DNA from: a virus
Length of the DNA: 64,000 bases
IMG/VR virus record: IMGVR_UViG_3300021960_000060
Coordinates: 4,070 to 68,069 of that record
Direction: 5' to 3' (one strand)
In this document: positions 1-64,000 of the stretch, piece after piece
Layout of the letters: the number at the start of each line of letters is the position of its first letter
How positions within the stretch are numbered: the stretch's first letter is position 1
Notes under the pieces: model-generated
The model's input: only the letters and a program-made list of their open reading frames with translations
What the model was told of the DNA's origin: nothing
Database searches by the model: none
Position numbers and translations under genes: made by a program

Positions 1-2376
1 TTGATTTGTTGTAATATCCCATTTTATTACTCTTGCAGTTGTTCCAGTAATACTTCCAGTAACAATTTCGTTAAATTCAAAAGATCCTGATCCAGAATTT
101 GATGCTGCATCAGAAATTGTTACTTCTGGCAAAATTACATAATTTGAACCAGTATCTGTAATTTGAATTCCAGTTATTGTACCTGCTGCACTCACTAAAG
201 CAACACCAGTAGCAGTATTGATACCAGCAATCAATTCAACATAGTTCTTCTCAGAAGGATTATTAGATATCGTGACTGTAGGTACTGACAAATAACCACC
301 TCCACCAAATGTTACTGCAATACCTGTCACAATTCCACATTTATCAATACCAAATTCAAATGAAGTTGTTGCTATTGAAACATTTGTGGAAACTTCTGAC
401 ATATAAACTGTTCCATATCCAACAGATGTAACATACGTACTTGTTGATATAAAATTGGATGCTGGAAATAATGTATGACTCGTTTCATGATGATATTGAA
501 GTCTAACTCTATCACCAACTATAATGCCAGTAGTAGTTATACCAGAAATGTGATCTGATCCAATTCCAATAGTTCCTGTGGTTTTTACTGAGTCAAATCT
601 CACTGTAGCTATGCCGAGAGCTCTAAATTGTTCATTTGTTCCTGTAGGGGCAGCAATTGTAACGCTAGGAGCAGTTTGATATCCAAATCCACTAGTTGCT
701 ACAGAAACTGATGTAACTGTACCTGCAATAGAAATAGTTGCCGTTCCTGTTGCTCTATATTGTGCAGTAGCACCAGAGAATGAAATTAAAGGCGCGGCAG
801 TATATCCAAGGCCTATAGTTGCACCTGTTCCAACACACCAAGGATCTGTTGTTGAATTAAATCCAACTGCAGTAACAATTCCAGTTATAGGATGAATGGT
901 GGCAATACCAATAGCAATCTCTAAAGGAGCATCTTGTCCACTAGTAGTAGATATCGCAACTGTTGGTGCTGTCGTATATGCCCTACCAGTAGTTGTAAAT
1001 GCAACAGAAGAAGGATCAATAGAAGTACCAGCAATTCCTATTGTTGCAGAAGCACCAAATGATCCAGTAGGAGCAGAGAAGGTAACTGTAGGAACACTTG
1101 TATAGAACTTACTGCCAGAAGTAATGCCAACACTTGATACTGTTCCTCCAGTTTGAGATATATCTGATAGAGTTGCAGTTGCTTCTGCAGCGTTTCCAGT
1201 ACCCTCTGGTAAACTAAATGTTACTGAAGGTACTGACTTATAGAATACCCCTCCTGTAGTCCCTCCTGGGAAGAATAGAGAGGATGAACCAATACTAATA
1301 GTCGCAGCAGTAACACTAACCCCACCACCGACAATTGGAAGATCTAAAGTTGCAGTTGCAGCAGCACCAACATGTTTTGGTGACGAGAAAGTTACAGTTG
1401 GATTTGATGTAGAATATCCAGATCCACCAAAAGTGATTGTTACAATTCCAACTTGACCACTACTAATAACTGAAGTTGCAGCTGCACCACTTCCGCTATT
1501 TGAACTAAAACTTATAGATGGTGCTTGAGTATATCCAGAACCAGCATTAGTCATTTGTACCGTTTGTACTGACTTTAATGAAGGATTTACATTTTTATTG
1601 CATGCTTGAATACCCCCAATCATAATAGCACTTGCTATTCCAGTAACTCCACCTGCAGGTGCTGATGAAATTGCTACTCTTGGAGGTGTATTATATCCAC
1701 CACCTCTATTAGTAACAGCTATTAATCTTATGGAACCATTTGTTATACCTCCGACAACAGCGGTTGCTGTAGAAGCGATTCCTACCATAGTGAGAGTTTG
1801 AGTTCTTCCTAAAAACAAATCTCCATCAACTCCGTCAATTGCTTGCAGTTCATCATCAATTTCAGAAACTCCAGTATCTATAATTTCATTTTCATATCTG
1901 AAGAGTTCACATCTCAACTCATAGGTATAATTTTCTTGCAATTGATAGAAAGGCTTGTCATGTATTACTTGTTTAATTTCAAACAATCTATCGCCAAGAG
2001 GAAAATATAATATGTCTCCCTCTTTTGGTCTAGATGAAAGTTTTACATTATCCTCTTCTACTAATAATGGTGCAATATATTCATTATACCTTTCTTTTGA
2101 TATTACTAGGGTAATCTCATTTGTATTTTGAATGCCAAACTTTGATAGCAATACTGAATTGTCATCATACCCTTCATAGTTTTGAACATATGCTTCAATT
2201 GGATATGAAGAATCAAATTTAGATTCAATAACTTCCTTTATGACTGTTTTTTCAGTCACATACTTTCTTGGAAGATAGTAGATCTCAATACCATATATTT
2301 TTAACTGCTCGTTAATTAAGTCTTGAACTAAACTTTGTTCTGACTTAGATCCTTGTTGGAAAAATGGATTTAACAT
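1..2376 (-). CDS. gp14: Neck protein gp14, extended form (3' end runs off the window)
   Basis: Not in the ORF track. ATG at 2374-2376 reads MLNPFFQQGSKSEQSLVQDLINEQLKIYGIEIYYLPR...SKFGIQ...RPKEGDILYFPLGDRLFEIKQVIHDKPFYQL, the typical cyanophage gp14 N-terminus, followed by GxGY repeats. Directly follows gp13. Confidence 0.9.
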   Translation of the reverse strand, partial: MLNPFFQQGSKSEQSLVQDLINEQLKIYGIEIYYLPRKYVTEKTVIKEVIESKFDSSYPIEAYVQNYEGYDDNSVLLSKFGIQNTNEITLVISKERYNEYIAPLLVEEDNVKLSSRPKEGDILYFPLGDRLFEIKQVIHDKPFYQLQENYTYELRCELFRYENEIIDTGVSEIDDELQAIDGVDGDLFLGRTQTLTMVGIASTATAVVGGITNGSIRLIAVTNRGGGYNTPPRVAISSAPAGGVTGIASAIMIGGIQACNKNVNPSLKSVQTVQMTNAGSGYTQAPSISFSSNSGSGAAATSVISSGQVGIVTITFGGSGYSTSNPTVTFSSPKHVGAAATATLDLPIVGGGVSVTAATISIGSSSLFFPGGTTGGVFYKSVPSVTFSLPEGTGNAAEATATLSDISQTGGTVSSVGITSGSKFYTSVPTVTFSAPTGSFGASATIGIAGTSIDPSSVAFTTTGRAYTTAPTVAISTTSGQDAPLEIAIGIATIHPITGIVTAVGFNSTTDPWCVGTGATIGLGYTAAPLISFSGATAQYRATGTATISIAGTVTSVSVATSGFGYQTAPSVTIAAPTGTNEQFRALGIATVRFDSVKTTGTIGIGSDHISGITTTGIIVGDRVRLQYHHETSHTLFPASNFISTSTYVTSVGYGTVYMSEVSTNVSIATTSFEFGIDKCGIVTGIAVTFGGGGYLSVPTVTISNNPSEKNYVELIAGINTATGVALVSAAGTITGIQITDTGSNYVILPEVTISDAASNSGSGSFEFNEIVTGSITGTTARVIKWDITTNQ

Positions 2377-2377
2377 A

Positions 2378-3226
2378 TCAACCTATCATGTCTAATGGTG
2401 GAAGTTCATAAGTATTTGACATTTTTTCCATTATAGCATCTATCTCCTTTTGAGCATCATCGTATATTTGTCTACCATTCAGTTCAATTCCCCCTGGAAG
2501 TTTAACTCCTTGAAACTTAATTAAATTTTGTCCCCATTGACGTTTAATTAAAGAAGTCAAATATAGTTTTAGGAAAGAATCATTCCAAACTCTCTCGTAA
2601 TCATTTGGATTTAAAGATCTAAAACAATCGATAACAATATGGTTTCCTGCAGATACACTTCCCCAATCAATGTCTAGGTATAGTCTATCCATCCTCTGAT
2701 TGAATCTAATAGCCTTATCAGTTGTTAATAGAAAATTAATATCTTCGAGGTATGTTTTTGTCATTGCATATGTCAACATTTCTGTTGAACCCCACGAATA
2801 AATATCATTTAAAAACATTTGATATTTTACACTGAACATATTGTTTGTTGCAGTGTTACTTCCATCAAAATTATATATTTTTGTTATTCCTATAATGTCA
2901 GGTGGAATTTGTAAAAAATTACTACTTTCACTAAAATTAAAAGTAGTAGAAACTCCAGCAATTGATGTGGTAGCAGTAGTAATTGCTATTCCTGCAGCTG
3001 GTGATTCTCCACCAGGTGCTCTTCCTCTTTCAATATCCTGTTCAGTAATTTCATATTTTAAATATACTTGAGATACTCCATCAAAGTGTCTCTCTTGAAA
3101 GTACTGTATAGCATCATCAACCAAATCATCAATCTGTTCATCAGCAACATTAATTTCTAAAACTGGCGCCCCCAGTTTTCTTTTGCAATAATCAATCAAT
3201 TCCGGTCTATTAGTTGGTTGCGCCAT
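2378..3226 (-). CDS. gp13: Neck protein gp13
   Basis: LIDYCKRKLGAPVLEINV...QWGQNLIKFQGVKLPGGIELNG motifs of T4 gp13. Confidence 0.95.
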   Translation of the reverse strand: MAQPTNRPELIDYCKRKLGAPVLEINVADEQIDDLVDDAIQYFQERHFDGVSQVYLKYEITEQDIERGRAPGGESPAAGIAITTATTSIAGVSTTFNFSESSNFLQIPPDIIGITKIYNFDGSNTATNNMFSVKYQMFLNDIYSWGSTEMLTYAMTKTYLEDINFLLTTDKAIRFNQRMDRLYLDIDWGSVSAGNHIVIDCFRSLNPNDYERVWNDSFLKLYLTSLIKRQWGQNLIKFQGVKLPGGIELNGRQIYDDAQKEIDAIMEKMSNTYELPPLDMIG

Positions 3227-3245
3227 TTTTTATCGCTTTTTGAAA

Positions 3246-3251
3246 TATTTA
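3246..3251 (-). promoter_or_regulatory. T4-type late promoter core TAAATA upstream of gp13
   Basis: TAAATA about 20 nt upstream of the gp13 ATG. The same element precedes other structural genes (12693, 27071, 28014, 55054, 55268, 58105, 58341, 59871, 60793, 63296). Confidence 0.75.
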
Positions 3252-3256
3252 GGGTA

Positions 3257-3436
3257 TTATTCGTTCGGTAATCCAATTATCTTCATCGTCTCTTGTTGCT
3301 TATAATATAGTTTGCAAAAAGATTTTGCTATATTTTTTAGAGACTCATTATCATTACATCCATCTATTTCAGATGCGACTTGCATATATGCAAAACTTTT
3401 AGAGAGATTTGTTAATTTTATTTCATCAGGATTCAT
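3257..3436 (-). CDS. 59-aa helical protein, NblA-like (phycobilisome degradation adaptor-like) candidate
   Basis: Missed by the ORF track: MNPDEIKLTNLSKSFAYMQVASEIDGCNDESLLKNIAKSFCKLYYKQQETMKIIGLPNE. Start overlaps the end of the upstream ORF. Confidence 0.55.
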   Translation of the reverse strand: MNPDEIKLTNLSKSFAYMQVASEIDGCNDNESLKNIAKSFCKLYYKQQETMKIIGLPNE

Positions 3437-3656
3437 TTGTTAAACTCCTTAGTAAATGTTTAATTTCATCAATATCATTTTTAATATTGGAGAGATCAGT
3501 CTCTAATGTATCAATCCTTTCATTCTCTTTTGATTTGAGAGATTTCCTTTTAATGTATTCATCATACTCAGAATTATTTACATTTATTATAGAATTTGTA
3601 TGAGGATCTCTTGCGAGACCCCCATGACCTTTCACTTTAATATAATTTTCTTTCAT
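3426..3656 (-). CDS. Small hypothetical protein with C-terminal coiled coil
   Basis: 76 aa, KVKGHGGLARDP...IIN motif seen at this position in T4-like cyanophages. Confidence 0.75.
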   Translation of the reverse strand: MKENYIKVKGHGGLARDPHTNSIINVNNSEYDEYIKRKSLKSKENERIDTLETDLSNIKNDIDEIKHLLRSLTNES

Positions 3657-3657
3657 A

Positions 3658-6600
3658 TTATGCTAAAGCAATTACGCGAAGATCTTTTGCTCTTGGAACA
3701 AATGCTTGACTAGTAGAAGTCATTACCAATTTAATTCTATAGGATCTAAAAGCAGGAAGCTCGTCAGCAGTGAATGAATATTCCTTAAAGTTTATTTCTT
3801 GAGATTCAAATCCCAATTCATTAGAAGGAACTATAAACCTATCAGGTTTTCCATCACTATCTTCAAGTTTGATAATCTGATTTTTATAATCAAGATTATC
3901 ATATCCTGGGAATGGGAAGAATAATGGGTCAAAGTTTGGATTATCTCCAATTGAATAGAATGCACGTATATCTGAGTAATTATTCACATGTGCATTTAAA
4001 AGAATCTTAATGGAAGTTGCTGGAGATTCTAAACCTATTTCTTTAGAAATATATTGGAATGCTGAAGGATCATCTGTAGAACTAGATACTCTAGGATCTG
4101 TAGAATAATCTGTTATAACTTTATTGACTCTATTTGAAGTCAAAATAACAGCTACTCTTTGAGAGTCAATTACTGGAGATAAAAGTGGATTTGATGTTGC
4201 CAACGTCAATCTCATATTCATGGATTTGTTGCCAGTAAGCAATCCAAGTTTTTCATCTTCATTAACCTTTGAACATACAATTCTAGGTTCATCAAGATAA
4301 TTTGCAGAATTCACTGTTATTGGATCAAATCCAGCGTCAATGAATGGAATTTCTTTTCCATCAATACTCTTACCAGTCACACTTCTAATACTTGCACCAA
4401 CAGTTGTTCCAGGAACAGTCAAGTTTTGAACAATAGGAGTTATAATTTCAAAAGGAATGTTTTGTGTTGCTTTTGCATTATATCCACCAGAAGTTTTGGT
4501 CAAACTTTGATATAATTTTGGATAACCTGCAACAGTTCTATCGGTTCCATCTAGAGACATGTCCAATTTAATATTGTACGAATCAAAAGTAATTGGATTA
4601 CTTACAGATACATTAGAAAGATTGTGTACTTTATTAATTCTCTTAAGAGAAATGCCATTTAGTTCATACTTATAAACTGGAGTTCCAACTGAATATGTAA
4701 GTGGATTGGATCCTCTTACAATATTACCCTGAAGATCATTACCATTCACTGAAGTATATTCAATGATTTCATTTCCAATTTTTATGTAACCTGGATTTGT
4801 TGTCCCAACTCCAACTCCTTCAAATGTTGAGAATTGACTTGCATCGCTAATTTGAATTGATCCTGTAGAATCAGAACTATAGTTTATGCTTAGTTTTGAT
4901 GGTCTTATGTCAGATGCTACGTCAGAGATCTTTACATAATCTTCTCCAGAATACATTCCATGATTCTTATGGTTTACTTTAATATGCAAACCATCAGAAA
5001 CTGTAGTTATAGAATCTACAGAAACGTTTCCACCAAGTTCCCAGTTTAAGTTTGTAGTAATACCTGCACTAGAAACATATCTCATAGTATTTGCAACACC
5101 TGTTAAGAAATCACCTTGAACGTTATCTACAATCAATTGATTAGTATTGGCAATACTGACAATTGAAAATCTTGCATTTCTTCCAACTTCAAGAGAACCA
5201 ATATTTGGAATCGATAAGACATCACCTGCAACATATCCATTACCTGTAGCAGAAATAGTTGCCGCAATAGCAACACCATCTTTAATTGTAACGTCTGCAG
5301 TTGCTCCTGAACCTTTTCCACTAACAGTGCTTAAAACAACACCTCCAAAGATAAATTGACCAGATCCTGGAGTATATCCAATACCTGCATTTATAATATT
5401 AAGATTGCCAGTGGCTATTCCTGCATTTCCAACATAATTACCTGTTGCATCAGAACCCCATTGCATTATAGTATTTCCAAATTCTAATGTAGTATCTCCA
5501 ATAGTAGAAGCAAGACTGATTCTTACTTTTTTTGAATTCATTTCAATAGTATTTGGAAGAAGATTTGCAATCTGATTATTGCCGGAAGTCAATTCCGGAT
5601 TATAGAAGTCAACAGTTCCAGTATCTAAGAAATCTGCTCTGTAAAGATCAAATTTCAAATCTTCCCATTGACTTGGTTCCCAAGTAGAAGCATTTTGAGA
5701 CTTGAATAGTGATCCAAGAGTAGGTTGATTGGAAACAAATGATTGTGTAAGAATGTCATTTTCACCAACTCTTGAAATGAATACGCTATAATCTGCAGAC
5801 TGAGATAACATAACAATAGCATACTCTGTTTCTCCTTTCAGATAAACCGGAGCATCAAATTCAAAGAAAGTTATAGCAGATCCATCATCGGATGTTGTAA
5901 TTTGATTTGGAAACAAGAATACTTCAGAAAGTGGTAAAACTTTTTCAGAAGGAGTTCCTAATTCCATAGTTCTTAACTGAAGAACTACTGGAGTACTTCC
6001 AGCATCGGTAGTATTAAAATATACACCACATTTGGTAACAAAGATTCCTTCCAATTCTTCAACAAAGAATGATTGAGCTAAAGGATCCCATCTTCTTGGT
6101 GGTGCTGGTGGTGGTCTCCTCGGTGGTGGTGGCGGTGGTGGCGGTGGGAATGCCCATATTCTAGTGTTAACAATCGTAGAAGAGACTACTTGAGTATCTG
6201 CAACTCTTCTAATATCTCTAGATTGATTTTGTTGGGTCTGAGTGATTCTAGCATTTCTAACAGAAACAATGTTTTCTTGAACTGTTTCTAATGTTCCAGA
6301 TGCTTCAAATGATTCACTTGCTAAGGTAGTTGCATCATCAACGTCACCATCTTCATCGTTAATTAGTGTAAATGATTTTGATCCTGTCTCAAATCTTGGA
6401 TTTACTGTAATATTCGGATTTGGTACAAAGAAACTTCCAGCAACAGTAGCAGTTATATCAGATACAAATCTGACTGCAGAAACTGTTGCCTGAGCACCAC
6501 TAGTTCCTCCAACAAGTACCATTCCTTGTTGAATAAATCCACTAAATGTTCCTTCAGCAATATTTGAAAGAGAATTTGTATCAACGTTTAAAATTGTTGA

Positions 6601-9600
6601 AGTTGAAGAATATGTTGAAGTGAGAGGTGCAGTAGTATATGGATTCTCGGGATATGTTAAGACCGGAACATCATAAGATCCTGTTCTATGATTCTTTTGT
6701 GCAACTCTAAATTCAATTCTTGGAGAAATATCTAGAGTATCTGGCCCAAGACCAGTATTAATAACGCTTCCAGTTACTGTCTCTCCTACTTGGAAGACAC
6801 CAGAAGTCATTGAAATTTCAATGAGTTTGGGTACACAGTAATTTGTTACATCAACACCATCAAAGAATACATAAACTCTAGTGTTTGGTTTCAATCCATT
6901 GCCAATGAAAGCAATGTTTCTAGACCTCATAAAGGGAATCAAATCTCTACTAACAACTCTATCTCCTACAGAAGTATTATCAATCTGTTCAGAGAAAGTT
7001 GCTCTTGTTCCACTTCTATTACTTACACCAGTATCAACAACATCAAGAAGTTGATCTTGAACAGTATCCCAGCGAATTCCCCATCCAAGCCAGTTAGTAG
7101 TTGTTCTAGTCTGAGTTCTTGTAACTCTTTCTTGACCAGTCCAATTATCTATCCAAGAATTCCAAACGGTTGGAGCAAACCCAGTTTGTGGATCAATGTT
7201 TAGATTTTCTACTGCATCTCTCAGAACTCTTGCATAATTACCTTCAACATTAATAAACTTAGCTTCAAGTCTTACAGTATCAACCCAAACATCAGATGCT
7301 GGAGTAAGTGAAACTGATCCTCTCCAGAAATTTAAAATAAAAGGAGTTACACTTTCAACTCTTGTTCCAAAGTTCTGTGTTAAATATTCGACTTCAGAAT
7401 AATCTAGAGTGATAATATCACTAGATTTTTTAATATTAATACCTTCAGGTTGACTTGTTGATCTGTCTGTATTTGGATCGAACCCTACAACAGGTCCAGG
7501 AATAAGGTCAATTGCATTTGTATAATGAGAAGGTCTTAACTCTTTATTTTTTACATCAATACTATTCTTAAATAAAATAGTAGGTTCTTGTGCTAATAGT
7601 GAAGTGAAATTGTCTACAAAGAATCCGGATTTAAATCTTACTAGTCCTTCACTATCTGGAACAAATAAATTTGCAGTATTTGTTTCAAGTAAAGAAAGAG
7701 AAGTATAATACTCCAAACTCTTAATTCGTCTCTCAAGATTTTGGATGTCAGACATCTTATATCTCTTATGATCTAAAAACTCAATTTCAGCATCTGAAGT
7801 TTTATAGAGATATGGTGGTAAATTGATTGTTGCAATTTCTAGAGAATCGTCAACAACTACAGGTTTTTCTGGTCTTTCTGAAGGAGTTCCATATTTAACT
7901 TGAAAAACACCATCTTTTGTTAAGAATATTCTATCAATTCTTCCCAAGAAGAACGAGAATGTTGTTTGAATACTCTCGTCAGATGCTAATATATTTGCAG
8001 CAGAATTTCCAGAAGAGTTAAATGATCTTCCATGGAATTCTAGAGGAGACCTTAATAGAGATTGTTCTGTTGCAAAATCAGAAACTCTTGGTCTTATATC
8101 AATAATATCTGAATTTCTTGTGAAATTAACTGTTCTAATTTCATTTGTATAATCAAATCCATTTGCATATGAATTTACAGTCGTGATATCTCCATCATCT
8201 GCAGAATCATAATATCCTCCAGAATAATAAATGATAAGTTTTTTAGTTGGTTCTTGAACGCCAGGATTTCTTACAATTGTTCCATAATCATAGAAAGTTC
8301 CTTTTTGTCCTGTTTTATATGAGAAATTTGATGAAACATCAAAACTGTCTGCTGATAATGTTTGTACAATTGAAGTTGAATCAGACTCATAAGAAATAAT
8401 TGTTTCTCCTTCAGTAAAAGTATTTTTATTTCTATAGATAAATGATATTTGAGTAGAAGATATCTTACCTGCAATTATTGCAATTGCGCCACTAGATTGT
8501 CCATGAATTTCTTCTCCTATGATAAATTCTGAAGTTGTTGCGGATGGAGTTGTTATTGAAGAAAGGATTGCTTTTGGTGGGGTCGGATCACTTGTATTTG
8601 CAGACTCATAAATTGCATGAATATCTACAATGTCAGGAACATTTAAACAAATAATGTTATCTTGGACTCTAGTTCCAAAGGGAAATGTTCCATAAACTAA
8701 TCCATCGTTAAGAGTAGTTGCACCAATTCCAGATCCGGCAAGTTTAGATGCACTTATAACAATAGAAGAAACTCTATTCTTTTTCTTGTCTTTTGCTTTT
8801 GGATTTGACTTTCTTAGAGTTGCAATAAGTGTTGCGCCAATGTTATCTGTACCTAGATTGTTAATTTGCAGTTGTGATCCACCAGATATCAAAGCAAACA
8901 TATCTGATGTCAATGCTTCATAAGATCCGTCACTTCTAACAAGGGAATATCTTTCCTCATCAAAAGGTAAAAATGTTTCATTGGTTCCTGCACTTAATGC
9001 AACTGATAATTGATTATTTGCAATATTTACTGTAAACTCTTTTCTAATTGTTAGTGTTGATGTAGTTAAATCAACATCCGAAATATTTTCCTTTGGTAAT
9101 TTAGTAAAAAGAGTATTGTCTGTGGATATATCTAAATTGGAAGTCATTACTGTTAAATCAGTAATATCTAATTGCGTAGAGGGAAGAGATGAAGAAGTAA
9201 CTCCAACGACTGTTTCTACTTGAGCAACCTTTACAGAATTTGTTCCAACTTCAGTAACTCTTGCAAATACTGGGTTACCTAAAGAATTGTCAGTATACTT
9301 GATAATATCATTATATCTTACTAATGTTCCTGGAAAAACATCATTGAGGCTCGTAATCGTACTTATTCCTGCATTAACTGCACTAACTGTAGCAATTCCT
9401 ATTATGTACCTATCAGATTGAATTACGTCTGCAGAGAAAGTTATTCCTGCTCCAACGACTCCATGAACAGATTTGACATTTGAAGAATTGTTTGCAGTTA
9501 ATGCTGCGCCAACGTATCCAACAGATTCTCCGTTAAAAGAAAATGACTCATTTGGAATAAATGATCCTTCCGTATTGTAAACTTGAATACTTCTTGAATC

Positions 9601-11121
9601 TATTACACTATTTAAAAGGTAACCTGTAGCTCCACTATTTTCTCCTTTAATATGAGTAGGAGTGCTCAATGTTACTGGATAGTTTAAAGTTATATCAGTT
9701 GTATATTGAACATCATATAGTCCAATTTCCCAATCGTTTAAATTTTGATTGGATAAACTATAAGATCCAGACTCTAATCTAAAATCATAAACTCTTGCCA
9801 CACCAATTTCGCTTCCAGAAGCAATAGTTGCAGCAGAACCCACTCGTTGGTCTCTCAAACTTAAAACAAAAGTATTTCCTATACCAATTTTTGGAGAACC
9901 GTAGATATTGTTCAAACCAAAAGTTGGTCCAGTATTATAAATTATTGATTGGTCTTTTAAAGTTTTTGTTGTTCTTGGTTTTTCAGAATCTAAATATATT
10001 GCTCCATTTGTTTCAACTCTATATCCTCTTACAAAAGCTTTACCAGAAGAAATTTTATATAATGCCAATTCTTCATCAGGAGTTGAACCTGAATATGTAA
10101 ATTGACCTTCTCTATAAATTCCCCTATTTCCTTTTCTATCGTTTAAAGAATCTTTTACAGATATTTCAAATGGACTGACTGTATAATCTCCAGACTCTTC
10201 ATAAGTTCTTTTTGCTAATTCCTCTGAAAGAACACTTTTATCAGTTGTTTGTGGTTTTACTTTTAAATTTCCATCAACAATTCTGGCAAGTTCGACAAAA
10301 TTAGTATCATCAAAATCTGTTAAATCTTTTTTAAATAGACTTACAGTAATTTTCATTCTATCTGCTCCTGGAGCAGCATAATTACTATATCCTTGAGAAT
10401 TATCGTTTAAATCTTCATCCAAGTCCGAATTGATAATTTCTTCATTAATAAAAAATCCAACTCTTGCATTTGTATTCGTAGTATACTGACTTAATATTAA
10501 TTTCTCTTCCTTTACATTGACAAACTGTCCTCTAAAGAAATATACTCCTTCTAAAATAAGAAAGACTGTCCCCAAAGAAGTAGCATTATTGGAAATCGTA
10601 GATGCAAAAGGAGATCCAGCAGATATTGAAGTATTTCCTAATAATCCAGTTTCAATGGTAGTATTTGATACTAAGTTTTCTCCATCAGAAAAAGTTTCTG
10701 TTACATTATCTTGAGTATTTGATCTAACATATCGGACGTATAAAGTTAAATTTCCTCTTTCAGAATCTGAAGGAAGCAGAACATTATCAACTAATGCAGT
10801 AACGCCGGACGTTTGCCCAGTAATAGTCATTCCTATTAAAGTTTCTGCATATGCAGAAACAGGAATTCCTAGAAAATTATTCGATAATTCTACTGCATTA
10901 TAAAATTGATTGTAGCTAGTATTTCCAGGAATTACTTTAGCACCTTCTTTAAAGAAGTGCTGTCCAAATTTTTTAATTTGGTTTTGAAGTATTGACTGTA
11001 ATCCAGTTAATTCTCTAGCCTGAATTGGATATCCAGGTTTAAATAAAATTTTATAGTAATCGTCATTTGCATCAAAATCGTCAAAATATGGAGCTACGTT
11101 TAAATTTGTTTGCTGAGACAT
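3658..11121 (-). CDS. Large virion structural protein (DUF4815/VrlC-like, baseplate-associated)
   Basis: 2487 aa; N-terminus TNLNVAPYFDDFD...LFKPGYPIQARELTGLQSILQ, plus RFKSGFFVDNF and DPLAQSF motifs; lies downstream of gp8. Confidence 0.85.
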   Translation of the reverse strand: MSQQTNLNVAPYFDDFDANDDYYKILFKPGYPIQARELTGLQSILQNQIKKFGQHFFKEGAKVIPGNTSYNQFYNAVELSNNFLGIPVSAYAETLIGMTITGQTSGVTALVDNVLLPSDSERGNLTLYVRYVRSNTQDNVTETFSDGENLVSNTTIETGLLGNTSISAGSPFASTISNNATSLGTVFLILEGVYFFRGQFVNVKEEKLILSQYTTNTNARVGFFINEEIINSDLDEDLNDNSQGYSNYAAPGADRMKITVSLFKKDLTDFDDTNFVELARIVDGNLKVKPQTTDKSVLSEELAKRTYEESGDYTVSPFEISVKDSLNDRKGNRGIYREGQFTYSGSTPDEELALYKISSGKAFVRGYRVETNGAIYLDSEKPRTTKTLKDQSIIYNTGPTFGLNNIYGSPKIGIGNTFVLSLRDQRVGSAATIASGSEIGVARVYDFRLESGSYSLSNQNLNDWEIGLYDVQYTTDITLNYPVTLSTPTHIKGENSGATGYLLNSVIDSRSIQVYNTEGSFIPNESFSFNGESVGYVGAALTANNSSNVKSVHGVVGAGITFSADVIQSDRYIIGIATVSAVNAGISTITSLNDVFPGTLVRYNDIIKYTDNSLGNPVFARVTEVGTNSVKVAQVETVVGVTSSSLPSTQLDITDLTVMTSNLDISTDNTLFTKLPKENISDVDLTTSTLTIRKEFTVNIANNQLSVALSAGTNETFLPFDEERYSLVRSDGSYEALTSDMFALISGGSQLQINNLGTDNIGATLIATLRKSNPKAKDKKKNRVSSIVISASKLAGSGIGATTLNDGLVYGTFPFGTRVQDNIICLNVPDIVDIHAIYESANTSDPTPPKAILSSITTPSATTSEFIIGEEIHGQSSGAIAIIAGKISSTQISFIYRNKNTFTEGETIISYESDSTSIVQTLSADSFDVSSNFSYKTGQKGTFYDYGTIVRNPGVQEPTKKLIIYYSGGYYDSADDGDITTVNSYANGFDYTNEIRTVNFTRNSDIIDIRPRVSDFATEQSLLRSPLEFHGRSFNSSGNSAANILASDESIQTTFSFFLGRIDRIFLTKDGVFQVKYGTPSERPEKPVVVDDSLEIATINLPPYLYKTSDAEIEFLDHKRYKMSDIQNLERRIKSLEYYTSLSLLETNTANLFVPDSEGLVRFKSGFFVDNFTSLLAQEPTILFKNSIDVKNKELRPSHYTNAIDLIPGPVVGFDPNTDRSTSQPEGINIKKSSDIITLDYSEVEYLTQNFGTRVESVTPFILNFWRGSVSLTPASDVWVDTVRLEAKFINVEGNYARVLRDAVENLNIDPQTGFAPTVWNSWIDNWTGQERVTRTQTRTTTNWLGWGIRWDTVQDQLLDVVDTGVSNRSGTRATFSEQIDNTSVGDRVVSRDLIPFMRSRNIAFIGNGLKPNTRVYVFFDGVDVTNYCVPKLIEISMTSGVFQVGETVTGSVINTGLGPDTLDISPRIEFRVAQKNHRTGSYDVPVLTYPENPYTTAPLTSTYSSTSTILNVDTNSLSNIAEGTFSGFIQQGMVLVGGTSGAQATVSAVRFVSDITATVAGSFFVPNPNITVNPRFETGSKSFTLINDEDGDVDDATTLASESFEASGTLETVQENIVSVRNARITQTQQNQSRDIRRVADTQVVSSTIVNTRIWAFPPPPPPPPPRRPPPAPPRRWDPLAQSFFVEELEGIFVTKCGVYFNTTDAGSTPVVLQLRTMELGTPSEKVLPLSEVFLFPNQITTSDDGSAITFFEFDAPVYLKGETEYAIVMLSQSADYSVFISRVGENDILTQSFVSNQPTLGSLFKSQNASTWEPSQWEDLKFDLYRADFLDTGTVDFYNPELTSGNNQIANLLPNTIEMNSKKVRISLASTIGDTTLEFGNTIMQWGSDATGNYVGNAGIATGNLNIINAGIGYTPGSGQFIFGGVVLSTVSGKGSGATADVTIKDGVAIAATISATGNGYVAGDVLSIPNIGSLEVGRNARFSIVSIANTNQLIVDNVQGDFLTGVANTMRYVSSAGITTNLNWELGGNVSVDSITTVSDGLHIKVNHKNHGMYSGEDYVKISDVASDIRPSKLSINYSSDSTGSIQISDASQFSTFEGVGVGTTNPGYIKIGNEIIEYTSVNGNDLQGNIVRGSNPLTYSVGTPVYKYELNGISLKRINKVHNLSNVSVSNPITFDSYNIKLDMSLDGTDRTVAGYPKLYQSLTKTSGGYNAKATQNIPFEIITPIVQNLTVPGTTVGASIRSVTGKSIDGKEIPFIDAGFDPITVNSANYLDEPRIVCSKVNEDEKLGLLTGNKSMNMRLTLATSNPLLSPVIDSQRVAVILTSNRVNKVITDYSTDPRVSSSTDDPSAFQYISKEIGLESPATSIKILLNAHVNNYSDIRAFYSIGDNPNFDPLFFPFPGYDNLDYKNQIIKLEDSDGKPDRFIVPSNELGFESQEINFKEYSFTADELPAFRSYRIKLVMTSTSQAFVPRAKDLRVIALA

Positions 11122-11127
11122 AATTCT

Positions 11128-12678
11128 TTAGAACTGCAAAATGACTTTAATATCTTCTTTTTGATTTGATGACCTAGTAATAGAAGGTCTATTATCAATA
11201 TAAATTAGGTTTCCAGAATGTTTTTTGACTTCTGGATCAGATAGTCCATTACTAAAAGACTGACCTAGGTAATATGTTCTATTATTTATTACTGTTGATA
11301 CACCTGTAAATGATGTACTAATTGATAAATTTATAGATCCTCCTGAGATAGTAATACTACCACCTGTAGTTGGATTTCCAGTAAATGAGAGAAGTTCAAA
11401 TCCGTATGTTGGATCTGTCTGTGCGGTTCCTACTGTATTAAAACCTGCTAGACTTCTATCTTGCCAATATTTTAGGACACCAGTTGTTTGATCATAGTTA
11501 ACTACTCTAGCAACAGCAGTATTGCCAGTAGAGATTGTTTGTCTTACATAAGAATCTGCTGTAAAGGTTGCTGAACTATATCCAACTCCAGTAAGTCGTA
11601 TTGCTCCTAAAGAACTTGCTTTGTCTAAAGTTAGTATTGAATTTGTTCCAAAAGATTTTGGGTTCTCAAAAATTCCTACTCTTGAAACTTGATTTCCGGT
11701 TATAAAGTCTGGATTTTCATTATCATTTTCAATTCTGGAATACAACAATACGTTAGTTGCACCAAGTTCTCTGTAAATATCTGAACCATGTCCACCTTTA
11801 GGAGAAATAATCGTATCAAAAGTGGGCCTTGTTGTACCAGTTGGAACACCTCCTCCAACTAAATCTACATTTCCATAAGTATAATTAGATCCTTGATTGG
11901 ATACTGTTATAGAACTAACTTGTTGATCATTATCGACTACAATCGTACATTCTGCTCCATCTCCATCACCTTTGATTGGAACTCTAGTATAAGTTCTATT
12001 AGCAGTTCCTACGCCAACTCCCCTATTAGTAATGGTTACAATTTTTATAGATCCATCTACTGCATTGTCTCTAACAGATTGATTGTCAGTATTAGTTTCC
12101 CAATTACTTGGAACTGGCATAAAATCTGTAGAATCAAATTTTACAATATCTCCAGATTTTATAGTATATAAGTACTTCCAAATATATCCATCTCCACTAG
12201 TACCAGCTGATTTTGGTTCTAAATCAGTAAATAGAGGTTCGTCTAAAGAAGGTTTTCCGTTTGGATTTTCGGGATCTGTTCCATTTTGAAGGCATACATA
12301 AACTTTAAATTCACTATTCATTACAAAGAAATTTGATGAATATAAATTAGTAGATCCAGATACTGCCGCTGGGTTTGATCTACTATAATCATGACGATAC
12401 ATGTCATAAGATGTTCCAGAAGTCCAAACCTTCTTTCTAACAACTTGTCTAGCATCGCTTGCATTAATTTTCTTTAATGCAATTACAGTATCCCAAACAT
12501 CGTTTTCTTCATTAAAACTATCTCTAGGTGCTGGTGGATTTGTATTCCAGTCAGATTGGATGTCAGTTGGATTTGGCAATCCAATAAACGAGTAATAAGA
12601 ATTAGCAGAGGTAGTAACACCTGAAATAAAGTTTTTCGCGTTTAATATTCTAATCTGATCAGTTATTATTGCAGCCAT
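11128..12678 (-). CDS. gp8: Baseplate wedge subunit gp8
   Basis: MAAIITDQIRILNA, DGYIWKYLYTI, C-terminal IYIDNRPSITRSSNQKEDIKVILQF. Confidence 0.92.
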   Translation of the reverse strand: MAAIITDQIRILNAKNFISGVTTSANSYYSFIGLPNPTDIQSDWNTNPPAPRDSFNEENDVWDTVIALKKINASDARQVVRKKVWTSGTSYDMYRHDYSRSNPAAVSGSTNLYSSNFFVMNSEFKVYVCLQNGTDPENPNGKPSLDEPLFTDLEPKSAGTSGDGYIWKYLYTIKSGDIVKFDSTDFMPVPSNWETNTDNQSVRDNAVDGSIKIVTITNRGVGVGTANRTYTRVPIKGDGDGAECTIVVDNDQQVSSITVSNQGSNYTYGNVDLVGGGVPTGTTRPTFDTIISPKGGHGSDIYRELGATNVLLYSRIENDNENPDFITGNQVSRVGIFENPKSFGTNSILTLDKASSLGAIRLTGVGYSSATFTADSYVRQTISTGNTAVARVVNYDQTTGVLKYWQDRSLAGFNTVGTAQTDPTYGFELLSFTGNPTTGGSITISGGSINLSISTSFTGVSTVINNRTYYLGQSFSNGLSDPEVKKHSGNLIYIDNRPSITRSSNQKEDIKVILQF

Positions 12679-12702
12679 TTTAGGTGGTTTTTTATTTATT
12701 TA

Positions 12703-15700
12703 TTAGATATAATTTAAATACTTGAGGGGACTGGTTCTTTGAACTATTGTTCCTGTTGTTATTCCAGCAGATCCTGAAGAAGTATATGCGTTATATTCTT
12801 TAGATTTTGATCTAGACTCTAATGTAATTCTTCCCCAACTATAATTTCCATAATAATTACTATTACCAATACCAGTTAGTCCATTATAATCAGTCACACT
12901 AACAACTACTTTTGAAACATATGTCAATCCAATTCCTGGAGAAGAAGTTTGTCCAGTAGAAACTGAAATTACTTCATATATATTATCTAAACATGTTGTT
13001 CCAATTCCAACTTCAGAATTAGTGCTGTCAAGTGATGTAACTCCATTTCCAACATTGGAATTATATACTGAGATATAATATCCAGTTTGAATACCACTGA
13101 TTGTAGTAAAACCAGTAATAGTGGAATCTCTGAAGAAAGAATTTTCTGGTATATAAAGATCTAGGATCAATCCAGTTGAAACACCAACATTTGTAGTAGT
13201 TATACCAACAATAATTCCAGAATCTCCTTCATATATATCAACCGAATTACTTTCTTTTTCAAATGATGGTGGACTAATAAGAACTAAAGGAACACTTGTT
13301 GAAGTATATCCAGTTCCAGGACCTGTGATTGTTATTGAAGTAACGACTCCTGCAGTAATAGATGCATTTGCATCTGCTCTTGCTGTTGTTCCCATTCCGA
13401 CTGGATTTTGAATAGAAACCGTTGGTATTGTGCCATATCCAGTGCCTCCATCTGAGATTACAATAGAAGATATAGTTCCTCCAAGAGAAACCACAGCAGT
13501 TGCAGCTGCTCCAGATATAATATCTTGAGAGATAAAAGTGATATTATTTTGGAAACTTAAACTTACATTATTCTCATTTATTTGGTTGAAGAATGGTCTA
13601 ATGTTATCAACAGAAATAATAGTGCTACCAATTCCCACAGATTGAATTGCATATGCAAAAGGATATATCTGAGGTTCGTATAAATTTCTATCTTTAGAAA
13701 CTTCTTTACCGTTGATGATTTTATCTTCAGTTTGTCTGCACCATGTAACTGGTCTAATCAAATTTTCGTCGTTTGTATTTCCTGGACCATAATATGGATT
13801 TGTAGTGACAAAATCAGTCGAATTTATATCGAAAACTGTTCTCGGATTTTCTTGAAGAGATGCTTGTTGACCAATATAAGAATCATATCCAATAGTCAAA
13901 TTGTCTCCAATCTTTACAGTTTCTAGAATATCTGTTTCTTTAACATCAACAGATCCACTACCTCGATAGAAAATTAATTTGCAAGTATCTCCTATTTTTG
14001 GGGGTTCTGTGAATGTAATTAAACTACCGCCGTTAAAGATATATCCTTCATTTGGAATTTGTAAAATATCATTTACAAATATCAGTAAAGTATCCTCAAT
14101 ATTAATGTTTGATCCTCTTTCTGCATTAATTGCAATAAATTCCTGTGCAATTTTTAGTGGAAAAACAAGGGTTTCATTATCAAATAGGTCTTCAATGTTG
14201 TCCAATATTTGAAGTTCTCCAACAGACCATCCATTGAATTTGTCATTAAATACTTCTTGTATTGTTAATTTAAATTCATTAAATCCTGAAGATGTTGGAA
14301 TACCAACACTTCCACCAATTGGAATTGTTAGGACATTTCCTTCACCATAACCATATCCAGTATTTCTAATACTAAAATCAATAATACTAGATCCTTGACC
14401 AACAACAATATCAATCTTTGCCTCAGTACCAATACCTGTAGAGGAAGAAGTATAGTATAGGGGAATGTCAGAGTAAGAAAGTGGATCATCAATTATTACA
14501 TAAGGTGGATTTGATGTTGTGTAACCAGTTCCTGGATTTGTAATAGCAATACTGACGACATGACCATCAGTAACAGATGCTGTTCCAATAATTTCAACAT
14601 CCAGTAAGTCTGTTGCAGAAGTTGCTACAGATACATTAACTGTTGTTTGAATACCTGATCTGTATCCAGAACCACTATTGCCAATACTAATTGCAGAGAT
14701 AGTTCCTGCAGAAGAAACAGTTGCTGTTCCACCAGCAGCAACAAGTGGTTGATATCCAAATCCTTCAAATGAACCAACAGAAATGATTACACCACCTAAT
14801 GGAAGATTTGTACTATTTGCATCATAAGGTGAAGATGTTGCAGTTCCAGTGAAAGAAACTGTAGTGATTCCTGTACTCTCTTCCAAAGTATAATCATTTG
14901 TTATTCCAGGACCTTGGAAAATATCATTGATCAGAATAATTGCGTTTTCTGTTTTAATACCAGTTACATCTAATCCTGAATCCTTAAGAGTAAAGTCACT
15001 TTTCGTTCCATTAAACTGCTCAGAAACATCATCAAAGATGTAATTCTTATAATATGTCTCTTCAGTGGTGTTTGGAATTCCAGATCTCATGAAAGATCTT
15101 CCATGGAAACTTGAACTGGTTGAAATCCCAGTCCAATCTCGTTCGTCTGGTGGATTGGTAGTAGATCCTATTGGAATATTTCCAAAAGGTGCTGCAGCAA
15201 AATTAATTTCATTGTCTACAATATTATAATTACCTTGAATTTTAGTTATAGTTGATCCAATTGAATAATTTCCAAGGTTAGTTCCCAACCAAGGTCTTCT
15301 TACCCTAATAGCATTGGTAGTTCCAATACCAACACCTTCAATCTTCATTATCTCATTATCAATTTTTATTAAATCTCCACCAAAGAATGATGTTATACCA
15401 GAGAAAACTATCAAATTATCTAAGGCATTTACATTTGAAGCTAAAGTAGTGGTCAATGATGTAGGTACAATTGGTGATTGAATAATATTATCGATTGTTA
15501 TAATAACTTTTGCATTTTGATTATTGGCAACAAACCTATGAGAAGTTCCAATACCAACACTTGATATAGAAAGAGTTTGTGGAGTTGCTTTTAAAGCATT
15601 CTCCGCTGTTGATGCAAGTTTTAAAGTGTTTTCATTAACTTTAACTGCATACAATTCATTGGGAAGCTTATCAGTAATACCAATTCCAGGAATAGAAGTT

Positions 15701-18700
15701 GATGCTATTGAAATTGCTTGAGTCGATCCTGCCCCTGCATGGTGATAATTTAATTTTTCTCCTGTAACAAAGAAGTGATTTGGCAATTTAATCGAATTTG
15801 TATCTGTACTAACAAGAGTAGAACTACCATCAAAATATCTTTCAAAAATGGGGTATGTTTCATGAGTTAAATTAAATTTTCTCTTAATATCACTTTCTGT
15901 GCCAGTGTAGATACCCTCTCCAGTTTCAATAGTTCCATTATTAAATGGTATAACTGCAATATCACTATCAACATGATATTGGGCATTCATGTAAACTTTA
16001 ACCTGAACATTAATGCTTGGATTTGGAGTAAAAGTCAGTTCAACATTAGATCCATTTCTATTGGCATCAATCGTTCCTATATTTGATAAAGTTTCTACAT
16101 TAGCAAATTCTGTCAAATACGCATCAGTTCCATCATCAACAACAAGAACTTCAGACATCTGATATTCATTATTTGTTGTATCTGCAACTTGAACAATAAA
16201 ATATCCAGTGTCATAAGTATCTGAATAAGAACCAACAACTTGTGGAGTTGGGGATCCTGATGCGGAGATAGAAGTTGTTCTTGTTTCTAAGATTGCTCTA
16301 TCCATTGTAACAGTTCCTATTCCACTTGTAAGTGTGTTTGCAATAGAAACTTGTATTGAATTGATTGTAGCCGCAACTCCCACATTTGGAATAAAGTCCA
16401 GTTTAAAATTGGATCCATCAATATAAGCATAATATGTTCCAAAACCAGTTACAGTATATGGTGAAATATTTGTTGCGAGTTGTCCAAAATCCATATACTC
16501 AACTGTTGTTCCATTTGAAACAATATTGATTTCGTCAAATTGATACTCAGAATCATCTTTGGTTATCTCGACCAAAACTTTATGTGTAGAATATGTGGAT
16601 CCGAGAGAAACTATATTTGTAGTACTTCCAGTAGAAACAACAGTACTTGATGTACTTACTAAAGATTCTCCAATCACAGTACTTCCAACAGAAAGGATTG
16701 AATCATATAAATTGTATGCTAATACAGAAATATTAAAATCATTGATAGAATATTTTGTTGGATAGAAATTTAAAATTCCATCAGTTCCACTCATAGTATA
16801 ATCGAAACTTCCAATATCATACGTAGTACTAACCTTTCCATATTGGTTTAGATATGTCTGAGACTTGTCGTTAACCGCAGTTACAATCATTAATTGACGT
16901 TCGTCAAAATATCTCTTATCACTTACATAAGTAAACAGTTTCTGAGCCCTGATAAGAGTTTTATCAAAACGATATACTTCAACATAACGTGTTGGTCTTG
17001 GATTACTATTGAATGTTCCACTAAAATCATCAATATCTAATACTCTATTTCCAACAGATTGTGCATAGTCAATTAGAATTTTATTTTGGAAGATTATCTC
17101 ATTAGAAACAGTTCTTGAAGAAACTATTAAAGAATTTTCTTTGACCAAATCAAAATCATAAACACAATTTAAATCAACAACACCAATAATATCAGTAAGA
17201 ACTTCAACATTTGTGGATGTCAATATACCAACACCCATTGATTGTGATGAATTTGATTCAATCTGCAAATCTGAGAATTTCTTAAATCCAGCAGTATGAT
17301 TCATTGTACTTACAACATCGTCCCAAGAATCATAATCAATTTTTGATTTTAAACTATATGAAAAATTCTGATAATAAAATCCATCTTGCAATCTTTCAAG
17401 ATTTGAATTTAAGAATCCAATATTTTCCTCCCATCCATTTTTAACTATGGACGAAGGTGCCAAAATAGAAGAACTGGAAAATTCGGTTACTTTATTTGCA
17501 ATAGCTTGAGTTTTAGATGATTTTCCAAAAATAACTTCATTCTCAATAAATGTATCTTTTGATATTACTTTAAGATATTTGTTTTTAGAATCCCAATCAT
17601 CAATATAACCATTTTCAACAGAATTTGAATATACTTGTTCACCCTGTATAAAGTTATTTGCTTTTAGTTTGATGTCAAAAATAGGAAAATCTTTTTCTGG
17701 AATTATTCTTCCTGTAGAATTTCTAGAATCAAATGTTCCTGGAAAATCAGAACCAGATAACAAATCTCCCATGTTATAAGCAACAGTAGCACCAAGTCCA
17801 CCAAGATTTTGATCAACAGCGACAATGGTGAATAATGAATAGTTGTAATTGGATGAATTATATCCTTTAGAAGTTGATCCTGTCCCAGTGCTGATATTTT
17901 CAATCATCACTTTGTCATTAACTTTAATTGGGAAGGAATCTGCTGTACTAAATCCAACTGCAAGAGTAACAGTAACTTGATCAGTTGATTTATTATAACT
18001 TAAACTTGAAATTCCAACTCCATTTGGGTTTTCAACTGGAAGTATCTTAGGAAGTATGTCATTGATTCCATATGAATTTCTAACAATTTTAACTACACTG
18101 TCTCCTGCCTCATATCTAATATCAACTTCTGGTACAAGTTCATTAGTTTTTCCATCAAAAACTAAAAGTTTGGGGGAAACGGAATATCCCTTTCCAAAGG
18201 AAGAAATTCCAATAGATTCAAACGAAGACAGAGGAGATACTTTTATTATCTGGGGAAGTAATGTTGAAGGTCTTAAAGTATAGTCTGATGGGAAGTTGAA
18301 TCCAATATCATTAACTTTTGCATTTTTTGGTCTACCAATAGTTTCACTTAGTACTTCGACAATAGCATTGGACCCTACAGAAGAAGTTATCGTGGATATT
18401 CCAGGAAGATCGACGTATCCAATTCCTTTATTTGTTACTTTTACATCATAAATTGGACCTACTGCCGATAAAGAAGACGTATTGTAAGTTATTGAAGAAA
18501 TTCCTATCGAATATGATTCTCTCTCGGGAATATCCTTCAAAGTATATGTAAATGACTTGTCTCCATTTGAAACTATATTGTAGTTCCCACTATACTTACT
18601 GTTTTTAATTTCAATTTGGCCATAACCAATAAAAGTATTATCAACAATAACTTCCTGCTTTACTTTAGGTACATTACTATTAAATACAGGAACCAACTTA

Positions 18701-21700
18701 TAATATAATTTTTCTGGCAAATCTTTAGTTACTTTTAAAGTTAACTTGGCATCGCTAGAAACACCTACCTTTCCAGTTCTCTGTACATCAAACTTTTTAG
18801 TTAACTTTGTAGTATTGAATAAATTTGTAAACTCAGAATCTTCATATAGATTGAAATCAAATGCGGAATAATCAGTAAGCGAGAACTGATATGAAAGACT
18901 TGAATTCGTCAGATCAAAATTTATTGAAGAATCTTTATATGCAACTATTTTTGGATTGACTAATGAAATTTCTCCAGCAGATGAACTTGTGAGATCAACT
19001 GTTTTTGGACTTCTAGTTTGAGCATCAAATAAAGTTAAAGATAACCTAATATTATTCTTATCAAATACTACAACATAATAAGTTTTGTTGTCGTAGAGAC
19101 CACCAGAAGGAGTTGTAGCAGTATGTAAAACTTTTTGACCAGTCTCATACCCATGATCATTGATTTGAATGGTATTAGACTCTGTATTGACCCCAGAGAA
19201 GGATCTGGTGTTTGTAACTAAAACTCTATTAAAGTCATTATATTTGATTGTGTGTGTTGTAGTTAGTCCTGGATTTACATTTATATCTACATTGTCATTA
19301 TTTTGTAATCCATGAGTTTGTGCTGTTGCGACAGTTACAGTATTTCTGAAAACTTTTCCAGTTATTGGAGAATATCTAGTACTAAAACTATGATACGTGT
19401 TAGTTCCTATTCCAGTGAAGAAAAGAGTGCCTATACTACTTGTTGTCGTTGCAATTCCAACAAAAGTACCTGTTGTTCCCAAACCAACTCTTACTGTAGA
19501 AAGACCAATTAAATCATCCGAAACTTTTGCAACATATAGAATTGATTGATCCGAAAGAGTTACGCTAGTAGAAACTCCATTAGGTGATACTTCAATAACT
19601 GCCCCACCATTAGGTGAATATGTTAAAGCCTCTCCAGTAATAAATCCATGTGATGGTAAATATAAAGTTTTAGTTGGAACAAATATTTCAGATATACCTA
19701 TTCCGGGATTTGATATACCTAAAGTAACACCTATTCCTAATCCAGCAGTAGTTCCTAGACCTACAGTTTCTATTGGATTGAAATAAAGTTCTCTATTAAT
19801 TTTATATTGATAATCACTTCTAAATCCAGAATTAATAATTAATTTTCTTGGATTTTCATAAATTGTTTCTCCAATCGTATGTGATATTCCAACAGTACCA
19901 TCAATTTCACGTAAAACTCTAAGTCTTGATAAATTTTGATCTACGTTTAGAATTTTTAATTTTTCATCTGATATCTGAATAATATCATTCTCTCTAATAG
20001 AGTTGAAATTTAAATTTCCTGAAACATTAATGAAAGTAACTATTCCAGTATTTGAAATTGAATCAATACCTATATTAGACGATCCCAATCCAACTAGGAA
20101 CAGTGCATTGGAAGATATTCCTGCAGTATAAGAACCTTCTATTTTGGATGAAGATGTACTTAATCCTGCGACATTAATAATATCCTCATTTTTCAATTGA
20201 TGGGGGGAATCAAAATATAGTACATAGTCATTTTTTTGATTTCCTGGATAAAATTCTATATTACTAAAACTGGTTGAAGCTACGCTAATCGAGTTTACAT
20301 CTTTACCAAAAACTTTAGATACTTTTGCAAATGCTGCTTGCCCAATAATATTATTATTAGAATCTAAGTTGTCAAAAACTAATGTATCATTAACCCTATA
20401 TCCATCACCGCCAGTACTGATAGCAATTCTATCAATATTTCCAGAATAGGTACTTTTAATAGTAAATGTTTGATCAAGATTATTTGGTAAATCAATATAA
20501 TTGTAATATTTAATCCCACTACTGAGATTATAATATTCCATGTTTCTCATCCAATCAGTATCATTTAAATCAATTTGATCTTGATTTGAAGAACTCCTAA
20601 AATTAAATAGATTAGGTTTTGATCTAAAAGACTTTCCAATTAAGTATGGAAATTCTGGTCTTCTATATCCAACGAAATTTCCAGTAGAATCGACACTAAC
20701 TGGGTTTACTGTTGCAAAATATGCATATACCCCGTTAGGATAATCTGGGGTAATACAAAATCTTCCATTATTTTCATCGAGTACAGAATCGTCATCAATA
20801 TCAAAATGAGTGTAATCTTCAACAAAAAATCCTTCAGGGAAATACGATGTTTGAGGCCTGTTTGGTTTTAAATCAAGTTTATAACCAGACTTCATTAAGG
20901 TAATCGCTCCACCTTCCTTTTTTTGATAGGAATATGGTCCGTAAATTGGATTTCCATCATAAGCCCAACCAATTATTGGAGAGTGGTCTGATGAAATTTT
21001 TTCAATATTTCCAACCTTTTCAAGATCCTTTTTAAAATGTAAAAATTTTCCATCTTGATTAATTGGATAAATTTTTTCTCTCAGTTTTCTTGGAACATAT
21101 AAGTGGGTATATTCAAGTCCATAATCGACATTTGTTGATTGTGAAATAAATCCATCATCAGAACTAATGTTCTTTATATTTTTTTGAAAATTATTTACAA
21201 CCCAATTCTGAATACTTGCATTAGATATAAATCCTGATCCCGGATTTGAAACTATTAAAGTAGTGTCTGTCGAAGAATAATTTGTTCCTCCAGAAACTAC
21301 TTTAACTGACGTTATTTGTCCGTTTTCAATAATGGGCGTAAATTCTGCACCTATTCCATTTCCTGTTAGAATTAAATCGGGAACAGAAGTATAACCAGAT
21401 CCGACATTATTAATTAAAACTTCTACTATTTGACCATTAGATACAATTGGATTTAGTAAAGCACCAGTTCCTTGTTCGATAGAAATATCTGGTTGTCTTT
21501 GGTAATTTAAAGTTTGCTCAGATCCATAATTTGATCCTTTTGCACTTAAATGTACTGATTGAATTGATCCTCTGAAAATTGGTTGTATTTTGGCTCTAAA
21601 TTCTTCTAGTCCTATTGAAGAAATTCCTATATTTCCCAAAACTTGAACAGAAATTTCAGGATAATTGAAAGAATGGAGTCCTTCCCCATCAGATTCAATA

Positions 21701-24700
21701 TTCACATATTGCTTTGTTCTATAAAAGAATTCTCTATCTTCAGATGATCCTACTTGAGATAACATAAAATTATCATTATCTACTGCAGTAACATAATATT
21801 CAGTATTTGTTGTTATACCAGAAATAGGAGTCTCGTTATTGAAATATTTTATCAACTCTCCAGATTGATAATCATGATCTTCAATGTTGATATAATTTTT
21901 AGATGTAATAATTCCAACAGAGAAACAAGTTCTTTTTTTGTTCTCATATCCCACTCCAGGAGAAACTATACTTATGGAATCAAGTACTCTCTTTTTATTA
22001 ACGGATTCTAATGCATGATTTCCTATACCATAAGAAGTTAGAGTAACTGTATTAATTCCAGAAAGTGCGTCACCTAAGGTATTGTGCAATTTGACAGTAT
22101 TTGGGTCTTCTACCCCAACATGATACTTTGCGCCTGCTGAGAGACCTCCTACTGGTGTCTGAGCACTCGTTTGGTATATTACTTGCTCACCGTTTTTAAA
22201 CTTATGATAAGTTGAAAAACCTATACTTGACTGAGATGCTCCAATGGAAACTAAATTTGAAGCGATTTCTGAATTAAATGTTATAATATGAGATTCTAAC
22301 TTTGTATGTGCCTTTGCTTCTGCACCTACTCCATTTCCTCCAGTAATTGTTATTTCTGGATCCTCTTGGTAATCAAACCCACTATCGATTATATTAATTT
22401 TTTGCAGACTGCCGATAACAGCACAATGTGCAGTAACACCAATTCCAGATCGATCTGAAATATTTACATTTGGGGGAGAGATAATATCATAATTTGAACC
22501 AGGAGAAACTACATTGATTTCATTTATTTGTCCGTAATATAAAACATTTGAAGACTTATAATTTAAAATTTCTACGCCATTAACTAGGATTCCAGTTTTT
22601 CCAGGAACAGTCTCATATACTTCTCCACTAATTTCTGGGTTTTTAATTTCTCTTAATAAATTTTGAGATGTTAAAGTCTTCCCATAAAAATTATAAGGGC
22701 AAATTGTATTATTTGTCACTATAACTTGATTGACGAGAGTTACAAATATTGAATTGTCAATATCTGATCTACTTCTTGACAATTTTACTTGATTTGCATT
22801 AATTCTTTTAACAAAGTACAATCCTTCATCAAATAGTGATGTTCCGTTGGTAATATAACTTGTAGTAATTCCAGTAAATATGTTAGTGTCTGATACTGTT
22901 ACTTTTTCTGGAGCATAATAAATTTCATCTCCAGTATAGAATCCATGATCATTCAGAGATGTAATTGTAAATGTGTCACCAACAAAAGTTCCCGAAAAAG
23001 TAATTGTACCATCATTAACTTGTAAATTAGATCTATCAAAAAATGGCAGTGATGGTGAAGCAACTAAGGCTTTATCATCTTGAATATATGTGTTCTGTAC
23101 ATTTGAATTAAAAACACCTACACTTGAGAAATTATCTGCATTAGTCTTTGATAAAATTCTTTTTGCAGTGTATTTTTTTAAATCCGAAACACTAATTGCA
23201 GAAGTTAGATTAACTACAATTTTTTTGTCGCTTCTTACATCAGTAACAGTACCTTCAACTGTAATATTTGATTCATCAGTTACATTTATAGAATCATTTA
23301 TGTAAAAAATATGATTCTTATCAAGAGATAGTTCATAAATTCTATTTGTACTATTGACAACTGACACACTCTCAACTTCATATGAAGTTGCAATATTGAG
23401 AATCCAATTTTTAAATTTTATATCGTTACTTTTTTTTCCAAGACAATCAATATCTACACTATCCCCATTAGTATAAAAATAGGATTTTGGATCTAATTTT
23501 AAAGAGTTTATAACAGAAGAAATTCTTACAGAAACTTCCGTTCCAAATCCAGTAACAGCAGATGCATATGTGTTTATTCCAATATAGGAAGAATCTGCAA
23601 TATTGGAATTTACATTAGTACAATTTATAAATTGATTATTTGTTTTGGATGTATAAGATACGATTCCTGTAATAGAATTTCCATAGTCAACATACAACTC
23701 TCCTTCATATGGAAATCCAATTGTAGAGTCAACGTCTATTGTAGTTGTACCAGTGGAAACATTACCAATTACTTTTGTTTTGGGGTGTACTGAAAAATTA
23801 CCATAAATTGCACCACTATAATTAATATCTCTATTATATCCACCATCAATTTTTAATTTATAATAATCCGAATTATCATCTGTTGAAATTTTTTCAACAG
23901 ATGCTACTGGACCATATCCAGAACTAATATTATTATATTCTTTTTGGAAAAGAGTTAGATTTGTTAAATCATATGGATTTCCAGAAACACTTTCTACAAC
24001 AAAATCATTAGTAATTTTATAGTTGGAATCAGAAACTTTTAATAAGTGATCTCTGGGCCGTATAATTTCTACTTTTTCATTATAAAGTGCATTGAAAAGA
24101 ATTTGGAAAGATTTATCTGTTCCTTTACTGTTGTAAAAATCTTTAACTTGCTTTAAAAAAATATTTTCATTTAAATCTGATGTCAGATCTCTATTTTCAA
24201 ATCCTGGAGATAATTGTACTTTTGTCTTTAATAAAAACTTTTTAAGAAATAAATCGCTTAAATTGATTATTGTCGATCCAGAATCATGATTATCTGATTC
24301 AGTAGAAGAAAATTCTAATTCAGTACCTAAAGATGTAATTCCAGAAAAACCTCTTACACAACCAGTAAACGAATTTATGGTTTTTCCAGTGTAAGTGATA
24401 ATTTCATTATCAATTTGAAACAATCCATAAGAATTTGGATATTCGGTAGTTCCTATAGGGTTCTTGGATAAATCAACTTCAATAGTTGTATCGTCAAATT
24501 CAATACTTGAATACAAATACAAAGAGTCAGTCTCATGGGTTGACTCATCAAGTTTTATATAACTATCAATATTTTGAATAAGATCAATTGGTGCCCCTTT
24601 AAATTCTTGAGCTAGATAATATTGAGATAAAAACTCAGCAACTAATGGAAATTCCTCCCTCACATATGAAGGAAGTTGGTTATTGACTATGGTGGCGAAT

Positions 24701-24720
24701 TGGATTCTTTTATCTGACAT
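12703..24720 (-). CDS. gp7: Baseplate wedge initiator gp7-like giant protein (4005 aa)
   Basis: Between gp6 and gp8. FLSQYY...KQVKDFYNSKGT N-terminus, YHYH-like segment (HSPIIGWAYDGNPIYGPY), YYQNFSYSLKS...HTAGFKKF gp7 motif. Confidence 0.85.
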   Translation of the reverse strand: MSDKRIQFATIVNNQLPSYVREEFPLVAEFLSQYYLAQEFKGAPIDLIQNIDSYIKLDESTHETDSLYLYSSIEFDDTTIEVDLSKNPIGTTEYPNSYGLFQIDNEIITYTGKTINSFTGCVRGFSGITSLGTELEFSSTESDNHDSGSTIINLSDLFLKKFLLKTKVQLSPGFENRDLTSDLNENIFLKQVKDFYNSKGTDKSFQILFNALYNEKVEIIRPRDHLLKVSDSNYKITNDFVVESVSGNPYDLTNLTLFQKEYNNISSGYGPVASVEKISTDDNSDYYKLKIDGGYNRDINYSGAIYGNFSVHPKTKVIGNVSTGTTTIDVDSTIGFPYEGELYVDYGNSITGIVSYTSKTNNQFINCTNVNSNIADSSYIGINTYASAVTGFGTEVSVRISSVINSLKLDPKSYFYTNGDSVDIDCLGKKSNDIKFKNWILNIATSYEVESVSVVNSTNRIYELSLDKNHIFYINDSINVTDESNITVEGTVTDVRSDKKIVVNLTSAISVSDLKKYTAKRILSKTNADNFSSVGVFNSNVQNTYIQDDKALVASPSLPFFDRSNLQVNDGTITFSGTFVGDTFTITSLNDHGFYTGDEIYYAPEKVTVSDTNIFTGITTSYITNGTSLFDEGLYFVKRINANQVKLSRSRSDIDNSIFVTLVNQVIVTNNTICPYNFYGKTLTSQNLLREIKNPEISGEVYETVPGKTGILVNGVEILNYKSSNVLYYGQINEINVVSPGSNYDIISPPNVNISDRSGIGVTAHCAVIGSLQKINIIDSGFDYQEDPEITITGGNGVGAEAKAHTKLESHIITFNSEIASNLVSIGASQSSIGFSTYHKFKNGEQVIYQTSAQTPVGGLSAGAKYHVGVEDPNTVKLHNTLGDALSGINTVTLTSYGIGNHALESVNKKRVLDSISIVSPGVGYENKKRTCFSVGIITSKNYINIEDHDYQSGELIKYFNNETPISGITTNTEYYVTAVDNDNFMLSQVGSSEDREFFYRTKQYVNIESDGEGLHSFNYPEISVQVLGNIGISSIGLEEFRAKIQPIFRGSIQSVHLSAKGSNYGSEQTLNYQRQPDISIEQGTGALLNPIVSNGQIVEVLINNVGSGYTSVPDLILTGNGIGAEFTPIIENGQITSVKVVSGGTNYSSTDTTLIVSNPGSGFISNASIQNWVVNNFQKNIKNISSDDGFISQSTNVDYGLEYTHLYVPRKLREKIYPINQDGKFLHFKKDLEKVGNIEKISSDHSPIIGWAYDGNPIYGPYSYQKKEGGAITLMKSGYKLDLKPNRPQTSYFPEGFFVEDYTHFDIDDDSVLDENNGRFCITPDYPNGVYAYFATVNPVSVDSTGNFVGYRRPEFPYLIGKSFRSKPNLFNFRSSSNQDQIDLNDTDWMRNMEYYNLSSGIKYYNYIDLPNNLDQTFTIKSTYSGNIDRIAISTGGDGYRVNDTLVFDNLDSNNNIIGQAAFAKVSKVFGKDVNSISVASTSFSNIEFYPGNQKNDYVLYFDSPHQLKNEDIINVAGLSTSSSKIEGSYTAGISSNALFLVGLGSSNIGIDSISNTGIVTFINVSGNLNFNSIRENDIIQISDEKLKILNVDQNLSRLRVLREIDGTVGISHTIGETIYENPRKLIINSGFRSDYQYKINRELYFNPIETVGLGTTAGLGIGVTLGISNPGIGISEIFVPTKTLYLPSHGFITGEALTYSPNGGAVIEVSPNGVSTSVTLSDQSILYVAKVSDDLIGLSTVRVGLGTTGTFVGIATTTSSIGTLFFTGIGTNTYHSFSTRYSPITGKVFRNTVTVATAQTHGLQNNDNVDINVNPGLTTTHTIKYNDFNRVLVTNTRSFSGVNTESNTIQINDHGYETGQKVLHTATTPSGGLYDNKTYYVVVFDKNNIRLSLTLFDAQTRSPKTVDLTSSSAGEISLVNPKIVAYKDSSINFDLTNSSLSYQFSLTDYSAFDFNLYEDSEFTNLFNTTKLTKKFDVQRTGKVGVSSDAKLTLKVTKDLPEKLYYKLVPVFNSNVPKVKQEVIVDNTFIGYGQIEIKNSKYSGNYNIVSNGDKSFTYTLKDIPERESYSIGISSITYNTSSLSAVGPIYDVKVTNKGIGYVDLPGISTITSSVGSNAIVEVLSETIGRPKNAKVNDIGFNFPSDYTLRPSTLLPQIIKVSPLSSFESIGISSFGKGYSVSPKLLVFDGKTNELVPEVDIRYEAGDSVVKIVRNSYGINDILPKILPVENPNGVGISSLSYNKSTDQVTVTLAVGFSTADSFPIKVNDKVMIENISTGTGSTSKGYNSSNYNYSLFTIVAVDQNLGGLGATVAYNMGDLLSGSDFPGTFDSRNSTGRIIPEKDFPIFDIKLKANNFIQGEQVYSNSVENGYIDDWDSKNKYLKVISKDTFIENEVIFGKSSKTQAIANKVTEFSSSSILAPSSIVKNGWEENIGFLNSNLERLQDGFYYQNFSYSLKSKIDYDSWDDVVSTMNHTAGFKKFSDLQIESNSSQSMGVGILTSTNVEVLTDIIGVVDLNCVYDFDLVKENSLIVSSRTVSNEIIFQNKILIDYAQSVGNRVLDIDDFSGTFNSNPRPTRYVEVYRFDKTLIRAQKLFTYVSDKRYFDERQLMIVTAVNDKSQTYLNQYGKVSTTYDIGSFDYTMSGTDGILNFYPTKYSINDFNISVLAYNLYDSILSVGSTVIGESLVSTSSTVVSTGSTTNIVSLGSTYSTHKVLVEITKDDSEYQFDEINIVSNGTTVEYMDFGQLATNISPYTVTGFGTYYAYIDGSNFKLDFIPNVGVAATINSIQVSIANTLTSGIGTVTMDRAILETRTTSISASGSPTPQVVGSYSDTYDTGYFIVQVADTTNNEYQMSEVLVVDDGTDAYLTEFANVETLSNIGTIDANRNGSNVELTFTPNPSINVQVKVYMNAQYHVDSDIAVIPFNNGTIETGEGIYTGTESDIKRKFNLTHETYPIFERYFDGSSTLVSTDTNSIKLPNHFFVTGEKLNYHHAGAGSTQAISIASTSIPGIGITDKLPNELYAVKVNENTLKLASTAENALKATPQTLSISSVGIGTSHRFVANNQNAKVIITIDNIIQSPIVPTSLTTTLASNVNALDNLIVFSGITSFFGGDLIKIDNEIMKIEGVGIGTTNAIRVRRPWLGTNLGNYSIGSTITKIQGNYNIVDNEINFAAAPFGNIPIGSTTNPPDERDWTGISTSSSFHGRSFMRSGIPNTTEETYYKNYIFDDVSEQFNGTKSDFTLKDSGLDVTGIKTENAIILINDIFQGPGITNDYTLEESTGITTVSFTGTATSSPYDANSTNLPLGGVIISVGSFEGFGYQPLVAAGGTATVSSAGTISAISIGNSGSGYRSGIQTTVNVSVATSATDLLDVEIIGTASVTDGHVVSIAITNPGTGYTTSNPPYVIIDDPLSYSDIPLYYTSSSTGIGTEAKIDIVVGQGSSIIDFSIRNTGYGYGEGNVLTIPIGGSVGIPTSSGFNEFKLTIQEVFNDKFNGWSVGELQILDNIEDLFDNETLVFPLKIAQEFIAINAERGSNINIEDTLLIFVNDILQIPNEGYIFNGGSLITFTEPPKIGDTCKLIFYRGSGSVDVKETDILETVKIGDNLTIGYDSYIGQQASLQENPRTVFDINSTDFVTTNPYYGPGNTNDENLIRPVTWCRQTEDKIINGKEVSKDRNLYEPQIYPFAYAIQSVGIGSTIISVDNIRPFFNQINENNVSLSFQNNITFISQDIISGAAATAVVSLGGTISSIVISDGGTGYGTIPTVSIQNPVGMGTTARADANASITAGVVTSITITGPGTGYTSTSVPLVLISPPSFEKESNSVDIYEGDSGIIVGITTTNVGVSTGLILDLYIPENSFFRDSTITGFTTISGIQTGYYISVYNSNVGNGVTSLDSTNSEVGIGTTCLDNIYEVISVSTGQTSSPGIGLTYVSKVVVSVTDYNGLTGIGNSNYYGNYSWGRITLESRSKSKEYNAYTSSGSAGITTGTIVQRTSPLKYLNYI

Positions 24721-24722
24721 TT

Positions 24723-26648
24723 TTATGGTCTTACTAAATTCCCGTTGCTGTAGCTAGAAGTTACGTTATAATTTGATGCGGATGGATCTAATCCAGAAGA
24801 TATATTATCAATAACCATATCAAACGTACTACTACTAATATCTAGTTGCAAATAAAGATCCTGTACTCCGATGACATCATTTGATTTTGGGCATGCAGAA
24901 ATTTCTAAGACTGTTTGACCATTCTTAAGTTTTCCTGATATAATATTAATTGGATTTAATGTTATCACTCCTTTTTTATAATCAATCGTACCAACATTTC
25001 TTTTTACTATTGTTGGAGTTGGAGAATTCACACTTGGTACAGTAAATAAGAATATAGATCCTCTTTCTTTATTTGTATTTGGAACATCAGAAAGATAAAC
25101 ATCATTATTAATGTCAGAAACTCTAAATGCACTTGACTTAATATTATATCCATTGGCACTCTTAATATAAAATTCATTACCAAATCCAATTTGATATTCT
25201 GCAAAAGAATTTAATACTACTCTCAGATCTCTTCTGATTTCAACTGTTGTTATATTAGAGGTAATTGATGCATCACTATCGTCAATTGTTTTTAAGAATT
25301 TACTATACTTAAATCTAGCACCATACTTATTTAACTCTGACGATTCTGAGTATTTTGTCGTATTATTTTGAACTAAACTTGAAACATAATCTGCATTTGG
25401 TGCTAAATTTGTATTGTAGTAAATATTTGACTTTATTTCCACATACAAATACTTCAAGTCAAGAATTTCAGGAACAATACCTGCAACTGCATACTTCTTA
25501 AGTTTTAATTTTATGTTTTCTTTGATGAGATTTGGTAAAAAGTCTCCAAATCTTGGTTTGATGCTAATAAAAACCTTTCCGTACTGTGGTGGAACTAATT
25601 CCTCTCCACCAAAAACTGAAATAGACTCAGTTTCAGAATAAATTTTACTGGGAATTAAAGTTTCATAATCATTTGAGGTTAATGCCCTATTTTGTGATGA
25701 ATATATTTTAGGAGCAAATTTTCTAATGGATTCTACATCTTCAATTTCTTCTCCACCAGAAGAAATTGTTTCAGCAGTAAGTAAAGAAATTCCTGAAGTA
25801 ACTGAATATGTTATACCATTTCTTGTATATGATAAAATTCCATTATATGCAAATTGACTTATTCCATTTGCACTATCACCAGTGCTAATAATATATGATG
25901 CAGTAATATAATTACTTTCTTCTAATTTTTTACCAAAAACTCCATCTCCAAAAAATATTTCATATCTTTCGTCACTAATTTCTTGCAAATAAAATACATT
26001 TGATGTAGAATCAATGTCTAGGATGTTATCCTGATACGAATATTTTACAGATGAAGTTGCAAATTCATTATTTTTTACAGAAACTCTAATTGTTTGTGTA
26101 TCAATTCCAATATTATCTAAAATAAACTTCTGATTTGGATTTGAAGAAGAATATGTGAAGTTTGAATTAATAAGACTACCTTCATAAACGGTAATTTCAT
26201 TAAATGAAGCAATCCCATCAATAACTGGAACTGTAATATCTTCTATAATTGAAAAAACGAAAGAATCAGATCCAAAAGAGCTCTGTGAAGAGCACACTGG
26301 TCCCTTTTTTAATGTTAATGTTGAAGGTGCAGGAGTAATTCCCTCTACATTAACAAAGAAACTTACTACTGAACTTGATGCAGTCCTTGATCTAGGTACA
26401 TATCCAATATTTCTTGCAAGTGCTACTACATTTTCTCTCAAAGTAGCACTATCAATGAACACTTCATTTGCGACCATGTTCGCATTATATGAAGTGATGT
26501 ATGTATTGTATGCCAATACATCAATTATAGACGAGAGATTCGATCCCTCAAAGTCATAATCGGTAAAATTTGAGTTAGATCTTAAATAATCTTTAAGAGT
26601 TGTTTTAATCTGGTCAAAATCCAGATTTGCGAAGTTAACTAATGGCAT
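24723..26648 (-). CDS. gp6: Baseplate wedge subunit gp6
   Basis: LDFDQIKTTLKDYL...FTDYDFEGSNLS...LAYNTY, FFGDGVFGK, QNRALTSNDY. Confidence 0.95.
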   Translation of the reverse strand: MPLVNFANLDFDQIKTTLKDYLRSNSNFTDYDFEGSNLSSIIDVLAYNTYITSYNANMVANEVFIDSATLRENVVALARNIGYVPRSRTASSSVVSFFVNVEGITPAPSTLTLKKGPVCSSQSSFGSDSFVFSIIEDITVPVIDGIASFNEITVYEGSLINSNFTYSSSNPNQKFILDNIGIDTQTIRVSVKNNEFATSSVKYSYQDNILDIDSTSNVFYLQEISDERYEIFFGDGVFGKKLEESNYITASYIISTGDSANGISQFAYNGILSYTRNGITYSVTSGISLLTAETISSGGEEIEDVESIRKFAPKIYSSQNRALTSNDYETLIPSKIYSETESISVFGGEELVPPQYGKVFISIKPRFGDFLPNLIKENIKLKLKKYAVAGIVPEILDLKYLYVEIKSNIYYNTNLAPNADYVSSLVQNNTTKYSESSELNKYGARFKYSKFLKTIDDSDASITSNITTVEIRRDLRVVLNSFAEYQIGFGNEFYIKSANGYNIKSSAFRVSDINNDVYLSDVPNTNKERGSIFLFTVPSVNSPTPTIVKRNVGTIDYKKGVITLNPINIISGKLKNGQTVLEISACPKSNDVIGVQDLYLQLDISSSTFDMVIDNISSGLDPSASNYNVTSSYSNGNLVRP

Positions 26649-27050
26649 TTACCTTGTTGGTTGCAATACAAATTCTAATTGTTGAGGAAGAATATCAGCA
26701 CCCAATACGCTATAAATGATTGTCACATCAAAAGACGCATTATCTACATCTGGGTATGCTTTAACACTTATTAATTCCACTCTTGGTTCATAATTTTCAA
26801 TTGATGTTTTAATTTCTTCCTGAATTAAAGAGGCACTAATGTCATCGATGTTCTCAAAAAGTGATCTAGTCACATCTGAACCAAAATTTTGATCGAAAAA
26901 CTTTTCTCCAGGGAGAGTGAAGATGATATTTCTTATAGAACGCGCAATTGCATTCTCATTTTTAATACCAATAATGTCATTATTCAGAGGATTACTCTGA
27001 AATGACATACTGATATCTTTGAAACCCTGGCTTACCCTCTCTAAAGGCAT
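26649..27050 (-). CDS. gp25: Baseplate wedge subunit gp25
   Basis: AIARSIRNIIFTLPGEKFFDQNFGS...IENYEPRV, gp25/GPW family. Confidence 0.93.
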   Translation of the reverse strand: MPLERVSQGFKDISMSFQSNPLNNDIIGIKNENAIARSIRNIIFTLPGEKFFDQNFGSDVTRSLFENIDDISASLIQEEIKTSIENYEPRVELISVKAYPDVDNASFDVTIIYSVLGADILPQQLEFVLQPTR

Positions 27051-27078
27051 TTATTAATACAATTCTACCTTATTTAGA

Positions 27079-27279
27079 CTAGTTTTCTATATTCTCTCTC
27101 AAAAATAAATCAGTCTCTATATTATGGTCACTTCTCTTTGGAGTCATATCATCATTATTGATCTCACGAAGCATTCTACCTTCGTTTGTGTTCTTTGGAG
27201 TAGACCAATAATCAGTGATTAAACTTGTTGTACCCCATGCTTTATACATGTATTCGGAGTTTCTATCTGGATTTGTCAT
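27079..27279 (-). CDS. Hypothetical protein
   Basis: 66-aa ORF co-oriented with its neighbours. Confidence 0.6.
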   Translation of the reverse strand: MTNPDRNSEYMYKAWGTTSLITDYWSTPKNTNEGRMLREINNDDMTPKRSDHNIETDLFLRENIEN

Positions 27280-27328
27280 TTTTATTCCTTATTGATTAGT
27301 TTTTGAAGGTTGTGTTTTGATTTATGTG

Positions 27329-27991
27329 TTAGTCATCACTGACTTCACGTTCCTGAGCAGTTTTCCAGAAGTATTCATCCTCTCTACCCATACCAAGTCG
27401 TTTAAATCCATTTTCAACTTGATAAAATTCAGTCGAAACTTTGAAATCTGGCATTAATGGATCAACAGGTGTTAAACTATTGTCAAAAATACGTAAACGA
27501 TTATTTGGATAAAGTGCATACTGCCCATTATCTAGTTCGATTAGGTTATGTGACTTGTGTTCAGCTGGATTCTCACTCGTTGCATAGTCAATCATATCAC
27601 AATCTTGATGATAATTGTCTATCGTACAAATATAAGTACCCTTTTGAATACTATGATCGCGAGTATAGCATTCATAATCCATTGAACCAATGAATTGCTT
27701 ATGAATTGATACCACTCCATAATCCATACAATTCCAGAATTGTAGGTTGGGTAGATCCATATCGGGTGAAGGTGTCTTAGGACTGCTTACAAAGGCACTG
27801 ATAGGCAGTTTATCGTACATTGCAGCATACTCTGGTAAGTACGTCTCAAAATAAAAAGCACGCCCAGGAATCGATTTACACGATACCCAGACGCCCTTTA
27901 CAAATTCACCATGACCAGACTGATGATCAGTTAAATATTCTTTCCTTACCCATACTTCAACAGAAGGTAAGTTACAAATAAGAGTTGCCAT
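27329..27991 (-). CDS. Conserved cyanophage hypothetical protein
   Basis: 220 aa, LICNLP...VRKEYL...HGEF...YPNNR motifs; late promoter at 28014-28019. Confidence 0.8.
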   Translation of the reverse strand: MATLICNLPSVEVWVRKEYLTDHQSGHGEFVKGVWVSCKSIPGRAFYFETYLPEYAAMYDKLPISAFVSSPKTPSPDMDLPNLQFWNCMDYGVVSIHKQFIGSMDYECYTRDHSIQKGTYICTIDNYHQDCDMIDYATSENPAEHKSHNLIELDNGQYALYPNNRLRIFDNSLTPVDPLMPDFKVSTEFYQVENGFKRLGMGREDEYFWKTAQEREVSDD

Positions 27992-28012
27992 TATGAATTA
28001 ATATATCTTCAC

Positions 28013-28147
28013 CTATTTACCCTGACCACGATATCTCTTCTTTTTGCTATTACGTGATGTTGCTGAAATTAATGTGTTGACTGATCTTCCCTGACGAGTC
28101 TTCTTCGGCTTTCCGGGTACATAATTACCACCTTTCATCATTGCCAT
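28013..28147 (-). CDS. 44-aa basic protein (KKTRQG...KRYRGQG family)
   Basis: Missed by the ORF track: MAMMKGGNYVPGKPKKTRQGRSVNTLISATSRNSKKKRYRGQGK; GGAG RBS upstream. Confidence 0.7.
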   Translation of the reverse strand: MAMMKGGNYVPGKPKKTRQGRSVNTLISATSRNSKKKRYRGQGK

Positions 28148-28150
28148 AAC

Positions 28151-28306
28151 CTAATTCTCCTTTACTTTGATTTCAATTAAACTTGGATCTATAGATCCTC
28201 CCGAGTAAAAACGCTCCGAAAGATCTTGCATCTTCTCACTACATTCTTCTATAGTGAGATCTTTATGCATAATATTATTCTGATAAACAATATTATAATA
28301 TTTCAT
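28151..28306 (-). CDS. 51-aa hypothetical protein
   Basis: MKYYNIVYQNNIMHKDLTIEECSEKMQDLSERFYSGGSIDPSLIEIKVKEN; start overlaps the upstream stop (TAATG). Confidence 0.65.
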   Translation of the reverse strand: MKYYNIVYQNNIMHKDLTIEECSEKMQDLSERFYSGGSIDPSLIEIKVKEN

Positions 28307-29076
28307 TAGATGACACGAGTCTTTTCATGACCCACACGAATTCTTGGATCACACCAAATATCATACCCTGCTTCAATAGCATCTAAACAGAATGATACAT
28401 CCTCTCCACACATATCTTGTACAGCACCAGATTCAAATACTTGCATCTTTGGTGCAAACCATGGATACTCTAAATTCTCAAAGACTCCCTTCTTAATCAA
28501 TACCCATCCAAAACCTGTGTAATCAACAGTGAATGGTTTCTTTCTTTTCTGAATGGAATCAACAGTTTCGTGATTCATTACTCCACCATTCTTCCTGAAA
28601 TCATCCTCCTCTAACCAGTGTGCAACAGAGGTGGTTCTTCCATCCTCAGTGGCATACCATCCACCAACTACTTCCTTCTCATTGCCTTCGGCATCTAATG
28701 CAAGATCACATAATTGCCAAAACTTCTGTGTGTCAAAGACAATATCACTGTCAATCCACAGTTGATAATCATACTCTAATTTACCATCCCATGGAATTTG
28801 CTTTGGTCCCCTTAATACATTCGCACCTAATACCTTACATCGTGCAAAGTTAACCATTGATGAATAATCTTGACTGATCTGAATACTCATCCCATTTTGT
28901 ACAAGATCAAAGCACAGTTGTACAAAGTTCTTTAGAAATGTAAATGAACATCCCCTACCAGGAAGACAAAATACAATCCTCTTTCCTTTCATTCTTTCTT
29001 TGATTGCATCAATGTCCCATTCAGGTTCTTGTCCCTTCTTTGGTGGTGCAGCTTTAACAGTAAATCCTTTTGCCAT
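28306..29076 (-). CDS. GT-A fold glycosyltransferase-like protein
   Basis: WIDSD (DxD), TGFGWVLIK and GEDVSFC motifs. Confidence 0.75.
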   Translation of the reverse strand: MAKGFTVKAAPPKKGQEPEWDIDAIKERMKGKRIVFCLPGRGCSFTFLKNFVQLCFDLVQNGMSIQISQDYSSMVNFARCKVLGANVLRGPKQIPWDGKLEYDYQLWIDSDIVFDTQKFWQLCDLALDAEGNEKEVVGGWYATEDGRTTSVAHWLEEDDFRKNGGVMNHETVDSIQKRKKPFTVDYTGFGWVLIKKGVFENLEYPWFAPKMQVFESGAVQDMCGEDVSFCLDAIEAGYDIWCDPRIRVGHEKTRVI

Positions 29077-29124
29077 TTGATTAATTAGGTTTCAGTTCAA
29101 TTCTATCAGTGTATGTATAGTATG

Positions 29125-29322
29125 TCAATAAGAATGCTCTTCTGACATATGTTGGGTTATTTCTACTTCCTCATACGTTAAATCCTCAAAAGTATAATCA
29201 GTCTCCATAAGACCAACCATCCCTTTGAGGGTATTCCATACTTTATTAAATTGTCTCTGACTTAAATTATAATATAAACATTCCTTCTTTGCATATATGT
29301 GATAAACCTTTGTAGGTGTCAT
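29125..29322 (-). CDS. Hypothetical protein
   Basis: 65-aa ORF, YHIYAK...LKGMVGLM. Confidence 0.65.
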   Translation of the reverse strand: MTPTKVYHIYAKKECLYYNLSQRQFNKVWNTLKGMVGLMETDYTFEDLTYEEVEITQHMSEEHSY

Positions 29323-29351
29323 TTTATCTCCGGTAATTTTTTTTGTCTTTT

Positions 29352-29501
29352 CTATTGTATAATCGCATTATATATCAGTGCTATCAAAATCCCTAGGGGG
29401 ACTAATACAATTTTACCCATTGTCTTTGGATACCTGATTATCCAGCCTGCGAAAATAACCTTCCAGAAATTCCAATATGGTGCGCGTTTTTTTATCTTCA
29501 A
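29352..29501 (-). CDS. 49-aa membrane peptide
   Basis: TTG start: (M)KIKKRAPYWNFWKVIFAGWIIRYPKTMGKIVLVPLGILIALIYNAIIQ; late promoter TATAAATA at 29541-29548. Confidence 0.55.
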   Translation of the reverse strand: MKIKKRAPYWNFWKVIFAGWIIRYPKTMGKIVLVPLGILIALIYNAIIQ

Positions 29502-29632
29502 AGGATTAATTATATTCTCGGAAAATTTTTTTGGTTTCGATATTTATAGATCGATTTGTCACCTCTGTAGGTTAGGGTAGTATGCGATTTTTATATACAC
29601 AACGCCCCCCATAAAACACTGCTGTTAAATGT

Positions 29633-29661
29633 ATAATAGCACGAAGGTTAACTGTTGTCAA
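29633..29661 (-). promoter_or_regulatory. sigma70-type promoter
   Basis: TTGACA-17 nt-TATTAT. Confidence 0.65.
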
Positions 29662-29685
29662 CCCCCATGCTACTAAGTATCACAT

Positions 29686-29820
29686 TCAGAACAGAATCTC
29701 TGCAATCTCATTCACATCTTGCTCACTGGCAATATCAGCAGCAATAACATCTAGGATCGATAAGATATCGTTGCCAGTGTTACCAACCTTGAGCATACCA
29801 AGTGCAGTTTCAAGAGACAT
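29686..29820 (-). CDS. 44-aa acidic peptide A (paralog of 30792-30884)
   Basis: Missed by the ORF track: MSLETALGMLKVGNTGNDILSILDVIAADIASEQDVNEIAEILF; shares GNDILxILxxI and leader elements with peptide B. Confidence 0.75.
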   Translation of the reverse strand: MSLETALGMLKVGNTGNDILSILDVIAADIASEQDVNEIAEILF

Positions 29821-29848
29821 AATAAAGAAGAAAAGTGTTAGTTAGTGA

Positions 29849-29876
29849 TGGTGAGTTTAATGACATCACCAGGTCA
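29849..29876 (-). ncRNA. Compact H-type pseudoknot in the leader of peptide A
   Basis: UGAC-C-UGGUGA-U-GUCA-UUAAAC-UCACCA: S1 UGAC/GUCA, S2 UGGUGA/UCACCA. Confidence 0.65.
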
Positions 29877-29892
29877 AAGTAGTCGCGCTAGA

Positions 29893-30108
29893 TCAATACT
29901 GGTCGCTGCGACGACCTGACAGACAGCAGCGATATTGTGTGTCTGTTGCTTGTAACTTAGTGCGTCTCTTATTACCTTGAAGACGAACACCAAACAATGA
30001 CCTTTTAGGTCCTCTTTGAGGATTTAAACGTGTCACCTTAACATCGCCACGAATTTCTGCGATGAGCAGATCTAACGGAGTTGATGCTGCAATGTCAGAA
30101 ATAGTCAT
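29893..30108 (-). CDS. 71-aa basic early protein
   Basis: ORF directly downstream of repeat-promoter copy 1. Confidence 0.65.
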   Translation of the reverse strand: MTISDIAASTPLDLLIAEIRGDVKVTRLNPQRGPKRSLFGVRLQGNKRRTKLQATDTQYRCCLSGRRSDQY

Positions 30109-30135
30109 GGGGTGAATCGTTCTCTCACTACTAGT

Positions 30136-30154
30136 ACGCTTTAGAGGTGAGTAA
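30136..30154 (-). promoter_or_regulatory. Repeated promoter-like element, copy 1 (consensus TTACTCACCTYTAAASTGT)
   Basis: TTACTCACCTCTAAAGCGT; one of 8 copies, all intergenic and upstream of minus-strand genes. Confidence 0.8.
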
Positions 30155-30171
30155 TATTATTCTTACACAGA

Positions 30172-30348
30172 TTACCAACGATCAGGATTACTTAGATCCT
30201 CTACGTAGCTGTCAATCACCTTCTCAGATCCTTCTAATGTGAATAACTCTTCCCAGTTAATCTGATGCGGATCAAAATCATTCATAACCTCTAAATCCAA
30301 CGTGATGCGATAACGTTGTTTCTGTGCCTGACTGATAGCGACTGACAT
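30172..30348 (-). CDS. 58-aa acidic early protein
   Basis: Missed by the ORF track: MSVAISQAQKQRYRITLDLEVMNDFDPHQINWEELFTLEGSEKVIDSYVEDLSNPDRW; has its own sigma70 promoter. Confidence 0.75.
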   Translation of the reverse strand: MSVAISQAQKQRYRITLDLEVMNDFDPHQINWEELFTLEGSEKVIDSYVEDLSNPDRW

Positions 30349-30377
30349 GATTGGTGTCCTGTGGTGATGACTTTACT

Positions 30378-30406
30378 ACTATAGAATGCCTGAGGAATAT
30401 TGTCAA
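30378..30406 (-). promoter_or_regulatory. sigma70 promoter, predicted TSS about 30371
   Basis: TTGACA-17 nt-TATAGT; a late TATAAATA also lies at 30419-30426. Confidence 0.75.
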
Positions 30407-30481
30407 TCTTCTAAGGGTTATTTATAAAAAAGTCTTATATTTTACAAATGTCAAGTCCCGGAAATACTTATGACCGATCGG

Positions 30482-30510
30482 TTGACATTTCTGCGCGTGT
30501 GTGATAGAGT
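30482..30510 (+). promoter_or_regulatory. Divergent sigma70 promoter facing a non-coding region
   Basis: TTGACA-17 nt-TAGAGT; the longest ATG ORF seen downstream before 30760 is about 15 codons. Confidence 0.6.
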
Positions 30511-30527
30511 GCTCGCTTAGATAACAA

Positions 30528-30611
30528 CAACTAGAGACATTTAATTAATGATCTAAATGATCAACTAGAGACATTTAAATCATCACAAGTACAAGACTCA
30601 GAGACATCAAA
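30528..30611 (+). repeat. Three direct repeats at a 33-34 bp period (CAACTAGAGACATTTAA x2 plus one degenerate copy)
   Basis: Exact 17-mers at 30528-30544 and 30562-30578; GACTCAGAGACATCAAA at 30595-30611. Confidence 0.85.
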
Positions 30612-30736
30612 ACCACTCAATATGAGAGTAATGGATACTATCCTGAGAACGTTCTCAATAATAGTATAAAAAAGCAAAGTATATTTATAATACCATTTAA
30701 AAACGTTTTTTAATGAATAAGTGTATTAATTGATAC

Positions 30737-30761
30737 AAAAAAGAGAGGAATGACCCTCTCT
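30737..30761 (-). terminator. Rho-independent terminator downstream of peptide B
   Basis: AGAGAGG-GTCATT-CCTCTCT followed by a T-run on the minus strand. Confidence 0.75.
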
Positions 30762-30791
30762 ATGTCTTATTCAGTTATATGGACTAAGTGA

Positions 30792-30884
30792 TCAATAGAG
30801 GGCCTCAATTGCTTCAAGGATGAGAAGAATATCATTACCATTCTGTGCAGATTCAAGAGCAAGGAAGAGATCAGAATTAGACAT
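30792..30884 (-). CDS. 30-aa acidic peptide B (paralog of 29686-29820)
   Basis: Missed by the ORF track: MSNSDLFLALESAQNGNDILLILEAIEALY; followed by a terminator. Confidence 0.7.
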   Translation of the reverse strand: MSNSDLFLALESAQNGNDILLILEAIEALY

Positions 30885-30911
30885 TTAAAAGTGTTAGTTA
30901 GTGGGTGTATT

Positions 30912-30939
30912 CGGTGGGTTTAGAGTCATCACCAGGACT
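30912..30939 (-). ncRNA. Compact H-type pseudoknot in the leader of peptide B
   Basis: AGUC-C-UGGUGA-U-GACU-CUAAAC-CCACCG; S1 covaries with copy 1 (UGAC/GUCA to AGUC/GACU). Confidence 0.65.
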
Positions 30940-30946
30940 ATAGGAT

Positions 30947-31024
30947 CTAGAGTATAATTAAGATCAAAACGATTGAATAGAAACGAGCATAGATTGATGC
31001 CCACTCTTTCTTAGTCTTAACCAT
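30947..31024 (-). CDS. 25-aa putative membrane micropeptide
   Basis: MVKTKKEWASIYARFYSIVLILIIL; start overlaps the stop of the upstream ORF. Confidence 0.45.
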   Translation of the reverse strand: MVKTKKEWASIYARFYSIVLILIIL

Positions 31025-31371
31025 CATGAGAAGATATAACCATTAGTGAATGTTTCGTTCTTGTATACATTCTTTCCATTAATTGCACCAACGAAGAGTC
31101 TTACATACCATTGAAAGTTCTTCTGAAATACTCCTTCTCCTCTCTCACAGAACTCAGAACAGAGTGCATTAAGTCTGGATTTAGTTGTATTAGACTGATA
31201 ACCACCATCATAGATTGTCATCGAATCATCAGAAACTTCTGCAATCTTGTTACCATGAAGACGAACGATTGAGATTCCTGTCTCTTCATTAAAGTGAACT
31301 GTTGTATTAGCATTAGACCAGTTTTGATTTGACTGGATTGCTTGGCACATTTGGGATTCGATTTTACGCAT
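31024..31371 (-). CDS. Conserved cyanophage early hypothetical protein
   Basis: MRKIESQM...LHGNKIA...DGGYQSNTTKSRLNAL...VFQKNFQWY. Confidence 0.8.
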   Translation of the reverse strand: MRKIESQMCQAIQSNQNWSNANTTVHFNEETGISIVRLHGNKIAEVSDDSMTIYDGGYQSNTTKSRLNALCSEFCERGEGVFQKNFQWYVRLFVGAINGKNVYKNETFTNGYIFS

Positions 31372-31413
31372 GAGTTGTGAAGAGTTGATGTTAATGAAGA
31401 GTGTAGTTTTTAC

Positions 31414-31614
31414 TTAACCATGAAATCCTAACTCCTCCCAATCCCATTTTACTCCATTTGGTGAACATTCAGGAAGGTTCATAGATTTACAATAGTTAAC
31501 TGCTGCTTCTTGAGTTGAGAAGATTTTAGCAGCACTATTGCCTCTTAACATAATTGTTTCACGAATGCTGTCAGAGTTAGTGAAGAAAGGGAAAGTGATA
31601 AAAGCAGAAGTCAT
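31414..31614 (-). CDS. Hypothetical early protein
   Basis: Follows repeat-promoter copy 2. Confidence 0.65.
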   Translation of the reverse strand: MTSAFITFPFFTNSDSIRETIMLRGNSAAKIFSTQEAAVNYCKSMNLPECSPNGVKWDWEELGFHG

Positions 31615-31646
31615 AATCGGGGTTGAGTGGTGTCTATACTATAGGT

Positions 31647-31665
31647 ACAGTTTAGAGGTGAGTAA
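31647..31665 (-). promoter_or_regulatory. Repeated promoter-like element, copy 2
   Basis: TTACTCACCTCTAAACTGT. Confidence 0.8.
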
Positions 31666-31687
31666 CTTTATTTTTATCTAATTCGTT

Positions 31688-31813
31688 TTATTGCATTATA
31701 TTTTCAATTGAATCTTTTCTCTCTTCTAATAGTTCAATCATATTACTATCTAATATATCGATCATGAGATTAGCACCAAGAATAGTAAACAATGCAAGAA
31801 AGAAGATTCTCAT
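31688..31813 (-). CDS. 41-aa protein with N-terminal hydrophobic segment
   Basis: MRIFFLALFTILGANLMIDILDSNMIELLEERKDSIENIMQ; ATGA overlap with the upstream ORF. Confidence 0.55.
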   Translation of the reverse strand: MRIFFLALFTILGANLMIDILDSNMIELLEERKDSIENIMQ

Positions 31814-31983
31814 GAGATGACAGGAATAGAGGTGATTGATTTAACCTTACGTGTATCAAGTTCACGTGCTTCATGATAGATCTTACAATTCAGTTTATAT
31901 GAATTGATTGGTTTAATGTTGCTCTTGCGATTAAACTTAGCAACAGATCCATCTTTAAACTTAACCTCAATATTGTATAACAT
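31810..31983 (-). CDS. Hypothetical protein (probable start MLYNIEV)
   Basis: 3' part of track ORF 31810-32073; ATG immediately after the upstream stop. Confidence 0.55.
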   Translation of the reverse strand: MLYNIEVKFKDGSVAKFNRKSNIKPINSYKLNCKIYHEARELDTRKVKSITSIPVIS

Positions 31984-31984
31984 A

Positions 31985-32206
31985 TCAATCAGTACCACCA
32001 AACATTTGATCAAAGAGTGACTGTCCTGATCGTTCATCATTATCCATTCTTTGTGACTCGCGAAGATTAGCAAGAAAGTTGATTTGTGCCTGAATATCTT
32101 CTACTTCGTTCTGTAACTTCTCCTTCCTATAGTTCAAATCCATGATAGACTTGTTGATCTCGATTGTGTTCATTTTGTGAATAGTGAGAGAATTGAGTGT
32201 GTTCAT
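31985..32206 (-). CDS. Coiled-coil hypothetical protein
   Basis: 73-aa ORF ending QSLFDQMFGG. Confidence 0.65.
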   Translation of the reverse strand: MNTLNSLTIHKMNTIEINKSIMDLNYRKEKLQNEVEDIQAQINFLANLRESQRMDNDERSGQSLFDQMFGGTD

Positions 32207-32209
32207 ATC

Positions 32210-32380
32210 TTATTTTGTTGCAGCAAACAGATGAAAGATTTTGCTCTGAATATCATTGGCGATCTCAGATTCAGTATCGCCATAATCAGAAAAATCACTC
32301 ATTGCGCTGCTGATTGCTTCCCATTCTGTTTCAGTAAAGAATTCGGAGATAGAGCGAAGATCAGTGGTTGTTTTGTTCAT
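32210..32380 (-). CDS. 56-aa acidic protein, probably leaderless
   Basis: MNKTTTDLRSISEFFTETEWEAISSAMSDFSDYGDTESEIANDIQSKIFHLFAATK; ATG 6 nt after the -10 of TTGCAA-17-AATAAT. Confidence 0.65.
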   Translation of the reverse strand: MNKTTTDLRSISEFFTETEWEAISSAMSDFSDYGDTESEIANDIQSKIFHLFAATK

Positions 32381-32450
32381 GTGTTAATTATTGCAGATTT
32401 GAGGGTGGATTGCAACCGGTCTTGTGCCGGTTCTCCAACTGGTTTTCTGA

Positions 32451-32717
32451 TCAGAGTTCTTCCATCATTTCGTCAAGTTCAACTAAATTAAGATTAACAT
32501 CATCCCATTTTACTCCATCTAAAGTTGTTGCTCCTTCTTCAAAATTACGGCGAACAAAATCTTGATAAGAATAAGAACGACGTGCTAAGTTATACAAACC
32601 CTCATCATTACCAATCCATAAAGCAACATTCCAAGTCTCATAATTTTCCCAACCGTTGTAAGTTGTGTCTTCCATTGTGGTTTGAAAAGTTGAGTTAGTC
32701 ATGGTTGCTGTGTTCAT
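32451..32717 (-). CDS. Conserved phage hypothetical protein (YNGWxNYETWNVALW family)
   Basis: Motif YNGWENYETWNVALWIGNDEGLY. Confidence 0.8.
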   Translation of the reverse strand: MNTATMTNSTFQTTMEDTTYNGWENYETWNVALWIGNDEGLYNLARRSYSYQDFVRRNFEEGATTLDGVKWDDVNLNLVELDEMMEEL

Positions 32718-32748
32718 TTTGAGTTTGTTTGGTCTCTATACTATGGAT

Positions 32749-32767
32749 ACAGTTTAGAGGTGAGTAA
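32749..32767 (-). promoter_or_regulatory. Repeated promoter-like element, copy 3
   Basis: TTACTCACCTCTAAACTGT. Confidence 0.8.
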
Positions 32768-32784
32768 TATTATTCTTATCTAAT

Positions 32785-32970
32785 TTACATACCATTCATA
32801 TACTCATGTAGTTCCTGAAGATATTGCTCTTCAGTCTCAAATGAACGGCCATGAATCACACCTGGAAACGTTTTCTTTTGAAACATTGTTGATGCGACTT
32901 CGCAGTCTTGTTGATCATAACCCATCTCGACTAGGTTGTTCACGTATGGATTGTTTGAAGGTGTTCTCAT
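32785..32970 (-). CDS. Hypothetical early protein
   Basis: ATG 11 nt after the TAAAGT of repeat copy 4. Confidence 0.7.
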   Translation of the reverse strand: MRTPSNNPYVNNLVEMGYDQQDCEVASTMFQKKTFPGVIHGRSFETEEQYLQELHEYMNGM

Positions 32971-32979
32971 ACTACAGGG

Positions 32980-32998
32980 ACACTTTAGAGGTGAGTAA
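32980..32998 (-). promoter_or_regulatory. Repeated promoter-like element, copy 4
   Basis: TTACTCACCTCTAAAGTGT. Confidence 0.8.
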
Positions 32999-33007
32999 CT
33001 TTATTCT

Positions 33008-33169
33008 TTAAAATACGTTGGTCCATCGTTCATGTTGAATTGCAGTAATACGGCCCTCTGCTAACATTTTATCGCATACATCACAAAAGATGAAGAATTT
33101 CTCATTTCTATTCAATGTATGACTTTGTGCTGTAGTCTTGATTACGTTGAGAAGATTAATCTTGAGCAT
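33008..33169 (-). CDS. Hypothetical protein (probable start MLKINLL)
   Basis: Track ORF 33008-33205 trimmed to the ATG following the CACTAACTAACA motif. Confidence 0.65.
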   Translation of the reverse strand: MLKINLLNVIKTTAQSHTLNRNEKFFIFCDVCDKMLAEGRITAIQHERWTNVF

Positions 33170-33173
33170 GATG

Positions 33174-33353
33174 TTAGTTAGTGACGTAAGTTTGTGCGAT
33201 TGCATCAGTCTTAAACTTTCTGCATAGTTTAAACAGCAGTTTTAAATCATCCTTAATCACATATCGAAACGAAGATGATTCGATGACAAAGTTACCATCT
33301 TCCAACCATACTTGTGGGAGTTGTTTCTTGTAGATTGGGAAATCAGTTGGCAT
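33174..33353 (-). CDS. 59-aa hypothetical protein
   Basis: MPTDFPIYKKQLPQVWLEDGNFVIESSSFRYVIKDDLKLLFKLCRKFKTDAIAQTYVTN; fills the gap between neighbours. Confidence 0.65.
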   Translation of the reverse strand: MPTDFPIYKKQLPQVWLEDGNFVIESSSFRYVIKDDLKLLFKLCRKFKTDAIAQTYVTN

Positions 33354-33356
33354 AAT

Positions 33357-33602
33357 TCAGGAATCGAGGAGAATAACTTCGTAAGATGTAAAGTCGGGAT
33401 AGCACTTTTCTACCCATTTTGATAACTTATTGTTCTGTGATTTGATTCCTCTATGTGTTGTTGGACGTGTGGGCATTGTCTTTAAAAAAGATGTAAATCC
33501 TCCCTCTTCTGTAACTTGAATGGAATAAGTTGCAACCGTAGTTTGCATCTGTGTTTGTGATTGAAGTTCGTGAAGATAAGTCTTAATTAGTGACATAATC
33601 AC
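33357..33602 (-). CDS. Hypothetical protein
   Basis: 81-aa ORF in an early operon. Confidence 0.65.
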   Translation of the reverse strand: MIMSLIKTYLHELQSQTQMQTTVATYSIQVTEEGGFTSFLKTMPTRPTTHRGIKSQNNKLSKWVEKCYPDFTSYEVILLDS

Positions 33603-33853
33603 CAGCGAGTTTGAATCAGTGCAGAGTTAAAGAGTTGTGGTTCTGTGTGCATATCAGTCACCTCATAGTTGTAACCCTCAACACGACTATTAACTTCTTT
33701 CTCAAATGATTCTTTGTTGATGTAGGACTTAGATTGCATTTTGTCGCAAAATGTGACGGTCTTATACATTAGGCGCTCGCTGATAGTTCCATCAGAATAC
33801 TTGACGGGATAGAAGTCAACAACCATGTGAGCGCCGTTTGCTGTGAGTTGCAT
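33599..33853 (-). CDS. Conserved cyanophage hypothetical protein
   Basis: MQLT...MVVDFYP; follows repeat copy 5. Confidence 0.7.
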   Translation of the reverse strand: MQLTANGAHMVVDFYPVKYSDGTISERLMYKTVTFCDKMQSKSYINKESFEKEVNSRVEGYNYEVTDMHTEPQLFNSALIQTRW

Positions 33854-33881
33854 GAAGAGAAGTGATACTTACAATACTATG

Positions 33882-33900
33882 ACAGTTTAGAGGTGAGTAA
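33882..33900 (-). promoter_or_regulatory. Repeated promoter-like element, copy 5
   Basis: TTACTCACCTCTAAACTGT. Confidence 0.8.
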
Positions 33901-33917
33901 TATTATACTCACCATAA

Positions 33918-34274
33918 TTAACGAATATAAAGAAAACTACCGAAACGATCACAGATCTCAGGATATTCTGAGAGTTGATCAATTTGAAATCTAACACCCT
34001 TTGCAGGTGCTTTTAAATTGGCAGGTTTATAACATTCTCCAGTTTTTCGATCAACAAACATCCAAATAGTTCCACCACTATGTGGATTATATTCCCCATT
34101 CTTTCCTGTTACATCACATGCTTTAATTGAAATATATTTACGACCAGGGAAAATGAACAATTTACGCCAAAATGTAGATTCTGATTCAATTGCATCAACA
34201 TACCAACTATTGTTCAATGTTTCTACAAGAGATTCAGTTAAGAATTCTGATCTAGTTTGAGTAAGCATGATCAT
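33918..34274 (-). CDS. Conserved phage protein (FVDxKTGxxYKPAxxKAPAKGVR family)
   Basis: Motifs GRKYI and FVDRKTGECYKPANLKAPAKGVRF. Confidence 0.8.
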   Translation of the reverse strand: MIMLTQTRSEFLTESLVETLNNSWYVDAIESESTFWRKLFIFPGRKYISIKACDVTGKNGEYNPHSGGTIWMFVDRKTGECYKPANLKAPAKGVRFQIDQLSEYPEICDRFGSFLYIR

Positions 34275-34297
34275 TTAAGAATGGAGAGAAAAAATAC

Positions 34298-34438
34298 TTA
34301 AGGCCTTGGGTTGACACCTATCACTTTTGCTTTAGGATTACGTGCTATTGCTGTTTCTCTTGCATCTTCATAATTTGCTGCCTGAACATCTTCAGTGAAG
34401 ACTTTGCCAGCAACATACAACTTGACTTCGTATTTCAT
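34298..34438 (-). CDS. Small conserved cyanophage protein (probable start MKYEVKLY)
   Basis: VKLYVAGKVFTEDVQAANYEDARETAIARNPKAKVIGVN. Confidence 0.75.
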   Translation of the reverse strand: MKYEVKLYVAGKVFTEDVQAANYEDARETAIARNPKAKVIGVNPRP

Positions 34439-34466
34439 GATGTTAGATAGTGAGGTGAATGTTGGA

Positions 34467-34658
34467 TCAGAAAGGGTTAGACCATGACTCATATTTTTTC
34501 ATGGTGATGTAACCCTCACGGCAAAGTTCATCAGTAAAGTATGACCATTCTTCGCGCTTTGCAATAGAATCACCACGAAGGCGAGGATTCTCCAGCGTTG
34601 AGACTTTCCAATTGTAACGGAATTGCTCTAGTGCTTGTGCTTTAGTGATGGTTCGCAT
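34467..34658 (-). CDS. Hypothetical early protein
   Basis: 63 aa; downstream of the palindrome-associated promoter at 34683-34739. Confidence 0.7.
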   Translation of the reverse strand: MRTITKAQALEQFRYNWKVSTLENPRLRGDSIAKREEWSYFTDELCREGYITMKKYESWSNPF

Positions 34659-34735
34659 CGGTTGAATTCCTTTAACTCTTTAATAATACACGATTTTGAT
34701 GCCCTGTGGGAGAATGGTGGACACCTTACCAACTG

Positions 34736-34948
34736 TCACCCATGGTTCTCCATAAACTCATCGAGAGTATAATATTCTCCGGTTGATGTTTCTTTAATTA
34801 AATCTTCCAATGAATAACATTCTAACTTCAATTGATATTCTTCTACTGTATCATCTACTTCGGGGTCAAAGTCATCATGAATTAGATAATCATATTCATG
34901 AATCAGTGCATCGATTAATTGTTGTTTAGTGTACTTTTTATCAGACAT
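34736..34948 (-). CDS. Acidic hypothetical protein (probable start MSDKKYT)
   Basis: 3' part of track ORF 34736-35083; GGAG RBS before MSDKK. Confidence 0.65.
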   Translation of the reverse strand: MSDKKYTKQQLIDALIHEYDYLIHDDFDPEVDDTVEEYQLKLECYSLEDLIKETSTGEYYTLDEFMENHG

Positions 34949-35828
34949 TTGCGAATCTCCCATTGTTGAAGTTTGCATGTGAGAATTGTTCACGATTGAC
35001 GAGTTTGAACATACCAAACTCATTGGTCTTGACATAACCCTCGCCACCACATTGTTGCTCACCAATGTATGCACTAGGTCCATTATTACGCATCAAAAAC
35101 AACATGTCATCTTTGATAGACTTGATCAAGAACCAGTAACTAATGAGAAGAGAGTTGCTGAATGTTTCAGGTGAAACTTCACGACCTTCACGAATACAAG
35201 CATTCAATTCTTTCTTGAGATTGTTTGCATCGAGTTCATCAGTAAATGTTACTAACTGGGCCATCTGTCGCGCAAAACCAACAATCTCATCAAAATCTTC
35301 ATCGACTTGCCAACACTCAGGTTGAACAAACTTACAAGACTCAGTATCATCGAATGTTGGAAAAACATCGCCATCACTTACAACAAATGCATCCTTAAGT
35401 TCACCTGTGTTTGTTGCATAGAATGTATGTGGTGCAATGATGATATTCTGATGAATGATTTCATCGAAAACATACGTTATCGTGTTAGGTGTATAAGTAT
35501 CATCGCCACCAAAACCAATAAAATCGCATTGTATAATACCGGAGAAAGAAGGGAGGCAATCAAAACAATGATGCAGAATTTCAGCAACTGCCCCAGTGTG
35601 ATTTTGCTCAATTTCTTGATGACTTTCATTGATTTTGATTTTAACTTTGTTGAATACTGATTTTGTTCCCACAAAGAAGTTACCTGTTGCAGGATTCGTA
35701 CCCCAAACGATTGCAGGCGCACCATCAATTTTTGCAGAGATTTGACCATTGGAAAGGAACCAATCAAGGATAGAAAGATCACCAGTCAGAATTGAATCTT
35801 CGGGATGTTCAAGGTGTGTGTTCTTCAT
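34941..35828 (-). CDS. DUF6267-like protein with ligase/nucleotidyltransferase-type motifs
   Basis: MKNTHLEHPED, KIDGAP (KxDG), GEGYV, FKLVNR. Confidence 0.75.
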   Translation of the reverse strand: MKNTHLEHPEDSILTGDLSILDWFLSNGQISAKIDGAPAIVWGTNPATGNFFVGTKSVFNKVKIKINESHQEIEQNHTGAVAEILHHCFDCLPSFSGIIQCDFIGFGGDDTYTPNTITYVFDEIIHQNIIIAPHTFYATNTGELKDAFVVSDGDVFPTFDDTESCKFVQPECWQVDEDFDEIVGFARQMAQLVTFTDELDANNLKKELNACIREGREVSPETFSNSLLISYWFLIKSIKDDMLFLMRNNGPSAYIGEQQCGGEGYVKTNEFGMFKLVNREQFSHANFNNGRFANV

Positions 35829-35837
35829 ACCATTAAG

Positions 35838-35856
35838 ACAGTTTAGAGGTGAGTAA
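35838..35856 (-). promoter_or_regulatory. Repeated promoter-like element, copy 6
   Basis: TTACTCACCTCTAAACTGT; ATG 11 nt after TAAACT. Confidence 0.8.
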
Positions 35857-35861
35857 CAATA

Positions 35862-36101
35862 TTAGATTGGAAGTTTGCCAACTGATTTACCTTTACTGTG
35901 CTTTTCAATAAATTTTAATGCAGATGCACGATTACGACAAACTTTAAGAATTTTTGCTTGATGAATAATTGCCAATTTTGTACTGCTTCCAGCAACAGGA
36001 ACAGCAGCATACATCTTAGGATCTTCATATTTACCTATAATAAATCCCATCTCTCCACATTTGGGATTTAGAATTGTGCTATTGTTTGATACAACTTTCA
36101 T
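35862..36101 (-). CDS. Hypothetical protein
   Basis: 79 aa; ATGA overlap with the helicase stop. Confidence 0.7.
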   Translation of the reverse strand: MKVVSNNSTILNPKCGEMGFIIGKYEDPKMYAAVPVAGSSTKLAIIHQAKILKVCRNRASALKFIEKHSKGKSVGKLPI

Positions 36102-37348
36102 CGACGGATCTCACTGATTGCTGGCATACCCTGATTAAACACAACATCAACAACTGCCTGAACTTTCTTGGCAGTACTGATACCAACTCTATCATAAGTT
36201 GGGATGCAAACTAAACCAAATGTCTTCTCACTTCCACCCAAACGAATCACACGACCAATCGACTGACTGATACCAATGTAATCCATATTACGCATGAAGA
36301 TAACAGCCTCAAGTCCATTGACGTTGATACCCTCAGACAGAATGCTATGGTGAAGGACAACAAATTTCTTGGTCTTGTCCTTTCCCCAAGTGTTCAAAGT
36401 GTCAAAGAATACGTCACGATTGACTTTCTTACCATCAATGATTGCACCTGTCTTCGATGTGATCGTCATCCAAGAATAACCACGTTCAGCAAGTTGCAAG
36501 CAGAAATCTGAATGAGTAAGAAGATTGATGATTTGCTTTGTTGTACGAGCACAGATCAAAACTTTTTTAAGATTACTAGATCCATCAATCAAACCATCAA
36601 TTACATCTACACTTTTACAATTGTCAAGAGTTTCAATCAAGTTGTCACAATCATCAGCAAACATTACCTTGCGACCTTTAACCATAGGCAATTGCTTGAC
36701 TACAACTTTAGGAGGGAGAATGTAACCCTGTTTAACCAACTCAGGAGCAGGAACATTACATAGAACCTGTCCATAAACATTTGTCCAGTTCATTCCTGGT
36801 TTGTTAATAGCAAGCGAATGTTTGGGGGTTGCAGTAAAGAAGTAACAACGCTCTGAGACATCGCTAAAATGCTCTGTAGCAGGGAAGAAGTTACGTTGGA
36901 CGCTATTATGTGCCTCATCGAAGTATATGTTGTTCACCTCAATATCTGACTCCATTACACGATGGAGTGAATGATATGTAGTAAAGATGATAACATTCTC
37001 ACCTGCTGTACGTGCAACATTAGCAAACACATGAATGTTATCTGCTTTTGTTGTAGAATAGTGGTCTGTTTCACCACTATGAACGTGCATGATGTGAGTA
37101 TTGGTTGTATCAATCAACTCAAGAAATTCACTGCACAGTTGTTCAGCTAGTAAAATACGTGGAGCAACAACAACTGTCGTCATTCCGTTGGTGATGTGCT
37201 TACAATTCTCAGCAACATCCTGAATCATACAGATAGTTTTGCCACCACCTGTAGGTACAATGATTTGACCCTTATCATAGGTGAGCATACTGTTAAGAAT
37301 GCGTTTCTGATGCGGACGAAGAGTCAGAGTCATTCGTGTTTCATTCAT
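36098..37348 (-). CDS. SF2 DEAD/DEAH-like helicase (ResIII-like)
   Basis: LRPHQ, PTGGGKT, FDEAH, TATP, LSEGIN, QSIGRVIR. Start moved to the ATG at the predicted TSS. Confidence 0.9.
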   Translation of the reverse strand: MNETRMTLTLRPHQKRILNSMLTYDKGQIIVPTGGGKTICMIQDVAENCKHITNGMTTVVVAPRILLAEQLCSEFLELIDTTNTHIMHVHSGETDHYSTTKADNIHVFANVARTAGENVIIFTTYHSLHRVMESDIEVNNIYFDEAHNSVQRNFFPATEHFSDVSERCYFFTATPKHSLAINKPGMNWTNVYGQVLCNVPAPELVKQGYILPPKVVVKQLPMVKGRKVMFADDCDNLIETLDNCKSVDVIDGLIDGSSNLKKVLICARTTKQIINLLTHSDFCLQLAERGYSWMTITSKTGAIIDGKKVNRDVFFDTLNTWGKDKTKKFVVLHHSILSEGINVNGLEAVIFMRNMDYIGISQSIGRVIRLGGSEKTFGLVCIPTYDRVGISTAKKVQAVVDVVFNQGMPAISEIRR

Positions 37349-37354
37349 ATAAGT

Positions 37355-37413
37355 ACAATACACAAAAAAACCACCCCTGTCAAGCAGAGGTGGACAGTTT
37401 AGGTTACTGGCAC
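37355..37413 (-). promoter_or_regulatory. Early promoter fused with a terminator stem-loop and an upstream palindrome
   Basis: GTGCCAGT-n-AACTGTCCAC, then hairpin CCACCTCTG-CTTGA-CAGGGGTGG-T7 overlapping TTGACA-17-TATTGT. Confidence 0.8.
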
Positions 37414-37414
37414 A

Positions 37415-38560
37415 TCAGGGAGTGACTTTGACTCCAACTTCTTTCAAAATTTCAGGGAAAATTTGCATCTTCATCTCGTTGTTTTTGGCACCAAGTCCAC
37501 CACATGCCCACACATAGTTGTTACCATCATCATTGATCAATGAAGAGTCTTTGTATACCTCTTCATGTGCAATTACAGCAGCACAGGCCTCTTCATATGT
37601 TTCAACTCCGTTGATCATCATCCAGAAAAGATTCATGGCAGTGCTACCACGAGACAGGACTTTTACCTTGTCGGTCTTATCACCGAAAGTAAAATCATCA
37701 TCGGCAATCATTGTAGTAATGTAATCAGAGAGTTCGATGAAAGTTTCAAAGAAAAATTGTTGATCAATATCAGTGATGTCACTCTTGTAGAGTCGGTTCA
37801 TTGAACCTTGACCAACACCTTTAATGTTGTTAGCAGCACAATTGATTGCAAAATCCAGAGATTGAACAATCCACTCATCACCTTTCAGTCGAAACTTATA
37901 GTTAGGTCCGAATATTGTGATCAGGAGTGATGCAATCTCCTTGCGAATTTGGCGAGTCCAACCAGCCCACTGTGTGTCCATAGCATTACGCTTCTCCTGA
38001 TTATTCAAGGGAACGCCGCTATTCACATTAGTAAAAACGTCAGACAGACCAGTGTAATCAATCTGAACATATTCGCTGATAATCAACTGGCGGTCGCGAA
38101 TCACCTTCTGCACAAGTTTAGGCAGTTTGGAGAATACGTTGTTGTGTGATCCAACAACAAGAGTCAGAATGTCATCTTCGATGACATAATTGTAAGTTCC
38201 TCGGGGGATCTGATACTCATCATTCATCAATGCAGTGAGGAACTTAAAGCGATTATTTCCATCAAGAATAATATACTCAATGAACTGATGAGAAAGTTCT
38301 ACCAAGAACTTATATGCACGGTCAGTAGGTGCAAGTTTCTCTAGTTTCTTGATAGCGAGTTCAACATCTACGACGACAAAGTTTCCTTCCAGTCGATTCA
38401 TCATGAGAGACTGAAAATAGTTTTTGCGTTCATCTTTTCCCCATGCTTCGGGGCGTTGAAACTCTTCGGGTGCGTGAAAATACTGATAGTTTACAACCGT
38501 GTCTTTCAATGAGCGCACTTTAGGCTCATGCTTGACAGGGAAAACGTGAGAATAAGACAT
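37415..38560 (-). CDS. DUF262 (ParB/GmrS-like NTPase) domain protein
   Basis: FQRPEAW...YFQSL, ILDGNNRF, VFTNVNSGVPLNNQEKRNA; probable start MSYSH at 38560. Confidence 0.7.
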   Translation of the reverse strand: MSYSHVFPVKHEPKVRSLKDTVVNYQYFHAPEEFQRPEAWGKDERKNYFQSLMMNRLEGNFVVVDVELAIKKLEKLAPTDRAYKFLVELSHQFIEYIILDGNNRFKFLTALMNDEYQIPRGTYNYVIEDDILTLVVGSHNNVFSKLPKLVQKVIRDRQLIISEYVQIDYTGLSDVFTNVNSGVPLNNQEKRNAMDTQWAGWTRQIRKEIASLLITIFGPNYKFRLKGDEWIVQSLDFAINCAANNIKGVGQGSMNRLYKSDITDIDQQFFFETFIELSDYITTMIADDDFTFGDKTDKVKVLSRGSTAMNLFWMMINGVETYEEACAAVIAHEEVYKDSSLINDDGNNYVWACGGLGAKNNEMKMQIFPEILKEVGVKVTP

Positions 38561-38654
38561 TAATTTTTTTGTAAGTGATTTAATATACAGGCAGTGATAA
38601 CACTTGATCAACACAAATCCTGAGATTTGAGCATTGCTTTACCGGTATGAGATC

Positions 38655-38683
38655 AGTTTAACAACTTTTTAAGTGGTTGTCAA
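38655..38683 (-). promoter_or_regulatory. sigma70 promoter, predicted TSS about 38648
   Basis: TTGACA-17 nt-TAAACT. Confidence 0.75.
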
Positions 38684-38699
38684 TCACTTGTTACAAAAA

Positions 38700-39308
38700 T
38701 TAAGACATTCTTTTGTTCACTCTTCCTAAAATTTTCATCTTACCTTTCTTATCAGGTTGCTGACCAGTTGCTTTTACATATTTGTCAGTTTCTTGCTTCT
38801 TCATAATACCTTTCAACATTCTTTCACCTTCACCTCTAATCTTGTCACGTTCTTCTCTAGTTTTACCAGATGCTTTCTGTGGTTTATAGTTAGGTGATAC
38901 AGTTTCTTTCTTCTTTTTAGTTAAAAGTTGTGATGCAGTTGGTGTTGGTTTCTTTTCTGGTGTCGATGATCCAGTTTTCTTTGCTGCTGCTCTTGCTTGT
39001 GCTGCTTTTTTCCTCTCTGCTTTTACTTTATCAGCATATGATTGTTTAACTTCAGCAGAACCTCTTTCTTTTTCTGGTTGTTGTACTCTTGTAGATGCTT
39101 GTTTTTGTTGACCAATATCTTTTCTGTCTTTATATGTTTTTGCAGGAACCATTTTACCACCACCTGCTGCCTTCATTCTACGTTTTTCAGGTTCACTTTT
39201 TTTTCTATTTGCACCAACTCTTCCACCATCTCCCTGTTTACGAATCTGAGAAGATCCCATTACATCGGCATCATAAGCTTCATTAATAAATTGTGAGAAA
39301 GTTTTCAT
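38700..39308 (-). CDS. Lys-rich protein with a T4 internal-protein-like N-terminus (probable head-packaged protein)
   Basis: MKTFSQFINEA resembles the T4 IP capsid targeting sequence; late promoter TAAATA at 39333-39338. Confidence 0.6.
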   Translation of the reverse strand: MKTFSQFINEAYDADVMGSSQIRKQGDGGRVGANRKKSEPEKRRMKAAGGGKMVPAKTYKDRKDIGQQKQASTRVQQPEKERGSAEVKQSYADKVKAERKKAAQARAAAKKTGSSTPEKKPTPTASQLLTKKKKETVSPNYKPQKASGKTREERDKIRGEGERMLKGIMKKQETDKYVKATGQQPDKKGKMKILGRVNKRMS

Positions 39309-39347
39309 GTTGATAGGAACAATTTCCTTTTTTATTTATTAAAAATT

Positions 39348-39367
39348 CCCCACTACTTAAAGTGGGG
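39348..39367. terminator. Stem-loop, probable terminator
   Basis: CCCCACT-ACTTAA-AGTGGGG between two genes. Confidence 0.55.
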
Positions 39368-39377
39368 AATAATTACA

Positions 39378-39605
39378 TCAACTATCTTCTGGTTCTTGCT
39401 CTTTTGGTTTGTTTACTTTAGGACCAACCTGAACACGTTTAGTTTCATAGAAAAAATTAACTCTTTCACGACGTGTTTGCATCAGTAGATCAAACTTTTC
39501 TTGTTGATCTTTAGTGAATCGAAAATCTTGACGACGCCAAGTATCACGAAGATCGCGAATGTGTGACAGGACGTTGACAGTATCAGTTGGAAAGTTCATG
39601 ATCAA
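39378..39605 (-). CDS. Conserved cyanophage hypothetical protein
   Basis: LRDTWRRQDFRFTKDQ...RRERV. Confidence 0.7.
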   Translation of the reverse strand: MIMNFPTDTVNVLSHIRDLRDTWRRQDFRFTKDQQEKFDLLMQTRRERVNFFYETKRVQVGPKVNKPKEQEPEDS

Positions 39606-39730
39606 ACAGTGTAATCTTTTTGGTTAAATTCGTCGCATTTGACATTCATTTCTGAGTCATTCTCTTCGAGTTCTGTAATGTCGAAGATTTCTCCTGGCAT
39701 GTCCTGAATTTCGCTCCAAAGGTCGTCCAT
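39602..39730 (-). CDS. Small acidic protein (probable start MDDLWSEIQDMPGEIFD)
   Basis: ATG after an A/C-rich leader; the track start lies within a structured leader. Confidence 0.65.
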   Translation of the reverse strand: MDDLWSEIQDMPGEIFDITELEENDSEMNVKCDEFNQKDYTV

Positions 39731-39963
39731 TTTTGTTTTTGTTTGTGTGATGTGTGTGGAGTTTATCATCAGCAGTAGAGTTGCCAACTGACTCACTTAG
39801 GAGTGATGAATGGGTATCCTGTTCCCCTCCACTCTTTTAATATACAGGGTTTTGGTGGTTTGTGGGAGATTAGTGGACAGTTATTGTGGTGTCCACTGCA
39901 CGTAATGTTTTCTTTACATGTTGTTCCCAGAATAGTGCATCTTCAATTCTTAAAAAACTTGCA

Positions 39964-40179
39964 CTATGCTTTGCAAATCCTTTTTTCTTCGGTTTTAGGT
40001 AGTTTACTCGGTAAATCATTCCAGTGCCTTAATACTCCAGAAACAATAAAAAAATTAGTAGTGAGAAGACTGACAAATATGATGCTGCGAATGATAGCAA
40101 CATAATTGTCATAAGGTTTTGTTTTATCATCACTAAAACTCCCTAATGTATACTTCCATATCATCCACAGTTTCAGCAT
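39964..40179 (-). CDS. Small membrane protein
   Basis: IWKYTLGSFSDDKTKPYDNYVAIIRSIIF...FFIVSGVLRHW. Confidence 0.7.
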   Translation of the reverse strand: MLKLWMIWKYTLGSFSDDKTKPYDNYVAIIRSIIFVSLLTTNFFIVSGVLRHWNDLPSKLPKTEEKRICKA

Positions 40180-40414
40180 AACGATTCTTTCTTGTATAAA
40201 CGTATTCTAATTCTTTCCATTGTTTTGGAAAGCATAATAAGAGTGTGTGAATATATTTGTGTCGTTGAATTTTTGTGTATTCACAGTTTGGTTTTGGTTT
40301 AATACCAGTTTCAATAGTAATGTAAAGTTTATCACAAAAATATACCCAACCCTCAACGTTTACATGATCTGTCTTCCATCGAACATAGTCATCAACTTGA
40401 GGAATATATCTCAT
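40133..40414 (-). CDS. Conserved cyanophage hypothetical protein
   Basis: YIPQVDDYVRW...EGWVYF...YITIE. Confidence 0.7.
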   Translation of the reverse strand: MRYIPQVDDYVRWKTDHVNVEGWVYFCDKLYITIETGIKPKPNCEYTKIQRHKYIHTLLLCFPKQWKELEYVYTRKNRYAETVDDMEVYIREF

Positions 40415-40701
40415 AGGAAAGCAGACATTAAAGGGTTTAATTTTAAAGACATTGCAGTATATGGAGTAGTGTTACATATATCTACCTGAGTTCCACACTT
40501 GGTGGAATTAATAGGTGACAAATAGCATCGTTTTTTTGTGTTGTAGAAACCCCAAATTGTGCTAACAGGATCACTACTATAAGAGTAAGTTGCGTGATGC
40601 AAAAGCCAAATAGAAACCACATTTCGCTTGAACTCGCGAACATAGTAGGAATATCCTTTTGGTTCTTCATGAATAAAATCAGGAGGAAGTTCTAAATTCA
40701 T
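40411..40701 (-). CDS. Conserved cyanophage hypothetical protein
   Basis: FIHEEPKGYSY...IWGFY...TTPYTAM. Confidence 0.75.
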   Translation of the reverse strand: MNLELPPDFIHEEPKGYSYYVREFKRNVVSIWLLHHATYSYSSDPVSTIWGFYNTKKRCYLSPINSTKCGTQVDICNTTPYTAMSLKLNPLMSAFL

Positions 40702-40859
40702 TTCTCACGAACAATACGCAAACGATCTGGACTCAAACCTTCATTTAAAAGTTCATCATAACGATTTTTTGCCTGTTCTTGAGTTAGTCCTACATCATCA
40801 CATTCAACAAGTGTCCAACCAGATGTTTCAAGTTCTTCAATTCGATAAAGTTTTTCCAT
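40698..40859 (-). CDS. 53-aa hypothetical protein
   Basis: MEKLYRIEELETSGWTLVECDDVGLTQEQAKNRYDELLNEGLSPDRLRIVREK. Confidence 0.65.
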   Translation of the reverse strand: MEKLYRIEELETSGWTLVECDDVGLTQEQAKNRYDELLNEGLSPDRLRIVREK

Positions 40860-40863
40860 AGTC

Positions 40864-41106
40864 TTAAGTGGTAAATTCTTCTACAATTTTAGATTCAAGT
40901 TGTTCTGCAAGTGCATATGTTCGTGAATTGAGAATATTTTCACGAAGATTAGAGTAGAATTTTTGATTAAAATCTCCCTCATCTGCACCTGTAATGAGAT
41001 CAAAACACTCATTATCATTTTCTGCAATTACATTCCAGAGACCACCATATTCACTGGATGGAAAAGGGATGTAATGATCTACAATGTAGAAAAATTTTTG
41101 TTTCAT
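40864..41106 (-). CDS. Conserved cyanophage hypothetical protein
   Basis: YIVDHYIPFPSSEYGGLWNVIA. Confidence 0.75.
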   Translation of the reverse strand: MKQKFFYIVDHYIPFPSSEYGGLWNVIAENDNECFDLITGADEGDFNQKFYSNLRENILNSRTYALAEQLESKIVEEFTT

Positions 41107-41135
41107 TGTTTTGAATAGATTACTCTCTAATTATA

Positions 41136-41264
41136 TCAGGAACAAAAGAACTCTGCAAGGTAGTAATCAACAGTAATTTCAAGTTCTTCTGCTTCCTTTT
41201 CAATTTGAATCCAGAAATCTTCAGCAAGTTCTTCATACATAATGCTTTCTTGATTTGTCATCAT
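41136..41264 (-). CDS. 42-aa acidic protein
   Basis: MMTNQESIMYEELAEDFWIQIEKEAEELEITVDYYLAEFFCS; follows repeat copy 7. Confidence 0.65.
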   Translation of the reverse strand: MMTNQESIMYEELAEDFWIQIEKEAEELEITVDYYLAEFFCS

Positions 41265-41292
41265 GCAGTTGATGCGTCGTTACACTATAAAA

Positions 41293-41311
41293 ACACTTTA
41301 AAGGTGAGTAA
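41293..41311 (-). promoter_or_regulatory. Repeated promoter-like element, copy 7
   Basis: TTACTCACCTTTAAAGTGT; contains the stop codon of the Mom-like gene. Confidence 0.8.
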
Positions 41312-41948
41312 CATTATTATCTGGATTTTTCCACTTCTCTTCTTTCCATTTAACATTCAACTTCTTGTCAAATGTCATCAAGAACCTATGCTTTTGACTT
41401 CTCTTTCTGTATTCTCCTTTCAAACCTTTACCACCACCTCTTGATTTCTTAGTATAAGTTCCATCATCATTTAATATCCAAAAATCAGCAACATTTGCAG
41501 ATGTCATACCATAGTATTTGAAATTAGATGCGGCATAGATTACACCTTTGTGAAACTTTCCATCAGCATAAGAAAGAATGGCCCTAACATCAACGTCTTT
41601 ACGAAATTGTTTGATAGATCTTGATAAAAACCATGAGGTAATATTATACTCTTCTGCTTGCACATCTGGATGTATGCATAACCTAGACAATTCAAATAAT
41701 CCATCCTGTTGATCTCTTTGTAGACCAAATGCAGATACAGCAATCTCAGGAACTGGAATTCCTGTGTATACAATAGCCCCAACACATGTTCCAGTAGGTC
41801 TTAAAATACAATCAGGATCACCCTTGAACAATGCATAGTTATGACCTGATCTAAATGTCTTGGAATGATCTTTCAGATAATGATATGTAAGGAGAAGATG
41901 TTCTACTTCTTTTCTTTCTACCTTTTCAATATAATAATCATTTTTCAT
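41298..41948 (-). CDS. Mom-like (GNAT) DNA adenine modification protein
   Basis: YHYL, FELSRLC, ILSYAD, HKGVIYAASNFKYYG motifs of the Mu Mom-related family. Confidence 0.75.
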   Translation of the reverse strand: MKNDYYIEKVERKEVEHLLLTYHYLKDHSKTFRSGHNYALFKGDPDCILRPTGTCVGAIVYTGIPVPEIAVSAFGLQRDQQDGLFELSRLCIHPDVQAEEYNITSWFLSRSIKQFRKDVDVRAILSYADGKFHKGVIYAASNFKYYGMTSANVADFWILNDDGTYTKKSRGGGKGLKGEYRKRSQKHRFLMTFDKKLNVKWKEEKWKNPDNNVTHL

Positions 41949-42813
41949 TGCAAAACTCTACGATCTTTTTGTTGAATACTTTTTTCTTAAAATGTTTATG
42001 AAATGTCTGATAGTTATTATAACAGACACTTGACAAAAAAGAAAGAAACTTTTTACTTTTCAAGGTATTTACAAAAGTGTCAAAGTCAATATCTTCAGGT
42101 ACATAGAAACAATCAACTGCACGATTTTTATCTGCAATTTCATCAAAAGTGTACATATTTAAATTATTATTAATTTTACGATTATCTGAACCTGTAGAAA
42201 TACAAATAACACGATTTGTATCCCATTCAACTCTACTTTGATATTGTTCTCTACATGATTTCTTTCCCCCACCTGTTAGACTAATATATTGAAAAGAATC
42301 TTTATCTGAAACTAATTGAAAATATGAATAATATTCCATATTGTTCTGAGTGAGAATAGGAACATTTTTTGAATTAATTTCTACAACATCATTCCCATAA
42401 AAAATTAATGAATTTGATTCAGTTTTCGTTCTTTGAAACTCTACTATCGCAAAATTATCATATATCCAAGCATTTGCAATTTTTACATTCTTAATCAAAG
42501 AACTATGAGAACAAATCTTAAGAGGAATTTTAGCAATAATTTTTCCACCAATTTTTACATGCTGAATTGCACTGATTAACCAACTATATTCATGCTTTGC
42601 TTTAGCAAAAGGAAATTTATTACATTCTACAATATCAATCATTGCAGTATCATACTCATTTAGATTTGAGTTATGTGGTTCAAAGTTAGTATCAAATACA
42701 AATTCACCAAAACTAGCAATCATAGCAATATTGGGTGACAAAATAATAGTATCACCCTCAAATTTAAAATACTTATTAAATTGTTCGGTCGTAAGATAAT
42801 TCATTTCACACAC
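41938..42813 (-). CDS. Degenerate methyltransferase/specificity-like protein
   Basis: ...NKFPF...WLISAIQHVKIGGKIIAKIP resembles the region after NPPY in N6-MTases, but there is no NPPY; overlaps both neighbours. Confidence 0.4.
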   Translation of the reverse strand: MCEMNYLTTEQFNKYFKFEGDTIILSPNIAMIASFGEFVFDTNFEPHNSNLNEYDTAMIDIVECNKFPFAKAKHEYSWLISAIQHVKIGGKIIAKIPLKICSHSSLIKNVKIANAWIYDNFAIVEFQRTKTESNSLIFYGNDVVEINSKNVPILTQNNMEYYSYFQLVSDKDSFQYISLTGGGKKSCREQYQSRVEWDTNRVICISTGSDNRKINNNLNMYTFDEIADKNRAVDCFYVPEDIDFDTFVNTLKSKKFLSFLSSVCYNNYQTFHKHFKKKVFNKKIVEFCNEK

Positions 42814-45062
42814 TCAATATACATGGAGAAAAGAGATTCATCGATGTACTTTTCCTCAATAAGCATCAAAAACTGTTCAGGTGTTGCTCCAATAGATTTT
42901 GCAATAAAATGATTTGTCTGAATCAATTCAACAAACATTTTAAAGTCAATATCACGATTCTTTCTGATTTCTTCAACACAATATGCAGTGCGATCAAGAA
43001 TATTTGTAAGTTTATTACGTCGCTCTGTCAAAATAGATCTTTCTTCAGAAGTCATTGAACGTTTTGTATTTCTAGGATCAATAAAAGTTTGACCTTTTTT
43101 AAATGAAGAATTTGTAGTGATTTTCTCAATTTCATCACTATTGGAAATGATATCTAAACACCCATCATACATTAAACGATCAGAATTTATAATAACACGT
43201 TGAGAGTTATTTGATGAAAATATTTCTTTTGAATACTCATCAACGTCCAGTGCAACGTTATATCCAGTGTCACTCATCTGAAAAATTGGTAAAGTCTTCA
43301 TAACTCTACGAAGTCCAACCATAAAATCAACATTATCATGCTCTGAAACTTGTTTCGCAGCATCCATAATCATAGGAGCAATCTTATCATCACGATTACC
43401 ATCAATTGATAGGGAAATGATATGGCCAATTTTTTCCATATTGCCAGTAGTGAGTGATCTACTAATTTTTTGCACTGTTGCCCCCATATCGCCATTATCA
43501 TATGCAAGAATAACTACATTAATGTCAGGAATACTAAATGATCTTTGACACATTTGAGATGCAATAATCCACACTTCTTTGTTGTTTTTCTTTGCAATAC
43601 GAATAGCATCTTTTACATATTGCTCTGCATCTTTTCCCTTAACAACATCTCCATTAATACAGTGAACATCAAAGTAATCGCCAATAATAGATTTTGCAAT
43701 CTTCTCTAGGTTCTTTAGTTGTTTATTAGTCATGCTAACAAATTGAATAACAGAACGAGTAGAGTCGTCTTCTAAACAATTGTCAAGTGCAAAATCATTT
43801 GCATTTACGTCATCACTTTCACCAATAAAGGATTTGTATATTCCTGACCAAAATGCTTTGCTCTTTTGCACATCTTGAGATGATTTGGAAAATGAAGGAT
43901 TTAGATCCTGATTGTCATCATTAAGAGAATGTGCAAATTTACTCCAATCATAACGATAAAACTTAACCTGTGTAAGATTTTTCTCAAACTCAGTTGCACG
44001 TTTATAATTAATTGAATTCTCAAGTTTTACATTAGTACCTGCTTTCATTAACATATCAAGATAAGTAACCTTGAAGAAAGCATCTACGTCATTATGACTA
44101 CTTTTTGCTCTCTGACTATTAGTCCCAGTAGTTAGAATGATAGGAGCATTTTTTCCAATTTGATTTACGAATGGCACACAACTATCAGTATGAGCACCAT
44201 AATCTGCTTCATCAATTACGGTTATTTTATCAACATAGTTCTCAATAACTTCAGCATTACTATTTCTGACAGTTTCACCTTCCTTATCACCACAAAGAGA
44301 AGCAACAACTAAAATTTTCTTTTTCTCAGAAAGATTTTTCATAAAATCTTCTTCAAATTGATCTGATGAAAGATCAAGAATTGAAAAATTAGAAAACTGC
44401 TTATATAGATAAACCTCTTTCTTGAACGAAGATAGAGCAGTCAAGTAATATGACCCAACAACCATAACTTGTCGATCAAGATAATGAAATAGACTGAGAT
44501 ATAATATGGTTTTACCAAAACGTGCTGCAAGTTCTGCCATTATCTTCGTTTTTCCAAATTTAATCAAAGAAATAAGTTTATCCAAAGATTCCATTTGCCA
44601 GATAGTTAATCTGAGATCTCTCTTTTCAATATCATTTTGTAAATAATCAAACCAAAGTTCTGCTGGATTAGTATCCTCAAATATTGCCCATTCTTTTGCA
44701 CTACGAGTGGGATCAAGAACATGTGCAAGAAAACATTTCCCATCTTCATGCATTTGTCGAAGAATTTTTTGATCTTCAGAATCAATTAGTGCAAGTTTTG
44801 ATGGCTGATATCCAACAATTAGATACTGTTCTCTCTCAGATGCTTCTCTCTGCTGAGAAATGCGATCCAATACATTAACACTTGATTGTCCACATTTAAA
44901 TTCTTTAGATTTATATGCAGAACATTTAGTATACTGATAGAATCCTATAGGATCACTCTCAATCAGACCTTTAATTTCTTCATTAATGTAAAAAATACCC
45001 TTTCTAGAAGAAGAAATGGCATTTTGAAAGTATTGATCCCAGGATAGGTTTTTGAACATCAA
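42801..45062 (-). CDS. Restriction-type SF2 helicase with a putative N-terminal GIY-YIG/T5orf172-like segment
   Basis: AARFGKT, IDEADYGAH, TTGT, SFSIPD, QKISRSLT; N-terminal FKCGQSSVNVLDRISQQ. Confidence 0.7.
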   Translation of the reverse strand: MMFKNLSWDQYFQNAISSSRKGIFYINEEIKGLIESDPIGFYQYTKCSAYKSKEFKCGQSSVNVLDRISQQREASEREQYLIVGYQPSKLALIDSEDQKILRQMHEDGKCFLAHVLDPTRSAKEWAIFEDTNPAELWFDYLQNDIEKRDLRLTIWQMESLDKLISLIKFGKTKIMAELAARFGKTILYLSLFHYLDRQVMVVGSYYLTALSSFKKEVYLYKQFSNFSILDLSSDQFEEDFMKNLSEKKKILVVASLCGDKEGETVRNSNAEVIENYVDKITVIDEADYGAHTDSCVPFVNQIGKNAPIILTTGTNSQRAKSSHNDVDAFFKVTYLDMLMKAGTNVKLENSINYKRATEFEKNLTQVKFYRYDWSKFAHSLNDDNQDLNPSFSKSSQDVQKSKAFWSGIYKSFIGESDDVNANDFALDNCLEDDSTRSVIQFVSMTNKQLKNLEKIAKSIIGDYFDVHCINGDVVKGKDAEQYVKDAIRIAKKNNKEVWIIASQMCQRSFSIPDINVVILAYDNGDMGATVQKISRSLTTGNMEKIGHIISLSIDGNRDDKIAPMIMDAAKQVSEHDNVDFMVGLRRVMKTLPIFQMSDTGYNVALDVDEYSKEIFSSNNSQRVIINSDRLMYDGCLDIISNSDEIEKITTNSSFKKGQTFIDPRNTKRSMTSEERSILTERRNKLTNILDRTAYCVEEIRKNRDIDFKMFVELIQTNHFIAKSIGATPEQFLMLIEEKYIDESLFSMYIECVK

Positions 45063-45084
45063 AAATTAATCTCTCAATAATAAA

Positions 45085-45103
45085 ACAGTTTAAAGGTGAG
45101 GTA
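45085..45103 (-). promoter_or_regulatory. Repeated promoter-like element, copy 8
   Basis: TACCTCACCTTTAAACTGT upstream of the helicase. Confidence 0.7.
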
Positions 45104-45107
45104 TATT

Positions 45108-45536
45108 TTAACCTCCATCAATCTGACAACCTGCCATTGCACCACCAACAACACCTAAAGGAATTGACCAAATCCAGTTTTCTTTAGTGGACAAAATTCC
45201 TCCTGCACCACCACCAAGAATTCCACCAAGAATAGATCCTTCTACACAGGAATTGTCATCAATATCACCCACGTCGGGATATCTTGTTTCGTTTCTAGGA
45301 TAAGTAGGAACTTTAGGAACATATCTATTTCTGCAAGGTACTCTATTTGTTCTATTTTTTACATATCCACCAACCCATTTACCATAATTGTTATAATAAC
45401 CAGGAATAAACTCTTCTACATTTTCGTAGCAATAGTTTTCATAACGAACACTTCTATGCCCCTCAAATCTAGGGCCTCCAGCATATACGGGAGAAGCATT
45501 TGCACCAATTAGAAGCAAAGCAGCAAGAATTTTCAT
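45108..45536 (-). CDS. Signal-peptide protein with a C-terminal glycine zipper
   Basis: MKILAALLLIGANASPVYA; GSILGGILGGGAGG...GVVGGAMAG. Confidence 0.8.
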   Translation of the reverse strand: MKILAALLLIGANASPVYAGGPRFEGHRSVRYENYCYENVEEFIPGYYNNYGKWVGGYVKNRTNRVPCRNRYVPKVPTYPRNETRYPDVGDIDDNSCVEGSILGGILGGGAGGILSTKENWIWSIPLGVVGGAMAGCQIDGG

Positions 45537-45557
45537 TATTTTTGTTTTATTACTAAT

Positions 45558-45614
45558 AATTTACACTAAAAAAAGGAGTCTGTCAAGACTCCTTATGACA
45601 CTATTCAGATTGTC
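45558..45614 (-). promoter_or_regulatory. Early promoter with its -35 in a terminator loop, plus an upstream palindrome
   Basis: AAGGAGTC-TTGACA-GACTCCTT-T-run; TTGACA-17-TAAATT; GACAAT-n-AGTGTCA upstream. Confidence 0.8.
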
Positions 45615-45750
45615 TTGCTTTTTGAACTAGATATTCTGCAAAATCTTCCATTTTATCAGGATGTATTGCCCTAATATCATACTCTTCTACCGCAATCTTC
45701 ATAGAATCAATTTCATTTTGATTCAATTCTTTATTTTTTGATAGAGTCAT
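45601..45750 (-). CDS. 49-aa hypothetical protein
   Basis: MTLSKNKELNQNEIDSMKIAVEEYDIRAIHPDKMEDFAEYLVQKARQSE; AGGAG RBS. Confidence 0.65.
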   Translation of the reverse strand: MTLSKNKELNQNEIDSMKIAVEEYDIRAIHPDKMEDFAEYLVQKARQSE

Positions 45751-45969
45751 TGGCAATCTCCTTATATGTGTGAACATCCTAACATGAATGTTTCACATTA
45801 TCTATAACCTTAAGATTCTCTTTCGCTTTTTTTTACAGAAGTTAATGGTTCGATTGATTCCATCTCCCACCAAATATCTTCAAAACTAGCATCATCATTA
45901 TACTCAGAGTAAGAATTAACAACACCTTCTGATTTCCAGAAACTATCCCAATCCTTTTGAGTTGCAGAA

Positions 45970-46122
45970 CTAATCATTTTGTGCTTCCTTTTTTCTCAAT
46001 TTCTCATCTGCCTTGATGCGTTTCTTCACCAGTTTAGCAAATCTCACATCTTCAGCAGTATACCAGTCGGGATGCTTTTTTGCACGTTTGATAATTTTCT
46101 TTGCTGCTTTTTTGTCCTCCAT
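45970..46122 (-). CDS. 50-aa basic hypothetical protein
   Basis: MEDKKAAKKIIKRAKKHPDWYTAEDVRFAKLVKKRIKADEKLRKKEAQND. Confidence 0.6.
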   Translation of the reverse strand: MEDKKAAKKIIKRAKKHPDWYTAEDVRFAKLVKKRIKADEKLRKKEAQND

Positions 46123-46157
46123 AGCACACACTTTAACTGTATATACTATTTATTTTA

Positions 46158-46448
46158 CTAAAGTTCCTCTTCTTTCTCAGTCTCTACCACACAATCACTG
46201 GTTGGATAAGATACACACAGCAATGCAAATCCTGCTTCAATCTGATCATCATCCAAGAAAGATTGATCGCTTTGATCTACAGTACCACTCACAATCTTAC
46301 CAGCACAGGAAGAACATGCACCTGCACGACAAGAATATGGAAGATCAATACCAGCTTCTTCTGCGGCATCTAAGATGTATGTATCATCAGGACAATCAAT
46401 AATAGTTTCAATGCCGTCAGATGATTTAAGTTTGACAGAGTAATTCAT
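46158..46448 (-). CDS. petF: Plant-type [2Fe-2S] ferredoxin
   Basis: [27 protein letters not shown]...[10 protein letters not shown]...[10 protein letters not shown]. Confidence 0.97.
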
Positions 46449-46457
46449 GTACTTTTT

Positions 46458-46658
46458 TTAACTTTCATGGATATTATATATTACAGGATGAATATTGTCA
46501 ATTTTATTTGAAAAATCTTGAAATGCATTTATTATTTCAGAGTTTTGTTTTTCTAAATTTTTGACACGTAATTTAAGACTCTTAATTTCATCAAAAATAC
46601 TATCATCTGTTAAAGGTTTTTTTGAAGGAGAAAAAAATATTTTAATCCAGTTTAACAT
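46458..46658 (-). CDS. Coiled-coil hypothetical protein
   Basis: 66-aa ORF. Confidence 0.6.
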   Translation of the reverse strand: MLNWIKIFFSPSKKPLTDDSIFDEIKSLKLRVKNLEKQNSEIINAFQDFSNKIDNIHPVIYNIHES

Positions 46659-46790
46659 ATAATTGAAGATAAATTATATGTTATCTATCCTTAATATCTT
46701 TTTTCTCATGAAGTTTTTTAATTGCTTCAATAACTTCAGGAGTTTCTTCCCATTCCCAACTATTTCCTTTAGTATCTAAAACTTTTTTCT

Positions 46791-47177
46791 TCATTGATCT
46801 TCCTCGAATGAAATACTTGGATTATAACAAGAGAATAATTCATCACCACATTTAATATCTCTTGTTGCATAATAATTTTGAGTCATATTAACACCATCAA
46901 CATACCATTCAACATTAGGTTCTGGAGAATGATTAAACAGTGATCCAACACCCAATCCAATAAAACAATTATCTTTTAAGTTTGCAAGGTATCTTCCTAT
47001 TCTTTCAGAACTTGGATTAACATCCTCTCCATTTACAATAATAATAGGACACTCTTCAATGAGATCATACTTTGCAATATCATCATTAGCAAAAACTCCC
47101 CATCCTTGAATAGGAGATCTTTTAACCTGTACTTTTGAATTGCGAAATAATTCAGTTTTATATACTGTTGGATTCAT
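46791..47177 (-). CDS. SET-domain protein-lysine methyltransferase
   Basis: SPIQGWGVFA, FNHSPEPN, ATRDIKCGDELFSCY. Confidence 0.88.
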   Translation of the reverse strand: MNPTVYKTELFRNSKVQVKRSPIQGWGVFANDDIAKYDLIEECPIIIVNGEDVNPSSERIGRYLANLKDNCFIGLGVGSLFNHSPEPNVEWYVDGVNMTQNYYATRDIKCGDELFSCYNPSISFEEDQ

Positions 47178-47477
47178 TTGTTATTTGTCTTTCTAGTTCA
47201 TATTTAATTGGATTTAAATGATTGTAGATATAATTTTTCCACTCATTATCTTCTAATAAGATAACAATATTTTCAATTTGTGTCAAGGCCTTGATTAACT
47301 TTTCCTTTTCAGTTTTCATCTTTTTTGTAAACTTTCTGAATTGCTAAAAGTGTATCATAAGGAATCCATGTAGGATTCTCTTTGTCAAATTGAACTTGAA
47401 CCTCAGTAATTACTTCTTCAAGAACTTTACTATAAGTTTTTCTCGTGTTTTTAACTGGTGCTAAAGGATTAATCATT

Positions 47478-47672
47478 TTATTCAAAAATAGGAAAAATAC
47501 TTTGTCTCATCTTTTTAAGATGATTCGGATCATTACCATAGTAACCCATATTCATATAAATGCAATCAACATAACGCAAATCTTCGCGGTTTACATCATA
47601 GGTAAATCTGTCACAGTACTCAAGGATTTCATACGGAACCTTTACCTGTATGTGATCATAATCAATAATCAT
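47478..47672 (-). CDS. Hypothetical protein
   Basis: 64 aa; ATGA coupling with the upstream ORF. Confidence 0.65.
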   Translation of the reverse strand: MIIDYDHIQVKVPYEILEYCDRFTYDVNREDLRYVDCIYMNMGYYGNDPNHLKKMRQSIFPIFE

Positions 47673-47869
47673 TTACTCCATCGTAAAGTTTTAAGGTGTT
47701 TGAGGACTTCTTCACGAACATCCATCAATTCGTTATAACATTTTTGATTACGAGCACATTCACGAAGAGATGCATCTGGTTTATGTACTGACTCAATAAA
47801 GATGTCAAGACCACGATTCCATTTGTCTTGTTTACTTTCGCAATTATCTATACTGTTTTGGTCTTTCAT
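47669..47869 (-). CDS. Conserved cyanophage hypothetical protein (probable start MKDQN)
   Basis: KWNRGLDIFIESVHKPD...CARNQKCYNELM. Confidence 0.7.
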   Translation of the reverse strand: MKDQNSIDNCESKQDKWNRGLDIFIESVHKPDASLRECARNQKCYNELMDVREEVLKHLKTLRWSK

Positions 47870-48060
47870 TTGATAACCTCCCAATGATCATCGGATGATT
47901 CATTCATCCAAAAAAAGTATTTACCACTGATCGATGCAAGGAAAACTTTACCATCTTGTCGTTTTTCAATACGACAGGAATGTAATAGATCCATTTGATT
48001 GGCAAAACGATTTTTTGCCTTAGAGCTCTTTGGTTTTACACAAAGGAATTCAGTCTTCAT
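47866..48060 (-). CDS. Conserved cyanophage hypothetical protein
   Basis: VKPKSSKAKNRFANQM; promoter TTGACA-17-TAGAAT at 48085-48113. Confidence 0.75.
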   Translation of the reverse strand: MKTEFLCVKPKSSKAKNRFANQMDLLHSCRIEKRQDGKVFLASISGKYFFWMNESSDDHWEVIK

Positions 48061-48125
48061 ACTTTGATTAACCTCAACAAAGGTATTCTATAGGAGTTTG
48101 GTAATGTTGTCAAGTGGTCGTGTGA

Positions 48126-48188
48126 TAAGGATACTCTATGTAAGACTGTTTAATGCCTCTCTAAGGGCATTCAGTCTTATTATCCTTA
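48126..48188 (-). ncRNA. Long three-segment hairpin in a non-coding interval (candidate sRNA)
   Basis: TAAGGATA/TATCCTTA, TAAGACTG/CAGTCTTA and AATGCC/GGCATT stems; TATACT -10 at 48250-48255. Confidence 0.5.
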
Positions 48189-48306
48189 GGATTGCTTTTG
48201 ATCTAGTAATAGGAGTGCTACAGTCGATTTAAAGCGCGTTTGTCTGTATAGTATAGGGCAATATGAACCAACTTTAGTCTATGGTGTGCAGTAATTAAAC
48301 TGTCTA

Positions 48307-48335
48307 TTGACATCTTGACTGTATCTTGTTAGTAT
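48307..48335 (+). promoter_or_regulatory. sigma70 promoter for the plus-strand gene pair
   Basis: TTGACA-17 nt-TAGTAT. Confidence 0.7.
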
Positions 48336-48359
48336 TTAAAATATCTATACCATATAATA

Positions 48360-49094
48360 ATGATCACTGTATATTGGTCTCCTTGGTATGCAGATAAGAA
48401 GACATATGATGAAAACTATCTAACACACTATGGATTAGATAATGTTTATGTTGATCTTCTGGTGCATAAAGATCAATCAAATGCTAGAGATAACTTCTTT
48501 AATTGCTATGCATTCAAAGGTGCAATGAAGAATATGTATTGTCTCAGGAACCCTTACTCTGTCGATCTTCGATATGAGAATGGTAAATGTATTTCTAATG
48601 CACCACCAAAAGCAATTTATGATCTTGCAATGACATCACAAGTCAAAGCTCCTTCAATGCAGGATGCACTAACGATTAACTATGGTGTCAGTTGGATATT
48701 CTTTGCTGATAAACCTCTACACATACAAACAATGCACCCATATATGCATGGGACAGAGGCAAGTAAGACATCATTTTATGTCCCTGGATCTTTTGACATT
48801 TCTAAATGGTTTCGACCAGTTGAAACTGCATGTCAGTTATTTCCTGGTGAGAATACATTTAAGTCTGATGAAGGTGATCCACTAATCTATGCAAACTTCC
48901 TGACTGATGAGAAGATTCAATTCAAGAAGTTTTATCTAACTCAAGACATCATTGATCATTCAATGAGTTGTATGAAACTCAAATACTTCAAGTCATTTAA
49001 GGCACTAAATTACTTGTATAAGATATTTGTTCAGAGTAAACTGAGAAATAAAATCCTGACTGATATCAAGAAAAATGTTATTGAGGATGAATGA
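48360..49094 (+). CDS. Hypothetical protein, beta-rich (possible dUTPase-like fold)
   Basis: 244 aa; FFNCYAF, WIFF, VPGSFDISKWFRP, GDPLIY. Confidence 0.7.
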   Translation: MITVYWSPWYADKKTYDENYLTHYGLDNVYVDLLVHKDQSNARDNFFNCYAFKGAMKNMYCLRNPYSVDLRYENGKCISNAPPKAIYDLAMTSQVKAPSMQDALTINYGVSWIFFADKPLHIQTMHPYMHGTEASKTSFYVPGSFDISKWFRPVETACQLFPGENTFKSDEGDPLIYANFLTDEKIQFKKFYLTQDIIDHSMSCMKLKYFKSFKALNYLYKIFVQSKLRNKILTDIKKNVIEDE

Positions 49095-49819
49095 TGTTTA
49101 AGAAACCACTCAAGTTGACTGCATATACTTGGGAGAGTGATATATTTACAAATGATAAACCAACATTTAATAAGACTGATCAGACTGATTGGATGAGATT
49201 ATTGCCACCAAGTTATGATGCGTTTGATCAACCATCAAACAGTTACTTTGAGATGGCAACTGCCAAGAATTGTCCTGGCATTAAGAACTTTATTGGTGGT
49301 GGAATTAAGTTTCGCATGTGGGCACATTTACATGCAAGAGTTCATCCAAATGGATATGTAGAGGAACTTCCTGGATCTTTTAAGGGCAATAACCCAGCAC
49401 CATTGTTTGCTCAACATCCAAAGGCTCAGTATGAACACATCTATCAGAGGAATAAAACATCATTCAAGTTAAACAATCCTTGGATCATGCAGTGCAACAA
49501 ACCAACAAAGTTTGTGTTCGTTGAATCTCATTATTCTACAAATCATTTAAGGGAGAATAATGTCAGCATTGCTCCAGGTATTATTGACTTTAAATACCAG
49601 AAAGCAACAAACATTCATCTGATTGTTGATGTAAAGAAAGAACCATATGAATTGATTATCCCATATGGCACTCCATTGATGACACTATTTCCTATGACTG
49701 AGGAGAAGATTAACTTTGATTGTGAATTAGTGTCGAAGGATGAATATGAAAAAATCAATATTACATTCCCAAGATGTCCAATGAGAAAATACTATCAGTT
49801 AATTAAGAACCTTAGCTAG
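49091..49819 (+). CDS. Hypothetical protein, distantly similar to the upstream gene
   Basis: 242 aa; TAKNCPGI, KLNNPW, APGIIDF, IPYGTPLMTLFP; ATGA coupling. Confidence 0.7.
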   Translation: MMFKKPLKLTAYTWESDIFTNDKPTFNKTDQTDWMRLLPPSYDAFDQPSNSYFEMATAKNCPGIKNFIGGGIKFRMWAHLHARVHPNGYVEELPGSFKGNNPAPLFAQHPKAQYEHIYQRNKTSFKLNNPWIMQCNKPTKFVFVESHYSTNHLRENNVSIAPGIIDFKYQKATNIHLIVDVKKEPYELIIPYGTPLMTLFPMTEEKINFDCELVSKDEYEKINITFPRCPMRKYYQLIKNLS

Positions 49820-51478
49820 TTTCTGAATCTCTGGCAGATACATATACTCTATTTCACTTTTGCGAAGTGTAATAAGTGCATCTTCAATAGTTTCTACCAG
49901 AGGATCGCCACCTAGATTAAAACTCGTATTGAATAAAATAGGAACGTCACTGAGTTTTTCAAACTCTGAGATTAAATTATAGTAGTGTTCATTCTGTTCT
50001 TTTGTGACAGTCTGAATCCTACATGTATTGTCTACATGAATGACTGATGGGATAATATCTACAACACCCTCTTTTGCTTCAACTGCATACATCATATTGG
50101 GTGATTCATCCATAGATGCAAGATCAAACCAGTCATGAACTTTTTCTTTTAGAATAGAACATGCAAATGGCCTGAACCATTCACGATGTTTGACCTGGTT
50201 TACAATATCTTTTCCATCTTTGATTGTAGGATCAAATAGAATAGATCTGTTGCCTAGTGCTCTTGGACCTCCTTCAGATCTACCTTGGAAGATAGTTACA
50301 ATGTTTCCATCTCTGATGAGTTTGGCAACATCTTCATAGGAAGTATCAACAACGTTAACATCATTAAGATCTCTTAGATAAGTATCTGGATCATATTGTG
50401 GACCATAATAAACTACGGACTGTGGTTCTGGGATTCTCTCAGTTGTATGAGCATAGTGATACTTTGCTGCACCAATAGATGTACCACCATCATGAGAGAT
50501 TGGTTCGCAGTATATGTTGAGGTCTGGGAATTCTTTTGCATACTTATAGTTTGCTACACAATTCAAACCATATCCACCACAGATGACAATATTTGTCTCT
50601 CCTGTCATTTCATGAGCCTTACGAATCAATTCAACCATACGATCTGAAGTTTCTTCCTGAACTTTGTAGGCAAGATCTTTTTGAATGTCAGTATATTCAC
50701 CTTGAGTCTGCAACTTATAATCATCATGAATAATTTTATATCTAGCAACATTGATTGATGCTGCATTTGGATACGTTGGAACAATCAGATTTCTGTTACC
50801 CCATCCATCAACAAAGAAATCAGGTAGATCATCATTTGGTTTTCCATATGGGGCAAGACCCATGAGTTTTCCTGCTTCAATAGCTTTAAATCCACAGTGC
50901 TGTGTGACTGCCTCATACATTTTTGTGAGTCCAGGATATTCTGTTAGATGTATATCTGGTTCTATCTCAGTATATCCTATGGATACTTTCGTTCCAATGT
51001 GTTTATATACAGTGTCAAAATAAGTTGGGTTATGTACTCTAATGATAGATTCAAATTCATAGCAGGGTTCTTGAATGTCTCCAATCTTTAGAAAACTACC
51101 TGCTCCATCAGCAATTACGCAAACAGCAGTTTCAAATCCAGAATTGTAATATCCACATGCAGCATGCATTTCATGATGAATTTGATCAATATAATGTGTT
51201 TTAAACTTAAACTTTTTCTTTGCTAATTTTCTAACCCAACCTTCGTAAACACTTTCACCACTCCATTCAAAAATTGGTCCTTCTCTATGAGTGTGGCATA
51301 TTATTAATTCATCGATATAATCAACATAATCAAATACTTTCTGAAGTCCTAGAAGAGGATCTCCATCCCATTTATTTCTAGATAATCTCTCCTCTTCAAG
51401 ATAGAAAACTACCTCACCATCAACTAAAAGTGTGGTACTACCATTATGACCGCGAGCAATAGAAACAATAACTGACAT
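49799..51478 (-). CDS. O-carbamoyltransferase (NodU/CmcH/TobZ family)
   Basis: EEERLSRNK, HHEMHA, GKLMGLAPYG, GGYGLNCVAN, EGGPRALGNRSIL, KHREWFRPFA, HVDNTCRIQTV, NTSFN. Confidence 0.93.
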   Translation of the reverse strand: MSVIVSIARGHNGSTTLLVDGEVVFYLEEERLSRNKWDGDPLLGLQKVFDYVDYIDELIICHTHREGPIFEWSGESVYEGWVRKLAKKKFKFKTHYIDQIHHEMHAACGYYNSGFETAVCVIADGAGSFLKIGDIQEPCYEFESIIRVHNPTYFDTVYKHIGTKVSIGYTEIEPDIHLTEYPGLTKMYEAVTQHCGFKAIEAGKLMGLAPYGKPNDDLPDFFVDGWGNRNLIVPTYPNAASINVARYKIIHDDYKLQTQGEYTDIQKDLAYKVQEETSDRMVELIRKAHEMTGETNIVICGGYGLNCVANYKYAKEFPDLNIYCEPISHDGGTSIGAAKYHYAHTTERIPEPQSVVYYGPQYDPDTYLRDLNDVNVVDTSYEDVAKLIRDGNIVTIFQGRSEGGPRALGNRSILFDPTIKDGKDIVNQVKHREWFRPFACSILKEKVHDWFDLASMDESPNMMYAVEAKEGVVDIIPSVIHVDNTCRIQTVTKEQNEHYYNLISEFEKLSDVPILFNTSFNLGGDPLVETIEDALITLRKSEIEYMYLPEIQKLAKVLN

Positions 51479-51480
51479 GA

Positions 51481-52404
51481 TTATTCTCCAATTTTTTTCT
51501 TAGCATCAACTAGGATCTTATTTGTAATATCATCCAATTCTTTTCTGGTGAAATCCATACAAGTGTCATTATATCTGTTTATCAATTCTCCATCTAATCC
51601 ATCAATTCTAATTGGAGAATATTTCTTTTTAATTACTTTCTTCTCTAAAATATTGAAATGTTTTGGATATGATATATTCTCTGCAAATGTCGATCCAAGT
51701 ATAATACTTCCTGGTTTATTAAAAGCATATGCCATATGCTGTCCCACAGAATCAATACCAACAAAATAATCTGCAGCCTCTATAATTGCAGACCATTGTC
51801 TAATATTGGTCTCTACATACATATTCTCATCATTATCAAATTTAATTTCACTGAATGTAATTAGATTATACTTCCTTCTAATCTTTTCTGAAATATAGAA
51901 GTAATCATCAGTAGATAGTGATCGACTTAATGGATCAATTGTATGTCCACTTTTGTGAAGACTACAACTTCTACCAAAAGGTTGAATGACAATAGTCTTT
52001 TTCTTTTTATGGTAATCTTTTACATTAGAAATTGCATCAAGTGCATTGATCTCCTCCATTTTAGAGAGAACAATCTTTGGTTTCTCTAAATCAGAATGAT
52101 CATCTGTATTGTTTATTAACTTATCAAAAGATTGTGACAGAGATTTCTTTTGATTGTAGTAACCATGTTCGCGATATGGTTCTATCGTTACCAGATCATT
52201 GGGTTTGATAATATTCTCAAACAAACCCTTATGATTTAACTCAAAGGATAAATCTTGAAGTTCTGGATGACCGACGAAAAATTCTATTCCAGATTCCGAT
52301 AGGATATAAAAATCTGGACCATGATTCTTATAATATTTTTGTAATGCTGGTAATGCACATATTACTCTTCCTGCACCACCATTAATAACAAAAACCTTCT
52401 TCAT
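51481..52404 (-). CDS. GT-B glycosyltransferase, family 9-like
   Basis: GGAGRVICALPAL, IQPFG, ADYFVGIDSVGQHMAYAFNKP. Confidence 0.8.
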   Translation of the reverse strand: MKKVFVINGGAGRVICALPALQKYYKNHGPDFYILSESGIEFFVGHPELQDLSFELNHKGLFENIIKPNDLVTIEPYREHGYYNQKKSLSQSFDKLINNTDDHSDLEKPKIVLSKMEEINALDAISNVKDYHKKKKTIVIQPFGRSCSLHKSGHTIDPLSRSLSTDDYFYISEKIRRKYNLITFSEIKFDNDENMYVETNIRQWSAIIEAADYFVGIDSVGQHMAYAFNKPGSIILGSTFAENISYPKHFNILEKKVIKKKYSPIRIDGLDGELINRYNDTCMDFTRKELDDITNKILVDAKKKIGE

Positions 52405-52425
52405 TCACAAAACCATAATACTGTA

Positions 52426-53094
52426 CTATGTAGTTGATATTCCTAAATCAGTTCTCATGCGTACTATCATATCACTTTGATGACCATCAGTATCTTTGAG
52501 ATATTGTAGATAATCACTAAAATCTTCATCTACATGATATCTAAATGTACTTTGAGTGACTCCATCAGGGAATTCTACGGGAGTACTAAATGTTACAGTC
52601 TTAGCAGTATTATCAACTGTTGGACTTCCATTTTCCAGTGCATTGATCGTAACTTTTAAGTTGGCATTTGCTGCAGTCCAATGGTCATACAATTCTTGAG
52701 TTGATTCAATATCTGCATATAAAGATGCAGAAGCTACTGGTCTTGGAAGATCTGTTAAATTGACAGTTTGATCAGGAACTTCAGCAGGAGTTGGTGCTGA
52801 ACCTGCAGCTGCATCAATCTGTGCTTGCAATTCTGCTAATTTTCTTGCCTCTTCTTTTTCTCTTGCCTCCTTATGTGGTTCCTCTTGAGCATGAATCAAA
52901 TCACGAATAATGGAATAATTATCTGAGTCAATATTGATGAATTGATTATTATAGTAATAATCCCCAATTGCAGGTGATCCAGAAGATATTTCAGTCCACT
53001 CTAGACCACTAGTTCTTACGAAGTTTTCATCTGTTGAGATATCAATCACAACATTAATTCCATAGATATTTTGTTTTGTTCTTATGTAACTCAT
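52426..53094 (-). CDS. Hypothetical protein (possible fibre assembly/chaperone)
   Basis: 222 aa directly downstream of the Gly/Cys-rich protein. Confidence 0.6.
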   Translation of the reverse strand: MSYIRTKQNIYGINVVIDISTDENFVRTSGLEWTEISSGSPAIGDYYYNNQFINIDSDNYSIIRDLIHAQEEPHKEAREKEEARKLAELQAQIDAAAGSAPTPAEVPDQTVNLTDLPRPVASASLYADIESTQELYDHWTAANANLKVTINALENGSPTVDNTAKTVTFSTPVEFPDGVTQSTFRYHVDEDFSDYLQYLKDTDGHQSDMIVRMRTDLGISTT

Positions 53095-53103
53095 TTACTT
53101 ACC

Positions 53104-54696
53104 TCAGTATAATAGTACGACTACGCCACTTCCTGCAGCAGGATATTTTCTATTTCCTCCACCACCATAACCAGCACTGGTTGTAATACCTGCACCATTA
53201 CCATAAGCAATATCAGAAATATTTGCATCATTTTCATCAACTAGTGTGGATGTTGGAATAATATACTCTTCTGAATAATTTGCAGTTTTATCTTGAATAA
53301 ATCCTAAGTTGTGTGATCTCTTGTAAGTTATTGTGCTTCCAGACTCATGAACTAATCCATATGGACTACAGAAGCAATGAGCAGTTCCAGATTGTGCTGT
53401 TCCAAAGTAATAGGTATATGCAAATCCCATACATGTATAGCACCAACTTTGATTACCGCATGTTCCTGTAAATGATGAACAAGTTGAGAAGCATCCAGGA
53501 AGTACGTCAGTACAAATATATGAACAACCACTTCCACCAAAGGAATAATCATAACCATAATTGGTGTAGGTGTAGCACATATGTAGAGCACTACCTCCAC
53601 CACCTCCAGTGGTTTTACTAACACCAACTTCAGTGACTATTTTTTCTACACTTCCAGATTTTCCATCATCAGCACTTGTTCCTGCTTGAGCACCAATTCC
53701 CATTGGAGTTTCATTATGGAATAAATCTGCAGCACCATCTGCAATACTATCAATAGTTGCTGATCCAACAAATCCATAAGTAGAATTCTTTTGATTTCTA
53801 CCTTTGAAAACATATTCAGATACGTTAGAATCTGCTAGGGCACATGCACAAAGATTGGTAATATTGCCACAAAGATAATAACAATAACAACCTACAAATG
53901 AAGTTCCACCAAATTGAGATCCACCAAATGTAGTGTGATATCCTCTATTTGCACATCCACAAGTTACTGTTGGATTAATCCAACAGGCACTTTGATTGCC
54001 ACTGGCTCCACCTCCTCCACCAGATCTAATACCATCAACACAAGAATCATATAAAAATTCTGGAATTAGAAGACCATCTCCACCTTCTCTATTAATATCT
54101 CCCCCACTTGCAGTTCCTCCTTTATTATAATATCCAGAGATATTATTTGCATAACCACAAACAGGAAGGGAAAAACCAAAGGCAACTGGATTATCATTTG
54201 ATGCATCTCTTGCTGTTGAATTACTAGTACATGCCCAAGTATGTGCAGATTCTGTTGCATTTGCTGCAGATATAGTAGTGAATCCATCACCAGCAACACT
54301 ACTGGCACTTAATCCGCCAACAGATCCAACATTAATTGTTAATGTCTTTCCTGGTACATCTTCATCTGAAGTGAATGTCTTCTCTGAATATGCTCCACCA
54401 GCGCCAGTTAAATGACCAGTAAAGCACACTGAATATGTTTTATTGGGAAATGCAACGCCAGAGCAACAATCAGAGGATACATGGCAATATGTCCCTGTTC
54501 TATAGCAAGATCCAGCACCAATTACAATTGCTTTTACGTTAGTTGATGACGATGGTACATCAAACGTTGTTGCTCCTGGAGTAGAGAAGACTTTTACATT
54601 TGAAAATACTCCACCACCACCACCACCACTACTACCGCCACCTCCTCCAGAGGATCCTTTTGTTCTACCAGCTGCAGTTCCTAAAAATCTTCCCAT
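53104..54696 (-). CDS. Gly/Cys-rich virion-associated protein
   Basis: FSTPGATTFDVP...VIGAG and C-terminal GSGVVVLLY of Gly-rich tail domains; about 26 Cys. Confidence 0.7.
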   Translation of the reverse strand: MGRFLGTAAGRTKGSSGGGGGSSGGGGGGVFSNVKVFSTPGATTFDVPSSSTNVKAIVIGAGSCYRTGTYCHVSSDCCSGVAFPNKTYSVCFTGHLTGAGGAYSEKTFTSDEDVPGKTLTINVGSVGGLSASSVAGDGFTTISAANATESAHTWACTSNSTARDASNDNPVAFGFSLPVCGYANNISGYYNKGGTASGGDINREGGDGLLIPEFLYDSCVDGIRSGGGGGASGNQSACWINPTVTCGCANRGYHTTFGGSQFGGTSFVGCYCYYLCGNITNLCACALADSNVSEYVFKGRNQKNSTYGFVGSATIDSIADGAADLFHNETPMGIGAQAGTSADDGKSGSVEKIVTEVGVSKTTGGGGGSALHMCYTYTNYGYDYSFGGSGCSYICTDVLPGCFSTCSSFTGTCGNQSWCYTCMGFAYTYYFGTAQSGTAHCFCSPYGLVHESGSTITYKRSHNLGFIQDKTANYSEEYIIPTSTLVDENDANISDIAYGNGAGITTSAGYGGGGNRKYPAAGSGVVVLLY

Positions 54697-54709
54697 AGTA
54701 TTTTACCTC

Positions 54710-55030
54710 TTATGCGGATTCTTCGATACCATAAACTGCCACAGAAACATCAGTGGTTGATGCATATGCAACGACATTCTTTGAGGAATTAATTACAACA
54801 CCTGTTCTTTCTAGAACACCTTGAGCACTCAGTGACGCTTCATATTCAATATACTCTGCATTTACTGGAGTATCACTTGCAGAAATAGCCAGTCTTACAG
54901 TTGCAGCTGCCGCAGATCTATTTAAAATATTGATGTTTGTTACAGCAAGAGTGGATGCTGGTACAGTATAAACAGTGTGATTTGTTGATGCTGTAGAAAT
55001 TCCTACTTGCCCTAAGATGCCGGACGCCAT
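54710..55030 (-). CDS. Small virion-associated beta-sandwich protein
   Basis: MASGILG...VYTVPA...EYIEY...VLERTG; late promoter at 55054. Confidence 0.7.
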   Translation of the reverse strand: MASGILGQVGISTASTNHTVYTVPASTLAVTNINILNRSAAAATVRLAISASDTPVNAEYIEYEASLSAQGVLERTGVVINSSKNVVAYASTTDVSVAVYGIEESA

Positions 55031-55066
55031 GTAAAAAATACTCTAATCTGTTGTATTTATATTTAA

Positions 55067-55249
55067 CTAGTTAAAAGAACTATGGAAAAATGATTTTGTG
55101 GTGACACCACTTCCCTTTTCTTTAATTTCTCCATTAACATCTAATGCTGATGTTGGACTTGATGATTGAATTCCAACACGACTGTGTGTAACATCAGAAA
55201 AGATATTTCCCTTTGACACTAAATTGGCAGATTGTCTTGTTTTTCCCAT
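55067..55249 (-). CDS. Small tail-fibre-like protein
   Basis: RVGIQSSSPTSALDVNG repeat typical of fibres. Confidence 0.55.
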   Translation of the reverse strand: MGKTRQSANLVSKGNIFSDVTHSRVGIQSSSPTSALDVNGEIKEKGSGVTTKSFFHSSFN

Positions 55250-55270
55250 TTCAGTATCTTTTATTTGTAT

Positions 55271-56125
55271 TTAGATATTAACAGTACCAATTCCAGATCG
55301 TAAAGATACTGTGAAAGCGATTCCAGTTATATTTTGAGTAAGAACTCCTGATCTTGTTGCAATTGATAATGCAGCTGCCGGTCCTGCGGCACCTGTTGAA
55401 CCAATTCCCATTGTATATTCTACAACATCTAATATGTCTCCTTCATTAGCAGCAGTTGCAAGAACAACTGTTGATCCATTACTTGCAATAAATTCACTTC
55501 CATTCAATCTAATACCATTTAGATATACGTCTATATTGCCTGCAGTATAACCACCAGAAATAGTAAATGTTTGTTGTCCTTGAGTTGCAGTTGCTGTTTT
55601 TTCTGCTTTTCCTGGACCTGTAGTCTCCTCTTCTTCTGGAGAACTATATGGAGCAGCATCAACCCATACAGATGTTGATCCAATACCTAATGTTGGTTCA
55701 TCATAATAAACAAATATTCTACCAAAATCTGTACTATACCAAAGATCACCTGATGATGGATCTACGGGAGCAGTTTGTCCAATAGAAACTGTTGATGATC
55801 CACTATTACTTGCGCCAGATGCATTTGATGGAGATGCATCTACCCATTGAGCACTACTTCCATCATCGTAATAAACAAAAGTTCTACCTTCTTCAGAATT
55901 GTACCATAAAGATCCTGAATATGGTGATCCTGGTGCAGTAGTTGAAATTGAAATACCACCAGCAGAAATGTTAGTTAAATTACTACCATCACCAACAAAT
56001 GATGTTGCAGTAACAATTCCAGTAAAATTAGAGTTACCAACGACCTCTAATACTGCCTTATTTTCACTATAAGATACAATACCAACTTTGAGTTCTCGTT
56101 CTCGGCCGCTTAGAAACTTAGACAT
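55271..56125 (-). CDS. Virion structural/tail fibre protein
   Basis: Two GxLWY...YYD..WVDA repeats; DVYLNGIRL domain. Confidence 0.7.
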   Translation of the reverse strand: MSKFLSGRERELKVGIVSYSENKAVLEVVGNSNFTGIVTATSFVGDGSNLTNISAGGISISTTAPGSPYSGSLWYNSEEGRTFVYYDDGSSAQWVDASPSNASGASNSGSSTVSIGQTAPVDPSSGDLWYSTDFGRIFVYYDEPTLGIGSTSVWVDAAPYSSPEEEETTGPGKAEKTATATQGQQTFTISGGYTAGNIDVYLNGIRLNGSEFIASNGSTVVLATAANEGDILDVVEYTMGIGSTGAAGPAAALSIATRSGVLTQNITGIAFTVSLRSGIGTVNI

Positions 56126-56126
56126 A

Positions 56127-56468
56127 TCAGTTCAGAGTCTCCAATACACTAACAATACACTTTACATTGCTGGCATTATTTGCTGATAAAACAATTACAT
56201 CACTTGGTTCTAACACCAACTTACCATTTACAACACTTGCAGTGTCATTTGCTGCAACAGGGAAGTCTTTTACAATTTCTGTTGTAACTGCTGTTCCTGT
56301 TGATGATCTCTCATGAGATACTGTGACTGTATATGTATCTGATCCTACATTTGCCACCTGAGCAAGTAATACAATGCCACTATATCCAGTGGGTGCAGTG
56401 TAGATACCTACCGGTGATGTTGATGCAACCTTTGTGATTGTTTTGTAATTGTTAAGTGCGAGTGCCAT
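56127..56468 (-). CDS. Small virion-associated protein
   Basis: IYTAPTG...GKLVLEPSD. Confidence 0.7.
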   Translation of the reverse strand: MALALNNYKTITKVASTSPVGIYTAPTGYSGIVLLAQVANVGSDTYTVTVSHERSSTGTAVTTEIVKDFPVAANDTASVVNGKLVLEPSDVIVLSANNASNVKCIVSVLETLN

Positions 56469-56472
56469 TTTA

Positions 56473-58044
56473 TTAGTTTCCTCCTAATGCTAAGATGAGT
56501 GGCGTTACGTTTGCATACAAACTCTTGGTATATGCATTACCAGAAATATCACCAGTGCTTTGGTTAATAGTAACCCCATCACCAATTCTGAAGTTACCTG
56601 CCTGATCTGTGCTGGTATAAACAACCAGGCCACCACTTCTCATATCTATTTCATTTGCCTGGATAGCAACTCCACCAGTGGAAGGTAGAGCATTTGCGAT
56701 TGTGACACCAGAACCAATGTATTCAAATGAATGTCCTGATGCCAAAATACGACTTTGTTTGAATACTGGTGCTGTAGTTCCAACACCAACTGCATATGGT
56801 AGATTTTCTGTTATTGTAACAGTTGAAATGCCATTTGTAGGAGTTGTTGCACTTTCAATAGAATAATATTTTGCTATGGTTTCAATGGATAGTGACAAAC
56901 CACTACCACCTCCACCACTAGTAGTGATTCCAGGAGTAGAAGTATATCCTCTACCATTTGAAACAATATCGACAGAAGTAACAACACCATCAGTAAGTGT
57001 TGCTACTGCCTGAGCAGCAATACCCCAATCAGTTGATGGATCTGCAATGACTAATGTTGGGGATGAAGTATATCCAGATCCACCATCATTAATCGTTATC
57101 TTATTAACTTCATAGTACAGATTATCAAAGTACATTACCTGACCATTATATGGCCTGTTTGTTCCTACACCTGCGATTGCAAATGAAGAACTATTTGCTG
57201 ATGCTGCTGTGGTAATAACACCAACATATTGCTCAGATCCAACACCTTCAGCAACTAATCCATAGTTACCAAATGATGAGTTTGAGTTAGTTAGATCGCA
57301 TTGACCACCAGATCCACAATAGATTGCAACATCATTACAAATCGTGAATACTGAAACTAACTGAGCATATCCTTCGTTTGTAATTGATACTCCAATGCCA
57401 CCTTGATTGTATTGAGTATAACTATCAACAACCATACTCTTAAGATTTCCTGTTGCATGAGCACCATTGATCCTCATTCCAGTGCTATTTTGAATGAAGT
57501 TGGTGCAGTTCTGAACATATGGTGATTGTGTTATATTTCCTGCACCTGCTGGATTAAATGCTATCATTGCACCAGTATTTGCAGAACCCACAAAAGAAAG
57601 TTCTGTGATGTAGTTTCCATTAGTTACATGGAAAAGATCATCAGCATTTGATGGAGTAACTGATACTTCTCTTAGATTATCTCCAACAATACTAACTTGA
57701 GCAGGTAAAACAATTGGATTGTCTTCTGTATATGTACCTGCGGATATTTTAATTACTGTCCCTGTTGATGCACTAGCAACTGCTGATTTGATTGTTGCCT
57801 TTGCATCACCTAGTTTTTTACCTGTGTTATCATCATTTCCATCTTCTGTCACGTATAGTACATTGGAAACTGTAGATCCAGCACCAAGACTAACAATATC
57901 TGTGGCAATACCTGACCTTTCTCTGCGAGTATAGAGTTCACCATCAGTGGTGTTAAGAGCTAATTCGCCTAAATTAATATTTCCTGTTGTTGGTTTTTTA
58001 CCAGCAACAGCTGAGCGTTTAATCTTAATTATAGGATCAGCCAT
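56473..58044 (-). CDS. Tail fibre/spike protein with a beta-helix (pectin-lyase-like) region
   Basis: IKIKRSAVAG...LGELALNTTDG N-terminus; YVTEDGND...TIKSA...GTYTE...IVGDNLR. Confidence 0.75.
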   Translation of the reverse strand: MADPIIKIKRSAVAGKKPTTGNINLGELALNTTDGELYTRRERSGIATDIVSLGAGSTVSNVLYVTEDGNDDNTGKKLGDAKATIKSAVASASTGTVIKISAGTYTEDNPIVLPAQVSIVGDNLREVSVTPSNADDLFHVTNGNYITELSFVGSANTGAMIAFNPAGAGNITQSPYVQNCTNFIQNSTGMRINGAHATGNLKSMVVDSYTQYNQGGIGVSITNEGYAQLVSVFTICNDVAIYCGSGGQCDLTNSNSSFGNYGLVAEGVGSEQYVGVITTAASANSSSFAIAGVGTNRPYNGQVMYFDNLYYEVNKITINDGGSGYTSSPTLVIADPSTDWGIAAQAVATLTDGVVTSVDIVSNGRGYTSTPGITTSGGGGSGLSLSIETIAKYYSIESATTPTNGISTVTITENLPYAVGVGTTAPVFKQSRILASGHSFEYIGSGVTIANALPSTGGVAIQANEIDMRSGGLVVYTSTDQAGNFRIGDGVTINQSTGDISGNAYTKSLYANVTPLILALGGN

Positions 58045-58110
58045 TCAATCCTCGCATGGGTGGTATGTACCTTAGAATCTAGTATATACTAGATGTGTTA
58101 GTAATATTTA

Positions 58111-58314
58111 TCAGGAAAATTCTTCCTCAGTTTTTGAAGATTTGCGTGTTCCAACTTTTGGCTGTGCCTCAAGTTGTTCAATCTTCTTTGACAAAACTTC
58201 AATCGTTTGTCTATATTTTAATTCTCTTGCCTCTAGAGCAACGTTTTGATTAATTTGATCAAATAGTTTAGTTTGATATACTGAAATCAAATTCTTATAG
58301 TCTTGTTCATCCAT
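58111..58314 (-). CDS. Coiled-coil hypothetical protein
   Basis: 67 aa; late promoter at 58341. Confidence 0.65.
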   Translation of the reverse strand: MDEQDYKNLISVYQTKLFDQINQNVALEARELKYRQTIEVLSKKIEQLEAQPKVGTRKSSKTEEEFS

Positions 58315-58341
58315 AAAAAAAGAGGGAGACTTGCTCCCTCT
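58315..58341 (-). terminator. Rho-independent terminator
   Basis: AGAGGGAG-CAAGT-CTCCCTCT followed by a T-run. Confidence 0.75.
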
Positions 58342-58363
58342 ATTTAGATTATGTTAGTTAAGA

Positions 58364-59842
58364 TCAGAATGTACCGCCATCAATGGTGACATTTGTTATA
58401 ACAATTGATCCACTATCACAACTAATAACTTCAGTTGCACTTCCAAGACATCCATTGACATATAAAGATGCAACTTCTAATGCACCACTAGTGTTGTTTG
58501 TTAAGACACCAGTTGACTCTGAAACATCTGCAGAAACAACAATTCTAGATGTACTATCATCCCAGTAAATTGCTGCTTTCTTAGCAGAACCAGAATAATA
58601 ATTAAACAGAACACCAATATCCTTATCTAAGTCAGATCCAGGAACGGATCCATCAACCATGCCAAGATCAAGGAGTTGGTCTTCAATGGTTGTTGTTGAT
58701 GTATTAACCTGAGTTGTGGATCCATTGACATAAAGGTTTCCACTAACAGTTAAGTTGTTGGAAACAGTAACATCATTAGGAAGTCCATAAGTAATTGATT
58801 GACCAGAAACGGTTACATCAATTTCATTTGCTGTTCCAGCGAAAGTCATTGTCTGTGATGTAGCCACAGAACCACCGCCACCACCAGTACCATTAGTACC
58901 TTCTGCAGTGGTGATTGTTAAGTCAACAGCAGCAATTGCAGTATCAGTATAATCCTTTACAGCAGCTGAGGTTGGTAAAGTTGTATCATTATCATTTGAA
59001 GCAATGCCCTCACCCTCAGTAACGATTGCAGAGGCAGCAAAGTCAGCAACTTCTACATTAGAAAGTGAGTTTCCAGTTCCGTTTGCATCAAATGTCTTAT
59101 TGGTTAAGGTATCAGTTGATGATGCAGTGATGAATGCTGATGTAGTATTGTCATAGTTTGCAAGGTCATTGTCAACTACAAAATCATATTCTGCATTTGC
59201 ATCATCATATGAAACTGTAATCAGTGTTTGTGTGCCAGTTGTAATTGCAGCACCAACAATGTCCTCAATTCTTTCTGCATTAAGTGTTACAGCACCAGAT
59301 GATACAGTAAAATCAGTAGCATCAAATGATGCAACACCTTTGTTGGAATCTGTTGCGTCTTCGGCAGAAATGGTGATTGTATTGTCTGTTACTGCAGTAT
59401 CAATACCTTCACCACCAGAAACAGTTAAAGTATCTGTAAGAAGTGCAACAGTGTCAGTGCCACTGTCACCTGCCATATTCAGGTTTGCAGCAGCATCAAT
59501 GAATGACAGTGTTCCTGAGCCATTCGTTGCAAGAACCTGACCGCTAGAACCATCAGTTCCTGGCATTGTGTAGGTAACAATACCAGCAAGACTATCTGGA
59601 GACTTGATGGTTACATATGACGAACCATTTGAGGTTCCTTCAACTAAATTTACACCACTACCTGTTGAAGTGCTTTCTCTAGTCCAGTAACGATGTGAAC
59701 CGAAGAATTTATTACCTGCAGAGGTACTGTTTAGACCAACATATAGTTCATGTGTGTCTGTAGTAAGGGCGGGTTCACCAGCCTGCAAAGCAGGAAGATT
59801 GCTAAAGGCACCCCTCTTAAACTGAATTACTGGAGAAGCCAT
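58364..59842 (-). CDS. Tail fibre-like structural protein
   Basis: IQFKRG...LQAGEPALTTDT N-terminus, TLTNKT and C-terminal IDGGTF. Confidence 0.8.
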   Translation of the reverse strand: MASPVIQFKRGAFSNLPALQAGEPALTTDTHELYVGLNSTSAGNKFFGSHRYWTRESTSTGSGVNLVEGTSNGSSYVTIKSPDSLAGIVTYTMPGTDGSSGQVLATNGSGTLSFIDAAANLNMAGDSGTDTVALLTDTLTVSGGEGIDTAVTDNTITISAEDATDSNKGVASFDATDFTVSSGAVTLNAERIEDIVGAAITTGTQTLITVSYDDANAEYDFVVDNDLANYDNTTSAFITASSTDTLTNKTFDANGTGNSLSNVEVADFAASAIVTEGEGIASNDNDTTLPTSAAVKDYTDTAIAAVDLTITTAEGTNGTGGGGGSVATSQTMTFAGTANEIDVTVSGQSITYGLPNDVTVSNNLTVSGNLYVNGSTTQVNTSTTTIEDQLLDLGMVDGSVPGSDLDKDIGVLFNYYSGSAKKAAIYWDDSTSRIVVSADVSESTGVLTNNTSGALEVASLYVNGCLGSATEVISCDSGSIVITNVTIDGGTF

Positions 59843-59880
59843 GCTTATCTATAGATTTTTAAGTTATTATTATTTATTAC

Positions 59881-60114
59881 TTAAAAAGTCCCGGCATCTA
59901 AACCAGAGAAACTCACATTGTTAATGTCAATTTCTTCTTCAACAATATCTACAAATTCTTGAGGTATTGATGTTGCCGCGGCACTTACAATTGAGTCTGC
60001 AGTTACGACATCAAATTTACTAGTTGTTGAATTAAACTTAACTACGTTTTTGTTATTTGCACTACTTATATTCTGTAAATCTGTGTCAGATAAATCTCTA
60101 AATCTAGTTGGCAT
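59881..60114 (-). CDS. Small virion-associated protein
   Basis: Ends LDAGTF; similar to the next ORF. Confidence 0.6.
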   Translation of the reverse strand: MPTRFRDLSDTDLQNISSANNKNVVKFNSTTSKFDVVTADSIVSAAATSIPQEFVDIVEEEIDINNVSFSGLDAGTF

Positions 60115-60437
60115 TAGAACGAGCCTCCATCTAGATTATTAATTTGAATCGTACCTAAATCCAATTCTGTTTCTAATTCAGAAATAAAATCATCAGATAA
60201 ATCTCCATCTTCAGATGATGTAGATAGAATTTGATCAGGTGTAATTAAAACAAATTTGTCTGTTGTACTATCATAAGAAACAAGAAGACCATCTTTTGAA
60301 TCATCTAAAGTTCCAAATGCAGTATCTCCCATCTCCTCTATTTGAGAAGGTTGCCTTACAGATCTAACTGGAGGTTTTTCTGGTTGTTTCTTTTGAATTA
60401 CTTTTGAAACAGACTGTATTTTTTTAACTACTGCCAT
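60114..60437 (-). CDS. Small virion-associated protein
   Basis: Ends LDGGSF. Confidence 0.6.
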   Translation of the reverse strand: MAVVKKIQSVSKVIQKKQPEKPPVRSVRQPSQIEEMGDTAFGTLDDSKDGLLVSYDSTTDKFVLITPDQILSTSSEDGDLSDDFISELETELDLGTIQINNLDGGSF

Positions 60438-60442
60438 AGATT

Positions 60443-60778
60443 TTAAGTGGTAATTCCTGCTCTTACGAAGGCCATTCCCTCAACTAATCTTGATTTTGAT
60501 CCAGAACCTGATGTCAAAACAACATCATAATAATATCTTCCTGGATCTAGATCAGTTGTTTGTGTATCTGTCAAAGAAATAGTAACTTCACCAATTGATG
60601 CTGTAATAGAAATTGAGAATGATGTAGAAGCAGAAGCACCTGAGTGCTTCTTTATTTTCGCAGCAGCACTATATCCAGCAAGGTTAGATGTAGATCCATC
60701 AGATTCAGTTGAAACAAATGTCTCAGAAAAATCTGAACCCTGTGGGATTGATATGTTAATGACTGGATTAACTGCCAT
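60443..60778 (-). CDS. Conserved virion adaptor-like protein
   Basis: INISIPQGSDF...LDPGRYYYDVVL...RLVEG. Confidence 0.75.
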   Translation of the reverse strand: MAVNPVINISIPQGSDFSETFVSTESDGSTSNLAGYSAAAKIKKHSGASASTSFSISITASIGEVTISLTDTQTTDLDPGRYYYDVVLTSGSGSKSRLVEGMAFVRAGITT

Positions 60779-60806
60779 GATGTCTTTTTAGTTATTTATC
60801 AACTTA

Positions 60807-63275
60807 TTAGACTCGTTTTAACATTTGTGTTGTGCTGGTGCCCATGGAAAAATCTGTCCATGCGTAATCAGAATCAGCAGCACCCCATTGTGTTCCTGGA
60901 ACTTGAACAGGTGATGAACGATATATTATATCATTTATTCCATTCTCACCATAATCATTTCTTCCCCAATTCCACAGTGTTCCATCAGTCTTCATACATG
61001 CTGCATGATACCAACCATTAGCTTGTGGTTTAGTCCATTGTGTTCCTGGAACTTGAGTTGGAGAGTTGCGGTTTGAACGATCATTTAGTCCTAGTGGTCC
61101 ATTACTATTATACCCCCACGTCCATAATGTTCCATCAGTTTTGGTTACCATCATACCAAAAAGTCCACCAGAAAGTTCATTCCATTGTGTTCCTGGAACT
61201 TGTCTTGGTGATGAATATACTACAGTATTGCCTTGACCTAGGTTTCCTTGAGTATTATATCCCCATGTCCATAATGTTCCATCAGTTTTGAGTGCTAATC
61301 CAGATTCATTAAATTCGGGAATTTTACTCCATTGTGTTCCTGGAATTTGAACTGGTGATGAACGAGGTATGTTATCATTTTGAGCTAATCTACCATCTTG
61401 TGCTTGCCCACCCAACGCCCATAGTGTTCCATCTGTTTTAAGTGCAAAAATTGTGTTAAGTCCACCACCAATAGCATCTTTTGTTTGAGCCCACTGTGTT
61501 CCTGGAATTTGAATTGGTGATGAATGATCTACTCTATCATTTAGACCCAATTGACCATAAAAATTATACCCCCAAACCCACATTGTCCCATCAGTTTTAG
61601 TTCCTGCAGATTGATAATTTGGAGTTCCACAAACAAAAGACCATTGTGTTCCTGGAATTTGAATTGGTGATGAACGATTTACCCTATCATTAAGACCCAA
61701 TTGACCCTGCTCCCCCTGACCCCATGCCCAGAAGGTATTATCTGTTTTTAATGCAAAAACACAATATGATGCACTTACAGAACTCCACTGTGTTCCTGGA
61801 ATTTGAATTGGTGATGAACGACCTACTGTATCATTAATGCCATTTGTACCAGTGGGATTACGACCTAAGGTCCACAGTTCATGACCAACAAGTGCTGGTC
61901 CAGAAGCACCAGCAGTCTCAAAATAATAACTTGAGATACCAACACTATCACTGGTTCCAAACGAATCTTGAATTGCATTTTCAGGGAATATTACATAATA
62001 ACTTGTACCAGCAATACCAAGATCAGTTGCAGGATTAATTGTTAAAGTTGCATTACTGATAGAAACTGTCGTGCCTATTCCAGCAGTGGCAATATCAAAT
62101 CTTTCTGATACATTATCCTGAACAATAATTTGTCCGATCATTGCAGCATGGTTGCCGCATTGATAATAATATGTTCCTGGTGTGACTCCAAATGTATCCC
62201 AGGTTGTGGTTGCTGTTCCCTCTCCTGTTAGTGTACCTTGACTTACACTTGCACCACCATCACTGACTCTGATATACAGTGGGTGAGCACCTGATACTGT
62301 GTTATTGAATACAATTGTATCTCCTACTTTAACAGTAATCGCAGGATCAGTTCCTGATACACTTCCATCACGATCATTACCAGCAACAGTATAGTTTGAA
62401 CTATCTGCTGCAGTAAGTGTTTGATTATATGTTAATTCTGCTGTTTGAATCGTAACAATACCAACGTTTGCTGCAATTGGTTTCTGATATGTTAAAACAA
62501 TATTTGTTGTCGCAGCAATACCTGTTGCACCAATACCGGGACTATAGATTAAAGGTTCTAATAATCCACCAATATTTGTTAATCCTGAACCATCCCCACT
62601 AAATGATACTGCGGTAATAATTCCTGTTGTATTGACACTTCCTTCAGTTCCTATACCAATCGGTGGCAAATTAGTTAAACCAGATCCATCTCCACTTAAT
62701 GATCCTGCAGTAATAATACCGGTAGTAACAATACTGTCAGATGCAATTGTTGATGCTGTTCCTATAGTAACTCTATTAGTAACACCATTTACTACAATAC
62801 TACTAGTTCCAATGGTTGCAATACCACTAATCGTTATATTTCCTGCACTATCCCATACGGGAGCACCTGTAGATAGATTATAATAATTTACAGATCCAGC
62901 ATCAACAGAACTTAGTAATACTTTTCCACCAAATGATAATCCATAAAAAGTCAATCCACCATCTGGAGGTGTTGTAAATGTAATATTGCTTCCAGATACG
63001 GTATAGTCAGTTCCTGCGCTTTGTACAACGCCACCAATACTAATAATGACCTGAGTAGCACTTACTGGAGTAATAGGATAACTTCCAGAAGTTAATGCAA
63101 AGGTTGTATCAGATCCATTAAAAGAACCTTCTATATTATCAAGTTCTTTTATATTCTTTGGATTCTGAGTATTAAAATTAATCCAAACAGTGCCATTCCA
63201 TTGATATACATTACCTGTCGATGCATCAACATGAATTTGGTTTACATTTGGACTTCCAGGGAATGATAGCGCCAT
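60807..63275 (-). CDS. Tail-associated adhesin: Ig-like and cupredoxin-like domains plus an RCC1/BLIP-II beta-propeller
   Basis: Seven KTDGTxWxWG...SSPxQxPGTQW repeats; HPL...YYYQCGNHAAM. Confidence 0.8.
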   Translation of the reverse strand: MALSFPGSPNVNQIHVDASTGNVYQWNGTVWINFNTQNPKNIKELDNIEGSFNGSDTTFALTSGSYPITPVSATQVIISIGGVVQSAGTDYTVSGSNITFTTPPDGGLTFYGLSFGGKVLLSSVDAGSVNYYNLSTGAPVWDSAGNITISGIATIGTSSIVVNGVTNRVTIGTASTIASDSIVTTGIITAGSLSGDGSGLTNLPPIGIGTEGSVNTTGIITAVSFSGDGSGLTNIGGLLEPLIYSPGIGATGIAATTNIVLTYQKPIAANVGIVTIQTAELTYNQTLTAADSSNYTVAGNDRDGSVSGTDPAITVKVGDTIVFNNTVSGAHPLYIRVSDGGASVSQGTLTGEGTATTTWDTFGVTPGTYYYQCGNHAAMIGQIIVQDNVSERFDIATAGIGTTVSISNATLTINPATDLGIAGTSYYVIFPENAIQDSFGTSDSVGISSYYFETAGASGPALVGHELWTLGRNPTGTNGINDTVGRSSPIQIPGTQWSSVSASYCVFALKTDNTFWAWGQGEQGQLGLNDRVNRSSPIQIPGTQWSFVCGTPNYQSAGTKTDGTMWVWGYNFYGQLGLNDRVDHSSPIQIPGTQWAQTKDAIGGGLNTIFALKTDGTLWALGGQAQDGRLAQNDNIPRSSPVQIPGTQWSKIPEFNESGLALKTDGTLWTWGYNTQGNLGQGNTVVYSSPRQVPGTQWNELSGGLFGMMVTKTDGTLWTWGYNSNGPLGLNDRSNRNSPTQVPGTQWTKPQANGWYHAACMKTDGTLWNWGRNDYGENGINDIIYRSSPVQVPGTQWGAADSDYAWTDFSMGTSTTQMLKRV

Positions 63276-63298
63276 TATGCCTACACTTTTTTAGTTAT

Positions 63299-64000
63299 TT
63301 ATGATACCTCTTTTACAAGGGTTAGTCCATCATTTGAAAGATTTCCATGAATCCATTGTGTTCCTGGAAGTTGAACTGGTGATGAGTAATTAGCTACAGT
63401 AGGATCATTTTGACCTAATGACCCGTTACTATTAAGTCCCCATACCCATACTGTATCATCAGTTTTAATTGCCAACGTTGTATATGTAACAGTATCAATA
63501 TAAGACCATGTTCCTGGCATTTGAATTGGTGATGAATAATTTACTACACTATTTTGACCCAATTGCCCGTTATTATTTTGTCCCCACAACCATAGTGATC
63601 CATCAGTTTTAATTGCTCCACTATGATATGATGCACTCATACTTTCCCATTCTGTTCCTGGAACCAACGCTGGTGATGAACGAGATATTGATGGACCATT
63701 TTGAGCATGACTACCACCAAAGTTATATCCCCACATCCATAATGTTCCATCAGTTTTAATTCCTCCAGAAACATAATTAGTGTTGTTAAAGAATGACCAT
63801 GGTCCCGGAATTTGAATTGGTGATGAATAATTTATTCTATTATTTTGACCATGTTCTCCAAATTGACCATAACCCCATACCCACAATGATCCATCAGTTT
63901 TAAACCCATAAGCACCATTTCTAGCTGGTGATTTTTTAACACGTGTCCATTGTGTTCCTGGAAGTTGAGTTGGTGATGAACGAGATATAGCATCATTTAA
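63299..64000 (-). CDS. RCC1/BLIP-II repeat protein (5' part outside the window)
   Basis: Frame is open to the window edge; same KTDG/WG/SSPxQxPG repeats. Confidence 0.85.
   Translation of the reverse strand, partial: LNDAISRSSPTQLPGTQWTRVKKSPARNGAYGFKTDGSLWVWGYGQFGEHGQNNRINYSSPIQIPGPWSFFNNTNYVSGGIKTDGTLWMWGYNFGGSHAQNGPSISRSSPALVPGTEWESMSASYHSGAIKTDGSLWLWGQNNNGQLGQNSVVNYSSPIQMPGTWSYIDTVTYTTLAIKTDDTVWVWGLNSNGSLGQNDPTVANYSSPVQLPGTQWIHGNLSNDGLTLVKEVS

What the first reader, a model, noticed from the sequence alone, without database searches (positions are those of the whole stretch)
29686..30939. Candidate RNA-controlled micropeptide module: two paralogous peptides, twin pseudoknots and two antisense inputs
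Seen in the sequence: (1) two unannotated acidic peptides (44 aa, 29686-29820; 30 aa, 30792-30884) sharing GNDILxILxxI; (2) each preceded by the same 28-nt pseudoknot and a CACTAACTAACAC box; (3) between them, an mRNA whose predicted 5' end is complementary to the pseudoknot; (4) a divergent non-coding transcript whose repeats are complementary to the peptides' start codons. Inference: a self-contained post-transcriptional switch, such as a type I TA-like or timing circuit for host-takeover peptides. I recognise no described phage system with this layout.
Basis: partly seen in the sequence, partly recalled or inferred. Interest (0 to 1): 0.88.

Follow-up and report, generated by a model that had tools for sequence, protein, structure and literature searches.

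The report
Pseudoknot leader before cyanophage micropeptide genes
Two small acidic peptide genes of a marine cyanophage each sit behind the same tiny, evolutionarily conserved RNA pseudoknot, which looks like a new leader element for controlling their expression, while the proposed antisense RNA controls do not hold up in related phages.

Summary
The window is a T4-like cyanomyophage fragment. Both peptide ORFs are real, conserved phage genes: 29686-29820 (44 aa) and 30792-30884 (30 aa), both minus strand.

It is an H-type fold with a 4-bp and a 5-bp stem. Two alignments support it: 20 and 24 distinct sequences, 98% and 97% of cells paired, compensatory changes in 7 and 6 of 9 pairs, 0 of 500 shuffles as good.

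It occurs only in front of this peptide family and has no Rfam match. A nearly G-free spacer of 25-28 nt (16 of 19 leaders) links it to a start codon without a Shine-Dalgarno sequence.

- The p58-leader complementarity is strong here (-24 kcal/mol), but significant in only 6 of 15 cognate pairs, with no compensatory change.
- The repeat/start-codon complementarity is no better than shuffled controls in 15 of 15 tests.

Best reading: a duplicated cis-acting leader cassette, closest in layout to the T4 gene 32 operator. It is not a type I toxin-antitoxin-like circuit. Its mechanism is untested.

The parts
31024..31371 (-). Upstream gene, Kyanoviridae Gp96-like protein (115 aa). It was used as the synteny anchor.
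   Evidence: Pfam PF23790, E 5.9e-51. 108 relatives were confirmed in IMG/VR and 80 were kept.
30912..30939 (-). Pseudoknot copy 2 (28 nt). Stem 1 pairs 30936-30939 with 30924-30927. Stem 2 pairs 30930-30934 with 30912-30916. Loop 1 is one C, the junction is 2 nt, and loop 3 is 7 nt and A-rich.
   Evidence: Covariance model R1 scores 47.5 bits, E 2e-10. Covariation is shown in A3 and A6.
30885..30911 (-). 27-nt G-free spacer between pseudoknot 2 and the pep2 start codon. It contains the 13-nt box at 30891-30903. No Shine-Dalgarno-like purine run is present.
   Evidence: One search lists a G-free run at 30883-30911.
30792..30884 (-). pep2, a 30-aa acidic micropeptide of the 30-aa class.
   Evidence: 16 unique nucleotide versions, all of 30 codons. 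Variable columns by codon position are 19, 13 and 27.
30742..30761 (-). Intrinsic terminator hairpin after pep2 (8 bp plus a T run).
   Evidence: In the intergenic alignment A7 a hairpin followed by a T run is present at this place in relatives, with different stem sequences (read by eye).
30524..30607 (.). Three 17-nt direct repeats with a period of 33-34 nt. The copy number varies between strains.
   Evidence: family D1. One search shows a 21-nt insertion behind 30527 in one contig each of runs X1 and X3, and a 34-nt skip from 30527 to 30562 in an X8 contig.
30482..30510 (+). Conserved sigma-70-like promoter pointing against the genes: the -35 hexamer, a 17-nt spacer, then the -10 hexamer preceded by TG. 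It is the source of the putative non-coding plus-strand RNA.
   Evidence: In A7, read by eye, the -35 hexamer is exact in 13 of 14 loci, the -10 is conserved, and the spacer varies in sequence at near-constant length (one 1-nt insertion). No transcript was observed.
30378..30406 (-). Sigma-70-like promoter of the p58 gene (11 of 12 consensus positions).
   Evidence: The -35 hexamer is invariant in 14 of 14 loci of A7.
30362..30375 (-). Stretch of the p58 leader that is complementary to both pseudoknots.
   Evidence: I5 13 of 14, I6 12 of 14. One search gives -24.2 and -14.6 kcal/mol. It is not conserved outside one subclade.
30172..30348 (-). p58, a 58-aa acidic protein of unknown function.
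   Evidence: phrog_12516, E 4e-29. Syntenic in many loci.
29893..30108 (-). p71, a 71-aa basic protein (pI 10.6), rare among relatives. Its stop codon lies 16 nt before pseudoknot 1.
   Evidence: No Pfam or PHROG family.
29849..29876 (-). Pseudoknot copy 1 (28 nt), with the same architecture as copy 2.
   Evidence: R1 scores 42.5 bits, E 5e-9. Covariation.
29821..29848 (-). 28-nt G-free spacer with the 13-nt box at 29835-29847.
   Evidence: One search lists a G-free run at 29819-29863.
29686..29820 (-). pep1, a 44-aa acidic micropeptide of the long class.
   Evidence: Annotated homologues in Bellamy, S-SCSM1, S-CREM1, S-H38 and weaker ones. 26 clusters. 40 representative clusters at E<=1e-3. 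The AF2 model is a helix-turn-helix hairpin, pLDDT 85.

Best explanation
The locus holds two copies of one conserved cyanomyophage expression cassette. In the order it is read on the minus strand, the cassette is:
- a compact 28-nt H-type pseudoknot;
- a 25-28-nt spacer almost free of G, and therefore unstructured, carrying short TAAC-type repeats;
- a start codon without a Shine-Dalgarno sequence;
- a 30-52-aa acidic helical-hairpin peptide;
- usually a terminator.

The pseudoknot is an RNA element of the sense mRNA. It belongs to this gene family alone and acts in cis.

Most likely mechanism (inferred, not shown): the pseudoknot is a stable 5' boundary for a single-stranded ribosome landing site inside a polycistronic early mRNA. 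It would set how well the micropeptide is translated, and possibly protect the processed 5' end, independently of the upstream gene.

The layout is that of the T4 gene 32 leader: a pseudoknot, then an unstructured A/U-rich repeat region, then the start codon.

The second copy arose by the cassette shuffling typical of T4-type hyperplastic regions.
For: Shown:
- Covariation supports both stems in two alignments. A3 has 98.3% of 180 cells paired, 7 of 9 pairs with double changes, 0 of 500 shuffles as good, and slid controls of 23-59%. A6 has 97.2% of 215 cells paired. Stem 1 was not encoded in the search model, yet is 100% paired and shows UA, AU and CG at one pair.
- G-U pairs occur in the sense strand only.
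- The element is specific to this family. There are 2 hits in the window and in the 68-kb record. S-SM2, S-SCSM1 and S-H38 each have one strong hit, always before the peptide gene. It is found in 36 of 80 peptide loci, always just upstream on the gene strand. In 371 kb of syntenic loci there are 26 hits, all at peptide leaders or their remnants.
- The spacer is 25-28 nt in 16 of 19 leaders. It has no G in 15 of 19, counted by eye. Only 2 of 45 ordinary gene starts in the window have no G at -30..-1.
- Homologues that carry a plain conserved hairpin instead of the pseudoknot keep a 29-36-nt G-free spacer in 9 of 10. This points to 'structure plus open landing pad' as the constant design.
- The pseudoknot begins 5-17 nt after the stop of the upstream long ORF in 31 of 40 places. 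There is no room for a promoter, so it is an intercistronic element.
- The peptide genes show a coding signature.
- Cassettes are gained, lost and moved.

Layout of the T4 gene 32 operator: passages of Uzan and Miller 2010, PMC3014915.
Against: No expression data exist. The one RNA run covers almost none of the locus. Transcript ends, translation and any effect of the pseudoknot are therefore untested.

Nested-fold energies of the leaders are unremarkable (-4.6 kcal/mol, z -0.45; -8.3 kcal/mol, z -2.1). The program cannot score pseudoknots, so stability is not established.

The invariant unpaired bases (the loop-1 C, the junction A, and the AAAC of loop 3) and two never-varying G-C pairs of stem 1 would equally fit recognition by a protein or a small ligand.

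The strong complementarity to the p58 leader in this phage (0 of 300 shuffles as good) remains unexplained by this reading.

Sequences in each alignment are related. The shuffle control is therefore not a probability, and A6 was aligned to a model that contains stem 2.
Confidence: 0.5

Rival explanations
1. Translational operator for a trans-acting RNA-binding protein. A phage or host protein (gp32-like single-strand binder, RegA-like repressor or other) recognises the pseudoknot and spreads over, or blocks, the unstructured spacer. This would repress peptide synthesis at a set stage of infection.
For: The layout is the same as the T4 gene 32 operator: a pseudoknot 5' of an unstructured A/U-rich repeat region that reaches the start codon (passages). 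The loop bases are invariant while the stems covary, which is the usual signature of a protein-recognised hairpin or pseudoknot. The distance to the start codon is fixed.
Against: The model finds no such pseudoknot elsewhere in three complete genomes that carry it. The S-SM2 gene 32 leader is only 48 nt, and I saw no comparable pseudoknot in it by eye. So the phage's own gp32 is not obviously autoregulated this way. Homologues swap the pseudoknot for another hairpin and keep the spacer. No candidate binder was identified. The peptides themselves are acidic and are unlikely to bind RNA.
Confidence: 0.2
2. Minimal riboswitch. The 28-nt pseudoknot is an aptamer stabilised by a small metabolite. 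Its folding state changes 30S access to the landing site.
For: From recall, not from a call: the size and H-type topology with an A-rich third loop resemble the smallest known riboswitch aptamers (preQ1-I class). From calls: the stems are short (4 and 5 bp) and would be marginal without tertiary or ligand support, and 9 of 28 positions are invariant, including unpaired ones. Cyanophages carry other riboswitch-like motifs before small ORFs (passages in PMC9964418).
Against: No Rfam family matches even at E<=10. The pseudoknot does not overlap the start region, and no terminator follows it, so no expression platform is visible. Function seems replaceable by an unrelated hairpin. The regulated gene gives no hint of a metabolite.
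Confidence: 0.1
3. The p58 mRNA 5' end and a divergent repeat-bearing RNA pair with the pseudoknots and with the peptide start regions. Together they would form an antisense-controlled, type I toxin-antitoxin-like or timing switch.
For: In this phage the p58 leader pairs with pseudoknot 2 at -24.2 kcal/mol (z -6.5) and with pseudoknot 1 at -14.6 kcal/mol (z -2.9). The same holds in L009, L019 and L021, and more weakly in S-SCSM1. The plus-strand promoter is conserved in 14 loci. If its RNA read through the weak plus-strand side of the terminator, it would be fully antisense to pep2.
Against: Only 6 of 15 cognate pairs are significant, and all six share one stem-2 type. Loci with other stem-2 types show no compensating leader change (z -1.6 to +1.0). 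The leader motif persists where there is no pseudoknot, in L017, L020, L026 and L035. Repeat/start-region duplexes equal shuffled controls in 15 of 15 tests. The repeats vary in copy number by 21 and 34 nt among strains. The peptides are acidic and non-hydrophobic. Most genomes have one cassette.
Confidence: 0.07
4. Termination-coupled element. Because it sits a few nucleotides after the upstream stop codon, the pseudoknot acts on the terminating ribosome. It would promote read-through, pausing or re-initiation that couples peptide synthesis to translation of the upstream gene.
For: The pseudoknot starts 5-10 nt after the upstream stop in 19 of 40 places and 5-17 nt after it in 31 of 40. From recall: that is the geometry of recoding pseudoknots at the mRNA entry channel.
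Against: The upstream distance ranges from 5 to 84 nt, and is 84 nt for pep2 here, whereas the downstream distance is tight. I saw no conserved slippery sequence at the ends of the upstream genes (by eye). In S-SCSM1 the upstream stop codon and the peptide start are 67 nt apart, so they are not in frame. The box places stop codons in two frames.
Confidence: 0.08

Closest known systems
Translational operator of bacteriophage T4 gene 32 (5' pseudoknot plus an unstructured A/U-rich leader)
   Same: It is found in a T4-type phage. An H-type pseudoknot lies 5' of an unstructured leader with short UAA-type repeats that runs into the start codon. The mRNA is part of longer transcripts (passages of PMC3014915). 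From recall of the T2 NMR work: one-nucleotide first loop and about 7-nt last loop.
   Different: It is smaller (4+5 bp, 28 nt) and closer to the start (25-28 nt, against 67 nt upstream in T4). It has a 2-nt junction between the stems. It precedes an acidic micropeptide, not the single-strand-binding protein. It is absent from the gene 32 leader of S-SM2. No binding protein is known.
Pseudoknot riboswitch aptamers of minimal size (preQ1-I, Rfam RF00522)
   Same: About 30 nt, H-type topology, an A-rich third loop, and a position in a 5' leader. The comparison is from recall.
   Different: No Rfam hit at E<=10. No overlap with a ribosome-binding site and no terminator. The conserved bases are different. 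No ligand is implied by the gene context.
PeSL promoter/stem-loop cassettes of T4-type hyperplastic regions (Arbiol 2010; Comeau 2014, PMC4122927)
   Same: Repeated regulatory sequence flanks small ORFs of unknown function in a variable early region. It is associated with insertion, deletion and relocation of the ORFs (passages; here).
   Different: PeSLs are a terminator stem-loop plus an early promoter, repeated before many unrelated genes. This element has no promoter, is a pseudoknot, and accompanies one gene family only.
Downstream-peptide / glutamine-II riboswitch motif of marine cyanobacteria and cyanophages
   Same: A pseudoknotted leader before very short ORFs in the same ecological group (recall; cyanophage glnA-type motifs are mentioned in PMC9964418).
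   Different: No match to the Rfam models in the window. The size and sequence are different.

Membership tests
T4 gene 32-type autoregulatory operator | A pseudoknot lies 5' of an unstructured A/U-rich leader that reaches the ribosome-binding site. | tested here: met
   The pseudoknot is supported by covariation. A G-free spacer of 25-28 nt runs to the start codon.
T4 gene 32-type autoregulatory operator | The element sits in the leader of the gene for the protein that binds it (gene 32, autogenous control). | tested here: not met
   It precedes an acidic micropeptide. The model finds nothing at gene 32 in S-SM2, S-SCSM1 or S-H38. The S-SM2 gene 32 leader is 48 nt, and I saw no such element in it by eye.
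T4 gene 32-type autoregulatory operator | A single-strand-binding protein binds the RNA and represses translation. | not testable with these tools
   This needs gel shift, footprinting or reporter assays.
preQ1-I riboswitch (RF00522) and other Rfam pseudoknot riboswitches | A match to the family covariance model. | tested here: not met
   cmscan of 29000-31600 at E<=10 returns only a chance snoRNA hit. The whole window at gathering thresholds gives 0 matches.
preQ1-I riboswitch (RF00522) and other Rfam pseudoknot riboswitches | Ligand-dependent folding coupled to an expression platform (a sequestered ribosome-binding site or a terminator). | tested here: inconclusive
   No overlap with the start region and no terminator after the pseudoknot. 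Ligand binding cannot be tested here.
Type I toxin-antitoxin system | A small hydrophobic, membrane-active toxin peptide. | tested here: not met
   pep1 has 8 acidic and 1 basic residue, pep2 has 5 and 0. The longest uncharged run is 6 residues. The AF2 model is a soluble helical hairpin.
Type I toxin-antitoxin system | An antisense RNA whose pairing with the toxin mRNA is conserved. | tested here: not met
   Repeat RNA against the start region: 0 of 15 tests better than shuffles. p58 leader against the pseudoknot: 6 of 15, with no compensatory change.
PeSL (promoter-early stem-loop) cassette | A composite of a terminator stem-loop and a sigma-70 early promoter, repeated before many different ORFs. 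| tested here: not met
   No promoter fits between the upstream stop and the pseudoknot in 31 of 40 places. There is one strong copy per complete genome, always at this gene family. The intergenic region 30378-30761 does have a terminator plus promoters and is PeSL-like.
Recoding (frameshift or read-through) pseudoknot | A fixed short spacer (about 5-9 nt) after a slippery site or a leaky stop, and an extended reading frame. | tested here: inconclusive
   The spacer is 5-10 nt in 19 of 40 places but ranges up to 84 nt. I saw no conserved slippery site and no in-frame fusion.

The most novel reading that the evidence does not exclude
The 28-nt pseudoknot is a sensor rather than a passive structure. 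It would be either the smallest known class of riboswitch aptamer, or the operator of an unknown phage RNA-binding regulator. Either way it would gate synthesis of an acidic anti-host micropeptide according to the metabolic or replication state of the infected cyanobacterium. In the window's own lineage a second layer may have been added: the 5' end of the neighbouring p58 mRNA can unfold the pseudoknot by a 12-14-bp duplex. That would be an mRNA-mRNA switch between adjacent early genes.
Probability: 0.15. Interest if true: 0.85.

Novelty: new member of a known kind. Interest (0 to 1): 0.6.

Why it matters
Marine cyanomyophages are among the most abundant viruses of the ocean's main primary producers. 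Most of their small early genes, and nearly all their regulatory RNA, are uncharacterised.

This work yields a compact structured RNA supported by covariation. About 40 distinct versions were seen. It is tied to one micropeptide family and is absent from Rfam. It is small enough (28 nt) for direct structural and biochemical study.

It offers a tractable case of translation without a Shine-Dalgarno sequence in picocyanobacteria. According to the 2010 review read here, the only viral pseudoknot known in translational autoregulation was that of T4 gene 32. If this one is an operator, it would be a second example of pseudoknot-based translational control in a T4-type phage.

The peptide is confined to phages: 40 representative clusters among 1.84 billion proteins, and one hit among the 185,579 species genomes of genome contigs. 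That makes it a candidate host-takeover or anti-defence factor.

The work also shows that attractive short complementarities in A/T-rich phage DNA need comparative testing before a circuit is inferred.

Tried and rejected
- Replication-origin idea for the intergenic region (promoter, A/T-rich stretch, repeats). The cumulative GC skew shows no turning point near 30.5 kb and nothing else supports it, so I dropped it.
- Tandem Repeats Finder reports no array in 29000-31500. The three repeats were found only by the repeat finder.
- Mini-ORF reading of the repeats (minus-strand ORFs of 7-10 codons). The last unit keeps a start codon and 7 codons in many loci. However, its stop is lost in 5 of 14 loci of A7 (by eye). 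Strain indels of 21 and 34 nt do not respect a frame. Not pursued.
- RNA evidence. The only RNA run (X24, share 0.05) gave two contigs, 30302-30335 and 30951-31140, which say nothing about the peptides, the pseudoknots or the plus-strand RNA. All runs were contigs, so no ends or strands could be read.
- Peptide function. There are no Pfam or PHROG families at useful E-values. Foldseek against PDB gives no match at E<=0.001 (best 3.7), only generic helical hairpins. The ESM Atlas gives no usable hit.
- Two long proteins among the representative hits (P0048, P0064). P0048 carries repeated haemolysin-type calcium-binding-related domains; P0064 has no match with an individually significant domain stretch. 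I read both as low-complexity glycine/asparagine/aspartate similarity, not homology.
- gp32 link: see the rival explanation.
- An alternative hairpin in pep1 (a 6-bp variant using the bases after stem 2) is not conserved in pep2 or in relatives.
- Literature. Searches on 'cyanophage' with 'pseudoknot', and on cyanophage non-coding RNA, early promoter and transcriptome, with passages of PMC10690425 and PMC9964418, found no description of this motif.
- The search for related loci with alignment A1 failed for lack of a conserved stretch. I used the Gp96-like anchor and later alignment A4 instead.
Full report
**What the window is.** The window is part of a 68,069-nt IMG/VR virus record that CheckV estimates as 32% complete. 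Its nearest named relatives are T4-like cyanomyophages of the Kyanoviridae: Bellamy, S-SM2, SynMITS9220M01 and S-SCSM1, at 70-75% nucleotide identity over parts of the region. Around the finding all genes run on the minus strand.

The local order, read in the gene direction, is:
- a Gp96-like gene (31024-31371; Pfam PF23790, E 6e-51);
- pep2;
- a 440-nt intergenic region;
- p58 (phrog_12516);
- p71;
- pep1;
- then p65 and p256.

The same synteny, with one or other element missing, recurs in 80 IMG/VR loci fetched with the Gp96-like protein.

**The peptides (claim 1).**
- pep1 has annotated 'hypothetical protein' homologues in Bellamy, S-SCSM1, S-CREM1 and S-H38, with weaker ones in two more phages.
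- It has 26 clusters in the 5.8-billion-protein set.
- Only 40 representative clusters reach E<=1e-3 among 1.84 billion proteins.
- The single hit in genome contigs (one genome for each of 185,579 species) is an 18.9-kb contig of a MAG labelled Woesearchaeota. I take that contig to be a mis-binned phage contig.

pep2 has no tblastn hit in the phage records. A motif scan of the syntenic loci found a 30-aa class with 16 unique nucleotide versions. All are exactly 30 codons long. Variable columns by codon position number 19, 13 and 27, and pairwise codon differences are 863 synonymous against 928 non-synonymous. That is a coding signature.

The family is acidic. pep1 has 8 acidic and 1 basic residue, pep2 has 5 and 0, and neither has an uncharged run longer than 6 residues. 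AlphaFold2 predicts helix 3-12, a turn, then helix 16-43, with mean pLDDT 85. No Pfam, PHROG, PDB-fold or Atlas relative was found. Many long-class members end in an acidic stretch closed by an aromatic residue. From memory this recalls the C-terminal tails of single-strand-binding proteins. That is a lead only.

**The pseudoknot (claim 2).** I collected leader sequences with a pattern that fixed only loop letters and did not require any pairing. This gave 20 distinct 39-nt sequences.
- Columns 8-12 pair with columns 26-30 (stem 2). Columns 3-6 pair with columns 15-18 (stem 1). The stems interleave, so the fold is an H-type pseudoknot of 28 nt.
- Loop 1 is one invariant C. The junction is 2 nt and begins with an invariant A. 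Loop 3 is 7 nt and contains an invariant AAAC.
- On this alignment 98.3% of 180 cells are standard pairs, and 7 of 9 pairs show changes on both sides (46 cells).
- None of 500 shuffles reaches the observed pairing or covariation score. Sliding the partners by 1-3 columns drops pairing to 23-59%.

A second, largely independent set came from 80 loci found through the peptide alignment. A covariance model that encoded stem 2 only matched 36 of the 80, always on the gene strand just before the peptide start.
- The 24 distinct sequences give 97.2% pairing.
- Stem 1, which the model did not know, is 100% paired. One of its pairs shows UA, AU and CG, and another shows AU and UA.
- Stem 2 appears in at least eight complementary versions.
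- G-U pairs are frequent. They would be mismatches on the other strand, so the structure belongs to the sense RNA.

Nested-fold energies alone are unimpressive. The case rests on covariation.

**Leader anatomy.**
- From the 3' end of the pseudoknot to the start codon there are 25-28 nt in 16 of 19 distinct leaders.
- By eye on that output, 15 of the 19 spacers contain no G at all.
- Among 45 ordinary minus-strand ORFs of the window the mean is 4.6 G in the 30 nt before the start, and only 2 have none.
- There is no purine-rich Shine-Dalgarno element.

Near-copies precede other small ORFs at 32381-32393, 33171-33183 and 34440-34452. The box is therefore a more general start-region feature of this phage's small early genes. 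It also places stop codons in two frames.

Upstream, the pseudoknot begins 5-17 nt after the stop codon of the preceding long ORF in 31 of 40 places. One further place had no upstream sequence, and many places are near-duplicates. So the pseudoknot is an intercistronic element with no room for its own promoter.

Homologues without the pseudoknot carry another conserved hairpin. One pair of its closing stem alternates G-C (5 sequences) with A-U (4 sequences). That hairpin is again followed by a G-free spacer of 29-36 nt in 9 of 10. In several loci both structures stand in tandem. The constant design is thus a stable structure followed by an open stretch of roughly 27-36 nt and then the start codon.

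**Specificity and novelty.** The model finds exactly two strong matches in the window, at 47.5 and 42.5 bits. The next best scores 14 bits. It finds the same two matches in the whole 68-kb record. In the complete genomes of S-SM2, S-SCSM1 and S-H38 there is one strong match each (45-48 bits), always before the peptide gene. Everything else is below 15 bits. Bellamy and SynMITS9220M01 have none.

In 371 kb of syntenic loci all 26 matches lie at peptide leaders or their remnants. Rfam 15 has no matching family: the region at E<=10 gave only a chance snoRNA hit, and the window at gathering scores gave nothing. Two literature searches and the passages read found no description. The supplements of the 10,000-candidate survey (PMC10690425) could not be opened.

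**Claim 3, the p58 leader.** In the window the 14 nt at 30362-30375 are 13 of 14 and 12 of 14 complementary to the two pseudoknots. The predicted duplexes are -24.2 and -14.6 kcal/mol. Shuffled leaders average -8.2 kcal/mol, and 0 of 300 and 3 of 300 shuffles do as well. The duplex would cover the 5' arm of stem 2, the junction and the 3' arm of stem 1, so it would unfold the pseudoknot.

Across relatives the picture is poor.
- Of 15 cognate pairs, 6 are significant: both window copies, L009, L019, L021 and S-SCSM1. All six carry the same stem-2 version.
- The other 9 are L015, L028, L034, L036, S-SM2, L140, L158, L165 and L128. They include five other stem-2 versions and have z from -1.6 to +1.0.
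- The p58 leader motif is kept unchanged in loci that have no pseudoknot at all: L017, L020, L026 and L035.

There is no compensatory change, so the pairing is at best a lineage-specific addition. I cannot exclude that it is real in this lineage.

**Claim 4, the divergent RNA.** A promoter-like site on the plus strand (30482-30510) scores 10 of 12 with an extended -10. Such sites are not enriched in the region (10 found, 9.7 expected).

Its conservation is what counts. In the 14-locus intergenic alignment, read by eye, the -35 hexamer is exact in 13, the -10 is conserved, and the 17-nt spacer varies in sequence at near-constant length (one 1-nt insertion). That is the pattern of a real promoter. 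No plus-strand ORF of 20 codons or more follows it before 30790.

The three repeats lie just downstream. Their complement shares 11 nt with the pep2 start region and 8 nt with that of pep1. In relatives the longest shared word is 10 nt in three loci, 8 nt in one, and 7 nt or fewer in the other nine. Duplex energies equal those of shuffled start regions in all 15 tests (z -1.4 to +1.9; lowest fraction 0.115).

In metagenome contigs the repeat block gains 21 nt (runs X1, X3) or loses 34 nt (run X8). That is the behaviour of a slippage-prone non-coding repeat. In most relatives another triple repeat occupies the neighbouring stretch, where the window has a 12-nt palindrome at 30645-30656.

The intergenic region as a whole holds, in the gene direction:
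- a terminator;
- an A/T-rich block;
- the repeats;
- the plus-strand promoter, pointing against the genes;
- an invariant 7-mer within the 8-mer at 30419-30426, which matches what I recall as the T4 late-promoter consensus;
- the p58 promoter.

It is a conserved control region whose plus-strand product remains hypothetical.

**Cassette dynamics.** Only the window and near-identical contigs (L008/L103, L104) carry both cassettes. Other phages have the peptide either after the Gp96-like gene or before p65. One metagenomic protein is a read-through fusion of two tandem copies (P0037).

L009 is otherwise 95-100% identical in the flanking proteins. At the pep1 position it keeps a decayed pseudoknot of a different stem-2 type (25.6 bits), fused directly to the sequence that follows the pep1 stop in the window. 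The spacer and the gene have been deleted.

This gain, loss and exchange of a small ORF together with its regulatory sequence is what has been described for the hyperplastic regions of T4-type phages (PeSL cassettes; passages of PMC4122927). The present element, however, is neither a promoter nor shared among unrelated genes.

**Mechanism.**

Shown:
- a conserved sense-strand pseudoknot;
- a fixed distance to a start codon without a Shine-Dalgarno sequence;
- a G-free spacer;
- an intercistronic position;
- exclusive association with one peptide family.

Inferred: the element acts in cis on translation initiation and/or mRNA stability of the peptide cistron.

I favour a structural role, with a probability of about 0.45-0.5 for the whole statement. 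The pseudoknot, or in other phages the alternative hairpin, would delimit and keep open a single-stranded landing site for the 30S subunit within a polycistronic early transcript. It might also protect a processed 5' end. The T4 gene 32 mRNA is an example of the latter: it is cut just 5' of its pseudoknot and is unusually stable (passages). From memory, ribosomal protein S1 selects pseudoknots in vitro, and the rpsA leader, which lacks a Shine-Dalgarno sequence, works through structure plus A/U-rich single strands. Both fit this reading, but I did not check either here.

Rivals:
- a protein-bound operator (0.2);
- a minimal riboswitch (0.1);
- a termination-coupled element (0.08);

The invariant unpaired bases and the two never-varying G-C pairs of stem 1 can be read as tertiary contacts of a self-contained fold or as a recognition surface. 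The data cannot tell these apart.

**Verdict.** The interpretation as a two-input antisense switch or a toxin-antitoxin-like module is not supported.

What remains is an apparently undescribed small structured RNA family that is the dedicated leader of a phage-only micropeptide family. It is a new member of the known class of pseudoknot leaders. Interest is moderate to high, because the element is short, well supported by covariation and directly testable.

Noticed in passing
L017:3073-3155, L018, L020, L022, L035, L067, L072, L084, L026, L001:2346-2428(-) (alignment A5): A second conserved leader hairpin precedes peptide homologues. In its 5-bp closing stem one pair alternates G-C (5 sequences) with A-U (4 sequences), and its 3' side is highly conserved. 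It occurs alone, or upstream of the pseudoknot (L009, L019, L021, L036). It is followed by a 29-36-nt G-free spacer in 9 of 10.
   Followed up: partly
L006, L011, L050, L082 (leaders listed): A third recurrent leader module, a short palindromic element containing a -10-like hexamer, precedes peptide homologues that lack the pseudoknot. A related stretch follows p58 in the window near 30110-30165.
   Followed up: no
window 30524-30607 and runs X1, X3, X8: The 33-34-nt repeat block is polymorphic in natural populations. A 21-nt repeat-derived insertion lies behind 30527 in contigs of two runs, and a 34-nt deletion (30527 to 30562) is seen in a third.
   Followed up: partly
window 30645-30656; relatives in alignment A7 columns about 170-240: Most relatives have three copies of a roughly 10-nt repeat about 21-22 nt apart in the intergenic region. 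The window, L021 and Bellamy have instead a 12-nt perfect palindrome next to a small hairpin. These are two alternative modules at one place, and they may be protein-binding sites.
   Followed up: no
L009:3074-3112 and 3030-3130: A close relative keeps a decayed pseudoknot of another stem-2 type at the pep1 position. The spacer and the peptide gene have been deleted cleanly, so the second cassette is dispensable.
   Followed up: yes
L028:1761-1799: A second pseudoknot-like sequence (38 bits) lies directly after the peptide gene of L028. Its stem 2 is broken and no ORF follows it. It may be the remnant of a tandem second cassette.
   Followed up: no
window 29352-29501(-); L009:3277-3444: A conserved small hydrophobic ORF (49 aa here, 55 aa in L009) lies downstream of pep1, behind the promoter-like site 29661..29633. 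Unlike the acidic peptides, it looks like a membrane peptide.
   Followed up: no
window 29893-30108(-): p71 is a strongly basic 71-aa protein (pI 10.6) with no family. It is rare among relatives (WIN, L008, L009, L103, L104, weakly L068 and L145). It lies next to the acidic peptide in two different gene orders. It may be an acid-base partner, but this was not tested.
   Followed up: no
window 32381-32393, 33171-33183, 34440-34452 (all minus strand): Near-copies of the 13-nt box sit directly before other small ORF starts. At 33171-33183 the box contains the stop codon of the preceding ORF. The box seems to be a general junction or start-region motif of this phage's small early genes.
   Followed up: partly
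L187 (PBPJ01000002.1, 1-1741): The only 'cellular' genome hit for the peptide is an 18.9-kb contig of a MAG labelled Candidatus Woesearchaeota. It is probably a cyanophage contig binned by mistake.
   Followed up: no
window 61200-63980 (+ strand): About a dozen copies of a conserved roughly 25-nt word recur at about 150-nt intervals (seen in the output). This suggests a repeat-domain protein gene on the minus strand.
   Followed up: no

Follow-up and report, generated by a model that had tools for sequence, protein, structure and literature searches.

Coremin (xrRNA_C), an RNA motif that stalls Xrn1, occurs in Beny-, Cucumo- and many other RNA viruses, according to the available excerpts of two papers (PMC6546385, PMC10520033). 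As set out in those excerpts, its first hairpin, hp1, is short, with 4 bp in coremin and 3-4 bp allowed, and must be closed at the loop by a pyrimidine-purine pair (PMC6546385), while the loop must open with C or U and finishes with A-D, giving the consensus Y-G-(N)n-A-D (PMC6546385, PMC10520033). Within the spacer that follows, GUUAAACUAC, nucleotides A15-A17, C18, U19 and A20 are described as essential (PMC6546385, in excerpt). Loops of 6-8 nt still stall Xrn1, and resistant loop variants include the octaloop CGCAAAGC and the heptaloop CGAGUAA (excerpts of PMC6546385, PMC10520033). The second hairpin, hp2, is strictly required for the Xrn1 resistance of coremin, with its 3-bp S2, and is dispensable for ribosome stalling; in the same excerpts the three-dimensional basis of resistance is given as unsolved and a loop-spacer pseudoknot as hypothetical (PMC6546385, PMC10520033, PMC10321173). 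Coremin motifs also block scanning ribosomes and stimulate frameshifting, the Watson-Crick type doing so without hp2 (excerpts of PMC10520033, PMC10321173), and an in vitro stimulation of -1 frameshifting is reported for coremin-type pseudoknots (PMC10321173, in excerpt). That Watson-Crick type, xrRNA_WCC, is an H-type pseudoknot with a one-nucleotide L1 and an antiparallel Watson-Crick S2 that joins the hp1 loop to the spacer's 3' part; two natural examples from RNA viruses are described, one of which, in a picorna-like virus, lies 8 nt past the final ORF (PMC10321173, in excerpt). The literature searched describes no xrRNA-like element occurring naturally in phages or bacteria, and the parts consulted of PMC6546385, PMC10520033 and PMC10321173 contain no mention of phages, bacteria, prokaryotes or RNase J.

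The locus considered here lies in the window, that is, the whole 64,000-nucleotide stretch analysed (positions 4,070 to 68,069 of the IMG/VR virus record IMGVR_UViG_3300021960_000060). Its minus strand carries, exactly as the original prediction had written them, two 28-nt strings, at 29876-29849 and 30939-30912, each of which stands 27-28 nt upstream of a small, homologous minus-strand ORF. These downstream ORFs, the 17-mer CACTAACTAACACTTTT that is invariant between the two window leaders, and the terminator after the ORF of copy 2 had been missed by that prediction. The features of the locus are as follows.

31024..31371 (-): gene upstream of copy 2, a Kyano_Gp96 homologue (PF23790, E 5.9e-51)
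30912..30939 (-): pseudoknot copy 2, AGUC-C-UGGUGA-U-GACU-CUAAAC-CCACCG
30885..30911 (-): leader 2, 27 nt, no G, with the same 17-mer CACTAACTAACACTTTT as leader 1
30792..30884 (-): small ORF 2, 30 aa, MSNSDLFLALESAQNGNDILLILEAIEALY, a short paralogue in the peptide family of small ORF 1
30734..30761 (-): intrinsic-terminator-like hairpin AGAGAGGGTCATTCCTCTCT plus U-tract, 30 nt past small ORF 2
30378..30406 (-): sigma-70-like promoter, TTGACA-17-TATAGT (11/12), a consensus match only
29893..30108 (-): 71-aa ORF without a family, which precedes copy 1 and has its stop codon 16 nt before S1
29849..29876 (-): pseudoknot copy 1, UGAC-C-UGGUGA-U-GUCA-UUAAAC-UCACCA, comprising S1 5' strand 29876-29873, L1 29872, S2 5' strand 29871-29866, junction U 29865, S1 3' strand 29864-29861, A-rich linker UUAAAC 29860-29855 and S2 3' strand 29854-29849
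29821..29848 (-): leader 1, 28 nt, no G, containing CACTAACTAACACTTTT and ending at the ATG
29686..29820 (-): small ORF 1, 44 aa, MSLETALGMLKVGNTGNDILSILDVIAADIASEQDVNEIAEILF, of an uncharacterized peptide family

Copy 1 can form 4 bp in S1 and six Watson-Crick pairs in S2. In copy 2, S1 (AGUC/GACU) retains its 4 bp with two pairs altered on both sides, which confirms the change in stem 1 that had been claimed between the copies, and S2 has four Watson-Crick pairs, one U-G wobble and one A-C mismatch. Both copies share the core CCTGGTGATGNNNNTAAACNCACC, which has two occurrences in the window, where 100 shuffles give an expectation of 0.00. A covariance model run over the window with filters off returned the two copies alone, at 42.8 bits (copy 1) and 39.6 bits (copy 2), the next-best match reaching 11.9 bits (E 0.4). 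Across the 68-kb contig, a generic descriptor scan yielded, besides copy 1, matches equal in number to those in shuffled sequence (0-4), and no extra copies. Single-sequence folding of both copies was unremarkable, the nested MFE structure being the S2 hairpin alone (z -1.86 and -0.84); judged from sequence, support for the pseudoknot is comparative and does not come from folding either copy by itself. Comparison with Rfam, which had been proposed as a check, gave no family: for Rfam 15, including preQ1-I, SAM-II/V, Downstream-peptide and the cyanophage motifs, there were 0 matches at the gathering score across the window and 0 in eight related loci, and at E<=10 the region 29600-31100 gave two weak, unrelated matches only, with no riboswitch among them. 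Novelty is less than the original prediction had assumed, since a close relative is published for eukaryotic RNA viruses, if not for phages in the literature searched. The element may also figure, without description, among the 10,006 candidate viral RNAs of PMC10690425.

The comparative evidence comes from two directions. A loose pattern scan, which left three of the four S1 pairs and the S2 3' strand free, found YCACC directly after TAAAC in 25/27 unique matches with a perfect S1 vs 2/104 with an imperfect one. In alignment A6, which holds 56 peptide-anchored sequences and in whose selection S2 played no part, S2 pairing amounts to 84.8 %, as compared with 66.8 % for shuffled sequences and 30-49 % when the register is slid, and the S2 covariation score is 0.466 vs 0.149, a level reached by 0/500 shuffles. 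Three S2 pairs change on both sides, namely 10-29 (GC 37, UG 14, AU 4), 11-28 (UA 24, CG 14, GC 9, AU 2) and 12-27 (GC 26, UA 5, UG 3, AU 2, CG 1), these cell counts exceeding the number of independent events, as many rows are close relatives. S1 covaries too, its 100 % pairing in A6 being partly circular, as the filter required S1 pairing. The invariant or near-invariant columns are C6-G16, C7, A14, U21, A22-24 and C25, with the closing pair C6-G16 present in 56/56 sequences. The numerous G-U cells fit an RNA of the peptide's strand, and these G-U pairs, the compensatory changes seen in S1 and S2, and the strict bias in strand together point to selection on RNA. The 28-nt element is very probably a genuine, conserved H-type pseudoknot, and the compensatory changes that had been read from two copies are borne out for both stems across many sequences. 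Column-wise covariation was used here because a generic pseudoknot finder discriminated poorly on peptide upstream regions (score of at least 9 in 58/88 observed vs 160/440 shuffled). Shine-Dalgarno/anti-Shine-Dalgarno mimicry (GGUGAU vs UCACC) was rejected, other S2 variants such as UGUC/GGCA not being SD-like.

Beyond the window, numerous viral contigs and cultured Kyanoviridae also carry the pseudoknot, and the complete genomes of S-SCSM1, S-H35, S-RIM4 and S-H38 have one strong match each, directly upstream of the peptide gene; in these same four phages a Kyano_Gp96 homologue also precedes the pseudoknot. The model matches in 49/80 peptide-anchored loci vs 0/80 gene 32 loci, and all 51 matches in the peptide loci are on the peptide's strand. 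From the end of the pseudoknot to the ATG the median distance is 30 nt (24-33 nt in 58/66), with a leader G content of 4 % family-wide vs 19 % in background, and the pseudoknot lies 5-25 nt (median 9) past the upstream stop codon in 50/66. The 32 nt downstream of the cyanophage copies have an MFE of 0 to -0.5 in 22/24, and leader 1 is predicted to be unstructured (MFE 0.0 for the identical copy in locus L027). A terminator follows within 110 nt of the peptide ORF in 92/177 vs 4/152 control windows; in the window, the hairpin at 30734..30761 closes the pseudoknot-leader-ORF-terminator unit of copy 2. The peptides themselves, whose consensus is MLRQGNTGxEILxILD… and which form 543 clusters without a Pfam family, gave nothing significant in Pfam, PHROGs or PADLOC and no match below E 3 in a PDB fold search, while the AF2 model of small ORF 1 has a pLDDT of 79.7. 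Unrelated compact structures and pseudoknot classes replace one another at the same leader position: L199 and L200 vs L201 have peptides identical over the displayed residues and structurally unrelated leader classes, and in L021/L029 a 46-aa ORF is inserted after the leader.

As regards transcription, the putative promoter at 30378..30406 could drive an operon of ORF 30172-30348, ORF 29893-30108, pseudoknot 1 and peptide 1, and no sigma-70-like site was found directly upstream of copy 1 or copy 2. A pseudoknot placed at the transcription start was considered and is not claimed, as the -10-like hexamers that some lineages have a few nucleotides before S1 overlap coding sequence that is conserved, and they are not a general feature. 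The RNA-library shares were small and made up of contigs alone; contigs 90-95 % alike, from two oligo-dT marine libraries, span 30685-30939, but they cannot prove transcription or map RNA ends and were given no weight as evidence.

The exact motif also occurs in other viruses. In a dicistro/marna-like contig (L139) it stands 14 nt after the stop of the capsid polyprotein, in L016 it follows an ORF that is weakly RdRP_4-like, and in L022 it is present in tandem; in Lactobacillales prophages and Enterococcus phages it lies upstream of scaffold genes. For 6/6 non-cyanophage copies, structure begins 0-3 nt downstream (MFE -4.4 to -12.1 kcal/mol), taking the form of an hp2-like hairpin in five and, for the first L022 copy, of the second tandem copy. 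A compensatory change in hp2 is seen among Lactobacillales phages, and the Enterococcus phages have CC inserted in the loop together with GG in the linker, a joint insertion that lengthens S2. A search for the RNase J family gave two strong matches in a Lapidilactobacillus genome and a weak one in an Enterococcus nangangensis record.

Our main reading, to which we give a probability of roughly 0.45, is that the cyanophage pseudoknot would bar the 5' edge of the peptide cistron as a mechanical roadblock. Of the four roles that the original prediction had offered, a block to 5'-3' exonuclease is the one favoured by the resemblance to coremin and xrRNA_WCC, with riboswitch and ToxI functions disfavoured. 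The pseudoknot is a conserved cis-acting RNA element whose carrier is the 5' leader of a small peptide gene in the early region of T4-like cyanophage (Kyanoviridae) genomes. In the proposed mechanism, a 4-bp S1 with its invariant C-G closing pair and a 6-bp S2 crossed by a single-nucleotide L1 (C) would place the A-rich linker UUAAAC so as to occupy the S1 minor groove, and the resulting fold would halt ribonucleases entering from the 5' side, whether RNase J, a 5'-3' exonuclease, or RNase E coming from the 5' end; it might also halt ribosomes arriving from the upstream gene. The outcome would be a short, stable and well-translated message made up of pseudoknot, G-free leader of ~30 nt, small ORF and terminator. 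Bacteria are not known to have Xrn1, and marine Synechococcus probably has RNase J. What the data above show is the fold, with its conservation, linked gene, spacing and likeness to coremin; the nuclease resistance and the identity of the nuclease are what we infer, and it is assumed that RNase J or RNase E would be blocked by the pseudoknot. Several features sit less easily with a roadblock: the hp2 that coremin needs for Xrn1 resistance is absent from the cyanophage copies, an invariant U occupies the second loop position where coremin needs G, and the stems are short. The tight 30-nt spacing to the ATG, not needed by a pure stabilizer, hints at a link with translation initiation. More broadly, and tentatively, with the odds lying somewhat against it, dsDNA phages may carry natural exoribonuclease- (or ribosome-)resistant RNAs with the coremin fold, cyanomyoviruses having an hp2-less version with six Watson-Crick base pairs that caps the 5' side of a tiny early mRNA, Enterococcus/Lactobacillales phages having the full version before the capsid operon, and RNase J-type 5'-3' decay being the target in both.

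The T4 gene 32 operator combines a pseudoknot that has a one-nucleotide L1 and a 6-bp S2 with a long unstructured leader running to the start codon. The operator pseudoknot of T4, T2 and T6 is without an Rfam model (PMC10690425, in excerpt). Control of this kind, to which the original prediction had likened the geometry of the two copies, would have the pseudoknot nucleate, or set the boundary for, the coating of the leader by a single-strand-binding protein (phage gp32 or similar), so that the start site is blocked and peptide synthesis is tied to the pool of free protein. The shared layout (one-nucleotide L1, 6-bp S2, a structure-free leader of ~30 nt with 4 % G, start codon) and the tightly constrained distance to the ATG speak for it, as does the ease with which a sequence-independent binder would tolerate the swapping of pseudoknot classes. 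Leader modules can moreover be shared between the two genes, since a different leader structure, class D (CUGGGC...GUAAGACCCAG), stands ahead of peptide genes (23 matches) as well as of gene 32 (L509, L548 and phage S-H38), figures that come from a pattern scan with a variable gap and ~100 chance matches expected, in which only the 25 matches with a downstream peptide or gene 32 ORF were used and the remaining 55 were discarded as unrelated or due to chance. Against this, the pseudoknot described here (class A) is absent at E<=0.01 from the 80 gene 32 loci, no strong class-A match lies near gene 32 in five complete genomes, and the strong matches in four genomes adjoin the peptide gene; the resemblance is one of layout alone. 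RNA viruses and Firmicutes phages, which are without gp32, carry the same motif, and its invariant unpaired nucleotides match structural needs of coremin for which no protein partner is required. Operator-like control is regarded as unlikely, if still worth some weight.

Quite unlikely, in our estimation, is a translational role as an insulator or ribosome barrier, whereby the fold would hide the only G-rich segment, keep the landing pad single-stranded, and stop upstream ribosomes or scanning subunits, thereby allowing independent and efficient initiation. The position of the pseudoknot, shortly past the upstream stop (5-25 nt, 50/66) and ~30 nt before the ATG, would suit such a device, as would the interchange of unrelated compact pseudoknots at the same place, and coremin is described as resisting ribosomal unwinding, with the Watson-Crick type doing so without hp2 (excerpts of PMC10520033, PMC10321173), which fits the hp2-less phage form. 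However, the upstream stop codon already terminates translation before the pseudoknot, copy 2 is separated from its upstream gene by a spacer of 84 nt, and the occurrence of the same motif at the start of an RNA-virus 3' UTR (L139) would be left unexplained. The insulator and stabilizer readings are compatible and not mutually exclusive.

Two further proposals are both highly improbable. The first, a riboswitch that senses a ligand and is as small as the preQ1-I class, as the original prediction had also suggested, draws on the compact H-type fold, the A-rich tail, the several invariant unpaired nucleotides and the presence of the element in unrelated viruses. Yet Rfam gave no riboswitch match even at E up to 10; an expression platform is missing, the S2 3' strand ending ~30 nt before the ATG and no terminator following the pseudoknot; structurally unrelated leader classes interchange at the same place ahead of peptides identical over the displayed residues (L199, L200 vs L201); and the downstream gene has no metabolic link. 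The second proposal is that the element marks the boundary of a recombination cassette at the level of DNA, a homology patch for shuffling the small genes of the hyperplastic early region in which RNA structure would be incidental. Near-identical blocks of pseudoknot and leader do stand beside different paralogues of the peptide and also beside other small ORFs (L021/L029), and leader modules are swapped between otherwise similar genes, but the compensatory changes, G-U pairs and strand bias speak of RNA selection, to which a cassette could add and which it could not replace.

Barely credible is a recoding signal, a stimulator of -1 frameshifting or read-through for the upstream gene. A location 5-25 nt past the upstream stop and the -1 frameshifting promoted in vitro by coremin-type pseudoknots (PMC10321173, in excerpt) would favour it, but an X_XXY_YYZ site ending 5-9 nt before S1 is found in 0/50 instances, the frame relation of upstream ORF to peptide ORF is spread 14/16/20 over the three phases, and the -1 and +1 extensions are short (medians 5.5 and 5 codons). 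By these counts of sites, frames and extensions the recoding reading is largely refuted. ToxI RNAs are small pseudoknots that form a tandem array of ~36-nt repeats beside an endoribonuclease toxin gene. The type III (ToxI-like) antitoxin or pseudo-antitoxin that was once proposed here shares with them the small pseudoknot and deserves next to no weight, as the copies are single, 1 kb apart and in mRNA leaders of a peptide gene, with no tandem array, and six neighbouring proteins had no match to a PADLOC defence or toxin model.

Were the broader reading for dsDNA phages true, the motif would be a cross-kingdom mechanical device, and covariation in phages would supply the natural evidence that the coremin field has been missing for its hypothesized loop-spacer pseudoknot, the phage family offering many natural sequences with coremin-like loop-spacer pairing in a covarying Watson-Crick form. 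If confirmed, it would carry the xrRNA strategy over to RNA decay in bacteria and yield a stabilizer part of 28 nt. The analysis also marks out an abundant, uncharacterized family of cyanophage peptides (543 clusters), on whose expression strong post-transcriptional selection evidently acts.

Among known systems, the luteovirus frameshifting pseudoknots (BWYV/PLRV), with which the coremin authors drew a comparison, are like the phage element H-type folds of 26-28 nt with an A-rich loop over stem 1; the phage element, however, has no slippery site or frame relation, and its stem lengths are inverted (S1 4 bp, S2 6 bp). The gene 32 operator is likewise H-type; its L1 is very short and it stands at the 5' end of a long unstructured leader of an early gene, but the cyanophage pseudoknot lies upstream of gene 32 in 0/80 loci and has no sequence relation to the operator. 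It is with coremin-type motifs that the phage pseudoknot probably belongs structurally, and in sequence and topology the predicted element is an expanded, Watson-Crick-paired relative of coremin. Both have a 4-bp first hairpin with a 5'-pyrimidine/3'-purine closing pair (C-G in 56/56 phage sequences), a pyrimidine as first loop nucleotide (C in at least 90 % of the phage sequences) and a loop end, here an invariant A followed by U or A, that fits A-D. After the hairpin comes (N)UUAAAC-Y, whose AAA and C are invariant in phage and essential in coremin mutagenesis; U21, A22-24 and C25 are conserved in at least 90 % or invariant and the next base is U or C, so that the spacers agree up to U19. 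The two also share a location a few nucleotides past the preceding stop codon, natural tandem repeats (L022 here) and, for the RNA-virus-like and Firmicutes-phage copies, a second hairpin that follows directly. They differ in that the phage loop, examples of which are CUGAGUAA and CUGAGUAU, has 8 nt with an invariant U in place of G at the second position and the G displaced by one, to the third. Beyond U19 the phage element has a variable S2 3' strand instead of AC, and six loop pairs (Watson-Crick/wobble) with the sequence after UAAAC replace the UAC of coremin. The cyanophage copies are without hp2, and the carrier is the mRNA leader of a dsDNA phage in a host without Xrn1. The topology of xrRNA_WCC is the same, with S1 corresponding to hp1, a single-nucleotide L1 (column 7), an antiparallel S2 between loop and 3' spacer, and an A-rich L2 proposed to lie in the S1 minor groove, and its natural example 8 nt past the last ORF is comparable to L139. 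Whereas xrRNA_WCC has an S2 of 3 bp, G as L1 and a need for hp2 in Xrn1 resistance, the phage element has an S2 of 5-7 bp and C as L1, and is without hp2 in its cyanophage copies; and whereas xrRNA_WCC is known from two natural examples, the phage pseudoknot is found with natural covariation in many phage contigs.

Both pseudoknots lie on the minus strand of the window, which belongs to a 68-kb piece of a T4-like Synechococcus cyanophage genome; this fragment is 32 % complete by CheckV estimate, and its nearest records, Bellamy and S-SCSM1, are about 79 % identical. The two 28-nt strings read exactly as in the original prediction once 29849-29876 and 30912-30939 are reverse-complemented, and each is followed after 27-28 nt by a small ORF, the two ORFs being homologous to one another (…NGNDIL.IL…). 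The features concerned are:

29876-29849, minus strand: pseudoknot copy 1
29686-29820, minus strand: small ORF 1, 44 aa, downstream of copy 1
30406-30378, minus strand: sigma-70-like promoter, upstream of the small operon containing copy 1
30939-30912, minus strand: pseudoknot copy 2
30792-30884, minus strand: small ORF 2, 30 aa, downstream of copy 2
30 nt after small ORF 2, same strand as copy 2: intrinsic-terminator-like hairpin

The shared core occurs twice in the window against 0.00 expected, a covariance-model scan with filters off returned these copies as its sole matches, and a G-free 17-mer, CACTAACTAACACTTTT, is common to both leaders between pseudoknot and ATG. Separately, a 22-nt direct repeat, CAACTAGAGACATTTAA…, lies at 30528-30549 and 30562-30583 (plus strand; 91 % identity, spacing 34), in an AT-rich gap flanked by divergent promoter-like sites and apparently with a weaker third copy near 30597; the repeat is a possible operator or origin-like iteron.

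Single-sequence folding is of little help, as the nested MFE gives the stem 2 (S2) hairpin only (z = -1.86 and -0.84); comparative support for the pseudoknot is strong. A strict core pattern has 34 exact loci among viral contigs, with stem 1 (S1) as UGAC/GUCA, AGUC/GACU, UGUC/GACA, CGAC/GUCG or AGAC/GUCU. A looser 14-base pattern provides an internal control, since it leaves most of S1 and the whole S2 3' strand unconstrained: among its 131 unique matches, YCACC stands straight after TAAAC in 25 of the 27 with perfect S1 vs 2 of the 104 with imperfect S1. For sampling independent of the RNA, the downstream peptide served as anchor; three profile scans gave overlapping sets of at least 331, at least 496 and at least 161 matching stretches, and 80 loci were taken from each. 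With earlier loci these supplied 286 peptide ORFs and 183 unique upstream regions, 109 of which match a descriptor made up of stem 1 and an A-rich linker. The subset with 8-9-nt loops, together with the window copies and locus L193, forms a 56-sequence alignment (A6) in whose selection S2 played no part. Its S2 pairing is 84.8 % (column shuffles, 66.8 %; slid registers, 30-49 %), and its S2 covariation score of 0.466 (0.149 in shuffles) was matched by 0/500 shuffles, with two-sided changes at three S2 pairs; the cell counts overstate independent events because many rows are relatives. Variants of S2 include UGGUGA/UCACCA, UGGAGA/UCUCUA, UGAGUA/UACUCA, UGAGUA/UGCUCA, UGGUAA/UUACCA, UAGGUUA/UAACCUA and UGUC/GGCA, the exception being a lineage with loop CUCGGCAA and poor S2 pairing. 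The 100 % S1 pairing in A6 is partly imposed by the filter, and independent support for S1 comes from the 14-base control. One nucleotide (L1) spans the 6-bp S2 and six span the 4-bp S1, lengths that suit the classical H-type fold. The predicted compact H-type pseudoknot with compensatory changes is thus upheld by both the S1 control and S2 covariation.

The pseudoknot tracks the peptide gene. The complete genomes of S-SCSM1, S-H35, S-RIM4 and S-H38 have exactly one strong match apiece to this pseudoknot type (class A), always in the order Kyano_Gp96 homologue, pseudoknot, peptide gene, the last annotated as 'hypothetical' or not at all. At E<=0.01 the covariance model matched 49/80 peptide-anchored loci, many of which had supplied sequences to the model, and all 51 matches were on the peptide strand. 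In a set of 66 class-A instances, the pseudoknot ends a median of 30 nt before the ATG (24-33 nt in 58), leader G content is 4 % vs 19 % background, and in 50 the stop of an upstream ORF, of diverse kinds, falls 5-25 nt (median 9) before S1. Terminator-like hairpins with a U-tract follow within 110 nt of 92/177 peptide ORFs vs 4/152 control windows, at a median of 12 nt past the stop. Spacing, leader and terminator therefore define a recurrent unit of pseudoknot, ~30-nt structure-free leader, 30-68-aa ORF and terminator. Loci L021/L029 (oriented 9463-9829) are an example of small-gene insertion into this module: an unrelated 46-aa ORF sits between pseudoknot-leader and peptide gene and, being downstream of the leader, leaves the pseudoknot adjoining the Gp96 homologue. 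In the leaders of many loci (e.g. window 29831-29847 and 30887-30903) a box, CT(A/T)NCTAACAC(TTT), lies 10-20 nt ahead of the peptide ATG, and many loci have it a second time just before the pseudoknot, at a few nucleotides' distance (…TAAGTAACAC…); it may be a translation signal or a phage promoter element.

The peptide family comprises 543 clusters at E<=0.001, named only 'hypothetical'; no Pfam domain was found in it, and a structural search with its predicted helical hairpin (pLDDT 79.7) gave nothing informative. These abundant, unnamed peptides of 30-68 aa (window ORFs; loci L001-L387) have a conserved, helix-turn-helix-like N-terminal core (…LLRQGNTGxEILxILD…), then an acidic tail, and the last residue is F, W or Y in 146/172 unique peptides (often …PTxxxIxF); such a tail with its terminal aromatic is reminiscent of those through which SSB or clamp-binding proteins bind partners. 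Two or more paralogues often stand in tandem in one genome, and two database proteins of 107-117 aa are probably fused copies, given their double score.

Sequence-unrelated structures, likewise ending A-rich, can precede the same peptides. Class B (AGGG-aaUGAGaugcg-CCCU-auaaagaca-CUCA, in which UGAG/CUCA swaps with UAAG/CUUA) and class C (GACCC-…GGGAAUGAG-GGGUC-auaaaauaua-CUCAUUCCC, with a 9-bp S2 of GGGAAUGAG/CUCAUUCCC) are pseudoknot-capable, each followed by an AUAAA-rich linker; class D is CUGGGC … GGAGAC-loop hairpin … GUAAGACCCAG. Their sites are:

Classes B/C: L165, L170, L176, L179-182, L201, L227 and others; L188, L212, L215
Class D: L389 about 2390-2440 (Bellamy); L413 upstream of 1372 (S-H38 gene 32); L509, L548; L498-L575

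Loci L199, L200 and L201 carry class A, A and B leaders, respectively, ahead of peptides identical over 28 compared residues. No Rfam match was found for classes A-D, and the Rfam comparison proposed originally, made here with release 15, thus leaves the pseudoknot outside known families. The interchangeability of the modules favours a shape-dependent role over a ligand- or sequence-specific one.

Copies also occur outside cyanophages. Exact matches were found in a dicistro/marna-like contig (L139), 14 nt past the capsid-polyprotein stop and with S2 3' strand UCACG; in L016, after an ORF with weak RdRP_4 similarity (E 8.7e-4, below cut-off); in L022 and L026, small contigs of unknown affiliation with no family matches, the former bearing a tandem pair (3285-3343); and in a low-GC phage contig (L017).

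L139, 4597-4623: pseudoknot copy; dicistro/marna-like affiliation clear from capsid domains

The four small RNA-virus-like contigs (L022, L016, L026, L139) have an identical octaloop variant directly after an ORF stop. Prokaryote genomes (596 Gb) gave two exact matches, both in Lactobacillales prophages homologous to L017 and ordered terminator, motif, scaffold gene; a few such matches are expected by chance, and these two share context and perfect S1. Three Enterococcus phages (phiFL4A, EFP1, AE4_2) also gave matches to this leader region, with the motif present in both that were aligned (phiFL4A, AE4_2). Further structure begins 0-3 nt downstream in 6/6 non-cyanophage copies (MFE -4.4 to -12.1), as a hairpin like hp2 of the Xrn1-resistant coremin RNA in five and as the second tandem copy for the first L022 copy, whereas 22/24 cyanophage copies had no structure directly downstream. 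In Lactobacillales phages this hairpin shows a compensatory change (UACCG/CGGUA vs UACUG/CAGUA), and co-insertion of CC (loop) and GG (linker) lengthens S2. The elements of these Lactobacillales and Enterococcus temperate phages (L017, L584, L585, L586 from phiFL4A, L587 from AE4_2) combine motif, hp2 and a conserved third hairpin, GCGG…CCGC, between terminator and scaffold-gene SD, where the capsid operon begins. The full coremin-like architecture is therefore found in RNA-virus-like contigs and Firmicutes phages, and cyanophages retain the pseudoknot core alone.

By analogy with the measured properties of coremin-type RNAs, and from the anatomy of the unit, the pseudoknot may act as a mechanical roadblock, to which we give a probability of roughly 45 %; RNA-library contigs are not counted as evidence for this role. 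The fold would shield leader and small ORF against ribonucleases that enter on the 5' side, and it might also stop ribosomes coming from upstream, the outcome being a stable, efficiently translated mini-message bordered by pseudoknot and terminator. Caution is called for chiefly by the absence of hp2 in cyanophages and by how narrowly the distance to the start codon is held at 30 nt. It is unlikely that the element is instead a protein nucleation site like the gene 32 operator, the class first proposed for it: the layout of pseudoknot plus leader is similar, and class D, 23 of whose 80 pattern matches precede peptide genes, also precedes gene 32, directly after a sigma-70-like promoter, in three phages (S-H38, L509, L548; matches ahead of neither gene look like chance), but the class-A model at E<=0.01 matched 0/80 gene 32 loci and the motif also occurs in viruses without gp32. 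Some cyanophage gene 32 leaders (L456, L467, L476, L481, L486) have their own 4-bp hairpin, GAGG-8/9-nt loop-CCUC, whose loop CCU/CCC can by eye pair with AGG/GGG ~11 nt downstream, and which may be a small candidate pseudoknot with covariation. A translation insulator or ribosome barrier, compatible with the roadblock reading, is a little less probable again. The small riboswitch and pseudo-antitoxin (ToxI) suggested at the outset each proved weak when tested, a ligand-specific switch sitting poorly with interchangeable unrelated leaders, and equally weak are a DNA cassette and a recoding signal (0/50 slippery sites; frame relations 14/16/20).

No literature linking exoribonuclease-resistant RNA, RNase J and phage was found, nor, by title and abstract start among the matches listed for xrRNA and bacteriophage, any natural phage xrRNA; the passages covered of the cyanophage pseudoknot literature do not describe this element. 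The main texts of the coremin papers, as far as searched, yielded no UGGUGA and no mention of phages, prokaryotes, DNA viruses, bacteria or RNase J (PMC6546385, PMC10520033, PMC10321173). The element may be listed in the supplements of a catalogue from 2023 with 10,006 candidate RNAs of viruses (PMC10690425).

The plant-virus motif coremin is GUCCGAAGACGUUAAACUAC, with a 4-bp hp1, a conserved ~10-nt spacer and an hp2 required for Xrn1 resistance (PMC6546385, PMC10520033). Mutagenesis demands a pyrimidine-purine loop-closing pair (PMC6546385), C or U as first loop nucleotide and A-D at the loop end (PMC6546385, PMC10520033), and AAA, C, U and A in the spacer, the two U's before them being tolerant (PMC6546385); function persists with loop lengths of 6, 7 or 8 nt (PMC6546385, PMC10520033). 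A loop-spacer pseudoknot is hypothesized there, the structure being unsolved (PMC6546385, PMC10520033, PMC10321173). The 'Watson-Crick coremin' obtained from a screen, xrRNA_WCC, is an H-type pseudoknot with one-nt L1 and 3-bp S2, natural in two RNA viruses only, and needs hp2 for Xrn1 but not for ribosome stalling (PMC10321173). The A6 columns that are invariant or nearly so (C-G closing pair; L1 C; loop end A then U or A; U-AAA-C after S1, then Y) largely coincide with the nucleotides reported essential in coremin, and L017 and the prophage copies even have GACGUUAAAC. The phage element differs in its 8-nt loop with invariant U at the second position and, in cyanophages, in lacking hp2; its S2 is 5-7 bp of Watson-Crick pairs where coremin has 'UAC'. 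Thus the coremin-type motif is already known from eukaryotic RNA viruses, and what appears, from sequence comparison, to be new is a phage form with a 5-7-bp S2.

Follow-up and report, generated by a model that had tools for sequence, protein, structure and literature searches.

The origins of replication of phage T4 are among the closest known systems for the locus analysed here. T4 oriE carries iterons whose role was described as undefined (Kreuzer and Brister 2010, PMC3016281). Like oriE, the present locus belongs to a T4-type phage and combines an early-mode promoter with evenly spaced direct repeats that are kept in the syntenic regions of relatives. The repeats of oriE are 12 nt long, whereas the core of the repeats studied here has 17 nt and recurs with a period of 33/34 nt. 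Host DnaA boxes, which were detected in relatives of the present locus, are not described for oriE in the passages of that review drawn upon here, and the two were likened by layout alone. In T4 oriF (uvsY) and oriG (gene 34), a promoter is combined with an A+T-rich unwinding element, in which the transcript forms an R-loop and is proposed to serve as the primer (PMC3016281). Both features, a promoter and an A+T-rich element downstream of it, were found in the present locus, where a corresponding R-loop may be supposed. In contrast, oriF and oriG are situated inside genes and depend on MotA-dependent middle promoters, whereas the promoter described here is of the host sigma-70-type early class and lies in a dedicated gene-free gap. 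To our knowledge, the machinery for T4 middle promoters, which oriF and oriG require, is absent from T4-like cyanophages.

A likeness to the cyanobacterial oriC comes from the relatives of the locus, which carry 2–7 perfect copies of TTTTCCACA, a cyanobacterial DnaA-box motif (PMC4674748), near an AT-rich block. In contrast to oriC, the gap analysed here is box-less, neither dnaN nor dnaA is located beside it, and the boxes are optional in the family. RK2 oriV and P1 oriR are composed of iterons, DnaA boxes and an AT-rich tract. The layout of repeats, optional DnaA boxes and AT-rich tract is shared with these origins; however, the present locus has no recognisable adjoining Rep-type initiator gene, and the phage is lytic and T4-like. 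Among non-coding transcripts, the antisense RNA CfrI of cyanophage S-PM2 is cis-antisense over psbA and homing-endonuclease genes (PMC5931967). The transcript predicted here would likewise be a non-coding transcript of a T4-like cyanophage running opposite to its neighbours, but it overlaps no gene and belongs to a different locus.

The stretch of DNA analysed, 64 kb in length and referred to below as the window, makes up most of a 68-kb viral record and is a fragment of a T4-like cyanomyovirus. Among named phages, it is closest to three Synechococcus myoviruses of the Kyanoviridae, namely Bellamy, S-SM2 and S-SCSM2R. Almost all the long ORFs of the window are on the minus strand, and the only two plus-strand genes are located directly after a plus-strand promoter site at 48307. 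A gene-free gap of about 440 nt (30349–30791) separates two minus-strand genes: a 58-aa gene (30348..30172; phrog_12516, unknown function) and the 30-aa 'peptide B' gene (30884..30792), a paralogue of the 'peptide A' gene (29686–29820, minus strand). The median intergenic length of S-PM2d is 6 bp (PMC5931967). A clustering of GATC (Dam) sites in the gap was considered and rejected, as 3 sites were counted and about 2.2 were expected from the density in the window.

The gap holds the window's version of a single-copy non-coding module that is common to many T4-like cyanomyoviruses. Wherever the module was found, in the record of the window and in the matching isolate genomes, it was present as one copy per record. 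The best reading is that of a transcription-primed, iteron-bearing, origin-like module resembling T4 oriE, oriF and oriG, a candidate to which we give slightly less than an even chance.

The plus-strand promoter was found just as originally predicted, with TTGACA at 30482–30487, a spacer of 17 nt and TAGAGT at 30505–30510. It is an early promoter of the sigma-70 type with an extended -10 element (TTGACA-17-TGnTAGAGT, 30482..30510, plus strand; TG at 30502–30503), and transcription would start near 30516–30518. The DNA into which it fires is indeed non-coding, with no plus-strand ORF of at least 25 aa between 30474 and 31082. Plus-strand sites of equal promoter quality were limited to two in the window, those at 30482 and 48307.

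The promoter and the first ~45 transcribed bases are conserved, as 70 viral contigs were matched in a pattern search. Since the first pattern, built from the sequences of four isolates, included the promoter hexamers, a second scan was performed with a pattern of which only the first base belonged to the -10 hexamer, being its final one. The upstream sequences retrieved in this hexamer-free manner, 48 of them unique, all keep TTGAC[A/T]-17/18-TAnnnT, and TTGACA is perfect in 45. In 8 of the 48 loci the distance between promoter and transcribed core has changed by 3 nt, whereas the spacing of the hexamers is unchanged. When the relatives were aligned, the spacer was variable, and the hexamers, the TG and GC.CGCTTAGATCAC were nearly fixed. 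From these sequence comparisons we conclude that the plus-strand promoter is, in all probability, real, functional and under selection, and the plus strand of the module is presumably transcribed.

The three phased repeats of the original prediction were confirmed, with starts at 30524, 30558 and 30591 and spacings of 34 and 33 nt; the phased triplet is real. Copy 1 (30511..30544, plus strand) is formed by the discriminator and the promoter-proximal unit, GCTCGCTTAGATAAC...ACATTTAA, with an exact 17-mer at 30528–30544. Copy 2 (30558..30578, plus strand) contains the exact 17-mer CAACTAGAGACATTTAA at 30562–30578, and its variable part forms the loop of an AT-rich inverted repeat in which 30548–30559 pairs with 30572–30583. 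Copy 3 (30591..30611, plus strand) is degenerate, being 76% identical over the 17 nt aligned, and has the 8-mer AGAGACAT at 30600–30607. An alignment of 60 sequences had invariant columns starting with TGC.CGCTTAGA and reaching as far as the TT in CATTT, although the search pattern itself had fixed a part of them. Across the window, ACATTTAA and CATTTAA occur at chance frequency.

A matrix of the full 25-nt unit was too strict for the later copies and was replaced by a lag analysis. By this measure 11 of the 56 related loci that remained after removal of redundancy show the promoter-proximal unit again at a period of 33/34 nt, and in shuffled controls a 12-of-14 match at any lag was obtained in 1/56. 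The combination of an early promoter with repeats spaced by 34 and 33 nt is the oriE-type feature of the module. The copy number of the unit ranges from 1 to 4 among close relatives, and the copies within one locus share the lineage's own variant of the unit and are closer to each other than to copies from other loci. Tandem Repeats Finder reported no array at a score of 30 or more because the spacers between the copies differ; the copies are thus phased dispersed repeats and not head-to-tail ones. In type III toxin-antitoxin systems of the ToxI kind, head-to-tail repeats precede a toxin gene that is read in the same direction. A ToxI-like antitoxin RNA was rejected, as there was no Tandem Repeats Finder array, no downstream plus-strand ORF and no Rfam match.

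It had been originally predicted that the repeats act as a multi-seed antisense RNA, pairing with the start regions of the two peptide mRNAs and controlling their translation. The underlying matches were reproduced. The 8-mer AGAGACAT is present in all three copies and also at the start of peptide A (29813–29820, minus strand), and AGACATTTAA is found also at the start of peptide B (30879–30888), so the complementarity in the window amounts to 8 nt with peptide A and 11 nt with peptide B. The 8-mer was counted 6 times in the window against 3.8 expected, a number reached by 19 of 100 shuffles, and the 10-mer with one mismatch 14 times against 14.8 expected. Since neither word is over-represented, a match to one or two gene starts is unremarkable and could be due to chance.

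The comparison of relatives was decisive for this reading. Peptides A and B belong to one family with the core NG-N-D-I/L-L-x-I-L, a member of which was detected within 1.5 kb of the module in 33 of 74 loci and not detected in the other 41. For 26 non-redundant locus-peptide pairs, the initial 140 nt of the transcribed region were compared with a stretch of 28 nt about the peptide start codon, and the longest plus-strand word common to both was determined. The mean match within the own locus, 6.46 nt, was equal to the cross-locus value of 6.22 nt, and the repeats therefore do not track the start-codon context of the peptides, an outcome that the original prediction had itself named as refuting it. 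Matches of 10–11 nt were obtained with L056, L070 and L027, close relatives of the window. When the clade of the window (the window, L056 and L070) was left out, the mean was 5.7 nt over 21 pairs, 20 of which share 7 nt or fewer; only L027 reaches 10. The unit ending in ...ACATTTAA is kept whatever the start context of the peptide, also in phages with different peptide starts or with no peptide gene within 1.5 kb. The antisense function is accordingly considered very improbable.

The minus strand of the repeats was considered as well. Each copy read on this strand runs from an ATG to a TAA just before the next copy, and three ORFs of 7–10 codons starting with ATGTCTCT could serve as leader peptides on a late transcript from the TATAAATA motif at 30689. 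In 48 of 60 aligned relatives the first unit can be read as a hydrophobic 7-codon ORF of the type M(C/S)(S/L)G(L/V)V(I/V). The remaining 12 have an internal stop or no ATG, the three codon positions differ little in entropy (0.69, 0.77 and 0.97), and the second and third copies of other lineages are in other frames when judged by eye. The mini-ORF reading was rejected owing to the 12 broken or ATG-less relatives and the nearly flat codon-position variability, and leader peptides appear scarcely credible. The late promoter that the leader would need, the T4-type motif TATAAATA, is present on the minus strand at 30682..30689, as had been predicted, inside the region transcribed from the plus-strand promoter, but it is kept in only 14 of 55 non-redundant loci. 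The window contains four such motifs, all on the minus strand. Another of them, the late motif at -63 (30426..30419), is one of the divergent promoters of the 58-aa gene and is kept in 31/55 loci.

Alignment across lineages fails downstream of about +45, yet the loci are laid out alike: copies of the unit are followed by a variable cassette, a conserved AT-rich block and the terminator hairpin of the upstream gene. In the window the lineage's variable cassette consists of two short palindromes, GGATACTATCC and GAGAACGTTCTC (30633..30656). The AT-rich tract (30655..30742, 85% A+T) is a candidate for an unwinding element. Relatives have retained this block, its type being ACATTTAAAAA-CC/CG-TTTTTTAAT, and in the window it includes a conserved palindrome, CATTTAAAAACGTTTTTTAATG, at 30694–30715. 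The tract is one of three such regions in the 64 kb, falling in the top 0.02% of 60-nt windows, and is located 140–225 nt downstream of the putative transcription start. It is followed by the intrinsic terminator of the upstream minus-strand peptide gene (30742..30761, minus strand), a hairpin with a subsequent T-run on the minus strand. It is possible that this hairpin acts as a weak stop for the plus-strand RNA, the plus-strand tail being weak. The terminator hairpins of the relatives are oriented for the minus strand, as an A-run lies on the plus-strand 5' side in 15 of 22.

The cassette is exchangeable. In a second alignment, the locus L056 equals the window with one extra 21-nt copy of the unit. 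The flanks of L070 and L067, namely the promoter and the AT block, are nearly identical to those of the window, but in these two loci the place of the window's third unit and of its palindromes GGATACTATCC and GAGAACGTTCTC is taken by two or three DnaA boxes. As the flanks match and the cassettes differ, the middle of the module has been exchanged between very close relatives.

The conservation of the transcribed part brings in another explanation, an early trans-acting non-coding RNA whose functional part would be the conserved 5' end with 1–4 copies of ...ACAUUUAA. Such an RNA could, for example, be a decoy or sponge for an RNA-binding protein or a nuclease, the copies co-evolving with the partner. 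It would account for the strongly conserved promoter, for the conservation of the first ~45 transcribed bases beyond the needs of a promoter, for the varying copy number among close relatives and for the greater resemblance of copies within a locus. Contigs from RNA libraries of relatives (4 public runs) partly cover 30474–30541 and 30644–30949, although they are strandless, define neither a start nor an end and may reflect DNA carry-over; the matches in the public RNA runs had only small shares, 0.05–0.11. The fold of the plus strand is better than that of shuffled sequences (z -3.75) and places copy 2 in a hairpin loop, but the minus strand folds better still (z -5.13), and the fold signal is therefore attributed to the palindromes and does not discriminate between the strands. 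The outer stems of the window are lost in Bellamy and L034, as judged by eye, and the lack of alignable sequence beyond about +45 likewise counts against an RNA. So does the apparent lack of a canonical plus-strand terminator, since in none of the 22 hairpins of relatives do at least 6 T follow within 9 nt on the plus strand. The Rfam 15 covariance models gave no match at E up to 1 on either strand of 28000–33000, and none was found in a tRNA/tmRNA scan.

The DnaA boxes of the relatives were counted with the motif TTTTCCACA, and TTATCCACA was taken as a variant. Within -250 to +400 of the promoter 71 perfect boxes were found in 34,838 nt (2.04 per kb), as compared with 26 in 449,227 nt (0.058 per kb) in the rest of the same loci, which is a ~35-fold enrichment around the promoter. 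Two or more boxes are present in 20 of 54 loci, and some loci have seven, upstream of the promoter. The boxes are direct and inverted, near the AT-rich block, and occur both upstream and downstream of the promoter. Boxes in both positions, being DNA motifs, argue against the trans-acting RNA, as does the repeat field of S-PM2, which lies outside the transcript. Altogether, a trans-acting RNA is regarded as an unlikely explanation of the module.

A cluster of perfect boxes was detected in three of eight complete genomes, one cluster in each. Syn9 has two of its four perfect boxes 16 nt apart at the homologous locus, followed by a third box with one mismatch, and S-SM2 has two of its three boxes at the module locus. 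In S-PM2, three of eight boxes are located within 34 nt, adjoining a relic of the element, an AT block and a dense field of repeats, some direct and some inverted. The cluster is absent from the other five complete genomes (Bellamy, S-SCSM2R, P-SSM2, S-RSM4 and P-SSM4), and 29/54 related loci have no DnaA box at all. The oriC-like feature is also missing from the window: no TTWTNCACA box was found in its gap, the only match being at -244, inside the 58-aa gene. The window thus represents the box-less class of the module. As boxes are absent from the gap of the window, from 29/54 loci and from 5/8 complete genomes, DnaA is not essential to the module.

The optional occurrence of the boxes (20/54 loci) and their varying position relative to the promoter would fit also a transcription-control hub, where the repeats, palindromes and optional DnaA boxes are operators that time the divergent early and late promoters. 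The main effect of the plus-strand promoter would in this case be interference, or insulation from transcripts that read through out of the upstream operon, and the boxes would either titrate host DnaA as a sink or provide an optional regulatory input. The 58-aa gene has a divergent early promoter of its own (TTGACA-17-TATAGT, 30406..30378, minus strand), which is a conserved block in the alignment of relatives, and the two early promoters are 76 nt apart, with two late motifs in the same gap. Copy 1, at about +4 to +30, occupies a classic operator position, and the plus-strand promoter is directed towards the upstream gene's terminator. However, the hub leaves unexplained why the promoter fires into ~250 nt of conserved, non-coding and extremely AT-rich DNA, and interference alone needs no conserved initial transcribed sequence. 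No initiator, Rep-type or DNA-binding regulator gene was recognisable beside the module. The families represented there, phrog_12516 and Kyano_Gp96, have no assigned function; the want of a regulator among them also speaks against the hub, which is given a low probability.

The origin reading is preferred on the combination of a single copy, a gene-free gap, a selected early promoter, even repeats, an AT-rich tract and host-initiator boxes in relatives. Iteron-like protein-binding sites of an origin beside an AT-rich tract had been the stated alternative of the original prediction, and it is this alternative that the 33/34-nt period, the DnaA boxes and the AT tract favour, as an unproven candidate. 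By the proposed mechanism, the strong host-type early promoter would transcribe opposite to all the neighbouring genes through 1–4 copies of the unit. The transcript would then cross a swappable cassette of protein-binding repeats, which is a host DnaA-box array in about four in ten related loci and the triplicated unit with two palindromes in the window, and enter the most AT-rich tract of the region. Early transcription would open this tract and supply an RNA-DNA hybrid for priming leading-strand synthesis, as at T4 oriF and oriG, and the repeats with their even spacing would be iterons of the kind proposed for T4 oriE. That proteins bind the repeats, that an R-loop forms and that replication is initiated at the module are all conjectures suggested by its layout.

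A further-going version of the origin reading is possible but doubtful. T4-like cyanophages would according to it have one dedicated transcription-primed origin with an exchangeable cassette, filled either with host DnaA-box arrays or with private iterons. The private iterons, as in the window, would be the multiplied promoter-proximal unit, swapped for DnaA boxes.

Several observations stand against an origin. Several classic isolates show the core faintly or not at all: profile R1 matched it in one of five, Syn9 (E 0.0017), and gave no match at E up to 1 in S-PM2, P-SSM2, S-RSM4 and P-SSM4. In the versions of Syn9 and S-PM2, the position where the -10 hexamer should lie has no good match to it. 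Base counts of A 102, T 64, C 31 and G 27 make the transcribed strand A- and C-rich, whereas R-loops elsewhere are favoured by G-rich RNA. The spacing of the repeats had been described as roughly three helical turns; the period of 33/34 nt was indeed found, but it corresponds to ~3.2 turns, which is not an exact multiple. An inflection of the GC skew at the locus was not observed, the skew being negative throughout the window and flat at 29–35 kb; as it follows the gene strand, the skew is uninformative here. Finally, should the gap simply be the largest insertion-tolerant one, non-coding motifs of any function could collect in it.

In a literature search covering titles and the beginnings of abstracts, no paper was found that assigns a cyanophage origin or an early non-coding RNA to this locus, and none on such a module with host DnaA boxes in many lineages. 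The element is unmentioned in the intergenic, origin and promoter passages of Sullivan et al. 2010, and DnaA is nowhere named in that paper. For annotation, the results give a warning that small ORF calls across the gap are doubtful; gp86 and gp87 of Syn9 cover the homologous stretch.

The module of early promoter, repeats and AT tract provides a precise target for mapping where and how T4-like cyanophages start replication. The exchange of cassettes between near-identical phages offers a natural experiment, and through the module it can be studied whether the host initiator is sensed or exploited by a lytic phage. If the origin with an exchangeable cassette is true, no origin would have been mapped earlier in the Kyanoviridae, and among T4-type phages it would be the first that recruits host DnaA.

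The sequence TTGACA-17-TGnTAnnnT was found on the plus strand of the window at only one position besides the early promoter of the non-coding module, namely at 48307-48335 (+). This second site is located immediately 5' of the only two plus-strand genes of the window, 48360-49094 and 49091-49819. According to the alignment of the related loci around the module promoter, most of the marine loci share a conserved block, TGTCAATCC-CTGG-AAAAACTTATC together with a G/C-rich run, immediately 5' of the -35 hexamer; the corresponding positions in the window are 30441-30481. An UP element, a second promoter and a binding site are the candidate roles for this block.

The T4-type late promoter motif, TATAAATA, occurred 4 times in the window compared with 8.4 expected. 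All four copies were on the minus strand, which is the gene strand, and three of them were within 29.5-30.7 kb. GATC was more common than expected (317 vs 259), and a count of 317 was reached in none of 100 shuffles. Two giant minus-strand ORFs, of 2487 aa (3658-11121) and 4005 aa (12703-24720), are situated upstream of the module region.

The two small-peptide genes near the module, peptide A (29686-29820, minus strand) and peptide B (30792-30884, minus strand), are paralogues (E 9e-05) and represent the window copies of a family of 30-58-aa peptides. The core NG-(N/S/T)-(D/E)-(I/L)-L-x-I-L-(D/E) was conserved among the members from the window and the related loci. At least one member was located within 1.5 kb of the module in 33 of the 74 loci, and no match to the family was obtained in Pfam or PHROG.

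In the case of Syn9, the annotated gp86 and gp87 extend over the homologous counterpart of the non-coding module and the DnaA boxes within it (positions 1338-1658 of the compared locus, corresponding to Syn9 52477-52797), and both may be spurious ORF calls. In S-PM2, the DnaA-box cluster and the element relic are adjoined by dense AT-rich direct and inverted repeats of the AAATCTCA and AAGATTTCTTAAGATTT types. This repeat field (1160-1310 of the compared locus, about 19460-19610 of the S-PM2 record) looks like a private iteron array. Six tRNA features are annotated in AJ630128.1 18300-20300, two of which overlie the DnaA-box cluster; no tRNA was detected by ARAGORN in the same interval. The feature coordinates seem to be displaced in the record version used.

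In four other relatives (L010, L016, L041 and L071), the cassette, the swappable stretch downstream of the promoter, consisted of at least four palindrome copies of the TATGTG-N3-CACATA type. These same palindromes reappear beyond a minus-strand gene, on its far side, as if the gene carried its own candidate operator sites on both flanks.
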